Notes: generated by a model from the sequence alone, not told the origin. 64,000 bases of DNA from Macrostomum lignano (GCA_002269645.1 NIVC01000111.1:289633-353632), one strand, 5' to 3'. Positions 1 to 64,000 are shown, numbered from the stretch's first letter. Numbers and translations: made by a program.

Positions 1-330
1 ATCGTCTGGTTAGTTTCCAAGAATCGTCAGGTTAGTTTTTAAGAATCATCAGGTTAGTTTTTAAGAATCATCAGGTTAGTTTTTAAGAATCATCAGGTTA
101 GTTTCCAAGAATCGTCTGGTTAGTTTCCAAGAATCGTCTGGTTAGTTTCCAAGAATCGTCTGGTTAGTTTCCAAGAATCGTCTGGTTAGTTTCCAAGAAT
201 CGTCAGGTTAGTTTTTAAGAATCATCAGGTTAGTTTTTAAGAATCATCAGGTTAGTTTTTAAGAATCATCAGGTTAGTTTTTAAGAATCATCAGGTTAGT
301 TTTTAAGAATCATTAGGTTAGTTTCCAAGA
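1..330. repeat. 22-bp minisatellite in the intron upstream of the DHHC exon
   Basis: Units GAATCATCAGGTTAGTTTTTAA / GAATCGTCTGGTTAGTTTCCAA, ending just before acceptor TTCCAG at 340. Confidence 0.95.
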
Positions 331-340
331 AAAGTTCCAG

Positions 341-1074
341 GCATCATAACCGGCAAAACCGCCTACCCGCAGGTTCTGGCCAACTATTTCGCTGTGCTGC
401 GCACATCCCGCCGCAACAGCGCCACCAGCACGGTCTTCGCTCGCACTCCGGCGTCAACTAACGGGTCCTCAACCGTTCTGGGCTACTCCGGATTGGCCAA
501 CGCGGAGTTCTGCCTGCACTGCCGGGCCAAGAGGCCACCCGGCGCGCACCACTGCCCACTCTGCCGCGTGTGCGTCCTCGGCCACGACCACCACTGCTTC
601 TTCACCGCCTGCTGCATCGGCCGGTGCAACCGCCGGCATTTCCTCCCCCTGATGCTCCATGTGTTGCTGGGCAGCAGCCTGTGCGTCTGTCTGCAGTACC
701 TGTACCTGGCCAGGGTGTTCCAGCCAGCCCTGTCCGTGAATATCTGGATGTACTTTTACCCCATCACTGTCGTTCTTTACGCTACCGGCAACGCCGACGC
801 TTCAGTGGTTGCCATGGTGACGCTGTTATTCGCTACGCTATTCGGTGTTTTGGCGAGCTTTTATTTTTTCTTCTTCCAACTGCTGCTGGTCTGCCGCGGC
901 CAGACGCCGCACGAGTTCGCCGAGGTGTCGGCGCCTGCGCCGAAGATGTCGCTGGGCAGCTGCAGGCGAAACTGCGCCAGGGTGTTCGGCCGCTGCGGCC
1001 TACTGCAGTTTCTGTGGCCCTGCCCGGCCCTGCCAATGCCCGAGGACTTCGCCAGGCCGGCCAAGACTGCCTGA
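341..1074 (+). CDS. Terminal exon of a DHHC-type palmitoyltransferase (ZDHHC22/24-like); upstream exons lie outside the window
   Basis: Acceptor ttccag| at 340 (phase 1). Cys-rich domain CLHCRAKRPPGAHHCPLCRVCVLGHDHHCFFTACCIG, two following hydrophobic helices, GQTPHE (TTxE-like) motif, stop at 1072-1074. Confidence 0.9.
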
Positions 1075-1234
1075 AGAGTTTCTTTGATTTCGATACATAT
1101 CGGCACAGTTGCTTCAGTTGAGTCACCAGCTGACTGACTGGGTTTTCATTCTCTGATTCTCCTCGTTCCCGGAATTCTCCTGTCGTTTCGTTACATTGTA
1201 TCTAAATTCCCCGCTTTCATTTCCCTAGCCTAAT

Positions 1235-1720
1235 TACCCTCTATCATTCCACTAGCCTGATACCCCTCTCTCTCATTCCCCTACCCTAATTCCCCTCCCT
1301 CATTCTCCCAGCCTGATTCCCCTCTGTCATTCCCCTAGCCTGAGTTCCCTCTCTCATTCCCCTAGCCTGATTTCCCTCTCTCATTCCCCTAGCCTGATTT
1401 CCCTCTCTCATTCCCCTAGCCTGAGCTCCCTCTCTCATTCCCCTAGCCTGAGCTCCCTCTCTCATTCCCCTAGCCTGAGCTCCCTCTCTCATTCCCCTAG
1501 CCTGAGCTCCCTCTCTCATTCCCCTAGCCTGAGCTCCCTCTCTCATTCCCCTAGCCTGAGCTCCCTCTCTCATTCCCCTAGCCTGATTTCCCTCTCTCAT
1601 TCCCCTAGCCTGATTTCCCTCTCTCATTCCCCTAGCCTGATTTCCCTCTCTCATTCCCCTAGCCTGAGTTCCCTCTCTCATTCCCCTAGCCTGAGTTCCC
1701 TCTCTTATTCCCCTACCCTA
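1235..1720. repeat. 27-bp minisatellite
   Basis: Unit ATTCCCCTAGCCTGAGCTCCCTCTCTC. Confidence 0.95.
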
Positions 1721-2317
1721 TTTACCCCTATCATTAATTCCCCTCTCTCATTCACCTTACTGAATTATTTCTTCATCCGCCCTCTTTAATTCCCCTCTCG
1801 TAATCTCTCTCGCTATTTCCTAATTCTCTCCTAATTCCCTATTTACCATACTTCTAACTTCCTTCAATACGCAACGATAGCCGGACATTATCAATCGGAA
1901 GTCATGCACACTGCCTAGTCAATAACTCAGTCAGCTATGCTCGCATGTGATTTATTAGGTCTACCTGTCAATCTATTTTATACAAGCAGGGCCTTCGTAA
2001 TTTCTTTCTCATCACTAAATCGAATGAGCTCAGTGCACGAACAGATATTGCCACTCAGTAATTGTTCGAGACACACATTGTCTTATTTGTATGCGCCAGA
2101 CATTCTGTACTTTTCCAGCTTATCTAACACGTTTTCAGCTTCAAATTCTGTTGTGCTCAGAGATTTTTTGCCTGTCTGCGGTATCTTTCGAATGCCCTCT
2201 CCTATCGAAATTTTAATTGACATAAGTTTATATAAGTGCTGCGCTTAGATCCATGCGTCTCAACTCACTTCGAAAGCGTTTTTAAGTAAGTTCTGCAGCA
2301 ACTTTGTGTGAACACAA

Positions 2318-2983
2318 TGATGCGGTCCAGTTCAGTTGATAATGGCTGCAATGATGCGGTCCAGTTCAACTGATAATGGCTGCAATGATGCGGTCCAGTT
2401 CGATTGATAATGGCTGCAATGATGCGGTCCAGTTCAACTGATAATGGCTGCAATGATGCGGTCCAGTTCGATTGATAATGGCTGCAATGATGCGGTCCAG
2501 TTCAGTTGATAATGGCTGCAATGATGCGGTCCAGTTCAACTGATGATGGCTGCAATGATGCGGTCCAGTTCAATTGATAATGGCTGCAATGATGCGGTCC
2601 AGTTCAATTGATAATGGCTGCATTGATGCGGTCCAGTTCGATTGATGATGGCTGCAATGATGCGGTCCAGTTCGATTGATAATGGCTGCAATGATGCAGT
2701 CCAGTTCGATTGATAATGGCTGCAATGATGCGGTCCAGTTCAGTTGATAATGGCTGCAATGATGCGGTCCAGTTCGATTGATAATGGCTGCAATGATGCG
2801 GTCCATTTCAATTGATGATCGCTGCAATGATGCGGTCCAGTTCGATTGATAATGGCTGCAATGATGCGGTCCAGTTCGATTGATAATGGCTGCAATGATG
2901 CGGTCCAGTTCAGTTGATAATGGCTGCAATGATGCGGTCCAGTTCAGTTGATAATGGCTGCAATGATGCGGTCCAGTTCAACT
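2318..2983. repeat. 34-bp minisatellite A
   Basis: Unit CAATGATGCGGTCCAGTTCGATTGATAATGGCTG. Confidence 0.95.
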
Positions 2984-3547
2984 GCTGTTACTTTTCTAGA
3001 CAAATAATTTGTTACAACATGTACTTTTGTAATGTATTTTTTGTTTAAATTTCAGGCTCCGGCAAATCTTGGCCATGATAGCGCACCATTCCAGAGCTAG
3101 CTGAACTGTGAATGCATTAGAAAGTACAGTAAAATATGTTTATTAGAATTATTTATTTAAATTGTTTTGCTTGTCCTATCTTATTTATTGGTAAGCGTCA
3201 ATTTACTTGTCATTCAAATGTACTAGTTTTGGTGTACTTTATTATCTATCTATTATTAGATATTATTGCTCACCGTTTCTTTCTTACTGCTCACGATATT
3301 TTTGATTGCAAAGAATTTAGAAACCCCATTATTATTGTATAGCTCTGTTCACCTTACACGTGTTCTTGTGTTTTATGATGATGATTATAAATTTAATGCA
3401 ATAAAAAGTATACAAATGTTTGCTTGCCTAATTTGGTTATAATCACAGTGTCTATTTCGGTGAAGTCTGTCTCGGGTGTCACAACAAAACATGTTTTCGT
3501 TTAAAATTTTGCCTTTGATATTGTCTGATCTTTTGAATAAATTGGGG

Positions 3548-4450
3548 GCAATGATGCGGTCCAGTTTCCGTCAATACAGACACAATGATGCGGTCCAGTT
3601 TCGGTTAATACAGACACAATGATGCCGTCCAGTTTCCGTCAATACAGACACAATGATGCGGTCCAGTTTCGGTTAATACAGACACAATGATGCGGTCCAG
3701 TTTCCGTCAATACAGACACAATGATGCGGTCCAGTTTTGGTCAATACAGACACAATGATGCGGTCCAGTTTCCGTCAATACAGACACAATGATGCGGTCC
3801 AGTTTTGGTCAATACAGACACAATGATGCGGTCCAGTTTCCGTCAATACAGACACAATGATGCGGTCCAGTTTCCGTCAATACAGACACAATGATGCGGT
3901 CCAGTTTCGGTTAATACAGACACAATGATGCGGTCCAGTTTCGGTTAATATAGACACAATGATGCGGTCCAGTTTTGGTCAATACAGACACAATGATGCG
4001 GTCCAGTTTCCGTCAATACAGACACAATGATGCGGTCCAGTTTTGGTCAATACAGACACAATGATGCGGTCCAGTTTCCGTCAATACAGACACAATGATG
4101 CGGTCCAGTTTCCGTTAATATAGACACAATGATGCGGTCCAGTTTCGGTTAATACAGACACAATGATGCGGTTCAGTTTCCGTTAATACAGACACAATGA
4201 TGCGGTCCAGTTTCGGTTAATACAGACACAATGATGCGGTCCAGTTTCGGTTAATATAGACACAATGATGCGGTCCAGTTTTGGTCAATACAGACACAAT
4301 GATGCGGTCCAGTTTCCGTTAATATAGACACAATGATGCGGTCCAGTTTCCGTTAATATAGACACAATGATGCGGTCCAGTTTCCGTTAATATAGACACA
4401 ATGATGCGGTCCAGTTTCCGTTAATATAGACACAATGATGCGGTCCAGTT
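3548..4450. repeat. 34-bp minisatellite B (shares 18-bp core with A)
   Basis: Unit CAATGATGCGGTCCAGTTTCCGTCAATACAGACA. Confidence 0.95.
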
Positions 4451-5442
4451 TTAGTTTCAATTTTTATGCAGCTTAAGCAACTCGAGTTCGAGATTAGGCT
4501 AATCCTGAGTCGTAGCACGAGTTGGTTTTGTAGGCTCTTTTTCGACTACTAATAAAATGGATGGACTGGAGTCTCCCTTGGCTCTAATGATGCTCGAGAT
4601 TCGATATCGAATCCAAACGTAATTAAATAAAGCTTTCGAGGTTCTCTATTAGTGTGGCAATGTGAGAGCCTGTGGAGAGCTGGCATAATGTAGAGTGCGG
4701 GCCCTTCAATCATTGCTGCATTCAGGCATTCGATTGCTTTTTCATACAAGAAAGCGCGAAACACGTTTAACTGAGAATTCTAATAATTATATATCGTGTA
4801 GAAACCGAACTCTATATTTAATTTTCTTAATCAATTAGATTCCTATACTCTTCACATTAAGAGGTCGCGGTCAGTTGAAAAAGTAGCAAATTAAAAGTTC
4901 TGCCAAGATCAATTCACAGAATTATTTCTGAAACCAATAGTAAGACAAGATTTTGGATTGATGGAGCTTTTTGGAGAATTAAAGTGATTCTGGATTGCCT
5001 GGAAACATTCATTCAGATGCATCCTTTAGATAGCGTTTTTTACTATATCTACATTTAGGTAACAAGGACCACTATAATATAACTGGCCCTAAAACTCATA
5101 GATCGTCTAATTTTTTTGGAGGCCGATTTCCTAGAAAAAGTTTATACTTTGCCGAGATAGGAAAATCCTCTTTTCATCATAAAATCAGTGATTGTATTTG
5201 ATCTGGGGGCAGTGAAGATTACCTGTCTTAACGTGGCTCTTGTGTTTTATATAATAATAAATAATAGTAACTGATTACATCGGCGCTATGGGCCAGATGT
5301 GCAACCGACAGCTCAGCCGCAGCTATCCAGGAAATTGGCCTCCAAAAAAATTTCACCATCTTTGAATTGCAGTGTCCTGCATGGTACAGCGTACTACAGT
5401 GGTCCTTAAAATATGATTCATAAATTCTCAGTACGAGCTAAT

Positions 5443-5949
5443 TCAAACAGATTCATAATTCCCTCGCCTCTTATTTATGCCATCTTTAACCCAGCCGTAG
5501 GAGAACAGAGCCCCATCCCGCACCAGACCCGGAACTGACACCCAGAATTCGGCATTGGGCAGGGCCTGGGCACCGAAACTTTGTCGCCGAATGGCCACGT
5601 TAATTAATATGCCGGCGGCCAGGTAGACTGCAATGAGGCAGAAAAATATGATCAGCAGGATGTCGCCGCCGCTCATGCCTCCGCCGCCGCCGCCGTCTGG
5701 TCCGGGGCCGCCGGTCGCGCAGCAGTGCCGTGACAGCAGGCTCATCTTGTACAGCTCTGTTGAACCGCTGGATTGACCGTCGTCTAAGGGAGTGAGCAAG
5801 TCTTCTCCGCTGCCGGAGGTGTCGCACACCAGCTGCAGGTGGGTCTCTCTGGTCAGCTGGTCGCCCGAGAGCCCGCTGTACTTTAGCAGCAGGCCGAGGG
5901 TTGCGTCAGTTTCGAATGTTGCAGAGGCTTGAGTGCCCATGAGGTATTC
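5443..5949 (-). CDS. M6PR: Mannose-6-phosphate receptor/ATG27-like type I membrane protein, exon 2 of 2
   Basis: Acceptor ctcag|GAA TAC CTC ATG (phase 0). TM helix ILLIIFFCLIAVYLAAGILI, family motif LPNAEFWVSVPGLVRDG, C-terminal YESV (YxxPhi sorting signal). Confidence 0.8.
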   Translation of the reverse strand, partial: EYLMGTQASATFETDATLGLLLKYSGLSGDQLTRETHLQLVCDTSGSGEDLLTPLDDGQSSGSTELYKMSLLSRHCCATGGPGPDGGGGGGMSGGDILLIIFFCLIAVYLAAGILINVAIRRQSFGAQALPNAEFWVSVPGLVRDGALFSYGWVKDGINKRRGNYESV

Positions 5950-5999
5950 CTGAGGAGTGGAGGACGGGTGAGCAGCGGTTGGGGCTTCCAGTTGTCATA

Positions 6000-6470
6000 G
6001 GATTCTGGGTAGTTTCTGTGGGATTATAGTTGCTATGGGGTTATAGTTGCTATGGGATTCTAGTTGCTATGGGGTTCAGATTGCTGTGGTATTCAGATTG
6101 CTGTGGGATTCTGCCCGGTTTCTGCGAGATTCTGGTTGCTATGGCATTCTGGTTGCTATGGCATTCTGGGTCTTTGCTATGGGATTCTGCTCGGTTTCTG
6201 AGAGATTCTGGTTGCTATGGCATTCTGGTTGCTATGGCATTCTGGGTGTTTGCTAATGCAGGGTTTCTGGTTGCTGTGGGATTCTATAGTTGCTATGGGA
6301 TTCTGCATGGTTGCTATAGGATTCCAATTGGTATGGGATTCTAGTTGCTATAGGATTGTGGTTGCTATGGGATTCTAGTTGCCATGGGATTCTGGTTGCT
6401 ATGGCATTTTAGTTGCCATTGCATTCTACTTGCTATGAAATTCAAGTTCAATGATTGCTACTGGGATTCT
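6000..6470. repeat. Degenerate ~17-bp minisatellite filling the M6PR-like intron
   Basis: Repeated GTTGCTATGGGATTCT(A/G). Confidence 0.9.
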
Positions 6471-6587
6471 ACTGAGAATGGGATTCCGATTGGCATCGTA
6501 AATAGTGCTGATTATACTACAGCAGCTTTGCAAAATAAGTTTATTCAATCACTCTTCATCGAAGCACCTGCCCAATGGCTTTGCTAC

Positions 6588-6956
6588 CTGCAATTTATCG
6601 TTGGTCTTCTGGCACACCGCAGCGTCCGAGCTGCCATCGCAGGTGGCCCCATAGCACGGATTATAGTAATAGAAAAAGCTCCCGCTTGGGCTGGTCTTAT
6701 CGTTGAATGCAAAAACTCCGCCAGATTTTGCTAACGGCGAGAGGTCGACTCGACCACCGCTGTCTGTCTCGCAGCTGCAGGAGCTCAGCTGCTTCACGCA
6801 GTTAACGTTGCTAATCAATGCACGGTCTTCCCGGTGCACTGCAGATGAATTGATGGCAGCTTGAGTTTGTCCGATTGACAAACAGAATAGAGCGAGGCCG
6901 AGCCATGCGATGACAGCTGAAGGTGAACGCCCGAATGCTGCTTTCGCTGCTTGCAT
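6588..6956 (-). CDS. M6PR: M6PR/ATG27-like, exon 1 of 2 (signal peptide and lumenal MRH-like domain); joined protein 291 aa
   Basis: Hydrophobic signal AWLGLALFCLSIG, Cys pattern CVKQLSSCSCETDSGGRVDLSPL...YYYNPC...AAVCQ, donor CAG|gtagca in phase 0 matching exon 2. Confidence 0.8.
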
Positions 6957-8542
6957 ATTGCGGTGTTGCAGAATCGAAATTAATTATTTGAATTGACTTA
7001 ATTATTTGCTACTGAGCAAGGATTTTACCACTGCTCACGCGGTTAACCGCTCAACTACATGTATATAGCTGTCTCGCTTTTATATCAGTTTTCAAAAAGA
7101 TAAGAAATGAAACTTTCCAGGTGCTCGGCTTTTCTAACAGCCTTATGTATGCATTAAAATGCTGCAACTTTTATTGGTGAGTGCGGGGGCAATTTACAGT
7201 ACATTGTGCTGTGTACACAGGTGAAAGTGCATGCATGCTTTATACATGTACATGTACGAGCTACCTACAATTATTTCCAGAATCGGCGTTGCTTCCCTCA
7301 TTTTGGCGCCACAGACTGACACTCATATGTATTGTCGCCCTCTGAAGTATTGATTTCCATACGGGTCACAGACAACAATTGATGCATGGGGCGGACGGAC
7401 AATTAAAGTATTTGGCATGTCGACCCCCAGGGCCTTTATCGGGGGTGTACATGAACATTGTCACCCTGTCCCCCGGTGGTGACACCACACTACTGGTCCT
7501 AACAGTTAGCTGCGTCTGATTATACAGTCTCACCACAGGCACCATGCATTCGTACATGTTACATACATGTATACCACACTGAACTTTTGTAAAAGATAAT
7601 TTAATTCGTCCTGAATACATGTGTAGTTTTACTTGTAATATACATGTTAGTTAAAAAATAGCCTAACAAAGCCTAACATATACCAGTATCAAATACATGT
7701 GTATAGTTTACATATGCATGCACGTATGTACATGTATGAAGTCATTTTGTTGGAATGAAGTCGTCATGATTAATTACATGTTACATATACATGTATATGT
7801 AATTAAAGCATGTTTTAACTAGTCGCTTAAGTGTTGGAATTATTGAATAAATGTTGATGATCGTAAATAGCACGCATGGACAACTAAAATACAACTTCAA
7901 TTGTCTATGCTTACTGTTAGTCAATGATTTAGTTAAAAATCAGCATACATGTTACATTGCCATACAATCATACAGTATTACTCTACCATACATTTAATCA
8001 ATACATTAATATACATATAAATGAATGTGAAATGAAACCTGCAGTTTTTTCTGAATTGTGCAGTGAGCACGGGGTCTTGCATGCATTGTTGGAACCAAAT
8101 GTGTTAATAGCTAGGATGTACATGTAAAATGTACGTTTATTGTTTTTAGTATTTTTATATTCGGAAACCATGTGCTTGAAAAAAATATTTTTGCTTTAGA
8201 AACGATTTTTTAGAAAACATATTTTTTTCAGAAAATAGTCTGTACTTCTGCAATAATGGCAGTTGGGAGGTCACACTCTACTCGCAGGATACTTAACGAA
8301 GTAATGATAACTAAAACAATTAAGATTATAAAAATTGAATTTTTAATTTGATAAGTATTGTAGTAACTTAAACTAAACTTTATACGTTTTTTTGTCAGCT
8401 TTACAATTAAGTTCAAAATATTTTACTATCCCTTGTTATAGGAGATAAAAACTTTTAAAACAGCTTGCTTTCTTAGAACAAAAAACTGGCTGGAACTAGA
8501 TAGAACTGCCGCAGTACCTTCAAGTATCCTTCAGGCCTTTTA

Positions 8543-8759
8543 CACCTTTTCACATTCAATTTTGATCAAAGTCCAGTTCTAAAAGAACTAGCGGAACTTC
8601 AATTCAGACTGAGGATAATTTTGTCTATGGCTAAACCTTACTTCGGTTAGAATGTTTTGAACTGGGGTTAGACTGGGCCCCAGTCTAAATTGTTCTGAAT
8701 TGAATTTCCGCTAGGTTTTTTAGAACTGGACTATGATCAAAATTGAACTTGAAAAGGTG
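8543..8759. mobile_element. MITE with ~66-bp terminal inverted repeats and TA target-site duplication (Tc1/mariner-like)
   Basis: TA-CACCTTTTCACATTCAATTTTGATCAAAGTCCAGTTCTAAAAG... and the reverse complement ...TTTTTAGAACTGGACTATGATCAAAATTGAACTTGAAAAGGTG-TA. Confidence 0.75.
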
Positions 8760-9169
8760 TAGTACCTTTTAAGAGTAACTCTATCAAGTAATTTAGTATT
8801 TATTTTTATGTGCTTAGTGTCAATAATCTTTTTAGATAGTTTTAACGTTCATAGCTTATTGCTTTCAGCTCACTGCAATTTTATTTGCAATTATTTAGTT
8901 GTCTAATGCAGTCACATTGCAGTGTACATATTCCATGAGTCATTGAATTTTTCCAGGAGATGCTATGCAGCTATACTGAAAATTAAATGGCAAATCAAAT
9001 GCCATTCCTCATGCTAGCTTAGCTGTCAATAGTTATTAACTAGCAATCTTCGCCCCCCGATGGGGGACATCTGGATAGAATCCTTGTTCTTTACAAATAA
9101 CAAACAGACAGCGAAATAAAGCCTTCATAAAAAACAACAGACATTCCCTCTAAAAACAAAACATCCCAA

Positions 9170-9560
9170 GACAGCAAGCATCCTCAGACAGCATTCAAGC
9201 ATCGATCCCCAAATAGCGAAATCCTCCAAACTGCAAGCATCCCCCAGATAGCAAGCATCCCCCAGACCCCAGATAGTAAGCATCCCCTAGACTGCAAGCA
9301 ACCCCTGATAGCAAGTATCCCCCAGATAGCAAGCAATCCCCCAGACCGCAAGCAACCCCAGATAGCAAGCATTAACCTGGATACAAAGAGACCTTATAGA
9401 TATCTAGCAACCCCCTCTTAGATAGCAAGTACCCTCCACCCCCCAAGAGCAAGCATCTCCCAATAGCAAGTTACCCCAGTAGCAAGCATCCTTCCGATAG
9501 CAAGCATCCCCTTGATAGCAAGTTTCCATCCTTAAATAGCAAGCATCCACCAGAGAAAGT
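9170..9560. repeat. Degenerate ~17-bp minisatellite
   Basis: Repeated GATAGCAAGCATCCCCC. Confidence 0.85.
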
Positions 9561-9589
9561 AGCCAGTGCAACAATTTCCTTAGCTTTAT

Positions 9590-9910
9590 AGTGGCTCCAT
9601 TTTGTTTGGCATGACACTTCTTTTATGTTTGAAACGGTGTCTCTTTTATGTTTAAAAAGGTGGCTCTTTAATGTTGACATAGTGGCTCTTCTATGTTTAC
9701 CATGGCGGCCCTTTTACGTTTGAAATGTTGTCTCTGTTATGTTTGACATGGTGGCTCTTCTATGTTTGACATGGTGTCTCTTCATTGTTTGACATAGTGG
9801 CTTAGTTGTTTGACATGGTGGCTCTTTTATGTTTGGCATGGTGGCTCTTTTATGTTTAACATGGTGGCTCTTTAATGTTTGACACTGAGTCACGTAAATG
9901 TTTGACATGA
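9590..9910. repeat. Degenerate ~22-bp minisatellite
   Basis: Repeated GTGGCTCTTTTATGTTTGACAT. Confidence 0.85.
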
Positions 9911-12024
9911 TGAGCTTGTCAAGGTAAGAGCCATGCCCATAGTTGAGATGGTGCAGCATGATATGCTAGAAAAAATTGCCTATGGCAAAATTATTCTTAC
10001 CAACAACCCATAGTTTGGAAGGCAACATGTATGCCACAATTTCCTAGCAAACAACAAGGGTCTTACCATTTTCTTAGCATATATCAAAGTGTATCCTAGT
10101 ATATATAGCACAGTAGATCATATAACCTTCCAAAGCATAGGCCTAAGCCATGAGTCCCATGACCAACCATCATTTCATTGCTTACCACTCAATTGATAAT
10201 CAATTGAGTAATTAATAACAAATTAGTAATTTGCCTAAATAGCTTAGTGTTTCAGCCTATGTCTAGGGCCTAATTGTTTATAGTTTTGATAAAGAATTTT
10301 CTAGATCAAGATTTTGCTTTAAAGCACAAGTAAATAAAAATTTTTCTATTTAACTCTATATCTATCAATCTATTTTATTTAAAAATTAAATTTATCATTT
10401 CTCCTTACACTCATATTATAATTACTAAGAATCTATTCCTCTTCAATTCTTCAAGATGAATTGAATTATCTAAGTTTAATTGTAAAAGAGCATTGAATAA
10501 AATAAATTTATTTTATTTTTTAAAATTATAAAAATAAAAAAAACTCAAAATTTATATAAATAAAAATTGATTTTGAGATTTGCCTGCAATGCTTTTTCCT
10601 TGCCCCATGGCAATGCTTAGTAAGTTTTAATAAAGAAATTTTCTTGATTAAAATATTTCTGATTGTAGGCTTACTGCATATCTATCAAATGCATGTTTTC
10701 TTGTAGGTATTTAATTCTATTTGCATGTAGGGGTAGGCCTACATTCATAAGCTATTAATTCATGCATATGCCATGTCACTTTGTCCTTCAAATCTATTTA
10801 TTAGGGCCCCCTAAGACTTATGCCTATAGTTTTATGGTAGTAATGGTACTAAGCATTGGGGAGAGAGGAATGGGGAATGGGAGAATTCAGACAACATCTG
10901 CTATGTGACTAAATATATTGCAAGAATAAAACTGGGCAAACCTCAGTGGGAAAAAATTGACAGGCAATTTGACTTATTATGGAATAATTGCAAAATGAAC
11001 AAATCTTGGTAGACAACTCTTGGCAGATAAATATAAATGGGCAATTCATTCACGGGCAAAATTCACTATAGACAAATATTGGCAAAAAAAGCTCAATGGG
11101 CAAATCTTCCAAAGGCAATTAGCAAATATTAGTAGGGCTTTTGTCTATTGGCAATTCTTGTATTCCCTCTAATGGTTAATAATGAATTGATTTTTAAAAA
11201 GTTAAAAATAGCCTAATTAACACTTTTATGTACCTAGATTATTTGCAAAAATATAAAAGACAAGTTAATTAAAATAAAATTTAAGATTTAACTCTATCTA
11301 TGTTTCTATATTTTTATGTTATAAATTTTTGTTTGAGGAATGTTTTGTAGAATTGTAGAGGTTTTATGCATTTATGTTGAAGGCAAAGTGCAAAGGGGAT
11401 ATAGCCCTCCTCCCCAGTGACTCAACTGCCTAAGGGGGGCACACTCCTATTCCTCTAGGGATGACCATCTTCCTATCCCCCTAGGGGTAACCACTTTCTT
11501 ATCTCTCCATGGGGTGACCAATAAAATTTAAATTTTTAAGATTTTAGTGTAATGAGTTGCACTAATTCTAAATATTTGCTAGGGAAGGGAGGTGACCACC
11601 TGACCTGACCATACCCCTCCCCTAATTAGAGGTGCTACACAATCCTTCCACTCATTTTAAGACATTTTCTGGATACTATATGCATAAAAAATCATATATT
11701 GAAAATTAGCAAGAAATAGATCTAAAGAGAATTTTTTAAGTGCTTTCTAATATTTAAATAGAACTTTGAATGGGCTTAGGCCTATGTTTGTTTATCTTAG
11801 TTCTTGCCAATTGAATTTAAACCAAAGTGCATAGTGAAATTTTCTATCATAGCAAAATTGCTTTGAATGTATTATATTTATTACTATATTTTTTTGTTGT
11901 TTTCTAGTACCATAAATTGACTCTAGTCAAAACCTTATCAGACTTCTGTCTTGCAATTTCATGTGAAATACATTTAACAATCAGAATTATTGCAAGGTAA
12001 CATTAATAAAAATCATAATAAAAA

Positions 12025-12402
12025 ATGCAAAACTTTTTAATCTGGTCTATGGATGCAGTATCAGGATTGTACAGTCTAGTCACACTGCCTCTATACTATG
12101 CCGCTAATTTGACATTTTGGCCAAATTCGACTACTGTTAGTAGTAGCAAACAACAGGCTGTAGTAGCTACCGTGAAAGTTGACTATCCGGGAACTGATGA
12201 AGATGGCAGCTGCCCAGCTGTGTGGGCCAGCTCAGCTGTGGCGCAGGCGGCTGCGGAGACTGGCAAGTCAGTGCCTGACTGTCTGGCTAGCAGGCCCTTT
12301 GCCGGAGTTGAGAATCTGGCAGATCTGCTGGATCAAGCGGCTGGCAAGTACCCCGAGCGGCGCTGCTTTGGCACCCGGCAGCTGCTGGCGGAGACAGACG
12401 AG
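12025..12402 (+). CDS. ACSL4: Long-chain acyl-CoA synthetase (ACSL3/4-like), exon 1 of 5; joined protein 775 aa
   Basis: ATG 12025, N-terminal anchor LYSLVTLPLYY, motif RRCFGTRQLLAE, donor GAG|gtgagc. Confidence 0.85.
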
Positions 12403-12537
12403 GTGAGCTTCTAATGCTGGTCGATTGATATTGCTCGTATTTTGAGTAACTGTAAGTTCAATAGTTGAGGGACTTTGTGAACTTTATAGCAGGTTTGTTG
12501 AATTTTTAATTGGCCTGAATCTGAACTGTTTCATTAC

Positions 12538-12663
12538 AGACAGACTGATCGGTACACTAAGACAGACAGACAGATAGACACTAAGGCAGACAGACAGACA
12601 GACAGACAGACACAGACAGAAGGACAGACTGACACACAGACAGACAGACAGACAGACAGACAG
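12538..12663. repeat. (CAGA)n microsatellite in ACSL intron 1
   Basis: cagacagacaga runs. Confidence 0.9.
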
Positions 12664-13239
12664 TTATTTAAGACCTTCATTGGATCCCAAATTGCATTTC
12701 TGCATCTTCCTTATTAAACATGACTGTATAAAAAACTTTCAGATTTAGATCGCACACCAGCTCAGACAGTCACAGACTGTCCCATTGACAGTTCAGGTAC
12801 TGCATACATACAGATATTAACTGCTGTTTGGCAGTGCAATTCACCTGCGCTTGCTTAGCGGCAAAATTGCTTCTCAAATTTGCAATTAATTTGCTTTGAA
12901 GGGCTGCTGTACGAGCTAACTGTGTGCTGATAAATCATACTTGGCCTGAATTTTTTAGTCTGAATATTTTACCGAACACTTTGAATTTGATTTTTGGCTT
13001 TTTAGCGTTTATTGAAAATTTTCATTACAAACCAATGAAAATGATTAAGATTTTATTTGTAAGCTCGTAATCTGCTTTTAGGGTGCTCTTGATTGCTTAA
13101 TATAGAGTCCTTGTTATTTAGTCAGTGTTTGCCACAGTTCATAGTCATGAGGTCAATTTGATTGTCATGAAGTCTCAGTCATCCAAGCAGTCATGAAATC
13201 ATTACAGTAATCATAGTCACTCCGTTATTCATAGAGTCA

Positions 13240-13760
13240 CTCATTTAGTCAAAAAGTCACTCCGTTATTCATAAGAGTCACTCCATTATTCATAGAGTCA
13301 CTCTGTTAGTCATAGAGTCACTCTGTTAGTCATAAGAGTCACTCCGTTAGTCATAGAGTCACTCTGTTAGTCATAGAGTCGCTCCGTTAGTCATAGAGTC
13401 ACTCTGTTAGTCATAGAGTCGCTCCGTTATTCATAGAGTCACTCCGTTAGTCATAGAGTCACTCCGTTAGTCATAGAGTCACTCCGTTAGTCATAGAGTC
13501 ACTCCGTTAGTCATAGAGTCACTCCGTTAGTCATAGAGTCACTCCGTTAGTCATAGAGTCACTCCGTTATTCATAGAGTCACTTATTTAGTCAAAGAGTC
13601 ACTCCGTTATTCATAGAGTCACTCCGTTAGTCATAGAGTCACTCCGTTAGTCATAGAGTCACTATGTTAGTCATAGAGTCACTCCGTTAGTCATAGAGTC
13701 ACTCCGTTAGTCATAGAGTCACTCCGTTAGTCATAGAGTCACTCATTTAGTCAAAGAGTC
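13240..13760. repeat. 20-bp minisatellite in ACSL intron 1
   Basis: Unit GTCACTCCGTTAGTCATAGA. Confidence 0.95.
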
Positions 13761-13848
13761 ATCATAGACTCCCAGCGTATCTAACTATCATAACGAAAAG
13801 TTTCTCAACCCCGTGACTGAGCCATCGACATCTGAACCCCCTCACCAG

Positions 13849-14637
13849 CTTCAACCAGACGGTCGCAAGTTCAAGAAGCAGTCGCTGGGCCCCTACAGCT
13901 GGCTGAGTTATCGCTCAGTTCACCGTCGGGTTATTCAACTGGCCAAGAGTCTCCGCTCGCAGCGGCAGCAGCAGCTCGGCCTCAGGCCCGGCGTTCGGGT
14001 GGCTCTGTACGCGGAGACCCGGGCAGACTGGCAGCTGTGCGCTCAGGCCTGCTTCCGCTGCGGCCTGCCCGTGGTGACGCTGTACGCCAGCCTGGGCGAG
14101 GACGCCCTGGCCTACGGCGTCAACCAGTCGGAGGCTGCAGTGCTGGTGACCTCGCTGAGCCTGCTGGACAAGGTCACCAAGATGCTGGATCAGATGCCCA
14201 ACATCCGGTGCGTCATCTACCTAGACGGCGGAGTTGGCGATGAATCGGCACTAGTGTCGGGCAGGCCTGCCGAAAGTCGACAGTCGGTGCGGCTGGTCGG
14301 ACTCAGTCAGCTGATTGGCGAGGATGTCGACGATGCGACGGAGGACGATACAGCGGCGGCGGCGGTGTCGGAGCCGGGCGACCTGGCCGTGCTGATGTAC
14401 ACCAGTGGCAGCACGGGCCAGCCTAAGGGAGTGATGATCAGCCACGCCAACCTGCTGGCAATGGCAGCCGGCGTTGCCAGGCGAATTCCCGAGCTGGGGA
14501 GTCGGGCCGATGACAGCTACCTGGCTTACCTGCCGCTGGCTCACGTGCTGGAGCTGGCAGCTGAGCTGGCTTGTCTGGCTTGCGGAGTCGCCATCGGCTA
14601 CGGCAGCCCGCTGACGCTGACGGATGCGTCCAATAAG
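13849..14637 (+). CDS. ACSL4: ACSL3/4-like exon 2
   Basis: Acceptor ccag|CTT CAA CCA GAC (LQPDGRKFKK), AMP-binding motif MYTSGSTGQPKGV, YLAYLPLAHVLEL, donor AAG|gtgagg. Confidence 0.92.
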
Positions 14638-14664
14638 GTGAGGCGAGGCATTGCCTGGCGGTGA

Positions 14665-15195
14665 ATACTAATTAGTTGTCGGCAAGATCAAAGAGTCCAG
14701 TTATTCTAACTAATTAGTTGTCGGCAAGATCAAAGAGTCCAGTTATTTTAACTAATTATTTGTCGGCAAGATCAAAGAGTCCAGTTATTCTAACTAATTA
14801 GTTTTCGGCAAGATCAAAGAGTCCAGTTATTCTAACTAATTAGTTGTCGGCAAGATCAAAGAGTCCAGTTATTTTAACTAATTATTTGTCGGCAAGATCA
14901 AAGAGTCCAGTTATTCTAACTAATTAGTTTTCGGCAAGATCAAAGAGTCCAGTTATTCTAACTAATTAGTTGTCAGCAAAATCAAAGAGTCCAGTTATTT
15001 CAACTAATTAGTTGTCGGCAAGATAAAAAAGTCCAGTTATTCTAACTAATTAGTTGTCGGCAAGATCAAAGAGTCCAGTTATTTAACTAATTCGTTGTCG
15101 GCAAGATCAAAAAGTCCTGTTTTTTTAACTAATTGGTAATTGACAAGATCAAAGCCTCCAGTTATGTAATTAATTGGTTGTCGGCAAGATCAAAG
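14665..15195. repeat. 42-bp minisatellite filling ACSL intron 2
   Basis: Unit AACTAATTAGTTGTCGGCAAGATCAAAGAGTCCAGTTATTCT. Confidence 0.95.
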
Positions 15196-15214
15196 CCTCC
15201 AAACTGCCCGGCAG

Positions 15215-15433
15215 GTGAAGCCCGGCACACCTGGCGACGCCACCGCACTGCGGCCCAGCCTGATGGCCGCCGTGCCCGCAGTGCTGGACCGCGCCTCGCG
15301 CGCTGTTCGCGACCGGGCAGAGGCGCGCGGCGCCATCGGGCGCGCCTTGCTGACCTGGGCGCTGGATTACAAACTTCGCTGGGGACTGCGGGGCTGGGCC
15401 ACCCCGCTGCTTGACCGGCTGGTATTTAAGAAG
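15215..15433 (+). CDS. ACSL4: ACSL3/4-like exon 3
   Basis: cag|GTG AAG CCC (VKPGTPGDATALRPSLMAAVP), donor AAG|gtaagg. Confidence 0.92.
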
Positions 15434-15584
15434 GTAAGGCCGGGTATTGCGCATATTTAAAATCAAAATACGAATGTACATGTAAAGCAGACCCGATTGA
15501 GGAAATCTCTATACAACTCCGCGTTTAAATCCCATAGATGTGGAATCAAAAAAGTCTCGAAAACAAGACTCACACCCGAAATTC

Positions 15585-15875
15585 CACATAAAAAATCCCG
15601 CATCTAAAATCCCTTATCGAAAAATCCCACACCAAAAATCCTATATAAAAATCCCACATCATAAAATCCCATATACAAAAATCCACACCAAAAAATCCCA
15701 TATAAAATAATCCCACACCAAAAAATCCTATATAAAATAATCCTACACCAAAAAATCCCATATAAAAATCCCACATCATAAAATCCCACACCATAAAATC
15801 CCACACCATAAAATCCCACACCATAAAATCCCACACCATAAAATCCCACACCCAAAAAATCCCACACCAAAACTC
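15585..15875. repeat. ~15-bp minisatellite in ACSL intron 3
   Basis: Unit AAAATCCCACACCAT. Confidence 0.9.
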
Positions 15876-15881
15876 CCGCAG

Positions 15882-16358
15882 GTGAGCGTTATCCTGGGCG
15901 GCCGGCTGCGCCTTATGCTGTCCGGCGGCGCCCCGCTGTCGGCCGAGACGCACACCTTCGCCATGTCGGCATTCGGCAGCCCGGTGGTGCAGGGCTTCGG
16001 CCTCACCGAGACCTGCGGCGCCGGCTGCATACAGGCCAGCCCCGGGCCCGGCCACCAGCCGCTGGCCGCCACCCCGTTGGGCTCGGCCGGGCCTCCGCTG
16101 GACTCCTGCCTGCTGCGCCTGCGGGACTGGCCGGAGGGCGGCTACTCCAAGGCGGACAAGCCGTGGCCGAGAGGCGAGCTGCTCATCGGGGGGCCCTGCG
16201 TAACGGCCGGGTATTTTCAAATGCCCGAGCTGACCGGCCAAGACTTCTGGACTGACGGCTGCGGCGTGCGATGGTTCTGCACCGGCGATGTTGGACAGGT
16301 GGCCGGGACAGCCGGACTGCAGATTGTGGACAGGAAGAAAGACCTGGTCAAGCTGCAG
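15882..16358 (+). CDS. ACSL4: ACSL3/4-like exon 4
   Basis: LGGRLRLMLSGGAPLS, QGFGLTETCG, RGELLIGGP, WFCTGDVG, IVDRKKDLVKLQ; donor CAG|gtgggt. Confidence 0.93.
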
Positions 16359-16389
16359 GTGGGTCTTTGTTTGTTTAATAGTTTATCAG

Positions 16390-16670
16390 TCAAAATTAGT
16401 CTTTGTTTTTATGCTGTGTGTTATCAACTTAGTCTTTGTTCTAATCTGGAATATCAGTGAGCTATCAAATTAGTCTTTGTTCTAATCTGGAATATCAGTG
16501 AGCTATCAAATTAGTCTTTGTTCTAATCTGGAATATCAGTGAGCTGTCAAATTAGTCTTTGTTCTAATCTGGAATATCAGTGAGCTATCAAATTAGTCTT
16601 TGTTCTAATCTGGAATATCAGTGAGCTGTCAAATTAGTCTTTGTTCAAATCTGGAATATCAGTGAGCTGT
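16390..16670. repeat. 41-bp minisatellite in ACSL intron 4
   Basis: Unit TATCAAATTAGTCTTTGTTCTAATCTGGAATATCAGTGAGC. Confidence 0.95.
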
Positions 16671-16717
16671 CAGTGTCATGATGTGCCCGATGCCAACTCT
16701 ATCAACCATTGCTGCAG

Positions 16718-17182
16718 GGAGGCGAGTACGTGTCCCTGGGCAAGGTGGAGCTGGCGCTCAGCAGCTCGCCAATTGTGGAGCAGCTGTGCGCCTATGCCGA
16801 CAGTCGCCGCGACTTCGTGGTGCTGCTGGTTGTGCCGAAACGACGCCGGCTGATGCAGCTGGCGCAGCAGCTGGGCCTCCGGCCAGTGCCAACTGACGCC
16901 ACAGGCGGCGGCCAGAGCCACGCCAACGGCGACGGGCTCCAGCCGGACGAGGCGCTGCTGTCCGACCCTCGGCTGAGAAAGGCGGCCCTGGACGAGCTGA
17001 CCGCCGCGGCCAAGGGTCGGCTGGAGCGGTTCGAGACTCCGGCCCAGGTGCACCTGTGCGCTGAGACCGCCTGGCTGCCGGAGTCTGGCCTCGTCACCGA
17101 CTCGTTCAAGCTGCGCCGGCGGCAGCTGCTGGACCGCTACAGAAAGGCGATTGAGGATATGTACGGACGGGAGGACTGCTAG
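16718..17182 (+). CDS. ACSL4: ACSL3/4-like exon 5 (terminal)
   Basis: gcag|GGA GGC GAG (GGEYVSLGKVE), LERFETP, GLVTDSFKLRR, stop TAG. Confidence 0.92.
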   Translation, partial: GGEYVSLGKVELALSSSPIVEQLCAYADSRRDFVVLLVVPKRRRLMQLAQQLGLRPVPTDATGGGQSHANGDGLQPDEALLSDPRLRKAALDELTAAAKGRLERFETPAQVHLCAETAWLPESGLVTDSFKLRRRQLLDRYRKAIEDMYGREDC

Positions 17183-17548
17183 AGTGGCGTCTGTGTACCT
17201 GTGGATTGCTAGACTGGCGTCTGTGTACCTGTGGATTGCTAGACTGGCGTCTGTGTACCTGTGGATTGCTAGACTGGCGTCTGTGAACCTGTGGATTGCT
17301 AGACTGGCGTCTGTGTACCTGTGGATTGCTAGACTGGCGTCTGTGTACCTGTAGATTGCTAGACTGGCGTCTGTGTACCTGTGGATTGCTAGACTGGCGT
17401 CTGTGTACCTGTGGATTGCTAGACTGGCGTCTGTGTACCTGTGGATTGCTAGACTGGCGTCTGTGTACCTGTGGATTGCTAGACTGGCGTCTGTGTACTT
17501 GTGGATTGCTAGACTGGCATCTGTGTACTTGTGGATTGCTAGACTGGA
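17178..17548. repeat. 30-bp minisatellite beginning at the ACSL stop codon
   Basis: Unit CTGGCGTCTGTGTACCTGTGGATTGCTAGA. Confidence 0.95.
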
Positions 17549-19224
17549 GTTTATTCGAATTTAAAATCAAATTCCTAAATTCTTAGATTGCCGCTAGTGT
17601 GTTTAGGCTTTAGAAACTTCTATTAAGTTTAGGAGTGGGAACAAGCGGATCGCTAGCTAAGGAAAAATGAAGCATCTGTACTGATAGCGCATCACTAGTT
17701 AGTACATAGTAGAACTTCTCAATCGATAATTATAGATTTATTGATTTTTTCAGTTTTTAATTTTTTTGTGCCGTAATTGCTACCGGTCAGAGTCTCCAAT
17801 TGTGTTTTCTTTGCCAAGAATTGCAATAATTTGCCTTTTTTCTTTAGGCCAGTAGCCTTTTTTACTTGCATTACTTGCATCCCAGTAAATAATGTGCAAT
17901 CTCCCCTAAGCACCAGCGTGCATAGTCTTGATGCTACTCCAATAGTCCAATAGGTTGCTTTTGTCGGTCATTTTTTCATGCCCTGGTTTTTTAACTGTTC
18001 CGCATATTAATTTTAATGGCAACATCTCTAAGTGCTCAAACAGCACGGCTGTGTCAAAGTGCAATCGCAGATTCAAGTGCTAACATTTTAGCACCATTTT
18101 TTAGTTTTTTATTTCAACTTTAAGTGAGAGTAACTTTGCACTGTGCAGGTCCTGGAGACTTCGGAAATACACAGCTATCAGCTCATTCATTTCTCTTCTC
18201 TATCGGATCGTTTTCAATTCATTGCCACTCCGGATTCGAACTCCAAACCCAAATGACTCAAGTCGCTGATTATGAAAGATCATGAGCAGGCGTGTGCAGA
18301 AATTTGATGGATATATTTTGACTGTCAATCAACTTTCACAGAGCTGGAGAGATGATGTTAATTAATTTATTGCCAAGCCGCTGGCTCTGATTTTGAATTG
18401 ATAATTAAATATATTTGTTAATCCATTTGCACTATGTAGGGGATAAGCTGGAGGGATTATACTAGTATGGGGGTATCATAGGCTGTTCGCGACAGGCTTG
18501 CCAATGCATTTGGTGAAAATGCTCCGAGGGGACGCGCAGCTCAATAATAATATTAATAATATGGTAAATAAATGATCAGCATACAAAACTGAACACAAGA
18601 AACTGACTGCAGAAAAAGCAAAAAAAACAATACAATTAGAGAGAACTGCTGCGCAATGGGCTCGGGGAGAGACAGATAAATATTTAAATAGCAGTGGCAA
18701 TATAATAGAAGAATTGCAATATTTATTTATTAAATGATCATAATAATAGTCATCGGTGAATAGGGGTTTGGAATTTTTTAATAAGCAATTTCTGCTATTG
18801 CTAACAGAGCTTTGCTGGGTACCTACGTAACAAAACAGATATTTTTATCCGGAATAACTAAAAATAGACCGCAACATGCTACTACTGCTACTGCTACAAA
18901 GAGAAAAGTAATATGTATGGCGTAAAAAGCGAGCTAGAAATCCAGGGCTGTGATTGATTAATTTCAATAGATTCACGACGGGGACTGATTGAATTATTGG
19001 GATGAGGCTACTTAATTAGTTTTGTTGCTGTAGAAAATAAAAAGCCGACTGCGACAGGCTGCTCAAGCGGGAAAAGGTGCACGAGGATCTTGCTTGCTGC
19101 TGGGTGGCGCACTTGAAAACAAAAATTACAATGACACACAACACAGACGTAGACTCATGGAATCACGAAAAAGTACACACAGTCCTATCAAAAAGTACTT
19201 GGTTGCTGCGAGGCTGCTGGTAGC

Positions 19225-19599
19225 TTAGTCCAGGTCCATGTCGGCCTCCTTGCCGTTCACCTTGGCGCCACCGCTGGTGGACTTTTTCGCCGATCCCGGC
19301 GCGGCGGCGTTCTGGTCGCCGTCTTGCGCCGTTGCGTCCGGGCCGGCGGCTCCGTCAGCTGCGGGCTGGGGAGACGCCTGCGGCTGCTGCTGCTGCGGCG
19401 GAGGCTCCTCAACTTTCGGCGGCTGCGGCTTCGGCTTGTTCAGAATCGGGTTAACAGCGGATTCGAGGGCCGAGTGCTGCGAGCGAATGTCGGCTGAGGT
19501 CAGGCTGGGGTCCTGGTTGGCGGCCAGCCGGTTCTGCTCGTTCTGCTGGGTGATCAGCCACTGCTGCTTCTCGTCTATGGAGTCTGAGACTCGCTTCAT
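19225..19599 (-). CDS. HSPA4: Hsp110/HSPA4-family chaperone, exon 9 of 9; joined protein 856 aa
   Basis: Acceptor ctgcag|ATG AAG CGA, NPILNKPKP motif, C-terminus ADMDLD*. Confidence 0.88.
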   Translation of the reverse strand: MKRVSDSIDEKQQWLITQQNEQNRLAANQDPSLTSADIRSQHSALESAVNPILNKPKPQPPKVEEPPPQQQQPQASPQPAADGAAGPDATAQDGDQNAAAPGSAKKSTSGGAKVNGKEADMDLD

Positions 19600-19734
19600 C
19601 TGCAGTTTCGGTTGGGCTTGAAAATTATTGTTAAATTTGCATACTGCTCTCCCTAGCAACCACCTAGATACCGAACCATTCACACCCTAGCAACCACCTA
19701 GATACTGAACCAAGCACTCCCTAAAGAATCTCAC

Positions 19735-20130
19735 CTCCTCCTCAGTCAGGTGCGCCAGCGCCTCTTCCCCGTTGCGCCAGGCCTCCACAGCTTTCCTAGC
19801 GTGCTGCAGCGCGTGCCCGAGAGCATCAGCCGCCCTCGGCCGCTCCTCGAACTCCTTGGCTCGCCGCAGGAAACGTTCGCCAGGCCCGCGCAGCTCGGCC
19901 AGTTTGTCAACGTAGGCCTGCTTAGCCAGATTCTCGCCGTCGCCGTAGATCCAGTCCTCAGTGGCCGTGAGCAGCTGACTGTAGGACTCGCGCTCAGCCT
20001 CAGACACGAACTGCTCCAGCACGCTGGACAGTTTGTCCCGCATCTCGTAGACGTACTCTTCCACCGTGTTCCTGGCCAGACAGCGCTCGTGCTCGCGCGT
20101 CTCCTGCAGCACCATGTTGGCCTCGCGCTC
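19735..20130 (-). CDS. HSPA4: Hsp110 exon 8
   Basis: tacag|GAG CGC GAG; ARNTVEEYVYEMRDKL, EDWIYGDGE; donor GAG|gtgaga. Confidence 0.92.
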
Positions 20131-20236
20131 CTGTAGTAAAATCAGAATTGGGCGCGTATGCGATTAGACTACTTATTATGCGAGTAATTAGTAGTAACAC
20201 AGGCCTATATAAAAACTCTTTTAAGCCCCTTGATCT

Positions 20237-21050
20237 CAGCTCAACTACCTGGTCCTTAACCAGCTCAACCACCTGGTCCTTAACCAGCTCAGCCACCTGG
20301 TCCTTAACCAGCTCAACCACCTGGTCCTTAACCAGCTCAGCCACCTGGTCCTTAACCAGCTCAACCACCTGGTCCTTAACCAGCTCAACCACTTGGTCCT
20401 CAACCAGCTCAGCCACCTGGTCCTTAACCAGCTCAGCCACCTGGTCCTTAACCAGCTCAGCCACCTGGTCCTTAACCAGCTCAGCCACCTGGTCCTTAAC
20501 CAGCTCAACCACCTGGTCCTTAACCAGCTCAGCCACCTGGTCCTTAACCAGCTCAACCACCTGGTCCTCAACCAGCTCAGCCACCTGGTCCTTAACCAGC
20601 TCAACCACCTGGTCCTTAACCAGCTCAGCCACCTGGTCCTCAACCAGCTCAGCCACCTGGTCCTTAACCAGCTCAACCACCTGGTCCTCAACCAGCTCAG
20701 CCACCTGGTCCTCAACCAGCTCAACCACCTGGTCCTCAACCAGCTCAGCCACCTGGTCCTTAACCAGCTCAACCACCTGGTCCTCAACCAGCTCAGCCAC
20801 CTGGTCCTCAACCAGCTCAGCCACCTTGTCCTCAACCAGCTCAGCCACCTGGTCCTTAACCAGCTCAGCCACCTGGTCCTCAACCAGCTCAGCCACCTGG
20901 TCCTCAACCAGCTCAACCACCTGGTCCTTAACCAGCTCAGCCACCTGATCCTTAACCAGCTCAGCCACCTGGTCCTTAACCAGCTCAACCACCTGGTCCT
21001 CAACCAGCTCAGCCACCTGGTCCTCAACCAGCTCAACCACCTGGTCCTCA
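20237..21050. repeat. 24-bp minisatellite in Hsp110 intron 7
   Basis: Unit AACCAGCTCAGCCACCTGGTCCTT. Confidence 0.95.
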
Positions 21051-21102
21051 GCAAGCTGTAACCTCAAAAAGAACTTCAAACGTGATTGTTAAACAGGCTT
21101 AC

Positions 21103-21390
21103 CTGAAAATCGGTGAGCAATTTCTTGCTCAGCTGCTTGACGCAGTCGGCATCGATGGGCAGATCGGTGTACCGGGTGACCTTCTTGGTCTTCTTCTCAG
21201 CTGATTTCTTGGGATCAGCCGGGGCTGCTGCCTGCTGCTGCTGTCTCTCGGCCTGGTCGGCTCCGACTTCCATCGGGGAACCAGCCGAATCGGCAGCGGT
21301 TCCGCCTGGTGCGGCTTCGGCCTCGGCGACCACTTCGGCGGATTCCGCCGGAGCGTCGGTCTCCATCTTCTCTTCTGGCTCGTCTACCAC
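21103..21390 (-). CDS. HSPA4: Hsp110 exon 7 (acidic loop)
   Basis: ttacag|GTG GTA GAC; EEKMETD...KKTKKVTRYTDLPI; donor CAG|gtaagc. Confidence 0.88.
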
Positions 21391-21519
21391 CTGTAAATAG
21401 TTGGGGTTTTTGGAATGTTGGTTGAGTGAGATGTTTAATAGCTCTATAGTCAAAAAAACTAGTAGAGGTCAATTAGGGTCACGTTCATATTAGGTCAATT
21501 AAGGTCGAAGGCAAGACAG

Positions 21520-21925
21520 ATGGGTCAACTGGGGTCACTGAAGGGAAGGCAATACAATACAGATGGGTCAACTGGGGTCACTGAAGGCGATACAATACAA
21601 ATAAGGTCAACTGGGGTCACCGAAGGCAATACAATACAGATGGGGTCAACTAGGGTCACTGAAGGCAATACAATACAGATCGGGTCAACAGGGGTCACCG
21701 AAGGCAATACAATACAGATGGGGTCAACTGGGGTCACTGAAGGCAATACAATACAGATGAGGTCAACTGGGGTCACTGAAGGCAATACAAGACAGATGGG
21801 GTCAACTGGGGTCACCGAAAGCAATACAATACAGATGGGGTCAACAGGGGTCACTGAAGGCAATACAGATGAGGTTAACTGGGGTCTCCGAAGGCAATAC
21901 AATACAGATCGGGGTCAAATGAGGT
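21520..21925. repeat. 39-bp minisatellite in Hsp110 intron 6
   Basis: Unit GGGGTCAACTGGGGTCACTGAAGGCAATACAATACAGAT. Confidence 0.93.
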
Positions 21926-21969
21926 CATCAAGGACAACACAATACGAACTCGCAGTAAGAAAGCCTTAC

Positions 21970-22348
21970 CTTTTCCACAGTCTCAGCCAGCTTAGCCTGG
22001 CTCACAGTGAAGATACCGTGGCTATTTAATCGCACTTTCACTTTGATCCTGGCGGCCTCACCGCTTGGGCTGGGCTGCACGTTGCCAACGCTGAATTTGC
22101 CAATCAGAGGTGTTGGCACCGCCTGCGGATTTGTGTAGTGGGCGGCCAACTCGAATGCCGCTTTTCGATAGAAAGTCAGCGTTCGCGACATGGGGAACTG
22201 GTAGCCTTCGGGGAAGACCTCCACGCTGTCGTCTTTGCCGTCGGCGTCCCGGTAGCTCAGCGAGATGGAGTAGGGCTGCCAGTCAGAGATGCTGAACTCG
22301 CGCACTTTGAAGGCCGGACTAAGAATGGCGCACATCAGGGCGCAGCCC
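21970..22348 (-). CDS. HSPA4: Hsp110 exon 6
   Basis: GCALMCAILSPAFKVREFSISD...KIKVKVRLNSHGIFTV-type motifs; donor AAG|gtaagg. Confidence 0.92.
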
Positions 22349-22434
22349 CTGCAAATCCAATTCGGATTCAATGCTTGAGAATTGTGATCTGAGATTAAAG
22401 CGGTTGAACAGACCGGACAGGGGCATAGCCGACC

Positions 22435-22690
22435 AGGGTCAACTTGGGTCATAAAATCGGGATCAATTAGGGTCATATAAGGGGGTCAACTAGGGCCATA
22501 GCCCAGTTAACTGGGGTCAGCTAGGGTCATAGCTAACCGGGGTCAACTAGGGCCATAGCTAACCGGGGTCAACTAGGTCATAGCTAACCGGAATCAACTA
22601 TGGTCATAGCTAACCGGGTCAACTAGGGTCATAGCTAACCGGAATCAACTATGGTCATAGCTAACCGGGTCAACTTGGATCATAGCTTAC
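22435..22690. repeat. ~26-bp minisatellite in Hsp110 intron 5
   Basis: Unit GGGGTCAACTAGGGTCATAGCTAACC. Confidence 0.9.
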
Positions 22691-22760
22691 AATGAAGTCA
22701 ATAGCGAAGGTAGAATATAATGGTAACCACCTAATGTCAATTAGGCAAAAAAGCACTTAC

Positions 22761-23008
22761 CTAGCAACGGCTTCATCAGCATTAAGCGTAGTCATTGGAG
22801 ACTGGCCAAACACTTTAGTGACCAGATCCTTCACAGCCGGTACTCGAGTCGAACCGCCAACTAACTCAACCGAGGCGATATCCTTGGGCTGCAGCTTGGC
22901 AAGGGTCAGGCAGCGAGACAGGCACTGCTCCACACGGACCAGGAGGCCGGCAGAGTCCAACAGTCCGTTGAAGGTTTCCCGGTTGATGCGGCCGTTCACG
23001 TCGCGATC
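22761..23008 (-). CDS. HSPA4: Hsp110 exon 5
   Basis: ccag|GAT CGC GAC; VELVGGSTRVPAVK, TTLNADEAVAR; donor AG|gtaagt. Confidence 0.92.
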
Positions 23009-23149
23009 CTGGAAATTGCGAGTGAAGTGGGAAATAGCAGGTTGCAGCTCTTGCTGTTCGAATCTCGGGGTGGCTGCACACTTTGTATAAGATATAAGCT
23101 CACCCACGGTCTACACATAGCCTCTAAGTCCTTTAGTTAATAGCATCTA

Positions 23150-23705
23150 ATTTCCTGAGTCAGCAGTCTCTAGTTCCCTGAGTCAGTAGCCTCTAGTTCC
23201 CGGAGTCAGTAGCCTCTAGTTCTTTAGTCAGCAGCCTTTAATTCCTTGAGTCAGTAGCCATTAACTCCTAGAGTCATTAGCTTCTAATTCCCGGAGTCAG
23301 TAGCCTCTAATTTCCTGAGTCAATAGCGTATAATTTCTCGAGTCAGAATCCTTTAATTACCTGAGTCAGTAGCCTCTAATCCCCCGAGTCAGTAGCCTCT
23401 AATTTCCTGAGTCAGTAGCCTCTCATTCCTTGAGTCAGTAGCCTCTAATTTCCTGAGTCAGTAGCCTCTAATTTCCTGAGTCAATAGCGTCGAATTCCTC
23501 GAGTCAGTAGCCTCTAATTTCCTGAGTCAGTAGCCTCTCATTCCTCGAGTCAGTAGCCTCTAATTTCCTGAGTCAGTAGCCTCTCATTCCTCGAGTCAGT
23601 AGCCTCTAATTTCCTGAGTCAGTAGCCTCTAATTCCTTGAGTCAGTAGCCATTACCTTCTAGAGTCATTAGCTTCTAATTCCCTGAGTCAGTAGCCTTTA
23701 ATTCC
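23150..23705. repeat. 23-bp minisatellite in Hsp110 intron 4
   Basis: Unit GAGTCAGTAGCCTCTAATTTCCT. Confidence 0.93.
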
Positions 23706-23767
23706 CTAGTCTGTCCGTATCTGCCCATATTATCCTTCAATTCCTAGTGTGTCAGCAGGGCACCAAC

Positions 23768-24019
23768 CTGCATGAGGCACTCGATATTCAACGGGATGTC
23801 GGTAGAGTTAGCCGACATCAGCTTCTTCACTTTGGAGCACTCCTCCAGCAGGCGCATAGTGGCCTTAGCATTGGATCGAACATCCAGCTTGAAGCGCTGC
23901 TTAATATCGTCGGCAAAATGGCTGAATATGGCCCTATCGAAGTCGCGGCCGCCCAGAGACGGGTCGCTGGCGGTGGCCAACACGCGCATTTGACCTTCGT
24001 TGAAAGCGATGACTGCCAC
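23768..24019 (-). CDS. HSPA4: Hsp110 exon 4
   Basis: DPSLGGRDFD, KVKKLMSANSTDIPLNIECLMQ. Confidence 0.92.
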
Positions 24020-24280
24020 CTGAGGGTGCGGAGCGAGGCGGGGGAGTGATGAATTTGAGTCCGATTTTATGATTGTCTGGTAGCTAATAATTACGATAAG
24101 ACAGCGCGTAATTGTCAGTAATTATTTGTTTTCTCCTCATTAATTGAGTTCAGTAGAACGAAAGTATATTTAGCATCATGTATTGAGCGCATATAAGTAC
24201 TACTGCTACTAATAGTACTATGAATGCAACTTGTAGGCCCCGAATAACATTAATTACAATTATTGATTACACTAATTGGA

Positions 24281-24745
24281 CAGATGTGCAACCGACAGCT
24301 CAGCCGCAGCTATTGCGCGGCGCATCTGAAGGCTGCGTACGGCTGTTCAGTCCAAAGACTGGGGGGTCGCCACACACCCTCAATTACCCCCATGCTTGGG
24401 CGCAACCTAAGGATTCACCCGGCCGTTTCTATTGGCAACACACACATGTAAGTCGCTATTGGACGGAATAGTAGTCACGTGACTGTTCTCAGCCAATAGC
24501 GACTTACATGTGTGTTGCCAATAGAAACGGCCGGGTGATTCCCAAGGTTGCGCATGTATGATTACCCCAGCTTATGCTGGTGGCAACCATTTTACAGCTG
24601 GGAGAACTGTTCGAAGCAATGCATAGTTAAGTGTCCTGCTCCAAGGACACAGGTTGTTCTTAGTGGGATCGAGAAACGAACCCCCGAACTTTTTAGTCGT
24701 GAGTCCGATGCTCTTACTATTAGGCTACTAACAGACTACTAGACT
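24281..24745 (+). mobile_element. SINE-like element with L2/MIR-type 3' tail and an internal long hairpin (Hsp110 intron 3)
   Basis: Tail GTTAAGTGTCCTGCTCCAAGGACACAGG...GAACCCCCGAAC...AGTCGTGAGTCCGATGCTCTTACTATTAGGC resembles the MIR/L2 tail; ends in (ACTACTAG)2; first 33 bp recur identically at 5294-5326. Confidence 0.5.
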
Positions 24746-24820
24746 ACTAGGTATGACGATATGTTGTGTAGTTCAAATAATGACAACCAGATAAAATCAA
24801 ATACACACAAGAGCACTTAC

Positions 24821-25141
24821 CTGCAGGTGATTATGCCCCATATCAACAAAAGCAACATTTTTCGATGGTTTATCAACAGCCGGCAGGTCCTTCTTATAGA
24901 TGCCATAGTTGAGTCCGATAGCTGTGAGGTCGTTGATCAGCTTCAGACAGTTCAGCCCGGCAATGTGGGTGGCATCGAGCAGGGCCCGGCGCTCCCGGTC
25001 AGTCCAGTAGGTGGGCACATTCAGTACGCAGTCAACCACCGGGGTGCCCAGGTTGCTCTGGGCGACGGTTTTTAGCTTGGTGAGCAGCATAGCGGCCACC
25101 TGCTCAGCGCTGAATGTGGCTTCCTCGTTCAGGTAATTGAC
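24821..25141 (-). CDS. HSPA4: Hsp110 exon 3
   Basis: EQVAAMLLTKLK, DCVLNVPTYWTDRERR, AGLNCLKLIND, YGIYKKDLP, VAFVDMGH. Confidence 0.93.
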
Positions 25142-25184
25142 CTGAAGTTTGGAACATTTGGAATATCATTGAATAAAGTGATTG

Positions 25185-25810
25185 ATAGGACTACAGGAAT
25201 TGATAGATGGACTACAGAGATTGATAGATCAACTACAGAGATTGATAAATAAACTACAGAGATTGATAGATGGTCTACAGATATTGATATATGGACTACA
25301 AAGATTGATGGATGAACTACAGAGATTGATCGATGGACTACAGAGATTGATGGATGAACTACAGAGATTGATCGATGGACTACAGAGATTGGTCGATGGA
25401 TGAACTACAGAGATTGATAGATGAACTACAGAGATTGATAGATAAACTACAGAGATTGATAGATAAACTACAGAGATTGATAGATGGACTACAGAGATTG
25501 ATAGATAAACTACAGAGATTGATAGATGAACTACAGAGATTGATAGATAAACTACAGAGATTGATAGATAAACTACAGAGATTGATAGATGGACTACAGA
25601 GATTGATAGATGAACTACATAGACTGATAGATGAACTACAGAGACTGATAGATGGACTACAGAGATTGATAGATGGACTACAGAGACTGATAGGTGAACT
25701 ACAGAGATTGATAGATGGTCTACAGAGATTGATAGATGGACTACAGAGATTGATAGATGGACTACAGAGATTGATAGATGGACTACAGAGACTGATAGAT
25801 AAATCACTGA
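25185..25810. repeat. 21-bp minisatellite in Hsp110 intron 2
   Basis: Unit ACTACAGAGATTGATAGATGG. Confidence 0.95.
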
Positions 25811-25910
25811 GATCGATAGATGGTTCAATGAGATTGGATTTGTAAACCATGGACTTAAAAAGAAACAGATAGATATAAATGAAAGCAATATTTTAGTGCT
25901 AATGACTCAC

Positions 25911-26109
25911 TTTAAATCCAACGGAGCCATTCTCCAGTTTAACTAAATTATACGGAGTAAACGGCAGCTCAGCTTGCACTGACGGATCGTCAAAGTTTTT
26001 ACCTAGGAAGCGCGTGAATCCATGAATTGTGTCGCGCGGGTTGGTCAGCACTCGCTGCTTGGCAGAATTGCCAATAAAACGAATTGAATCAGAGAATGAC
26101 ACGCAGGAT
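25911..26109 (-). CDS. HSPA4: Hsp110 exon 2
   Basis: tttag|A TCC TGC GTG (SCVSF...RFIGNSAKQ); donor AAA|gtgagt. Confidence 0.92.
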
Positions 26110-27224
26110 CTAAAATTTAAAGTGTGGAAATAATTGGAGTTTTTGTGGATATAGGTGAAAGTAAGTCAACTATTAAACTTATAACACTTGGATGAAACTG
26201 AGTAAAAAAGGTCCTCGACAAGAAAGAGGCTTATAGAATTTTACCTACCCAACCTTCAGTAGAACCCATAGCTCTACTAAAGATTATAGGTTGATACAAA
26301 GTCAGGCTACTAGATTTTGATCTGCCAATTTAGTTTTAAAATCATATCTCCTACTAGTAGGATTTTGCTAAAAGCCACAAATGGCAATATGAGCTTTGCC
26401 ATTGGAAAGGATCTGAATTTTAATTATTTAAAAAACTATTTAAAAAGTTGCCTCTAAAGTTAAGAATGGAGGCAACAGCCTCAACCAAGAAGGGTACAAT
26501 GACAAAAATGTGATGGTCTCAACTGCAGAAAATTGCCCAGTTGAGACACTAAGGATGTATCTAAGTAAGCAAAATGAGTCAATTTCTAGTAGCACCTCTG
26601 GTGCTACTCCAGGCATGCTTTTCTTTTTGAAGCCAAAAGTTTCCAACTGGAAAACATTGAATTAGTATTATGCTAAATAAATAGCCTATCAATGTCAACA
26701 CCTTGGCAAGTCTAATGTCAACCATTTCTTAAGCTGCTAGACTTATAAGACTATCATTGGTACACCACCCACTGCGTGCATTTAATAGTTATAAGAGAAC
26801 TTGCCTATACTAGCTTCTCAAATGCTGACATTTGCAAGATCACTAGCCACAAGAACATACAAATGGTAAAGTGCTATTTGATGTTAGGCAATTGATGAGA
26901 AACTTATATGTATGCCATATGTCAACAGTTGCATCAGGCCATGCACTCCAATCCAATATGAGTAGCCATTTTGGAGCAGATTGAAGATTAAGCTATTGCA
27001 ATTACTGAAGAGGCAATTAATGGCTTGGCTTTACAAGTGACAATTAATTTGTATGGACCATTTCATGGTTGCCTATTCAATATTAGAAAGTAAGTAAGCA
27101 ATTGATATTTAGACAAAGAAAATATTTGATTAATTGTCTGAAAATTATTAAGCTATTCTGTTGTTTTATCCATTTAAAGTATATTCCATAATACTTTTGA
27201 TAATGGCATATACTGCTACTGCTG

Positions 27225-28275
27225 CTGGCGGTTCCGGCCGAAGTCGTCATATTTGAGATCGTCATCTGCAGCTTACGAGAAAAACAACTAAATTATCTGC
27301 ATTTTATCTGCATCTGCGATTTTATGCTGCATTCACTAAATCGTCATATTGTGTTGCATTGGCTACGCAAGGATCTTAGCTCATGGCGACAGCGTGTTCT
27401 TGTTTGCCAACAAATTAAAACAATTTATAGTGTATTCTCAGTAGTCATGTGTGGCAGTTAGGTGCCACTTAATTGATATTTGAACTAATAACCATTACTT
27501 TAATAACTCATCTAAAAGGAAAACTACTACAAACGTTTAATTTTTGTCCACTCATTGTTCAATTTTTGTCACATTTCCATTGACTGGAGGTTCCAGAAAT
27601 TGTTCTGTTCTTCCTTTGGTTGGAAAAGTAGTTTTCCCCTACTGGAATCTTGGTCAAAACTTTTGTTTTAATTTTGTTGCTTGCATGTTTGTGAGCCATT
27701 CCATCAGTAGTCTCCACGCATGGGATTTTTGGTCCAGTAGTGTGTCCAGTGGCACCCCCACCTGTTGATTGTAACCTCCTTTTTTAATATTTATACTGCC
27801 TTGATGTGCCGCCTAATTTTCAACCCCCTTTTCCTTTTTCTTTTTTTGTTTTTTTCCTTTTGCATTCGAATAGTTCAAATTTATTTATTAGTTTTGTGCA
27901 CTTTAGACTTAGTTTTATTTTATAGTTTTATTAGATTTATTAGACTTGAAAACCCGGCTGTCGGAGCAAGCAGGAGAAAGAAAATTTTGTTGTGATTTGT
28001 CTGCACGATTTCTCCAGATTAATTCGTGCAAATGCAACGCCGACCTTGATTGCTGATGCAGCAATCAGGGATGAATCAGCATTAATTGACATAGTTAATA
28101 GAAAAATTACAGGTGCATATGCAAGGGATTTTTGCCCAAAGGTAGGAAAATCCTAAATTAATACACCCTTGGCTTTGGTCAAAGTCATCATATTTAAATG
28201 TTTAAGTCTTCGAGATTTGTTCAAGTCATCATCATCATATGACAATTTTGAATATGACAATTTTGGCTATACCCC
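27225..28275. mobile_element. Possible non-autonomous DNA transposon with degenerate terminal inverted repeats
   Basis: GCCGAAGTCGTCATATTTGAGATCGTCAT near 27236 versus the reverse complement of ATGACAATTTTGAATATGACAATTTTGGC near 28240-28268; no coding capacity, no clear TSD. Confidence 0.3.
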
Positions 28276-29258
28276 TGCTGGCCGCCTCCTATTGATGAAG
28301 AAGGTAGCCCATTTAATGCATGATTTTATCATTTGATTCAGACTTTTTGGTTGGTGCCATAGATTTTAGATAGGATTTAACATTGCATAAACATTGCTTT
28401 TTGACATTGCAATTGTGTTACAATTATTACTATTTTTATATAAATAACAAGCTGTTGAAACCCGCGGATTTTGAACCCGGGGAATTCAAATCCCCGGAAC
28501 CATTTTTGCATGTATTTTAAAATCCAAAGTCATACTCAAAACTTGTTAATAGTTGGATAGAGGTGTGAACGAAACTTGGTATAAATGTGTATTAAAAAGT
28601 ATATTTCTAGAATAGAATAAAGCAGAACAGAATAGAAACTAAGACTACACAAACGTTTACATCATCAGGACAGTATAGAATCTATCTGAATATTTTTAAG
28701 TAAAGGAGATGGGATCAATACGTAGCTTTCAAGCATAACAAAAAAGAAGCTGTACAGCAGTTGCTGTCTAAGACTAAGTAAAAAAAGAAAAGTAATTGTA
28801 CTGTTTAAGTAGGCTATTCTAGAGAAACTAAGCAGAGTGAATATGCAGGACAACAGCAAAACCGATAAGGAACAATAACATATTTGGGGAGTGATAAAAA
28901 ACATTTTAGTATTGAAACTGCAAATTAACAGTAGAAGTACCAAGCTTTATTCTGCCAACTTTCTTTGCAAATCAATCTTCTAGTTCTAGTCCAGTCTGGA
29001 ACGAAAGTTATTTGACTCTTGCTTTAGTAGGTTAGCAAAGTCCTTGAGTTCGTGTTCAGGGGTTCGTCCACTCTAGCAAGAAAGTTTGAAAAAATTAGCT
29101 AGAAAAAATATTTAAATAGGGGAACTTGGTACGTCTGCTGCTGATTAAGGTAGTTCTCAATAAAATTAACAAATAGATAAAAGTTCAGCTTTAAGATGAG
29201 TTATGCTTTTGTCAGTGAAAAGTGAATATAGTTCAGTTGTAATAACTTTCACAGATGT

Positions 29259-32200
29259 TTATCGCAGTGCCTGAGGATACACCAGATTCCTTGTTCTCCC
29301 CCTGGGAGCAAGGATGAAGAGGCCAGCTGGACTTCCAACGCGTGAGCATGCAACATAAAGTTGGCCATGTGAGAAGCAGGGTGACTCCAAGTTGATTCCG
29401 GCCACCTTTAGCGACTGTCCTTGGGCTTTGTTGATGGTCATGGCAAAGCAGACCTTCACTGGGAACTGTACTCGCTTGAATTGAAAAGGCAGGTCCGATG
29501 GAATAATTGGAATTCTTGGAATAAACACAGACTGCCCTTTGCCGGATCCTGTCACGATTGTTGCCTCAATCACATTCGGAAAGAGTTGCTTGACGATTAG
29601 CCTGGTGCCATTGCACAGCTTCGGGGCATTTAAATTGCGCAGTAGCATAATTGGTGCACCCACTTTTAACTGGAGGTTGTGCGATGGCGTTCCAGGAGGC
29701 TCTAGAGAGTTCAAGAACTCAATTGGAAACTCCACAGCATTTTCATCAGTCATTGTTGTGTCAATTGACTTGTAGCTGGTGGCATTGCCAGGCAGCTCAT
29801 TGAGCAGTTGGGAGTTGATACCATTAGCTGCGTCATTCCTGGGACACAAAATGGCTCTCTCTGACAGCCAGTTAATGTCAGAAAATCTGTGCGACAGGTT
29901 TAGGTAAACTTTAGCCTTGAGCTCCTGCACAGAAGATACGATTGTACCGAATGCAGCAATTGGTGAAAGCCCATCTTCAGGACTGACCTCCAGTTGGCCA
30001 TCACCAATTTGCAAAAGATTGATAGAAAACTGATGAGCCGTTTCATCGCCATAAACTGCAGCCCTCATGTTGGTTCGCAAGTGCAGCTTTTCAACTGATG
30101 GCCACAGATGCGAAGATTTGAGGCATGCATTGATCTCATCGGCTGGGGTACCGCGCGGAATTACAGGCAACGTCTGTCTAAAGTCTCCAGAGAGCAGCAG
30201 GGTGACACCACCCATTAGCTGGTTGTTGCCCCGAAGATCCTTTAGCGTCAGGTTGAGTGCTTCAAAAGCCAGTTTGTGGGACATGGTACACTCATCCCAG
30301 ACAATAAGCTTGCAGGCTTGCAATAATCTGGCAGTGCCGCTGTTCTTCTTGATGTTGCACAGGGGATTTTCAACTCTTGACAGATCAAGTGGCAATTTTA
30401 GTGCTGAGTGAGCAGTGCGACCACCTGGAAGTAGCGTGGCTGCGATTCCAGAGGAAGCGACAGCAATTGCAATGTCGCCTCCGTGTCTAACCCTTGACAG
30501 AAGGAGGTTAATCAGAAAAGTTTTTCCTGTCCCACCTGGAGCATCCAGGAAAAGTATTCCTCCTAAATTGTCATTCACTCTTCGCAGTACCTCTTGGTAC
30601 GCCTCTGCCTGCTCAGGTAGTAGGCGGGGCTCATTTTCCTCAATGAACTGATGAAGCTGCTCGCGGTCAAAGCTAGTTTCTCGCAGCATCTCCCTACTCA
30701 AATTCTCTTGTTGATGCCTTGGAGGTGTTGGAAGTCCAAAAATGTGCAAGGGACGATCTGTCAGTTCTAAAACCTTATCCTCAATGCGCAGCAAGGCCTC
30801 GTTGAATACTGCCTCTGTGAAGGGCAATTCCTGCTCCTGTACCAACTGTCGCGCCCGATGGAGAATGTCCTCAGCCATATCTTCCTTGAAGTCTTCCCAA
30901 AGCTGAAGAGGATTAGAAAGACCACAGGTGGCAATCAGAATAGCAAAGAGGTCTCGCATTTGGCCTGCTGAGCGCACCACAGACGCTTCTTGCATTGTGC
31001 TTCTCCACTGCGCATCGTCTTCTAGAAGTCCCATTCGATGACACGCTTCTTGATAAGTTAAGCAGATCTGACCTTCTACCGTCTTGATGTGCTGAAATGA
31101 CATCGGGCCAACTACATTGTGCAGTAGCATGCGCAGGTAAAAACACTCGCGATGATTTGGGTGCACCGTGTAGACTCTAGACAGTGCATCTGTTTGCCGC
31201 ATTCCTGGATGGCCTGGAACTGCAGCGCCTTGAACTCGTCGTTTCCAACTTTTCGAAGAGGCATTCCACGTGTAATATGTAGGTACCTGATGGTATAGCA
31301 AGGTTCTGGCAAAGGCATCTTCAGCACACAACTTAAAAAAGGCAGTGAGTGTAGTGCCCGGTGGTCGCTGACCTCGCTGCATCATGTTTTCCTCGGTAAA
31401 GTATACTCTTTGACCATTCTCCAGGTGCACGCTGAGGTGCATGACAGTTGGGTGACGTTCATGAATTGAGAAACCAAAAATTCGCCACATAGCTTCATTT
31501 GAGCTGATGTACCGTCCACTCTCGTAGCGGGCCACCTCATCGCGCTCAGCTCCTTGCCTTTCAAGGCCAAACACTGCCTGGTCGCTGCCCTTGTTGACAT
31601 ACTTGCAAATGTACTTGATTGACTTGACTGAGTTGCAGTATTCAACATTGATGTGTGCGTTGAACACTTTTGAAAGGAGTGGGCAGTAGGGAACGACCCA
31701 CCTGTTGTCCAAATTGACCTCCTCAGTCTGTCCATTTGCACGTAAGATTATTGGAAAGGTGAAGCCACCGTCCTCAGGTGACCTTCTTCGATACAACGGG
31801 TATCCATCTTCGCCGGTCACTGTCTCGCGCAGCAGAGCCTTGGGAAATTTCTTGGAGCAACGGCCATCTACCATGCAAGGCGAATCTGGCTTCAGACGGC
31901 CGCATGGTCCATGAATCATCTGCCTAGTGACGATTTGGTAGAGCTGAGGGTCCTCGTTTGGATCAGGAATCTCAGCTCGGATAACGCTATCAATTTGATT
32001 CGGTCTAATCCGGTTCCGTAGCCAAATCAGAATATGCGCGTGTGGCAGTCCCCGTTTCTGCCATTCGATCGTGTACATGTCGCATCTAGTAGGCCCAAAG
32101 ATAGCTCCTTTGGTAATGAATTCCATCAGTTGTTTCAATTTCAGTTGAAAAACTCGGGCCACTAAGTCGTGTCTATCCTGACTTTGCTGTCCCGGCATGA

Positions 32201-34085
32201 GCTCTGATTTAAGCTCATTCCATGCACTGTTGCAGGTGAAAGTAATAAAGAGGTCGGGGCGACCGTACTTTCTTACGTAAGTCATGGCGTCTTGTGTCCG
32301 CTCATGCATGTAGCGTGGGCCACCAGTAAATGAAGAGGGCAAAATAACCATTTGGCCAATTTCATTCGGATTTCTCTCTCCGGCAATAGCGTCTCGAAGA
32401 TGAATGTACTCTTCTACTCTAAGCTTCTTTTGGTTAAAGCGGATGAAATTCAGTCGCTCGCACTCAATTTTAGCGTACATGTCCACAGCAAACTGCAGCA
32501 GTAGCTTTCGACAACGTAGAATGTAGTTGAAACTTCCTTCACGAACCATGAGCCGATAAGCGTAGAAGTCCATTGCCGACACTTTCTTTGTGGCTGATGG
32601 ATTTTCGGTGCGAATGTCAGTCTGTGGGATATCGAAATGATATCCGTCTTCGCCTTCCCAGAAAATAAGAGGGTACTGCAGAGCATCATACCCCCTGTGC
32701 ATCTCAGATATCCTGGTTAACTGGTTGCTTCGCAGTTCCAAAACAATGTCTCGCTTTTCAAATTGTTGACCAACAATTTGAATGGCAACGTCGTCAACAA
32801 CAGGTGCATTGAATCTTCTTTCGTGTTGGCCAGCAGGCGTCTTTGTTGCGTGAATGACAACTCGAAGTTCCTCTACATTTTGAGGTAGCCGCTCCATAGC
32901 AGTTTTGAAATCGCGCACGTACTTGTTATGCGCATGCATAATTTCCTGTAGCTCAAAAACAATGTTAGGTTTCACACCTGGAGCAATCCTACATCGGCGC
33001 TCAACTTCCTCGTGGCTGTCTCCCATGAAGTAGATCTGCAGGAACTTTGGCTCCTCTCCTTGCAGCGGCATCAACGATCCCACCAGATGGTACACCTGCC
33101 CTTGGACTTTAAAAGTAGGCATGAAGCCTGGCTCTTCAACTATTCTTTCAGCTCCAAAAGAAGTGAACTGAAAACAGCTATTGTATCGTCGAATGTTGGA
33201 CAGAAAATGATCCGATTCCTCAGAGTTACCCAGCAACAAATGGCGAAGATAGTCTGGTAGATTCTCATTCAGAGGAGTGAGTCTGACTTTTCCATTGCTA
33301 CAACACATGCCAGGTGTCTCATTTGCCCACCTCAACGCATTGCAACGCTGGCATTTCTTCGACATTCTTTCGATAGCAAGCTTTGGGTGGCTGCTATAAA
33401 CAAAAGTAGGATCATAATTTAGAGCAAAGCTTAGGGCCCAAGGAGGTGGTCCAATTGCTTGCTCAGATTTGTCATGGGCAACGTCTTGCTCAATAAATCG
33501 ATAGGCCGCAGCGCGTTCTCTGTGGCGTCTTCGATCGTCTTCACGGCGCACTCCAGCTTCACCCGTCGTTTCATTGCGTCGTGCCTCTGCGGTCTGATCT
33601 CTGTCCCGTTCCTGTCGTTGCTGAGTCTGGACAGTCGTTTCATTGCGTCGTGCCTCTGCAGTCTGATCTCTGTCCCGTTCCTGTCGTTGCTGAGTCTGAA
33701 CAGTCGTTTCATTGCGTCGTGCCTCGGCTGTTTGCTGTCTTTTTTGTTCACGTCGTCTTTCTTCCCAATTTGCAGCCCTGAGAGGAACCTGTGTACCTCC
33801 AGTTCCATCGGAAGTGCTGGCGCCGGCTGCTGATGTCGATGATCTTGTCGGTGGTCGAAGGCTTCTTTTCTGGGCTTGTTCTCCTAATGCACTTGCACTC
33901 GATCTGGCCTGGGCAGAGCTACCTGTGTTGTCTGCTTCCTCTGTGCTATGTGATGTTCCTGCTTCAGCCGCATTGCTTTGCCTTGCAGATCTCCATCGTC
34001 TAGCTGCAGCAGCATACATGCGCAACAGTCGGCCGAGTCGGCCGATCCGGCCGACCGATTTGGCGGCCAACCAAAGAAGTCGCAA
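29259..34085 (-). CDS. Helitron Rep/helicase (HUH endonuclease plus PIF1 SF1 helicase), 1608 aa
   Basis: PDLFITFTCN, EWQKRGLPHAH (HUH), KYICKYVNKG, helicase DAPGGTGKTF, VWDECTM, GDFRQTLPV, TINKAQGQS, HGQLYVACSRV; three N-terminal 24-aa repeats. Start codon uncertain. Confidence 0.95.
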   Translation of the reverse strand: MRLLWLAAKSVGRIGRLGRLLRMYAAAARRWRSARQSNAAEAGTSHSTEEADNTGSSAQARSSASALGEQAQKRSLRPPTRSSTSAAGASTSDGTGGTQVPLRAANWEERRREQKRQQTAEARRNETTVQTQQRQERDRDQTAEARRNETTVQTQQRQERDRDQTAEARRNETTGEAGVRREDDRRRHRERAAAYRFIEQDVAHDKSEQAIGPPPWALSFALNYDPTFVYSSHPKLAIERMSKKCQRCNALRWANETPGMCCSNGKVRLTPLNENLPDYLRHLLLGNSEESDHFLSNIRRYNSCFQFTSFGAERIVEEPGFMPTFKVQGQVYHLVGSLMPLQGEEPKFLQIYFMGDSHEEVERRCRIAPGVKPNIVFELQEIMHAHNKYVRDFKTAMERLPQNVEELRVVIHATKTPAGQHERRFNAPVVDDVAIQIVGQQFEKRDIVLELRSNQLTRISEMHRGYDALQYPLIFWEGEDGYHFDIPQTDIRTENPSATKKVSAMDFYAYRLMVREGSFNYILRCRKLLLQFAVDMYAKIECERLNFIRFNQKKLRVEEYIHLRDAIAGERNPNEIGQMVILPSSFTGGPRYMHERTQDAMTYVRKYGRPDLFITFTCNSAWNELKSELMPGQQSQDRHDLVARVFQLKLKQLMEFITKGAIFGPTRCDMYTIEWQKRGLPHAHILIWLRNRIRPNQIDSVIRAEIPDPNEDPQLYQIVTRQMIHGPCGRLKPDSPCMVDGRCSKKFPKALLRETVTGEDGYPLYRRRSPEDGGFTFPIILRANGQTEEVNLDNRWVVPYCPLLSKVFNAHINVEYCNSVKSIKYICKYVNKGSDQAVFGLERQGAERDEVARYESGRYISSNEAMWRIFGFSIHERHPTVMHLSVHLENGQRVYFTEENMMQRGQRPPGTTLTAFFKLCAEDAFARTLLYHQVPTYYTWNASSKSWKRRVQGAAVPGHPGMRQTDALSRVYTVHPNHRECFYLRMLLHNVVGPMSFQHIKTVEGQICLTYQEACHRMGLLEDDAQWRSTMQEASVVRSAGQMRDLFAILIATCGLSNPLQLWEDFKEDMAEDILHRARQLVQEQELPFTEAVFNEALLRIEDKVLELTDRPLHIFGLPTPPRHQQENLSREMLRETSFDREQLHQFIEENEPRLLPEQAEAYQEVLRRVNDNLGGILFLDAPGGTGKTFLINLLLSRVRHGGDIAIAVASSGIAATLLPGGRTAHSALKLPLDLSRVENPLCNIKKNSGTARLLQACKLIVWDECTMSHKLAFEALNLTLKDLRGNNQLMGGVTLLLSGDFRQTLPVIPRGTPADEINACLKSSHLWPSVEKLHLRTNMRAAVYGDETAHQFSINLLQIGDGQLEVSPEDGLSPIAAFGTIVSSVQELKAKVYLNLSHRFSDINWLSERAILCPRNDAANGINSQLLNELPGNATSYKSIDTTMTDENAVEFPIEFLNSLEPPGTPSHNLQLKVGAPIMLLRNLNAPKLCNGTRLIVKQLFPNVIEATIVTGSGKGQSVFIPRIPIIPSDLPFQFKRVQFPVKVCFAMTINKAQGQSLKVAGINLESPCFSHGQLYVACSRVGSPAGLFILAPRGRTRNLVYPQALR

Positions 34086-34483
34086 AAATGCCCACCCGAA
34101 ACACCAGTAGTACTAAGTAGCTGACGAGGCATTTTGGCTTAATAAAACAGTGATAGTTACTCCTGCCGTTTACCTAAAGTTGCGTTAATTTTGCTTTCGG
34201 TTTTTTTTACATGTAAGTCGCATTTTTGGCCAAAAACTACGTCGCATTTTTGTTACAACTAAGTCGCACGGCCGACCGAATTTTGGAGACTGCGCACGTA
34301 TGTGCAGCAGTGAAATGACCCAATGCGCTTTTCTTTGGGGGCATTTGAATTTTAAAGTGCCTTTAAATAGGACTTAGTGTTACAAATTCTATTTTGTGTG
34401 ACTAATTCAGGAATCAGGATTGCATCGTATCGCTTTTTGTACCACAGTACAACTATGCTAGTCTTATCGATTGCCATCTTCCT

Positions 34484-36140
34484 CATCCACTGCTAAACTG
34501 TAGGGTTAGACTTAGACCTGTACGAATTGTAGGACAGGGATTAGCAGGGACGGATTTAGGGAGGAGGGCGAAGAGCGCAACCCCCGTCAGTTTTGTGTAT
34601 CCCAGATAAAAGATGTGTGCATTCCCCATCGGAAATTTCTCTAGAATTTAGAAGTTAGAATTTCTCACCAAACTGTCCTTTGCTATCGATCTGTGCCTCC
34701 AACATGGTCCGCGCTTTCGTCCCCTTGGAGCAGGCGGAGGCGACTCCCTACCTGGGGTAAATGGACCATATCTTCCCTACCAAGGAACTATCCGCGGCAG
34801 CCCAGCTTATCCCAGCCTAGCCAGTGTCCCTTGGGCATGCAGGGAAGGCCAAAAATAATGTCATTCAAAAACGGTGTACAGTGTATACTAAGCCCTACCC
34901 CCTGTTCTGGGGGAATGAGTGCGTGAGCCGCTTTTCTCATCCACTGTTAAACTTGCAGAGTTAGGCCTACACAGATGAAGGAGGGAGGAGATGTAGAAAA
35001 TGTCATAGAAAATATCAGAATTAGGGCAGTGGTTAGAATTCCTCGCTAAACTGCCATCTTATAGCCTCTTCACTGGGGCAGAGAGTTGTTCTAAACAAAG
35101 TTGTTCTAAACACTACATTGTTGCGTGCACACTGACCCTGGTATGGGGAAATGAGTGAGAGGCTTGCTCTCTTTCTGCTGTACTGTACTGCACTGAATCT
35201 GGCATTTAATTTTTTTATTTTAAGTGGCTTAAGTAAAACTTAAGAAATGTTAAAATTTGCATTTTTGTTACTTATTCAGTAGAACTTTATCTATATCGCT
35301 TTTTCAGAGATTTTTTGCTTTTACAAACTATGATGACTGTCTATTGATTCTGTCAAACTGTTAAACTGCTGGTTGGCAGGTTGGGCAAGCTTAGAACAGT
35401 TTGGTGAGAAGTTCTAACCAAAGCCTTTTCCACTGTGCTGACTGGGCCTGAGGAGGGGGCGCAATAAAGTCGAAGCTAATTTCCAAATCACTACACACTG
35501 CTGGCCTACCCCTTTGTTCTGGGGGAATGAGTAAGAGTTAAGAGCGGCCTAACACCAGAAAAAAACAGCCAAACTTCTCACGCTTACAGTTTTTTTTTCT
35601 GATAGAGTTACAGAGTTGAGACTTTATAATTAGAGCATGCACTCTGCAGCAGTCTAACAACCAAGGAAATACGCATTTCTTAGGAGCCATTTAAATTTTA
35701 AAGTTACCCTATGCGAATCTTAATGTTAAAAGCTTCATGCTGTAACTAACTAATTTAGTAGGATTGCATTGTAATCAGTTATTCATTAATTTTTTGCTAT
35801 TTTTACAAACCATCCCACATTGTCTTGACTTTTGATTTGCCATCCACTGTTAAACTGCTGCAGACTTGTGTCTATACAGAGGATAGTGGTTTGAATCTCT
35901 CGCTAAACTCTCTCCTCTCTACGCCTCTCCACTCGCGGGGTACAGAGAAGGCTATTAAAAAGTTATTCCAAAACACTGTACATTTGCTATGTACATTCAG
36001 TCCTATCGCCTGACCCTTCGTCTGGCTCTGGGGGAATGAGTGAGTGAGTGGCACAAACAACAGAAAAAGCAGACAAACTTCACGTGCTTACAGTTTCTGT
36101 TCTGATTGGGTTACAGAGTTGAAATTTTACATTTTGACAG
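34484..36140. repeat. Diverged subterminal repeats inside the Helitron 5' region
   Basis: CATCCACTG(C/T)TAAACT at about 34484, 34938 and 35841; (C)TGGGG(G/A)AATGAGT at about 34907, 35143, 35519 and 36026. Confidence 0.7.
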
Positions 36141-36627
36141 AGAATGAGTCAATGAAGAATTGTGTCAAGTTTGAAGTCAATCGCTTTACGTGGAGAAAAC
36201 TTATGGCAGCTGAAAGTTAGTCAATTTTGAAACCATTTTACACATCTGGGCCCAGATCGGGAAAGAGAGGCAGGCGGGCGGAGGTTGGGGTGGTTGCTAC
36301 GCTGAAAAAAACAGCCCAACTTTAAGAGTGCACAGCGGCTTTCAGGATTAACTTTAAGATTTGAAATTTTACACGATTGTGTCAAAATAGTTGAAAATTG
36401 TCTGTATCAAATTTGAAGAGAATCGGTAGAATTGGAGCGGCGCTATGGAGGATTTAGTGAAAAAATCGCGCATTTTGAGCAGTTTTTTGTACTTTTAGGT
36501 TGGAAGACTTGAGTCTAGGAAATTAAAAGGTAGCCTAAGACATTCTCCGTAGTAAGTTTAGGGTGGGTGTAAAGTTTGGTGTAATTTGGTTGAGCGGTTT
36601 GGGAGTCCATAGCGAAGTAATTTGTCC

Positions 36628-36668
<41 letters not shown>

Positions 36669-37128
36669 GTTTTGATTTTTATAGGTAGAGATAATAGTCC
36701 TTACAATAGAAAGATAATGCACAAGCTGCTAGTTGATTACAAATGAGTTACCTTATTCACTATTTGGCAGCAAACAAATTGGCAATAGACTAATTTACTA
36801 AATGGCAAATGCTACTAGATCTAAGTCCTTATCACAACAACCACTAATAATAATGATGGGTTTATTTGACTGGCAGTAGGCAAAACTACTAACTAAATAA
36901 AAAAGTGACAAGTTTATTAGACCCATACTAGTTAAATAGTAGCAAACTTTTTTGACCAGTGCTGGCTAAATAAGCACTGCCTAATATAATAATTTCATCA
37001 ACACCAGAACATGTATCATGTAGCTAAATATAAACCATCATATATTGTTATTGTATATCACATACAAACGAAATTATTTAGAAAATGTATTCCTGTTTGT
37101 TATAGACAATTATAATTCGCAGTACTTA

Positions 37129-37251
<123 letters not shown>

Positions 37252-37412
37252 TTAATCTGAAGTTTATTTTGAAGCTAAATTTTCAGAATGTAGAGAAGAT
37301 TTGCAGAAACAAATTGAAATACGGAGCTATCGTTGAAAGACCTGAAGGATGTAACAACTTGAGCGTCAGAAATTATTATACGTGCGGCGGCGGTGCATTA
37401 ATCACAAGGACT

Positions 37413-37454
37413 TTTCGAGAATTTTCTTCTAGAATAATTACTTTAGGAAAATTC
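37413..37454. promoter_or_regulatory. Heat-shock elements upstream of Hsp110
   Basis: tTTCgaGAAttTTCt (three-pentamer HSE), then TTCtaGAA and GAAaaTTC, about 170-210 bp upstream of the ATG; TATAAT-like motif on minus near 37375. Confidence 0.75.
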
Positions 37455-38829
37455 TTGTCATTTTCAAAAGTTTATAAGCAAATAAATTTTAAATAGTTAG
37501 CAATTTTGAATGCTAGTTTTAACTTCTTGCCATCAAGTTTAAACATTTTTCAAGTTTTGTTTTAATACTGCATCGTAATTTTTCAAGACTATATACAAAC
37601 CTCTCTCTCCTTATAAATTTTATACAGAGCTTTATACAGAGCGTGTATATACATTATACATGTAATGCAACGTCATCAACAACGTACTAGAAATGATGAC
37701 CCCATGGTACAAAATGCCGTAAAATGAAAGATCGCGTAAATTTTGGAGGCCCTAACGTGTTGTCCATTCTATAAATTAAAGCAATGCTAATTTTCACTGC
37801 CCCAGATCAAATGCAGTCGCGCCCTCACAAAATTCTACATTGATGCCCCGCAAAAAGTAAGAGTCATTGCGCGGATTTGTAAAGTACAGGGACTACATGT
37901 ACTTTACACGAGTGCAGATTTTTATACGACATTGTCTATAAATTAAACACCGTGAAAAGTGGGTCCTGAACAAAAAAGCTCACTACACTCCTCTCAAAAC
38001 AAAGATTGACAAAAGTCGAGTTGTTCATCTTTTAGAGGAATAAATTCTGTACAGAATGGCGAAAAAACAGCTTTTGATCTAAGTTCAATTGCAATAATTA
38101 ATTCTAGGGGGGGGGGGGGGCTGGAAAAAACCAGTCTCCATTTTAAAACTATTTTCAGCATGATGTGGCCATGCAGTTTTCTGTCCCTATAGTTTAAGTG
38201 AGTCCCTGGATTTGTAATTGAAAAAACGATCCGTCCCTATACATGTACATGAACTTTGACACATGCATATGTACGAGCTTTGGAGCGTATATCGCGATCC
38301 GCTCTTCGCTGTGTATAGTTAGGATAAATTGGCCTCCAAAAACTTACACAATCTTTGAGTTTTACGCCTTGTTATTATTATGGTCCTTGCAGAGAGGGCT
38401 TACATCACATGTATGAATCTATACCTATGTTAATTATGCATACTGTATCGTTTCCCTTTTTAAGAGCAGCTTTGATATTGCATGAACTAAATTACTATCG
38501 TCACTGGTACAGTAACATGTAAATTCTGTACATTACATGTATTCCGAAATTGATTGCAAGGACCACTAGAAGTTACCACTAGTAGTACGTGCACGTCTTT
38601 GTTTGACTGACATGCACATATACAAGATCAATGTACATTTACCTGGCCATATGAATAAAGTGAGCAATAACTGGCGAGTTTCACCACAAACTCTGAGATG
38701 GAGCAAGAGCTCGAACTCGAGCAACTGCTCTGATCTGGGGCAGCTAGTTGCTCAATGTTCATATGAATAAAGAAATTTCTCAAATAAATGCGGAGCTATT
38801 TGCTCCTCATTCTGAGTAACTCCTTGGCA

Positions 38830-39170
38830 CCTCTTGGCCATAGACGAAGAGAAAGCGGTCTCCGGCATCTCTCGTGTGTCGTATAAATCGCCTTATCTTT
38901 CGTCCTATAGCGTCTGTCTCGAAGTAGAAGTAAACAATTAGCTTAGCTTTGCGTCAGTTTGATTTCAACAGGAATTCAACAGAGATGGGCCCTGTAGAAA
39001 CTGACTACGAAGAGGTCCCAGAAACCCAACGCTTTCACGAGAGAAGCGAAAGAGCCGCTTATACTCATACTCGCGATACACGTCCATACTGTGTCGCTCC
39101 ATATATAGTTCTCGCTCCGCAGGCACTCTGTCTGGAATGAATTCGGCCATCTGGAATAACACAAGTAGCC
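38830..39170 (-). pseudogene. Degenerate PIF/Harbinger-like transposase fragments
   Basis: ERELYMERHSMDVYREYEYKRLFRFSRESVGFL resembles the Harbinger N-terminal RFxRESxxxL motif; downstream DAGDRFLFVY resembles the DDE-core DAxYRFxFVD; broken by stops and frameshifts. Confidence 0.4.
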
Positions 39171-39249
39171 AGTGGCAGGCCGTGGCTGGGAGATTCCCTT
39201 TCAAAGCAGTGGCTAAATGCTGCTCAACCAGTGAGTCTACTACAGAGGA

Positions 39250-41170
39250 GACTCAACTTAGAGCAGGGCGCGTCAGATGGCGCGCCGCAGAGCCTGGGAG
39301 CGAACAAAGTCCGCTCCGTTGGCAGTGTCGGGCGCCCCAGCGTCGCACAGCAGGCAGTCCACGTATCGACGGGTTCGGGCCTGACCCCGCCTGAACGGAC
39401 CCTGCAAGGTGAGCAGCAGAAAGTCCTGAACAGGTTGGGGGCAGTAGCCCTCAGCCCGGATCACGTGACCCGCCAGTTGAGGTCGCCGTCGGCGCAGAAT
39501 GATGGACGGGCGCTGCAGCTTGGCCCAATCGTACAGGGCCTCGGTCCCGACGCTCTCGTCAGCTCGAAAGGCCGCACGGAGCAGCCCTGAGTGCGCCGAG
39601 TCCAGCTGCCGCTCTAGCGTAGCCCTCAGCGTCCACGTCTCGGCGTTGTATAGCAGGACGGTTTCGACCACCGCCTGCCACAGCCGAGCCCTCTGGCGGT
39701 CGGGCAGCGCTTCGGACTGGAGGACGGCCCGGATCGAACAAAAGGCCGCCCAGGCAAGTCCTCTGCGCCGCCGGAGGTCCTTCCACGTGGGGCACCAGAC
39801 CGCCGAGGTAGGTGAACCGCGCGCTGGCAGCGTGCGAGCCTGGTCGTCTGCCCGTCTGCGAAGCGACATGTCAGGTCCGCTGGGATGTCGGCCGGCACAG
39901 TCAGCACCTCGGTCTTCAGCGTGTTGACGATCAGACCAACGCTCGATGCCACCTCGACCAGCCTGTCAATCTGGCGCTGGGCGCCTTCATCGGACGAGGA
40001 CAGGAGGGCGAGGTCGTCAGCGTAGCCAAGCACGCTTAGGCGTTTTTCGCCGTGGCGGTGACCGATGCGTCTGCGCAGCAGGAAGCCGTCATTAGCCGAG
40101 GGAGTGCGGTCCGAAGCACCCAGTCCAGCAGCAGAACGAAGAGGAACGGCGCTAGCGTGTCGCCCTGCAGAACTCCTGATGAGGTATCGAACAGGTCAGA
40201 CAGGCCGTCCGCCGTCACCACAGCAGCTCGAGTATCGCAATACAGCGCCATGACAGCGTCGATTAGCTGCTGGGGTACCCGGTAGGCTCGAAGGACGAAG
40301 GGAAGCGCGGCTCTCAACACCGAGTCAAACGCCTTTCGAAAGTCAACGAAGACAATGATCAGCGTAGACTGGCGGATGCGCGCCTCCTCGATGACACGGC
40401 GGAGTGCGAGGATCTGTGTCACTGTACCGCGTTGCGGCCGGAATCCGTTCTGCTCGTACCGCAGGTACGGGTCCAGCACCGACTGCAGACGATCGAGCAG
40501 CAGCCGGTTGAAGAGCTTCGCGGTGCAGGACATCAGCGAGATCCCGCGGTGGTCTTCCTTCCGCATTGTCCCTGCCTTCTTTGGGATCGGCACGATGTGC
40601 GCGACTGTCAACTCGGTAAGCGCAAGAGCGCCGGCGAGCACGCGGTTCATGACGCCTGTGACCTGGGAGGCCACACAGCGGAGCCGCAGCGCTTCGACCG
40701 GGACTTCATCGGGGCCGAGCGCCTTGCCGCCTGATGTTTTCCGAGCGTACAGCACAACATCCTCCGTGGTGACTGGCCTGGTGCAGAAGTCCTCCTCAGC
40801 TGGGAGCGGCGTGTCCAGTGGGAGCGCAAAGCTGGCGGGCAGCGGCGACGCGGGCGCGTTCACGATGCCGGCGAAGAAGTCGCGCAATTCATTCCTGCGC
40901 TCCTCCGGGGTGTCGCCGGCCAGGTTCAGCGCCACGCGCTTTTTGCGCCCCGTCAGAGTCCGGACGGCCGTCCACACTGCGCGGCTCTTCACGTCGGGGC
41001 CGGCTGCAGTGATGGACCTAATGGCGTCGTCGACAGCGGCCTGCTGCCGCTCGTCTAGAAGGCGCTCAAATGCATCTTCAGCGTCGCCTGTGGGCCTCCG
41101 GTTTCTGCTGAGTCGCTCGATGTTGAGCCGCGTCTGCCTGATGATGGGACCTCGGATGTCAGTGCTGTCA
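39250..41170 (-). mobile_element. 5'-truncated non-LTR retrotransposon (RTE-like LINE), reverse transcriptase with at least three frameshifts
   Basis: KALGPD, YEQNGFRPQRG, IIVFVDFRKAFDSV, GVLQGDTLAPFLF, GYADDL, FTYLG, VETVLLYNAETWTL, LAGHVIR; ORF pieces 40036-40992, 39626-40033, 39273-39869. Confidence 0.9.
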
Positions 41171-42792
41171 TGAACATGTCAAGACAAATTGTCTATGACC
41201 AGAGTTAATTCATACAGTTTTTTGTTCTTATTTCTCCCCCTTGTTTTCTATCCTATCTGTCCATCAAGCAATTCTTTCTATTTAACTTTGGATGTTTTAC
41301 GAAAATTATACAAAAAGTACGAGTACATGTCAAGGACTGCTAAAGTAGGACTCAACAAGCTCGAACTCTATGGAAAATGCCTTGAAGGCCACTTTTCGCC
41401 GAAAAAGACACTACGGGGATAGGAAGTTTTCATTTTTCAGCATAAAAATTGTTATTGTTTTCGATAGGAAGCAGATCCAATGTTCATCTTTTGCTATAGA
41501 AATTGTGCCTTTCTTGATAGCTCTATTGATCGATATTCATAAAGCTTTTTGTTCAGAAAATTAGGACTCTTGTTAATTTTTTATTCTACGTACATTTTCT
41601 TGTACCTTAAAAACCATAAAAATGCATGTCACAGTAGAGCTGAGCCGCGCCAATTTAATGGTTTTTAGACACAGGACATGCAATTGTACGTAATTGCGTC
41701 TGTAGCAAGTGCACAACTCACCCCCACCTGGCCAAACCCGGTTCTCTCCGACGTTTGCAGGCCCGCGAGAGAATCCCGCTGCTCGCTTGGTACCTCAGGG
41801 ACACGGGACAAACTGAGTTCTCCCCCACCGCCGGTGAGGAGGACCGCGCTGCAGGCGAGACTGACGGGCCCCCTGAGCGACATCGCTTCAATGGAAGTCA
41901 TTGGTCGCCAGGGGCTAGCGAAATTGGCGCGGTCTCCTCCGCCTCCTCGCTGCATCCGCCGGACGCCCCTTGCAGCTAAGTCAAAGTAAGTGTCAAGTAC
42001 ATGTGCAATGCATGTGCATATTAGCTGTGCAAAGCTGAGATGCCAATTGCGGATGCCACCGTGCTGCGGTCTGTAAAAGTCTAATAACTTTATCTACAGC
42101 TCTATCTCTAGCGAGCTAAAATAACCGAAACGAAAACAAATATTGTTGCAATTAAACCGACTTAGGCAAGTTTACAGAGCCCCCGCAGGCTTATCTATAC
42201 TGATTTCTATTGCCAGTAAATGATAACAAATATTTTGGCCAACATGTGACCGACTGATGCACCGAAGCTGCACTATTATACATTAAGAAGCAAGCAGAAT
42301 TTTTAGTAACCGTTACGTAATGCCCGGGAATATGATATAGCTGGCTCTCATATAGCGCATGTCTGTAATTAGTGCCCATTAATTCTGTGCATAAATATAG
42401 AAATTACTTCAAAGTAGATAAAAATCTGCAGTAAAATGATGTCTGTTAGTTAAAATTTGCATGCTTGCACACTGCGGACACACCGCAGCAGCTGCCACAT
42501 GCAACTCAAACAGTTGTTGAGTCGAGCCCGCGAGCGCACGCATTCTTATCTAACTGGCAGAGAAACTTTAAAAGATAACTATCTCTCCAACTAAGGCTTG
42601 GCTGCCTTGGCCATGCATGCAGTGAGCAGCGGGTCCTATAGCTCAGTCTTCTTCTGTAGAAGCTAAAAAGCAAAAAAAATCTCTCCGTTTTTAAACTGTC
42701 AAGGATTTCGCCTCAGCTCACTTAAGCTCAAAGAGAATTAGTTCCACAATATACTATCATTCATTTCGAGCTGCCGAACTGGAACATTGCGA

Positions 42793-42856
42793 ATGGAACT
42801 CGAGCCAACAAATAACAGTTCTGTTAATCAGCCCCTTAGTTGGGAGAAGTTAACAG
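42793..42856 (+). CDS. PH-3xSH2-like adaptor, exon 1 of 11 (tentative start)
   Basis: ATG GAA CTC...TTA ACA G|gtattt; phase 1 matches exon 2. Confidence 0.55.
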
Positions 42857-42964
42857 GTATTTAGTTTACATCATTTGCTCATGTAACTTAATTTAGACCC
42901 ATCTTTGTGTGTGAGGAGCTGTTCATACATAAATGCATCATCAACTTAATTAATGCTTTTCCAG

Positions 42965-43066
42965 CTGGCCTCATTGACAAAATTCTGCCCAATGACAACA
43001 GCAAAGTGCTGTACAAAGGCTTCATCTGTTTGAGAGACTGGTTTGATGACGACAAAGAGGATCAAT
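42965..43066 (+). CDS. PH-3xSH2-like adaptor exon 2 (PH start)
   Basis: ttttccag|, GLIDKILP...VLYKGFICLRDW, donor T|gtaaga. Confidence 0.75.
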
Positions 43067-43074
43067 GTAAGAGC

Positions 43075-43835
43075 TTGTGTACTGTACCAGATTGTGACCT
43101 GTACTGTACCAGATTGTGACCTGTACTGTACCAGATTGTGACCTGTACTGTACCAGATTGTGACCTGTACTGTACCAGATTGTGACCTGTACTGTACCAG
43201 ATTGTGACCTGTACTGTACCAGATTGTGACCTGTACTGTACCAGATTGTGACCTGTACTGTACCAGATTGTGACCTGTACTGTACCAGATTGTGACCTGT
43301 ACTGTACCAGATTGTGACCTGTACTGTACCAGATTGTGACCTGTACTGTACCAGATTGTGACCTGTACTGTACCAGATTAAAGTCTACATGTAGCTGTAC
43401 TGTACCACATTGGAGTTTAGCTGTACTGTACCAGATTAGAGTCTAGCTGTACTGTACCAGATTGTGACCTGTACTGTACCAGATTGGAGTCTAGCTGTAC
43501 TGTACCAGATTGTGACCTGTACTGTATCACATTGGAGTTTAGCTGTACTGTACCAGATTAGAGTCTAGTTATACTGTACAAGATTGTGACCTGTACTGTA
43601 CCAGATTGGAGTCTATCTGTAATGTACCCAGATTTGAGTCTAGCTGTACTGTATCAGATTGGAGTCTAGTTGTACCGTACCAGATTGTTACCTGTACTGT
43701 ACCTAAATTAGGGGTCTGTAAGCACTGTACCAGATTAGGAGTCTGTAAGCACTGTATCAGATTAGGGGTCTGTAAGCACTGTACCAGATTAGGGGTCTGT
43801 AAGCACTGTACCAGATTAGGGGTCTGTAAGCACTG
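43075..43835. repeat. 22-bp minisatellite (with a 27-bp variant at its end) filling intron 2
   Basis: Unit CTGTACTGTACCAGATTGTGAC. Confidence 0.95.
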
Positions 43836-43862
43836 TAACAATCTTCAATTTCCACACCCCAG

Positions 43863-43965
43863 GGTGCCACTACTGGGCGGTGATCCGTGCCGGTCATTTG
43901 TTTTTATTCCGCAACGCCGAGAAGTCTGCAATTTGTCAAAAGTACCACCTGCTGTGCCAATACTA
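43863..43965 (+). CDS. PH-3xSH2-like adaptor exon 3 (PH core)
   Basis: cccag|, WCHYWAVIRAGHLFLFRNAEK, donor TA|gtaagc. Confidence 0.8.
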
Positions 43966-45194
43966 GTAAGCTTCCAATTTGTTTAAACTGTTATGATTTC
44001 AGCGGATTTCTCGATCTTGTAGAGAAAATTTATAACTGGGATACATTTATGAGATGCTACTATAAGTAGGCTACACTAAGCAAAATATTACATAATGGAA
44101 GGCTTCAGTTCAATGCTAGAAAGAGTGAGACGAAAGATGGCATTTCTCGGGTTGTGCGCAATTCAATTGGCCTAGCTCTCGCTAGCCCAATGTTCTTAGG
44201 GTCCGCCCTGGAGGGGCTGTGCCTGATCTAAAAATAACCCTTTTTATTGCTATCCAATCAATTTGGCCCTCGGCCTTGGGTTAGGGGGGGGGGTGTACCT
44301 GGAGTGAGTTGGAGATCTGGACTGCAGTGTGGCTAGAACGGGACTTGAGCCCCCCCCCTGAGGCTGGCCCCGGGTTAGGGTTCAGGTGCTCCTCCCATTC
44401 TGCCATTCTTTGTGTTTTTATCTGGGCTGGCATCCCCGTGTTTTTATCCCTTTGTATTTTACCCGACCATTAGATTGCCATTCCAAATCTTGGAGTTATG
44501 AGCTCTGCCCTACCTGCCCGGTCCATCTGTTGTCTCCTCTGGTTGTCTCCCTGCCTATTGTGTCTTGGCTCTCATCTCTGACAGTGGATTGGAGTCCTAG
44601 CTGGGCTGGATGTTCGTCCCGAATCGGGGAAAACCGGCTGAGTCCGGTTTCCTCTTGCCCCTTGTGCCCCTCTCCGCCGCCCCCTTGGCCTGGCCTCCAA
44701 TATAGAGCTGGATAAGTGATACCCTTGAGGCTTGCAGCCCTATAAGAGGATTTTAGGAGCTTTTACCCCTTGACAGGAGACTCGCTCTCGGAAACAAGCC
44801 TTCCAGACTCACTCCAATATTAAGCCATTTCCGTAGACTTCAGGATATTCCCTGCTCTCGGACCGCTTTCAGTAGTAACCCAAACATTTTTTATTCCAAT
44901 TATTTTTTCGCGCACTCCCGAGATCTGTCTGCTGGGTGGTGGCCTGGGTGGAATTTCCTTGCACCGTCCCTGATTCCACTAATATTGGGTTGGCGGTGTC
45001 TTAGTCCATAAGGCTTGGGTTAGTAGCTCCCCTGGCCCAGACGTCAGGGTCCAACCTCGGGGTATCTCGGGCTAAGGCCCCTGGAAGTGCCCCTCAGCGG
45101 CAGAGCCCCTCCCAGAGCTGATCCGCGGGTAGCCCCCGGCTTCCCACACCCGTTTAACAACAACAGATCTCCTATTAGCACTCCTATCTCCTAT

Positions 45195-45994
45195 GATGCT
45201 GGGGATCTGCGGATAGAGCAGGTGATGCTGGGGATCTGCGGGTGGTGATTCTGGGGATCTGCGGGTGGTGATTCTGGGGATCTGCGGGTGGTGATTCTGG
45301 GATCTGCGGGTGGTGATTCTGGGGATCTGCGGGTGGTGATTCTGGGGATCTGTGGATGGAGGATGTGATGCTGGAGATCTGCGGGTGGTGACTCTGGGGA
45401 TCTGTGGATGGAGGATGTGATGCTGGGGATCTGCGGGTGGAGCAGGTGATGCTGGGGATCTGCGGGTGGAGCAGGTGATTTTGGGGATCTGCGGATGGAG
45501 GATGTGATGCTGGGGATCTGCGGATAGAGCAGGTGATGCTGGGGATCTGCGGATAGAGCAGGTGATGCTATGGATCTGTGGATAGAGCAGGTGATGCTGG
45601 GGATCTGTGGATAGAGCAGGTGATGCTGGGGATCTGCGGATAGAGCAGATGATGCTGAGGATTTGTGCATGGAGCAGGTGATGCTGAGGATTTGTGCATG
45701 GAGCAGGTGATGCTGGGGATCTGCGGATAGAGCAGGTGATGCTGGGGATCTGTGGATAGAGCAGGTGATGCTGGGGATCTGCGGATAGAGCAGATGATGC
45801 TGAGGATTTGTGCATGGAGCAGGTGATGCTGAGGATTTGTGCATGGAGCAGGTGATGCTGGGGATCTGCGGATAGAGCAGGTGATGCTGCGGATCTGTGG
45901 ATAGAGCAGGTGATGCTGAGGATTTGTGCATGGAGCAGGTGATGCTGGGGAGCTGTGCATGGAGCAGGTGATGCTGGGGAGCTGTGCATGGAGC
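45195..45994 (+). repeat. 29-bp minisatellite, forward copy block upstream of exon 4
   Basis: Unit AGCAGGTGATGCTGGGGATCTGCGGATAG. Confidence 0.95.
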
Positions 45995-46047
45995 ATGCAA
46001 TTTCACGATGTTTACCGCGAACCGAAAAACTAACCAACCAACCACAG

Positions 46048-46462
46048 CTTCGACTCGATGGAGAAGCGACACCACAGGCCGAAGGGCATGCTGTTTTGCC
46101 GGCTGCGAGCTCGCACGGACGCCACGGTGTGTCGGCCCGAGTCCAGCGGCGAGCTTGAGCTCGGCTGGACGGACGCGTACAGCTGGGAGCGGCCCCTGAA
46201 GAACAGCGTCGGAGGCCGGGAGGGCAAGTCCGCCGAGCTTGACGAGCTGGCAAGGCGTCGACGCGAAGAAGGTCTGCTGGCCTACCGCAGGTTGATGATC
46301 GCGCTGCGCTCGCAGGCCAAAGCCGACGCTCTTGAAGCAGCAGAAGCTGGTGAAAACTCCATTGCCCAAGTCAACGGAGCCTTCTCTGGAGAAAGCGACA
46401 GCGCGGACGTGACAAACTTCGACAGCATGCACGACATTCCGCTGCCGAGGCGAACGCCGAAG
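46048..46462 (+). CDS. PH-3xSH2-like adaptor exon 4 (PH end plus linker)
   Basis: cacag|C TTC GAC (phase 2), ...WTDAYSWERPLKNSV...DIPLPRRTPK, donor AAG|gtttga. Confidence 0.75.
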
Positions 46463-46533
46463 GTTTGAAATTATTTGCAGGGATTTTGTAGGTAGAGACT
46501 CGACCTGATCTCCTTCCAGAATCTTCTCCTTTG

Positions 46534-46849
46534 TCCACAGATCCCCAGCATCACCTGCTCCATCCACAGATCCCCAGCATCACTTGCTCCATCCACAGAT
46601 CCCCAGCATCACATGCTCCATCCACAGATCCGCAGCATCACCTGCTCCATCCACAGATCCTCAGCATCACCTGCTTCATCCACAGATCCCCAGCATCACA
46701 TGATCCATCCACAGATCCTCAGCATCACCTGCTGCATCCACAGATCCTCAGCATCACCTGCTGCATCCACAGTTCCCCAGCATCACCTGCTCCATCCACA
46801 GATCCTCAGCATCACCTGCTGCATCCACAGATCCTTAGCATCACCTGCT
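46534..46849 (-). repeat. Same 29-bp minisatellite in inverted orientation downstream of exon 4
   Basis: Unit ATCCACAGATCCCCAGCATCACCTGCTCC is the reverse complement of the 45195-45994 unit. Confidence 0.95.
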
Positions 46850-46969
46850 ACACCCTATCTCTTATCACCTGATCCTCATCAAACCCATCCCTTCTGACGC
46901 TGAGCTGGCAAAGCCGCTTGTGTCGCATGCGGTTCTCACGGAGCTGCACCCGCCCCCAAATACCCTCAG

Positions 46970-47510
46970 AAGTTCCCATTCGCCAACTTCGGCCTCAAAA
47001 AGTCCAAACCGAACTCCTACGAAGAGTCGTTCGGCACGCTACCCAGGCAGATTCCGGACGATCCGCAGCCGAGTTTTGAAACGCCGGCCGATGAGGCGAT
47101 CTACGATGACGCCATGGATTCTGGAATGACGGCAGCCTTAGCCAACAGGCAGTCTGAATCGCAGGTGGAAGAGGTCTACGATGAGGCAACGGAGTCTCCA
47201 CAACCGTCGGCTGAACTGGCGACCGGCCATGCCGACGAGGACCACTACGAAATTCCAGATGCCACCGACCCACCTGCTGCAAAGGCCTGGATGACTTCGA
47301 ACAATGACTCGAGACCTTCACGACCGCAGCAGCCGCTGCCACCGAAGCCTCGATTGCCTGCTGCCGCTACAGCTGCCTCTGGTTTTGCTTCTGCTTCTGC
47401 CGCTGGCGGCTGGAGAAAATGGTGACCAGCTACCAGCCGATCGACGCGTCAGTGAGATATTTCTATCAGGCCTATCAGAACCCGGCTGGACAAGCGGCTG
47501 AAGCTACTGT
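46970..47510 (+). CDS. PH-3xSH2-like adaptor exon 5 (Tyr/Pro-rich region and SH2 start); 1-nt frameshift near 47410
   Basis: ctcag|AAG TTC; SYEES, IYDDA, VYDEA, HYEIP, PLPPKP; then LEKMVTSYQ...RYFYQAYQNPAGQAAEAT in another frame; donor GT|gtgagt. Confidence 0.65.
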
Positions 47511-47910
47511 GTGAGTCTGATTGGCTGTGTCTGATTAGTAGCTGTGTCTGATTGGCTGTGTCTGATTGGCGGTGTCTAATTAGCTGTGTCTGATTGGCTG
47601 TGTCTGATTGGTAGCTGTGTCTGATTGGCTGTGTCTGATTGGCGGTGTCTAATTGGCTGTGTCTGATTGGCTGTGTCTGATTGGCGGTGTCTAATTGGCT
47701 GTGTCTGATTGGTAGCTGTGTCTGATTGGCTGTGTCTGATTGGCTGTGTCTAATTGGCTGTGTCTGATTGGCTGTGTCTGATTGGCGGTGTCTAATTGGT
47801 TGTGTCTGATTGGCTGTGTCTGATTGGCGGTGTCTAATTGGCTGTGTCTGATTGGCTGTGTCTGATTGGCTGTGTCTCATTGGTGGCTGTGTCTCATTGG
47901 CTGTGTCTGG
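47511..47910. repeat. 14-bp minisatellite starting at the splice donor
   Basis: Unit GTGTCTGATTGGCT. Confidence 0.93.
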
Positions 47911-48033
47911 GATTACGGAACTGACCTAAAAACAGGTCATGTGAGACGTATAGACATCCAGGACACCCAGGTGCCCTCAACAGTTACTCTAGAGAGCCCG
48001 AGATACTAAAACGACCCTCAAATTTCCCAACAG

Positions 48034-48306
48034 GAAGCTCTACCAAACCCCGCGCGGCACTTTCTGCGTTGTTGGTTTCACATCCAGCAAGCCGCTTAAA
48101 GTGTTTCTGCTGCTCGTGCAGACTGGCAGACGGGTGGCCACCTATCAGGTGTGCGAGCAGAGCGGCGGGTTCAAGGTGCTGCCATCGGAGGAGCGCCACC
48201 ACAGCATGAGCCAGCTGCTGTACCACCACCACATCTTTGACCTGCCCGTTAGCGATTCCAATCCAGAGACCGGGGTCCGGCTCCTTAGACCGCTTGACGG
48301 CGATGA
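48034..48306 (+). CDS. PH-3xSH2-like adaptor exon 6 (SH2-like domain 1, SH3BP2-like)
   Basis: KLYQTPRGTFCVVGFTSSKPLKVFLLLVQTGRRVATYQV...HHSMSQLLYHHHIFDLP...VRLLRP; donor GA|gtgaga, with TGA at 48308-48310 if unspliced. Confidence 0.75.
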
Positions 48307-48329
48307 GTGAGAAGATGGAAGGGCGGAGA

Positions 48330-48392
48330 AACAGACAGACGGACAGACAGACAGACACACAGGCAGACAGACAGACAGACAGACAGACAGGC

Positions 48393-48441
<49 letters not shown>

Positions 48442-48475
48442 CACAGGCAGACAGACAGACAGGCAGGCAGACAGG

Positions 48476-48513
<38 letters not shown>

Positions 48514-48524
48514 GGCAGGCAGGC

Positions 48525-48557
<33 letters not shown>

Positions 48558-48576
48558 GGCAGACAGGCAGACAGGC

Positions 48577-48621
<45 letters not shown>

Positions 48622-48644
48622 GGCAGACAGGCAGACAGACAGGC

Positions 48645-48685
<41 letters not shown>

Positions 48686-48688
48686 GGC

Positions 48689-48741
<53 letters not shown>

Positions 48742-49380
48742 GGCAGACAGACAGACAGGCAGACAGACAGACAGACAGGCAGACAGGGAGACAGACAGAC
48801 AGGCAGACAGGCAGACAGGCAGACAGGCAGACAGGCAGACAGACACACAGACAGACAGGCAGACAGGCAGACAGGCAGACAGACAGACAGGCAGACAGGC
48901 AGACAGGCAGACAGGGAGACAGACACACAGACAGACAGACAGACAGGCAGACAGGGAGACAGACAGACAGGCAGACAGACAGGCAGACAGGCAGACAGAC
49001 AGACAGGCAGACAGGCAGACAGGCAGACAGGGAGACAGGGAGACAGGCAGACAGGCAGACAGGCAGACAGGCAGACAGGCAGACAGACACACAGACAGAC
49101 AGGCAGACAGGCAGACAGGCAGACAGGGAGACAGACACACAGACAGACAGACAGACAGGCAGACAGGGAGACAGACAGACAGGCAGACAGGCAGACAGAC
49201 ACACAGACAGACAGGCAGACAGGCAGACAGGCAGACAGGCAGACACACAGAAAGACAGACAGACAGACAGACAGACAGACAGGCAGACAGACAGACAGAC
49301 AGGCAGACACACAGACAGACAGAGAGACAGGCAGACAGGGAGACAGACAGACAGGCAGACAGACACACAGACAGACACAG
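48330..49380. repeat. ~1-kb (CAGA/CAGG)n microsatellite
   Basis: cagacagacaggcaga runs. Confidence 0.97.
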
Positions 49381-49409
49381 ACTTGCAAGCCTTAATTTCA
49401 TCACTGCAG

Positions 49410-49469
49410 AGCCATCAGTTTTCACTGTGCTGCAGCTTGGACCCTGGGCGACCGGGTCCTGTGTCAAAA
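49410..49469 (+). CDS. PH-3xSH2-like adaptor exon 7
   Basis: ctgcag|A GCC ATC (EAISFHCAAAWTLGDRVLCQK), donor AA|gtaagt; phase 2-2. Confidence 0.65.
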
Positions 49470-49555
49470 GTAAGTTTCAAAATTCCATTAGCATAAATCA
49501 TTTAATCTGCCAGCACCGATAAGCGCTGAAAGATCAAAACCCGCAAATTTCGCAG

Positions 49556-49675
49556 GCTGTTTGGAGGCGCGCCGAGCGGCACATTTGCCGCCGTGAGCGA
49601 CGCAGCGACCAATCGCCTGTTCCTGTACGCCTCTCACAATGGCCAGCTCGTTAAGCTGCCCTGGAGCGCTCGGCT
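49556..49675 (+). CDS. PH-3xSH2-like adaptor exon 8 (SH2-like 2, N-half); probable 1-nt deletion in the CCC run near 49659
   Basis: cgcag|G CTG TTT (LFGGAPSGTFAAVSDAATNRLFLYASHNGQLVKLP), donor |gtgagt. Confidence 0.6.
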
Positions 49676-49905
49676 GTGAGTGACAAAGAGAGTGACAGAA
49701 TGATAGTGAGAGTGACAAAGAGAGTGACAAAGAGAGTGACAGAATGATAGTGAGAGTGACAAAGAGAGTGACAAAGAGAGTGACAGAATGATAGTGAGAG
49801 TGACAAAGAGAGTGACAGAATGATAGTGAGAGTGACAAAGAGAGTGACAGAATGATAGTGAGAGTGACAATGAGAGTGCCAGAATGATTTTAGAGTGACA
49901 ATGAG
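49676..49905. repeat. ~32-bp compound minisatellite starting at the splice donor
   Basis: Unit GTGAGAGTGACAAAGAGAGTGACAGAATGATA. Confidence 0.9.
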
Positions 49906-49986
49906 AGTTGGTGAGACCTGGTTACCCTAGAGTTGCTTCATGCCGTGAATAAGATAGCCTTATAGAGCCAACTGAAATAATTGCAG

Positions 49987-50132
49987 GGCAAGATTTGGGC
50001 CGAGCCACTCGTGAAATTCTCTTCACTGGAGGAGCTGCTGGTCCACTATCACCAGCATGAACTGGAGCTGACACTGAATAACAGCCAGAGACGCATGGGT
50101 CTCCGCCTGACGACCCCCTGTCAGCTGTCCGA
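49987..50132 (+). CDS. PH-3xSH2-like adaptor exon 9 (SH2-like 2, C-half)
   Basis: ttgcag|GKIWAEPLVKFSSLEELLVHYHQHEL...LRLTTPC, a classic SH2 C-terminus; donor GA|gtgagt. Confidence 0.78.
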
Positions 50133-50239
50133 GTGAGTCATCAAGTACATGTACATCCTGACGGTTGGAGATGCTCAAGATTTTAGATCGAGTCAATAAG
50201 TTTATAATATTTTAACACTAGGACAGAATCGAGGTAAAA

Positions 50240-50260
50240 GTGACAGACAGACACACAGAA

Positions 50261-50305
<45 letters not shown>

Positions 50306-50418
50306 CAAAGACAGACAGGCAGACAGACAGACACTAAGACAGACAGACAGACAGACACTAAGACAGACAGACAGACACTAAGACAGACAGATAGACAGAC
50401 ACTAAGACAGACAGACAG
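50240..50418. repeat. (CAGA)n microsatellite
   Basis: cagacaga runs. Confidence 0.93.
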
Positions 50419-50825
50419 AGGTAATCTACCCGAATCTACCCGCCAATCAGCGAGGGGAGGCCTCGGAGGCGGGGTGGGACAGGCCGAGGAGTGGGTCGCT
50501 CCCTTAGAGGGTCCGATTGCTTGGAATTTCCGATTAGCTGGGTATTGTGGGGCAAGAGATTCTATTGGTCGAGAAAAGCATTTAGAAGGGCACCGATTTC
50601 CTCGGAATTTCCGAGTTGAGGGGTATGTGAGGAAGGAATTCGATTGGTCGAGAGTCCTGGTGGTCCGAGCATGATTTCGTTGGTCAACACACCCCGCCTC
50701 CAGGGCCTCCCCATCGCTGATTGGCCAGCTAATCAGCAACGTGCACCAGACCGTACCATTTCCTACTACTCCTAATCAACCGGATTAGAAAAAGCAATCC
50801 GGAAATTTCCGATTTCCCCCTCCAG

Positions 50826-51078
50826 ACAAGTTGAGCGGAACATCAAGCGCTACCTGGGCCAGCAGATCGAGGAGGAGACCGAAGAGCTCCCGGGCTGCGG
50901 GACCCGCGGAGGCAGCGTACTCATCGAGACCAAGAAACTCGGACCCGTCACCGTGCAGAACGAGAGCAGCACCGACCTGTCGCTGGAGCCCGTGCCAATC
51001 CTGCAGGTGAAGCTGTCCAACAGCTACCAGTACAAGGGCCCGATCGATGTCAAATCCAGCGAATATCGCTGCTTCGAT
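50826..51078 (+). CDS. PH-3xSH2-like adaptor exon 10 (SH2-like 3, N-part)
   Basis: ctccag|A CAA GTT; RYLGQQIEEETEEL...GSVLIETK...EYRCFD; donor GAT|gtaagc. Confidence 0.7.
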
Positions 51079-51159
51079 GTAAGCCAATTGTTGATTGCAT
51101 GCGTTTTTATTAGTTTGAAGCAGGGGCTAGGTGTGCACCCCGGCGAGAGGCATTACTGA

Positions 51160-52658
51160 GCAGGCACACACTCACACAGGAGGGCCCCACTTTATTTATC
51201 ATTAGACATGTACACTTCACTGTGCCATGGGGGCCGGGCCTCAAGGCCGTTAATTGCACGAGCAGAGCCAAGCCGAGATTCCGATTTAGCCCCAAAATAA
51301 TTTGACTTCACCTGGAATCGAGACTGAGCTTGCTTGGACATCAGAGCCCCGCGCTTGACCACCGGCCCCCATTAAGCTCAGGAAGGATGTACAGCAGCTG
51401 ACTTTCCTGGGGGGGGGGGTTGGCTCTTATGGTGCAATCAAGTCTTAAAAGCAATAAGAAAGCAATTCCCATTTCCAGGAGACCTTCACAGTCAGACGCA
51501 ATCCAGAGATGACATTCGACAGTCTGGAGAAGCTCATGCTCTACGTTAGTTCGCATCATCAGAAGTTGCGTTAAAAAGTTCCCGAAAGGTGTCGTAACTG
51601 ATTGACTATCACAAGATATTACATTATTGGTAACTTACAGTCTGTACTTTGCTTACCCCAGAGTTGCCTCCGATAAAGCAAATTCAATTGATTTTAATTG
51701 AGCAAACATTTTCCAACAGCATCTCAATAAAACATACTCGTACTGACTGATTGTTTTCTCTATTTTTATATACTGTAATCCGATTTTACTCACCTAATTA
51801 GACTTCCTAAACAAAACAGTTCCAAATCTTTCCTCATGTTCACAGTGAAGTCCCACTTGAAGCTATGGTTTGTACGAGTGCTACAATGTTGTAGTTTAGA
51901 CTTGCTCTTCTAGCAGTGGCCCTTGGTTTAAAAGTCCATTAGGGAAGGTGGTCAACTTTATTCAAGCATATTGGACCATGGACAACAGGTTTATTGATAG
52001 AATAGCAAAAACAAAAATGTGTCACTTTCTTGTAGCCAATAGTCGAATTCACGGTCCGCTCCCCAGTTAGACCGGTGTTTGATGAAACTCCACAAGGTAC
52101 GCCATCACCTAACACAACCCGGATGTAAGTTCGGAAATTTTGTTTTCTAATGATAGGCAATGATTGGTCACAAACATTTTTCTTCTGAAACGGGTTCCTA
52201 AATGTCTATTAGGGGTCACAGGGTGCATATTTACTCTATGGTTAGAATATGGGGCTTCGGCCCCTCACTTCTAAGCGACGCTCTGCCTCTGCACCCCCGC
52301 TAGCAGCGGGAGATGTCTATGGTAAAAAGCCTACCTAACAACACATTATTATCACCCCTCCTCTTTTTCGAGTTGTTGTCTATGGCCAAACTAACCAACA
52401 GAAGAAGACCAAAAAGGCAGGGGCTGTGTGCACCCATAAGCGACATTGTCTCACAACTGGTGAGAGGCATTATTGCCCATTCCGCCGACTCCCGCGGATG
52501 CGTACGCAGTCATACGCACAGGCAAACCCTCATACAGGAGTGCACAGCGGTCCTAGCTTTATTTATCGTTAGGCATGTACACTTCACTGTGCCTTGGGGT
52601 GGGGGTTGGCCTTCAAGGGCGTTAATTGCACGAGCAGAGCCAAGCCGAGATTCCAATT
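51160..52658. repeat. Pair of ~130-bp direct repeats (51160-51287 and 52518-52658)
   Basis: Shared CATGTACACTTCACTGTGCC and GTTAATTGCACGAGCAGAGCCAAGCCGAGATTCC. Confidence 0.8.
51479..51574 (+). CDS. PH-3xSH2-like adaptor exon 11 (terminal)
   Basis: tttccag|ETFTVRRNPEMTFDSLEKLMLYVSSHHQKLR*; AATAAA at 51726. Confidence 0.62.
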   Translation, partial: ETFTVRRNPEMTFDSLEKLMLYVSSHHQKLR

Positions 52659-53268
52659 GCAAATGCAAAACATGCATAGAATTCACATGCCAGTACATTC
52701 AATGTACATTTCGTATTCCAAATATTTCACACTCACTAAGACCATCTTTCATGCGCTATAACCAAGCTAAGAAATTCGGACTAATAATATAAACACATAA
52801 AACAAGTTTTTTTTCGATATAGAATTGCTTAACAATATCACAAAGAGTATCTTTATTTATTTATTTTTTCTTTCAAATGTAAACAAAACTGAAATTTATG
52901 TATCACTATTGTTTTGACCTTCATTTGTACGCTGTTGGCAACAACAATCAATATGTAGCTGGCATAATGCCGAAGAAAAATAGGCTTTATTCAGCAGAAA
53001 AATTGCACTTAGAGAATCTGGACGGATATTAATAAAAGGCCAAAGGCAAAATAAAAAGGTGAAATAAAAGCAGAAAATCTGGTGACTAGAGATTAGACAA
53101 ATCATAGTAAAACACGATCGATCACAGGACTACTGCAAAAAGATAAATATTAAAATTTAACGCGGTTTTGTGCAAAAAAGTACATGTTAAAATTGTTAAA
53201 GAAAATAGTCATTGGTATTTTTATCCGGCGAACAAGACTACTTGTCAGTAGCATCACAGTAGTCTCGC

Positions 53269-53392
53269 CTACAGCAGCTGGCAGGAGCAGCAGGAGTTGC
53301 TGGGCTGAGCGGCACCGCCTGCAGGCGGCTGCTTCTGCGGAATGTAAGAGAAACTCGGCGGCAGGTCGAAGCTCGGGCCATCGAACAGCATC
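53269..53392 (-). CDS. Uncharacterised repeat-domain CaaX protein, exon 8 of 8
   Basis: cgcag|G ATG CTG; MLFDGPSFDLPPSF...NSCCSCQLL*. Confidence 0.75.
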
Positions 53393-53417
53393 CTGCGGGT
53401 GCAGTGCCGGGCGGCTG

Positions 53418-53477
53418 TCCGTCTGTCTGTCTGTTTGTCTGTCTTAATGTCTGTCTGTCTGTCTGTCTGTTTGTCTA

Positions 53478-53514
<37 letters not shown>

Positions 53515-53531
53515 GTGTGTCTGTCGGTCTA

Positions 53532-53570
<39 letters not shown>

Positions 53571-53597
53571 GTCTGTGTGTCTGTCTGTCTTAATGCC

Positions 53598-53642
<45 letters not shown>

Positions 53643-53669
53643 GTCTGTGTGTCTGTCTGTCTTAATGCC

Positions 53670-53706
<37 letters not shown>

Positions 53707-53765
53707 GTCTGTCTGTCTGTCTATCTGTCTGTCTATCTGTCTGTGTGTGTGTCTGTCTTAATGCC

Positions 53766-53855
<90 letters not shown>
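53418..53855. repeat. (TGTC)n microsatellite filling intron 7
   Basis: gtctgtct runs. Confidence 0.95.
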
Positions 53856-53857
<2 letters not shown>

Positions 53858-53899
53858 GAGAGCTCAAACAGTGAACTGTGAACACAGTATTGAACGCAC

Positions 53900-54026
53900 C
53901 TGACAACGGTGAGTCGGTATCGTCCGTTGTAAGCCAGCTCAGGCCTGTAGGTGAGCTCTGTATTAATGGACGCAGCAGTCGGGTCCACGTACATGTTGAA
54001 TGTCTCGGCAGTGAGAACTCTACAGT
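53900..54026 (-). CDS. Uncharacterised CaaX protein exon 7
   Basis: tttcag|AC TGT (NCRVLTAETFNMY...RLTVV), donor AG|gtgcgt. Confidence 0.75.
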
Positions 54027-54185
54027 CTGAAAGCAAGAGCAAGTTTCAAAGTAGTTTATGAGAAATCTTGTTTAAGAGGACTCTAGTTTATGAGCAATGT
54101 AGTTTGTGGGGACTCTAATTTATGAGGATTCTAGTTGTCCCAGATTGAGGAATCAGAAGCGCACGTAAACACTGGAGCCACTCAC

Positions 54186-54351
54186 TGGCCTTGGCGGCGC
54201 CATCAAGCAGTCGCTGCATGAATCTGTTCAGCGGTTCGAAACTCTTCACCGAGATCCGGTCGGGCACAAACAGCTTCGAGGTCACCAGGCCCGAGTTTGT
54301 GGGCAGGCCTGTCTGCAGCCCGGCTGTGAGAGGCGACTTCACGTAGGCCAC
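54186..54351 (-). CDS. Uncharacterised CaaX protein exon 6
   Basis: cccag|GTG GCC TAC; KLFVPDRISVKSFEPLNRFMQRL; donor A|gtgagt. Confidence 0.78.
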
Positions 54352-54399
54352 CTGGGTGGGGAATTAATGAGGGATTTCGCTTGATTTCAGATCTATCAC

Positions 54400-55260
54400 T
54401 TCTGTACACACTTCTTTGAACACACATCCCTGTGTACAATCTTTGTACACACCTCTGAACAAACCTCTGTACACATCCATCTGTACACACCTCTGAAAAA
54501 AACTCTGTACACATCCATCTGTACACACCCATCTGTACACACCCATCTGTACACATCCATCTGTACACACCCATCTGTACACACCCATCTGTACACATCC
54601 ATCTGTACACACCCATCTGTACACACCCATCTGTACACACCCATCTGTACACACCCATCTGTACACACCCATCTGTACACACCCATCTGTACACCTATCT
54701 GTACACATCCATCTGTACACACCCATCTGTACACACCCATCTGTACACACCCATCTGTACACACCCATCTGTACACATCCATCTGTACACACCCATCTGT
54801 ACACATCCATCTGTACACACCCATCTGTACACATCCATCTGTACACACCCATCTGTACACATCCATCTGTACACATCCATTTGTACACATCCATCTGTAC
54901 ACATCCATCTGTACACGTTTCTGAAGAAATATCTGTACACATCCATCTGTACACACCCATCTGTACACATCCATCTGTACACACCCATCTGTAAACATCC
55001 ATCTGTACACATCCATATGTACACACCCATCTGTACACACCCATCTGTACACATCCATCTGTACACACCCATCTGTACACATCCATCTGTACACGCCTCT
55101 GAACAAATATCTGTACACATCCATCTGTACACGCCTCTGAACAAATATCTGTACACACCCATCTGTACACGCCTCTGAACAAATATCTGTGCATATCTAT
55201 CCGTACACACATCTGTACACATCCTTCTGTAAACATCTCTGTACCGGTACACCTCTCTGT
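54400..55260. repeat. 14-bp minisatellite filling intron 5
   Basis: Unit CATCTGTACACACC. Confidence 0.95.
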
Positions 55261-55291
55261 ACACATTTCCCCTGAGCACAGCTCTCCTCAC

Positions 55292-55458
55292 CCGGATGCA
55301 GGTGTGCTCCCTGAAGGGCACGCCAGCCGGCAGGAACTCATAAGACATGTTGCCGTCAAGTTGCAGCAGTTTGTTCATGTTGCTGGGCCCCAGCTGCTGC
55401 TGATCGTCCGCCTCGCGTTGACTGCGCAGAGCGATTTGCACCGGGCTCATTAGGAAGT
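55292..55458 (-). CDS. Uncharacterised CaaX protein exon 5
   Basis: cgcag|AC TTC CTA (DFLMSPVQ...EHTCIR), donor CGG|gtgagg. Confidence 0.72.
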
Positions 55459-55569
55459 CTGCGGGTGTATCGGTATGGGTATGGGACACTTTTGCTAGGT
55501 AAGCACACGTGGGAGACGTGGGAGACAGGAAAAGCAGGCCAGATAAAGGATAGGAATGATAGAGATTAT

Positions 55570-55975
55570 AGGAGATGGGAAACTACTCGTAGGATAGGGG
55601 GAAGGAGAGACGAGGAGAGATAAGAGGGGAGACGGGAGAGAGGAGATGGGAGATGGGAAGTGAAAGAGGGGAGACGGGATAGGGGAGATGGGAGACGGGA
55701 GAGGGGAGATGGGAGACGGGAGAGGGGAGATGGGAGACGGGAGAGGGGAGATGGGAGACGGGAGAGGGGAGATGGGAGACGGGAGAGGGGAGATGGGAGG
55801 GGAGACGGGAGAGGGGAGATGGGAGATCGGAGAGGGGAGATCGGAGATCGGAGAGGGGAGATAGGAGATGGGAATTGGAAGAAGGGAGACGGGATAGGGG
55901 AGATGGGAGACGGGAGAGGGGAGATGGGAGGGGAGACGGGATAGGGGGGTTGGGAGATCGGAGAGGGGAGATGGG
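55570..55975. repeat. 21-bp purine-rich minisatellite in intron 4
   Basis: Unit GGAGACGGGAGAGGGGAGATG. Confidence 0.93.
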
Positions 55976-56019
55976 CAAGGCAAGAGAGTAGAGACAGAAC
56001 AAGTACATAGAGCACCAAC

Positions 56020-56215
56020 CGCAGGTGGTGATGTTGAAGCTCTGCACGTCGGTGACCCGAGCTCCGGTGAGAGTGGAGGCAAACGACAGCGCATTGGTCA
56101 GAACAGTCTGGTAATCTTCGTATCGATTTGGCGCGGGAATGATCATGCTGTGCCTGTGCAAGTTGCTGTGCATTTGGCGGGGCTTGTAGTCCGGGTGCAC
56201 GTCTGGCACGAATAC
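56020..56215 (-). CDS. Uncharacterised CaaX protein exon 4
   Basis: tccag|GTA TTC GTG (VFVPDVHP...YEDYQTVLTNALSF...RVTDVQSF), donor G|gttggt. Confidence 0.75.
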
Positions 56216-56294
56216 CTGGATAGAGTTAGCGGGAGACTTGGTATTATTGGATTCCTATCAAGCATATCTCTCTTGTCAATATTTTAAGGCTCTT

Positions 56295-56930
56295 TCTTAT
56301 AGGGTTTTAGGGCGATTTCTTTTAGGGTTTTAGGGCGATTTCTTATAAGGTTTTAGGGCGATTTCTCATAGGGTTTTAGGGCGATTTCTCATAGGGTTTT
56401 AGGGCGATTTCTTATAGGGTTTTAGGGCGAATTCTCATAGGGTTTTAGGGCGATTTCTCATAGGGTTTTAGGGCGATTTCTCATAGGGTTTTAGGGCGAT
56501 TTCTCATAGGGTTTTAGGGCGATTTCTCATAGGGTTTTAGGGCGATTTCTCATAGGGTTTTAGGGCGATTTCTCATAGGGTTTTAGGGCGATTTCTCATA
56601 GGGTTTTAGGGCGATTTCTTATAGGGTTTTAGGGCGATTTCTCATAGGTTTTGGGGCGATTTCTCATGAGGTTTTTAAGCGATTTCTCATGAGGTGTTTA
56701 AGCGATTTCTCATGAGGTGTTTAAGCGATTTCTCATGAGGTGTTTAAGCGATTTCTCATAGGGTTTTAGGGCGATTTCTCATAGGGTTATAGGGCGAGTT
56801 CTCATAGGGTTATAGGACGAGTTCTCATAGGGTTATAGGGCGAGTTCTCATAGGGTTTTAGGGCGAGTTCTCATATGGTTATAGGGCGAGTTCTCATAGG
56901 GTTTTAGGGCGAGTTCTCATAGGGTTTCAG
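56295..56930. repeat. 23-bp minisatellite in intron 3
   Basis: Unit AGGGTTTTAGGGCGATTTCTCAT. Confidence 0.95.
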
Positions 56931-56974
56931 GACGATCCATAGAATTCCATAGTCGCAAGGCCAACTGCGCCAAC

Positions 56975-57596
56975 CTTGATCCCGATCTCCTGCCGCGGCA
57001 GCGGGTCTCCCACAATGTAGAACAGCCGGTAATAAAACAGCCGCATCCTGCTGACCTCTGCCAGGTGCCACTGAACCGTGGCGTCCAAGTCGAACTTTCG
57101 CTGATCAACTGCACACCGAAGCAGCATGGTCTGGACACCGCAGATCCTGCCAGGCGGAGGACTGGCCGACAGCCATTCGTTGATCCTGGGCAGAAACTCG
57201 GACAGCGGCTCAACAAAGGGCACGGAGAACTCTTTAGTAAAGGTTGGCACACAGGCGGACATGCCGTAGTTGTCCATGCCGCCAGCGGACTCGTCAAAGC
57301 CGAACCCGGGCCGCACTTGAGCGGCAATGGTTCGCTGCTCAATTCTCGGCATAGCGTTGATGTACCAGATCTGGGTTGGCTCGATCTCCTTCAGGCTGGC
57401 CCGCGGCTCCTGCCGGCACCACAGGCGGAGCCCGACGACGAAGGCGCGGATGAGGCGGCCAGGCTCGTGCTGCAGGGCCGCCTCGGGCTGCAGCTCGCCC
57501 TGCATGTTGGCCATCCGCTCGATGCACTCGCACCGGACCAGGGCGGAGATGCCGCGGTTGCTCGCCAGCCAGTTGTTGGCGGCCGACACCACCGTG
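56975..57596 (-). CDS. Uncharacterised CaaX protein exon 3
   Basis: tcaag|C ACG GTG (TVVSAANNWL...FVEPLSEFLPRINEWL...EIGIK), donor AAG|gttggc. Confidence 0.8.
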
Positions 57597-57789
57597 CTTG
57601 AGGGATAGAATGGATGCACTTTTGAGAACGAAAAGTACATGTGCACTTTTAGCGATGGAAAATTTAATAGATGCGCATGAGACTCTGAAAAAAGAGTTGA
57701 TTTGATAGATACTCGTAGCTATGAGATTCTGAAAGAGATTTGATTGATGGTAATGAGATTCTGAGAGAGATGGGGAATGAGGCTCCCAG

Positions 57790-58245
57790 AGAGATTTGAC
57801 AGTCAGGCATGAGACTCTGAGAGAGATTTGACAGACGGGCATGAGACTCTGAGAGAGATTTGACAGTCAGGCATGAGACTCTGAGAGAGATTTGACAGAC
57901 GGGCATGAGACTCTGAGAGAGATTTGACAGTCAGGCATGAGACTCTGAGAGAGATTTGACAGTCAGGCATGAGACTCTGAGAGAGATTTGACAGTCAGGC
58001 ATGAGACTCTGAGAGAGATTTGACAGTCAGGCATGAGACTCTGAGAGAGATTTGGCAGTCAGGCATGAGACTCAGAGAGATTTGACAGACGGGCATGAGA
58101 CTTTGAGAGAGATTTGACACATGGTTATGAGATTCTGAGAGAGATTTTATATATGGCTATGAGACTCTGAGAGAGATTTGATACATGGCTATGAGATTCT
58201 GAGAGAGATTTTATATATGGCTATGAGACTGAGAGAGATTTGACA
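57790..58245. repeat. 32-bp minisatellite in intron 2
   Basis: Unit GAGACTCTGAGAGAGATTTGACAGTCAGGCAT. Confidence 0.95.
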
Positions 58246-58294
58246 AATGGACAGGAGACCGCAGTACCACCAATACAGAGCTAGACTTGCTCAC

Positions 58295-58577
58295 TTAAAC
58301 GGCATAAACTGCGGACACCGCTGCGCCTGCAGGTTACCCGGGGCAACGCAGGCTGGGAAGAAATCCACCGCAGTCAGCAGCTGCTCGAAACGCTGCATTG
58401 GCCGGTCGATCGACGAATTCGAGCCTTTGACAGACGAGCCCTGCGGCAGGGTCGCCGACTGCGGCGGCGGTGGATATCTCGGCTGGCATGGAATCGGCGG
58501 TGGGCAGGCCGAGGCGTCATCGTTGGCGTAGGCGGGCAGCTGGTACAGGTCGGCGTCTGGAATGCGTTGCCGTGGGG
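58295..58577 (-). CDS. Uncharacterised CaaX protein exon 2
   Basis: caaag|CC CCA CGG (Pro-rich, then LLTAVDFFPAC...QFMPF), donor AA|gtgagc. Confidence 0.72.
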
Positions 58578-58580
58578 CTT

Positions 58581-59080
58581 TGCATCCGCCTACTCACCCC
58601 TTCCGCCCACGCATCCGCCTACTCACCCTTCCACCCACTCATCCGCCTACTCACCCCTTCCGCCCACGCATCCGCCTACTCACCCTTCCACCCACTCATC
58701 CACCTACTCACCCCTTCCGCCCACGCATCTGCCTACTCACCCTTCCACCCACGCATCTGCCTACTCACCCTTCCGCCCACGCATCCGCCTACTCACCCCT
58801 TCCGCCCACGCATCCGCCTACTCACCCTTTCCGCCCACGCATCCACCTACTCACCCTTTCCGCCCACGCATCCACCTACTCACCCTTTCCGCCCATGCAC
58901 CCGCCTACTCACCCTTTCCGCACACGCACCTGCCTACTCACCCTTTCCGCCCACGCATCCGCCTACTCACCCTTTCCGCCCATGCACCCGCCTACTCACC
59001 CTTTCCGCACACGCACCTGCCTACTCACCCCTTCCGCCCACGCATCCGCCTACTCACCCCTTCCGCCCAAGCATATCCGT
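58581..59080. repeat. 29-bp minisatellite in intron 1; units carry G|GTGAGT on the transcribed strand
   Basis: Plus-strand unit GCATCCGCCTACTCACCCCTTCCGCCCAC. Confidence 0.95.
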
Positions 59081-59134
59081 AGCCACCGCCTACGCATATC
59101 AATAAACTCCAACTCAACGCAATCACTGTCTCAC

Positions 59135-59213
59135 CTCTTATAGCCTCATAGTAGCCGGGCGGCAGGTTGAATCCCGGCTCCTTGGTGGCATCATTAGGCT
59201 CAGTTGACGCCAT
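59135..59213 (-). CDS. Uncharacterised CaaX protein exon 1; joined CDS 1764 nt, 587 aa
   Basis: tttcag-ccagc-ATG; MASTEPNDATKEPGFNLPPGYYEAIR; donor G|gtgaga. Confidence 0.68.
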
Positions 59214-59508
59214 GCTGGCTGAAATTTGTTTTGGAATAACAAGAAATTTGAGCAGAAATTGATAGACAGAATGAAGAATATCTAACCTATATTAATGTAT
59301 ACTACATCGCTATATACTAGGAGCATTCGAAAATAATGAAAGTTGCAGTTAATTTTCAGATTGACAGCTAGCTACAGAAATTGCTTATAATTGCTAATAA
59401 AGCAGCAGAGTATAATAAATTGCACCATAAATAAAAACATTAGACAGCTTATAAAAGTACAAAGCAATGAACTAAATATAATGAATTTTAGAAAATGTCA
59501 TCAACTGT

Positions 59509-59628
59509 TTAATGCGAACGCAATAAAATGCAATATCGCCTTAATAAAAATGTTCCTAGCATCTTTAATAAGTGAAATATTAATTGGAAACATCTCACAG
59601 TGCTTGCAGATTTTCGATCTACATAAAA
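59509..59628 (-). CDS. ARHGEF39-like RhoGEF, tentative terminal exon
   Basis: aattcag|TTT TAT in phase 0; stop TAA overlaps ATTAAA; no recognisable motif. Confidence 0.4.
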   Translation of the reverse strand, partial: FYVDRKSASTVRCFQLIFHLLKMLGTFLLRRYCILLRSH

Positions 59629-59639
59629 CTGAATTTGAA

Positions 59640-60001
59640 ACTGGGAAGTGTGGCGCCACACTGAGGCATGACAGCTGGGGAATATGGCGCCACACTGAGG
59701 CATGACAGCTAGGGAATGTGGCGCCACATTGAGGCATGGCAGCTGGGGAATGTGGCGCCACATTGAGGCATGGCAGCTAGGGAATGTGGCGCCACACTGA
59801 AGCATGGCAGCTGGGGAATGTGGCGCCACACTGAAGCATGGCAGCTGGGAAATGTGGCGCCACATAGAAGCATGACAGCTAGGGAATGTGGCGCCACACT
59901 GAAGCATGGCAGCTGGGAAATGTCTTGCCACACTGTGGCATGATAGCTGGGGAATGTGGCGCCACACTGAGGCATAGCAGCTAGGGAATGTGGCGCCACA
60001 C
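59640..60001. repeat. 35-bp minisatellite starting at the RhoGEF splice donor
   Basis: Unit GGAATGTGGCGCCACACTGAAGCATGGCAGCTG(G/A)G. Confidence 0.95.
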
Positions 60002-60038
60002 CTCCTGGCGGCGCTTGCGGTCAAGGCGGCGCTCGAAC
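60002..60038 (-). CDS. ARHGEF39-like RhoGEF micro-exon
   Basis: cacag|G TTC GAG (RFERRLDRKRRQE), donor GAG|gtgtgg; phase matches the previous exon. Confidence 0.6.
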
Positions 60039-60124
60039 CTGTGGGGTCGATGTTTTTTGGTACATGGTATTGTGATGAATTGGTAACTCACACCGATTGG
60101 ACTGGATGAGTTGGCTGACGACCA

Positions 60125-60482
<358 letters not shown>

Positions 60483-60488
60483 GCTCAC

Positions 60489-60788
60489 CTAGCGAACTGC
60501 GCCCCCCGCATGGGCCGCTTAGCGCTGCTCTCCTTCCTCAGGCTGAGCCGATCCGCCAGCAGCCGCTGCACGGCCAGCTCGATGGCGGAGATCCAGGCCT
60601 CGGCTTGTTCCGCATCCGGGCAGAACAGCAATAGCCGCTGGGAGCGGCAGGTCACGCAGAACAGGCTGGGCGCGCCGTCTTCAAACAGGCGTTCAACCCG
60701 GCAGTGGTGCAGGGGGAACACGGAGCAGCAGGTGGAGTCTGGCGGCGGTCGGGCGTAGAGAAGGATGTCGGTGAACAGCATCACGTCC
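60489..60788 (-). CDS. ARHGEF39: DH-PH RhoGEF (ARHGEF39-like), PH exon
   Basis: [14 protein letters not shown]...[16 protein letters not shown]...EAWISAI...[12 protein letters not shown]; donor AG|gtgagc. Confidence 0.8.
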
Positions 60789-60859
60789 CTGGGTAGCGGC
60801 GGAGGGAGACAAATTTTTTTAACCGCGAATTGTATTTAGCTAGTATGCTTTAGAGCAGA

Positions 60860-61146
60860 CGGTGTAAAAGAGGGGAAACAGAGGGTGTGGAAGAGGGGGA
60901 ACAGAGGGTGTGGAAGAGGGGGAACAGAGGGTGTGGAAGAGGGGGGGCAGAGGGTGTGAAAGAGGGGGAACAGAGGGTGTGGAAGAGGGGGAACAGAGGG
61001 TGTGGAAGAGGGGGGCAGAGGGTGTGAAAGAGGGGGAACAGAGGGTGTGGAAGAGGGGGGGCAGAGGGTGTGGAAGAGGGGGAACAGAGGGTGTGGAAGA
61101 GGGGCAACAGAGGGTGTGGAAGAGGGGCAACAGAGGGTGTGGAAGC
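60860..61146. repeat. ~23-bp purine-rich minisatellite
   Basis: Unit AGAGGGTGTGGAAGAGGGGGAAC. Confidence 0.93.
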
Positions 61147-61149
61147 TAT

Positions 61150-62400
61150 GATGAGAGTAGAATCGGCAATTGATACGCTTTTCGGATCCACTGTAGCGTC
61201 CGTAATGTGAGCCACTGTCCATCCTCCCTACAGGTGACAATTGAAAGATAGTTGCGCCCTGGTTGTGTGCGAGAGGTTTGACTCCCACTGGCATGTAGTC
61301 TGTCACAGCTGCTTAGTGTGTCAACGGGCTGAACGATTCTATCGTCATATTTGACGCTTAGAAGCATAAATCAGCCAACCATATTGTTTGGCACAGCTGG
61401 GTGTCTAGACGGAGACTGTGGCATAGTTCCAAATAGCTCTAACTGGCCCAGTATTCAAAGCAGCTTTCCTATTAAGACAGACGCTAATTGACTCTCTTGA
61501 CTCTCTTCGTCAAGAAGTTCAGCAACCGCGTCTTCAAGGGCATGTTATCGAAATCTACCCAGCACCAGCACTTTTCTGGCGTCAGGTCGCCAAGAAGACA
61601 AACATCTTCGATGAGCCAGCGTTCCCCTGATGACTAAGTTGGCACAAGCTGTCATGACTTTCTTCCATGCCAACAGCTTAGGCAGTCCAGGAAATTCTGG
61701 GCGGCTCCGATATGGGCCCTGCAGCCGGATTCGGACGATGAGTGCGACCGTCGGGCTCCACAATCAGGCCCAAGCGCATCCTCCACATTTTTCATCCAAG
61801 GGCGTATTAGCGCCGGTCAAACCAACCAACTGCACCACAGCATGCAATCGGTTTTGGCTGTGCATTCGTCGAGCGCCCAGCAAGGCAGATCTGGAGTCAC
61901 CATTTGTGACACTGATCCAGCTTTCAAAGATGTTTTGGTGAGCGCATAGCGAGGCTCGACGACAAGTCCGTGCAGCTATAACACCGCTAAACTGGAGACT
62001 GTCCAGGGATACTGCAAGCACGATAACGCGTCAGTAAGCTTCGATGAATTGAGGAAGGCCTTCGGTCGCTGCCGCGAATTGGTTATTTTTCAATCTCGGC
62101 CAAGAAGACAGCGGATCAGTTGAAGACGCGACGAATCGCTATGGGTCATCACGTCCAAGCTGGCGAAATGAGGAGCCGACTTCCGGAAACCGGAACTCGC
62201 GCAAAAGACACCGTCAACAAGATACAGATCTTCCTGATGAGCTTGCGCATGACCCGGTGCCCGGTATCCGGGGCAGTCCGGGTCGGGCGCAAATGTCTAC
62301 TGACGGCGAATTACTTGAGGAGGGAAATGCGGACCATGTCGATGATTGAGTGCATGACGGCACCATCGCATGTATTGCAAGTGATTTCTAACTTTTGTTA
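61150..62400 (-). mobile_element. Possible highly degenerate non-LTR retroelement remnant in the RhoGEF intron
   Basis: Complex GC-moderate sequence with broken frames; VLAVSLD resembles an RT motif; nothing else diagnostic. Confidence 0.25.
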
Positions 62401-62724
62401 AGGTAAATGTATATCAAGACGTATACGGCTTGAAAAAAAGCTTATGGTAGAAGTCGACCTGCCCATCCGAGTGTCATTGAGAAGGTCAGAAACGTTATCG
62501 ATAGCATTTTTGTATTTTGGAATGTTGAAATAGAAAGATACAATTTACAGTTGTGTACAACAGAGTTTAATATTTCTCTTCGAGAACGGCTAAATCGAAT
62601 TCGATTCCATTCGTATTCGTGGAAAATTAGAGAAGGATTTAAATCGACACAGGAGACGCAAATGAAAACAAAAAAACTTAGACAAAGAATTGGGCAGACC
62701 GGATGACAGAGGGGAGAGAGAGAG

Positions 62725-62758
<34 letters not shown>

Positions 62759-62971
62759 GACGGAAGGACGGCGACAGGCGTACACTGGTACTGACAGACT
62801 TCCATTGGAGCAACGCTTTAGAGCTCGGTTGCCAGGCAACTAACATCGCATGCTGTATTATTTTTAGCCTAGTCTGCAGAAGCCTCAGCGCTTCAAAATG
62901 CAAGCGCAAACGCGGAGACAACAATGACAGAATACAGTTGATGGTAGGGCAGGGATGAGAGAGAATGGAAA

Positions 62972-62990
62972 CGGACAGACAGACAGACAG

Positions 62991-63045
<55 letters not shown>

Positions 63046-63064
63046 CACAGACAGACAGACAGAT

Positions 63065-63149
<85 letters not shown>

Positions 63150-63185
63150 GGCAGGCAGGCAGGCAGACAGACAGACAGACAGGCA
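62972..63185. repeat. (CAGA)n microsatellite; a (GA)n tract lies at about 62705-62755
   Basis: Simple repeats. Confidence 0.95.
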
Positions 63186-63290
63186 GGCAGAGAAGCAGAT
63201 GACAAAGCTAGAACCACATGGGAAAGCCCCAATCCAGAACCACAAGCAAGCAGAGACACAGGCAAGGACGCCCAAGCCAAGGACGCTCAC

Positions 63291-63554
63291 CTCTCCCTGG
63301 CCTGTCCGCCAGCCCTGTCCACCTTCTTCAGCTGTCCGCGTTTAACGAGAGTTCGACCGGGCGCCAGCAGCTTGGGGGCGCTGCGCAGAGATCGCTGGAC
63401 AGCCAGCAGCTCCTCGGCGCTCTGCTGCGATCGCACCGTGTCGTTGATGTGCCTGCAACTCTCGGACACCTGAGCAACGCTGCGCTGCAGTGTCGGATAG
63501 TCCGGGTGGCCAGTGGGGGTGCAGCGGAGCAGCTGGGTGAGCAGGAGCTCGTAT
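63291..63554 (-). CDS. ARHGEF39: DH-PH RhoGEF (ARHGEF39-like), DH C-terminus and PH start; upstream exons lie beyond the window
   Basis: cgcag|A TAC GAG; RYELLLTQLLRCTPTGHPDYPTL...HINDTVR...LLAPGRTLVKRGQLKKV; donor AG|gtgagc. Confidence 0.85.
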
Positions 63555-63894
63555 CTGCGTGTGAGGCGGCAGCAGTTGTGATTTAATAATTGTTGTGTGC
63601 TGAGAGGTTTGTGCCGCTCTGAGAGGAAAAGCTGTTTCGTGGCCATATTTTGTTCTGAGAGATGGTGGACCGCCCCTGAAGGGGCGCAATTTGCTAGTCC
63701 ACATAACTAAATTTCACTATGTTCGGCTGGTCATAATCAGCGTTTTAAAACGAGCCACTTAACTAAACTTCTAAAGATTTGAATTTTTGCCGGCCCGAAG
63801 CTGAGGTACTATCAAAATGTTTAGATATGTCCTATAATGTCTTTGAGGTGTCTTTTAAGTTGGAATCTGTTTTAAAATAATACTGGGGTTCAGA

Positions 63895-64000
63895 CTGTTC
63901 CATGTTGATGGGATCTGTTTCATGTTGATGGGATCTGTTCCATGTTGATGGGATCTGTTCATGTTGATGGGGATCTGTTCCATGTTGATGGATCTGTTCC
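63895..64000. repeat. 20-bp minisatellite running off the window end
   Basis: Unit GTTGATGGGATCTGTTCCAT. Confidence 0.85.

What the first reader, a model, noticed from the sequence alone, without database searches (positions are those of the whole stretch)
42793..51574. Unusual adaptor: PH domain, phosphotyrosine/proline-rich linker and three tandem SH2-like domains, all lacking the FLVR arginine
Seen: 11 phase-compatible exons give about 724 aa. The SH2 betaB strands read GTFCVV, GTFAAV and GSVLIE, and the C-terminal helices read SMSQLLYHH, SSLEELLVHY...LRLTTPC and DSLEKLMLY. The linker has YEES, YDDA, YDEA, YEIP and PLPPKP. Established: the betaB5 Arg (FLVR) is needed for pTyr binding; SH3BP2 and STAP have PH plus a single SH2. 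Inference: a lineage-specific scaffold with triplicated pseudo-SH2 modules, an architecture I do not recognise. The third domain is the least certain.
Basis: partly seen in the sequence, partly recalled or inferred. Interest (0 to 1): 0.72.

Follow-up and report, generated by a model that had tools for sequence, protein, structure and literature searches.

The report
Flatworm adaptor with degenerate tandem SH2 domains
This is a real, already annotated but uncharacterised gene of the flatworm Macrostomum lignano for a signalling adaptor with two genuine SH2 domains and a third decayed one, all lacking the arginine that normally grips phosphotyrosine; it is a modestly interesting lineage-specific variant, and this copy carries two one-base frame breaks.

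Summary
The window is Macrostomum lignano scaffold NIVC01000111.1 (assembly Mlig_3_7). All 11 GT-AG exons and every quoted motif are present. However, this copy has two one-base homopolymer deletions, at 47405-47410 and 49659-49661, that break the frame. NCBI therefore annotates it as a truncated 562-aa protein, BOX15_Mlig013114g1. Intact copies exist elsewhere: a syntenic 722-aa copy (BOX15_Mlig007324g1) and a 724-aa UniRef model.

- **Modules 1 and 2** are SH2 domains. The module 2 profile hits PLCgamma1 at E 1.6e-7. Module 1 hits Src at E 0.0035 and matches module 2 at 92% hhalign probability. Both have Val at betaB5.
- **Module 3** is probably SH2-derived. Its hhalign scores exceed all 200 column shuffles. 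Its register is uncertain, so "GSVLIE" may be betaC rather than betaB.
- **The PH domain** is not supported by my tests. Only UniRef's automatic name and a beta2-beta3 pattern favour it.
- **Structure prediction failed** (AlphaFold pLDDT 36 and 41).

All relatives found are M. lignano paralogues. Two of them keep Arg at betaB5 in both SH2 domains, so the loss is derived. Substitutions between the two copies indicate purifying selection (dN/dS about 0.24).

I read it as an SH3BP2-like docking protein whose SH2 array no longer reads phosphotyrosine in the canonical way. Interest is moderate.

The parts
42793..42856 (+). Exon 1, with the start codon at 42793 (aa 1-21)
   Evidence: Identical to the L001 exon. 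The annotated CDS of P0012 starts here.
42965..43066 (+). Exon 2 (aa 22-55), AG/GT borders
43863..43965 (+). Exon 3 (aa 56-89)
46048..46462 (+). Exon 4 (aa 90-228): end of the PH-like region, then a predicted long helix
   Evidence: The helix 152-190 comes only from a low-confidence model.
43006..46204 (+). PH-like region, about aa 36-141, spanning parts of exons 2-4. Unverified.
   Evidence: No Pfam or PDB-profile hit. UniRef names P0011 and P0012 'PH domain-containing protein'.
46970..47510 (+). Exon 5: acidic Tyr motifs (YEES, YDDA, YDEA, YEIP), the PLPPKPRLP motif, and the start of SH2-1
   Evidence: PxxP and Y-E-x-P are conserved in paralogue P0004, and PxxP also in P0005.
47405..47410 (+). 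Frame break 1: one G missing from a G run compared with the syntenic copy. The premature TGA falls at 47423-47425.
47443..48306 (+). SH2 domain 1 (end of exon 5 plus exon 6, with intron 5 between). betaB is GTFCVV at 48056-48073, with Val at betaB5.
   Evidence: Pfam SH2 scores 17 bits, below the 21-bit cut-off. The profile hits Src SH2 at E 0.0035 and nearly all hits are SH2. hhalign against module 2 gives 91.6%. It scores 22.8 bits against a canonical-SH2 HMM, and 0 of 500 shuffles reach that.
48034..48306 (+). Exon 6
49410..49469 (+). Exon 7 (start of SH2-2, W-x-L-G)
49556..49675 (+). Exon 8 (betaB is GTFAAV at 49578-49595, with Val at betaB5)
49659..49661 (+). Frame break 2: CCC where the syntenic copy has CCCC. 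The annotated CDS then stops at 50012-50014.
49987..50132 (+). Exon 9 (alphaB is SSLEELLVHY; betaG is LRLTTPC)
49410..50132 (+). SH2 domain 2 (exons 7-9)
   Evidence: The profile hits PLCgamma1 at E 1.6e-7, VAV2 at 1e-5, and p85alpha, SYK, Src and SHP2. The single sequence hits p85 cSH2 at E 0.0024.
50826..51078 (+). Exon 10 (module 3, first part; GSVLIE at 50911-50928)
51479..51574 (+). Exon 11 (module 3 alphaB is FDSLEKLMLY; stop TAA at 51572-51574)
   Evidence: Identical to the L001 exon.
50826..51571 (+). Module 3: a degenerate, probably SH2-derived C-terminal domain whose strand register is uncertain
   Evidence: No Pfam or PDB hit. hhalign of the four-paralogue profile gives 90.8% against an SH2 alignment that includes the family's own SH2 domains, and 26% against six canonical SH2 domains. 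Both scores exceed all 200 column shuffles. At most 1 of 500 shuffles reaches the real HMM score. AlphaFold pLDDT was 41 and the Foldseek result is meaningless.

Best explanation
Window 42793-51574 (+) holds one real, transcribed 11-exon gene of Macrostomum lignano. It encodes a cytoplasmic docking or adaptor protein of about 722-724 aa. The protein has four parts:
1. An N-terminal region that looks PH-like but is unverified.
2. A helical stretch.
3. An acidic linker with four Tyr motifs and a conserved PxxP motif.
4. A C-terminal array of two true SH2 domains followed by a third, decayed SH2-derived module.

It belongs to a small paralogous family so far seen only in M. lignano. Two sister paralogues keep the betaB5 arginine in both SH2 domains. 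This gene and its nearest paralogue have replaced it (Val/Val here, His/Leu in P0004). This gene has also lost the basic betaD6 residue in both domains. The loss of canonical phosphotyrosine binding is therefore derived, yet the protein is still under purifying selection.

Inferred mechanism: the protein works like SH3BP2. It is recruited to membranes or receptors and phosphorylated on the linker tyrosines (the conserved Y-E-x-P is a likely Crk/Nck/Abl-type site). It is bound by SH2 and SH3 partners through the linker. Its own SH2 array now makes phospho-independent contacts, either with partners or within the molecule, as JAK-family SH2 domains do.

The copy in this window has two single-base homopolymer deletions. 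These are more likely polishing errors in a PacBio assembly than real lesions.
For: Shown:
- The exon set in the syntenic copy translates exactly to the RNA-seq-guided model P0001. The annotation method is described in PMC5730564.
- The window is identical to NIVC01000111.1, and its gene is annotated as P0012.
- SH2-2 profile: PLCgamma1 E 1.6e-7. SH2-1 profile: Src E 0.0035. SH2-1 against SH2-2: 91.6%.
- A phase-2 intron sits at the same aligned column in both domains. This follows from the exon lengths and the alignment.
- betaB5 residues are V/V here, H/L in P0004, R/R in P0008 and R/R in P0010. betaD6 is Q/P here against R/R in P0008.
- Module 3 is SH2-like. hhalign scores of 40.2 and 25.3 compare with shuffle maxima of 16.8 and 17.1, and the HMM alignments are collinear.
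- Only M. lignano proteins were found among 1.84 billion representatives and in three profile or word searches.
- Between the two copies there are 15 synonymous and 12 non-synonymous codon changes over 500 synonymous and 1660 non-synonymous sites (P = 0.0003). In the SH2 region the counts are 9 and 4 (P = 0.0005).
- Both frame breaks are one-base losses in G or C runs. An intact 724-aa model of the same allele exists (P0015).
- Module 1 aligns with the SH3BP2 SH2 domain, including the H-x-H-x-LP...LLR-x-PY tail.

Inferred: membrane recruitment, phosphorylation of the linker, and phospho-independent binding. The precedent is JAK SH2 domains and the human SH2 domains that lack this Arg (PMC7530234).
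Against: - No structure could be obtained (pLDDT 36 and 41). The SH2 and PH folds therefore rest on sequence alone.
- Pfam's SH2 model scores module 1 below its cut-off and misses modules 2 and 3 of this protein.
- The PH region fails every test I ran.
- Module 3 has no hit to any solved structure or Pfam family. Its best support depends on an alignment that draws betaA, alphaA and betaB from two messy gene models (P0009, P0010).
- Two other assembly copies are also annotated as truncated (P0011, P0013), so some copies may truly be decaying.
- No binding or phosphorylation data exist.
- SH2-2 keeps the alphaA2 Arg and a betaD4 Lys, so residual phosphotyrosine binding is not excluded.
Confidence: 0.68

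Rival explanations
1. The window copy is a genuine decaying duplicate (pseudogene). It would have been left by the recent genome duplication or karyotype redundancy of the DV1 line. The function would then be carried only by the intact copy on NIVC01000112.1.
For: There are two independent frame breaks. NCBI annotates a truncated 562-aa product ending at 50014. Two further copies (P0011, 399 aa; P0013, 379 aa) are also cut in the exon-5 low-complexity stretch. The assembly holds 180 Mb of duplicated blocks at 95% identity or more (PMC5730564).
Against: Both lesions are single-base losses in homopolymer runs, which is the typical error of a PacBio or Canu assembly. All splice sites are intact. 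There is no other stop. Substitutions against the intact copy are biased towards synonymous changes. An intact 724-aa model of the same allele exists in the other assembly's annotation (P0015).
Confidence: 0.3
2. The SH2 domains still read phosphotyrosine by a non-canonical pocket, as the C-terminal SH2 domain of p120RasGAP does with betaD4, betaD6 and BC-loop residues. On this view the protein is a working tandem-SH2 reader, not a pseudo-reader.
For: Non-canonical phosphotyrosine recognition without use of the FLVR Arg is documented (PMC7530234). SH2-2 keeps the alphaA2 Arg and has Lys at betaD4. The domains are under purifying selection.
Against: SH2-1 has no basic residue at alphaA2, betaB5, betaD4 or betaD6. 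SH2-2 has Pro at betaD6, where the Arg-bearing paralogue has Arg. The replacements at betaB5 differ between the two Arg-less paralogues (V/H and V/L), as expected once constraint on that position is lost.
Confidence: 0.2
3. The C-terminal module (aa 608-722) is not an SH2 derivative. It would be an unrelated lineage-specific domain that happens to end in an F-x-S-L-E-K-L helix, making the protein a two-SH2 adaptor with a novel tail.
For: There is no Pfam or PDB hit for any paralogue's module 3. Small-profile hhalign against module 2 aligns only 24 columns at 31%, and finds nothing against module 1. Two MAFFT alignments disagree on which segment is betaB. AlphaFold gave no confident fold.
Against: hhalign of the four-paralogue profile covers 84 collinear columns of the SH2 model at 90.8%, E 1.2e-6. 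Scores against both SH2 alignments exceed all 200 column shuffles. HMM scores of all four paralogues are reached by at most 1 of 500 shuffles, even with a model built from canonical SH2 domains only. P0010 carries G-N-F-L-V-L-R-R-S followed by S-L-V-V-R-D-D-H-G-S-V-K-T-F-R-I, in the order of betaB, betaC and betaD. Modules 2 and 3 both start at a phase-2 intron inside a Glu codon, and each has a phase-0 intron 10-12 residues before the F-x-S-L-E helix (derived).
Confidence: 0.22

Closest known systems
SH3BP2 (3BP2) docking protein
   Same: The order of parts is the same: an N-terminal PH-type region, a long linker with acidic tyrosine sites and a proline-rich SH3 ligand, then a C-terminal SH2 domain. 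Module 1 aligns with the SH3BP2 SH2 domain through the H-x-H-x-LP...LLR-x-PY tail. hhalign gives 84%, E 7e-6, and the PDB hit is 2cr4. An acidic D-E-D-(H)-Y-E-x-P site lies just upstream of the SH2 domain in both. Its SH2 part agrees with the 2cr4 alignment printed.
   Different: SH3BP2 has a single SH2 domain with the betaB5 Arg. This protein has two SH2 domains plus a third degenerate module, and no betaB5 Arg. The PH regions do not match significantly. Orthology was not shown. Src and PLCgamma SH2 domains score as well or better.
Tandem-SH2 proteins (PLCgamma1, PI3K p85alpha, SYK/ZAP-70, SHP2)
   Same: Two SH2 domains lie back to back. The best database matches of module 2 are the PLCgamma1 tandem SH2 (E 1.6e-7), VAV2, and the C-terminal SH2 domain of p85alpha. 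The Arg-bearing paralogues P0008 and P0010 look like ordinary tandem readers.
   Different: This protein has no catalytic or SH3 domain. It carries a third SH2-like module, whereas humans have 121 SH2 domains in 111 proteins (PMC9783222), which I read as at most two per protein. The betaB5 Arg is absent from both domains of this gene.
SH2 domains that lack the FLVR arginine (TYK2 and RIN2 with His, SH2D5 with Trp; JAK-family SH2 domains)
   Same: The betaB5 Arg is replaced, and the domain is kept as a protein-binding module that does not need phosphotyrosine (PMC7530234). Module 1 of paralogue P0004 has His at betaB5, as TYK2 and RIN2 do.
   Different: Here the residue is Val in two adjacent domains, and betaD6 is also lost. 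The domain context (PH-like region, linker, SH2 array) is unrelated to JAK, RIN or SH2D5.
STAP1/STAP2 (PH plus SH2 adaptors) and the Spt6 tandem SH2
   Same: STAP proteins have a PH region followed by an SH2 or SH2-like domain in a small adaptor that is itself tyrosine-phosphorylated (from general knowledge). Spt6 has a tandem SH2 whose second domain lacks the canonical pocket (PMC7530234).
   Different: No sequence match to either was seen in any search. The number of domains and the linker differ.

Membership tests
SH2 domain (Pfam PF00017), module 1 | Significant match to an SH2 sequence profile | tested here: met
   Pfam gives 17 bits, below the 21-bit cut-off. The four-sequence profile hits Src SH2 at E 0.0035, and nearly all 37 hits are SH2. 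hhalign against module 2 gives 91.6%. It scores 22.8 bits against a canonical-only HMM, and 0 of 500 shuffles reach that.
SH2 domain (Pfam PF00017), module 2 | Significant match to an SH2 sequence profile | tested here: met
   The profile hits PLCgamma1 at E 1.6e-7, VAV2 at 1e-5, and p85alpha, SYK, Src and SHP2. The single sequence hits p85 cSH2 at E 0.0024. The P0008 orthologous module scores 26-31 bits in Pfam, above the cut-off.
SH2 domain (Pfam PF00017), module 3 | Significant match to an SH2 sequence profile | tested here: inconclusive
   There is no Pfam or PDB hit. hhalign gives 90.8% against an SH2 alignment that includes family modules 1 and 2, but only 26% against six canonical SH2 domains. 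Both scores are above all 200 column shuffles. The register is ambiguous.
SH2 domain | Arg at betaB5 (FLVR), needed for canonical phosphotyrosine binding | tested here: not met
   Val in module 1 (GTFCVV) and Val in module 2 (GTFAAV), by alignment to Src and p85. In module 3 the position is Glu, or the strand is absent, depending on the alignment. Arg is present in paralogues P0008 and P0010.
SH2 domain | Alpha-beta-alpha sandwich fold | not testable with these tools
   AlphaFold2 gave pLDDT 36 for the full length as a single sequence, and 41 for module 3 with a five-row alignment. Foldseek on the latter found nothing at E 0.001 or better. No further prediction jobs were allowed.
PH domain (Pfam PF00169 and relatives) | Significant match to a PH profile | tested here: inconclusive
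   No Pfam hit at E up to 10. No PDB-profile hit. In hhalign, 11 of 200 shuffles reached it. The weak alignments do fall on beta2-beta3 (W-x-x-Y-W-A-V-I-R-x-x-x-L-F-L-F). UniRef's automatic name for the window's own product is 'PH domain-containing protein'.
SH3BP2 family | Orthology: SH3BP2 as the best reciprocal match, with one PH and one SH2 domain | tested here: not met
   SH3BP2 is not the best SH2 match (Src and PLCgamma1 score better). The PH regions do not align significantly. The number of domains differs. The resemblance is in layout only.
Tandem-SH2 readers (SYK/ZAP-70, SHP, p85, PLCgamma type) | Two adjacent SH2 domains, each able to bind phosphotyrosine | tested here: not met
   The adjacency is met. 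The pocket residues are not. SH2-1 has no basic residue at alphaA2, betaB5, betaD4 or betaD6. SH2-2 has Val at betaB5 and Pro at betaD6. Binding itself was not tested.

The most novel reading that the evidence does not exclude
A Macrostomum-specific family of adaptors carries three SH2-derived domains in a row, an architecture not seen in the human SH2 complement. One branch of the family has converted the whole array from phosphotyrosine readers into phospho-independent binding modules while staying under selection. This would be a natural, recent case of the birth of a pseudo-reader scaffold, with reader and pseudo-reader paralogues side by side in a flatworm that can be made transgenic.
Probability: 0.3. 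Interest if true: 0.55.

Novelty: new variant of a known kind. Interest (0 to 1): 0.4.

Why it matters
Humans have 121 SH2 domains, and only three of them lack the FLVR arginine. No human protein is known to have three SH2 domains. Here one genome holds paralogues with and without the arginine. That makes a natural before-and-after pair for asking what an SH2 domain does once it stops reading phosphotyrosine. M. lignano offers RNAi and transgenesis to test this.

The practical points are more ordinary:
- The gene is already in GenBank as a hypothetical protein.
- The window copy is mis-annotated as truncated because of two probable homopolymer errors.
- Several UniProt models of the family are fused or frame-shifted.

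Tried and rejected
1. **A 71-nt GT-AG mini-intron (47382-47452) to repair exon 5**. Rejected: the syntenic copy and P0001 read straight through, and the difference is one missing G.
2. **An alternative GTTAAG donor at 49650 to repair exon 8**. Rejected for the same reason.
3. **AlphaFold2 of full-length P0001 as a single sequence.** pLDDT 36, unusable.
4. **AlphaFold2 of module 3 with a five-row paralogue alignment.** pLDDT 41. Foldseek against PDB found nothing at E 0.001 or better, TM 0.3 or below, and COMMD or OprM noise.
5. **Searches for relatives outside M. lignano.** I ran a word-indexed search with the protein, two profile searches and an exhaustive phmmer of 1.84 billion representatives. 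All returned M. lignano only. The first profile search was swamped by the proline-rich stretch. One call failed on an E-value limit.
6. **PH tests.** None was significant.
7. **Small-profile hhalign of module 3 against modules 1 and 2.** Weak.
8. **A relic exon for betaA, alphaA and betaB of module 3 in intron 9.** None found.
9. **Literature searches** for the gene identifier and for proteins with three SH2 domains. Nothing relevant.

Full report
**What the sequence is**

The window is eukaryotic DNA with short exons set among long minisatellite-filled introns. A protein search identified it as Macrostomum lignano. Window 32793-60014 is identical, with no mismatch in 27,222 bases, to NIVC01000111.1:322425-349646 of assembly Mlig_3_7, GCA_002269645.1.

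**Gene model**

Eleven exons with AG/GT borders lie at the coordinates listed under parts. A syntenic second copy of the locus is L001 (NIVC01000112.1). It is collinear with the window through exons and introns at 90-100% identity. The same eleven exons in L001 translate exactly to the NCBI protein BOX15_Mlig007324g1 (P0001, 722 aa).

That annotation was made from genome-guided RNA-seq assemblies with TransDecoder (PMC5730564). Transcripts therefore join exons 1-11.

**Frame breaks in the window copy**

The exons are not all in phase in this window.
- Exon 5 has GGCGGC at 47405-47410 where L001 has GGCGGGC.
- Exon 8 has CCC at 49659-49661 where L001 has CCCC.

Each break brings a stop within a few codons. 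NCBI accordingly annotates this copy as BOX15_Mlig013114g1 (P0012, 562 aa). Its CDS ends at 50014, and a 17-nt pseudo-intron patches exon 5.

Several points favour assembly error:
- Both lesions are one-base losses in homopolymers, in a Canu assembly of PacBio reads.
- All splice sites are intact.
- An intact 724-aa model of the same allele exists (P0015).
- The 27 codon differences from L001 are biased towards synonymous changes. There are 15 synonymous and 12 non-synonymous changes over 500 and 1660 sites (P = 0.0003). From codon 383 onward the counts are 9 and 4 (P = 0.0005).

I favour assembly error at about 70:30 over real decay. Only reads can decide.

**SH2 domains 1 and 2**

Pfam's SH2 model scores module 1 at only 17 bits, against a cut-off of 21, and misses modules 2 and 3.

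Profiles built from the paralogues are clearer:
- Module 2 hits the PLCgamma1 tandem SH2 at E 1.6e-7 and VAV2 at 1e-5, then p85alpha, SYK, Src and SHP2.
- Module 1 hits Src at E 0.0035, and nearly all of its 37 hits are SH2 domains.
- Modules 1 and 2 match each other at 91.6% hhalign probability.

A phase-2 intron falls at the same aligned column, 8-9 residues before G-T-F, in both modules. This follows from the exon lengths and the alignment.

Alignment to Src and p85 places Val at betaB5 in both modules. The basic betaD6 residue is also gone: Gln in module 1 and Pro in module 2, where paralogue P0008 has Arg. SH2-1 has no basic residue at alphaA2, betaB5, betaD4 or betaD6. SH2-2 keeps the alphaA2 Arg and has Lys at betaD4.

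**Module 3**

No Pfam or PDB match was found for this module in any paralogue. Small-profile comparisons gave only the F-x-S-L-E-K-L helix.

A fourth paralogue (P0010) was informative. It shows A-I-F-T-T-G...G-N-F-L-V-L-R-R-S, then S-L-V-V-R-D-D-H-G-S-V-K-T-F-R-I, then P-E-L-V-T-D-R-I-E-K-M. That is the SH2 order of betaA, alphaA, betaB, betaC, betaD and alphaB.

The statistical support is as follows:
- A four-paralogue profile of module 3 aligns with an SH2 alignment (six canonical domains plus family modules 1 and 2) over 84 columns at 90.8%, E 1.2e-6.
- Against the six canonical domains alone it scores 26%, E 7e-4.
- Both scores (40.2 and 25.3) exceed all 200 column-shuffled controls, whose maxima were 16.8 and 17.1.
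- HMM scores of each paralogue's module 3 were reached by at most 1 of 500 shuffles.

Modules 2 and 3 also both begin at a phase-2 intron inside a Glu codon. Each has a phase-0 intron 10-12 residues before the helix motif.

I take module 3 to be SH2-derived, with about 75% confidence. Its register in this gene is unsettled. The alignment with higher identity makes it betaC, with betaA to betaB missing and a 26-residue insert before alphaB. No relic exon lies in intron 9.

**PH region**

Every test I could run was non-significant. The weak alignments do fall on the beta2-beta3 motif. UniRef's automatic name for P0011 and P0012 is 'PH domain-containing protein'. The region is plausible as a PH domain but not shown to be one.

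**Family and direction of change**

An exhaustive phmmer of 1.84 billion representatives and three other searches found only M. lignano proteins:
- P0004/P0007: 36% identity, same full layout, betaB5 His and Leu.
- P0005/P0008/P0009 and P0010/P0017: betaB5 Arg in both SH2 domains.

Canonical SH2 domains have Arg at this position. The loss is therefore derived in the branch holding this gene. The differing replacements fit relaxed constraint at that one position.

The PxxP motif before SH2-1 is shared by three paralogue groups. The Y-E-x-P motif is shared with P0004.

**Mechanism**

The following is inferred, not shown. The protein is laid out like the docking protein SH3BP2. It has a membrane or receptor-targeting head and a linker that is phosphorylated on acidic tyrosines. 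The linker is bound by SH2 and SH3 partners. The C-terminal SH2 array no longer grips phosphotyrosine in the canonical way. It is kept for phospho-independent contacts, as in JAK SH2 domains and the three human SH2 domains without the Arg (PMC7530234).

A non-canonical phosphotyrosine pocket of the p120RasGAP type is a rival. It is weakened by the loss of betaD6 in both domains.

**Comparison and novelty**

Humans have 121 SH2 domains in 111 proteins (PMC9783222). I read this as at most two per protein. A layout of a PH-like region, a linker and three SH2-derived modules is not one I could find described. The literature searches were limited.

The gene is already deposited as a hypothetical protein, and UniProt labels it by domain. 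I therefore rate it a new variant of a known kind, of moderate interest.

**Limits**
- There is no usable structure.
- There are no sequences from outside M. lignano.
- Several paralogue models are fused or frame-shifted.
Only the SH3BP2 SH2 part was checked against tool output.

Noticed in passing
window 45335-45995 and 46534-46849: Exon 4 (46048-46462, 415 nt) is flanked by the same 29-nt minisatellite in opposite orientations, in introns 3 and 4. The arms are about 335 nt long and 84-89% complementary, 540-1000 nt apart. The syntenic copy L001 has the same arrangement. Such inverted intronic repeats could pair in the pre-mRNA and favour exon-4 skipping, which would shift the frame, or a circular RNA.
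   Followed up: partly
window 28448-36674: About 8.2 kb is present here but absent from the syntenic copy L001. The annotation places a 1595-aa gene (Helitron_like_N, PIF1 helicase) in it, on the minus strand. It overlaps the span of the HYOU1-like HSP70 gene. This looks like a copy-specific Helitron insertion. Conversely, L001 2576-5822 has no counterpart at window 38620.
   Followed up: no
window 48331-49377 and 50242-50419: A run of about 1 kb of (ACAG)n, 131 copies of an 8-nt period, fills most of intron 6. It recurs in intron 9. Introns 2, 5 and 8 hold other minisatellites of 22, 14 and 32 nt. Array lengths differ between the two copies.
   Followed up: no
window 47369-47385: The NCBI CDS of this copy (P0012) reads ...PAAA/CFCFCRWRLEKM.... 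This implies that a 17-nt gap is used as an 'intron' to step over the exon-5 frame break. It is an annotation artefact rather than a real splice.
   Followed up: partly
window 53269-59210 (-): A 579-aa gene on the minus strand has no Pfam hit. It is conserved in position in both copies. UniProt models P0002 and P0003 wrongly fuse the adaptor gene to sequence from this side, and are named 'CNH domain-containing' and 'Tensin 2'.
   Followed up: no
other M. lignano loci (P0004/P0007, P0005/P0008/P0009, P0010/P0017): Paralogues of the adaptor are annotated only as fragments or fusions. One (P0007) is fused to an SR splicing factor. P0009 appears frame-shifted within SH2-2. The family needs re-annotation before any comparative work.
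   Followed up: partly
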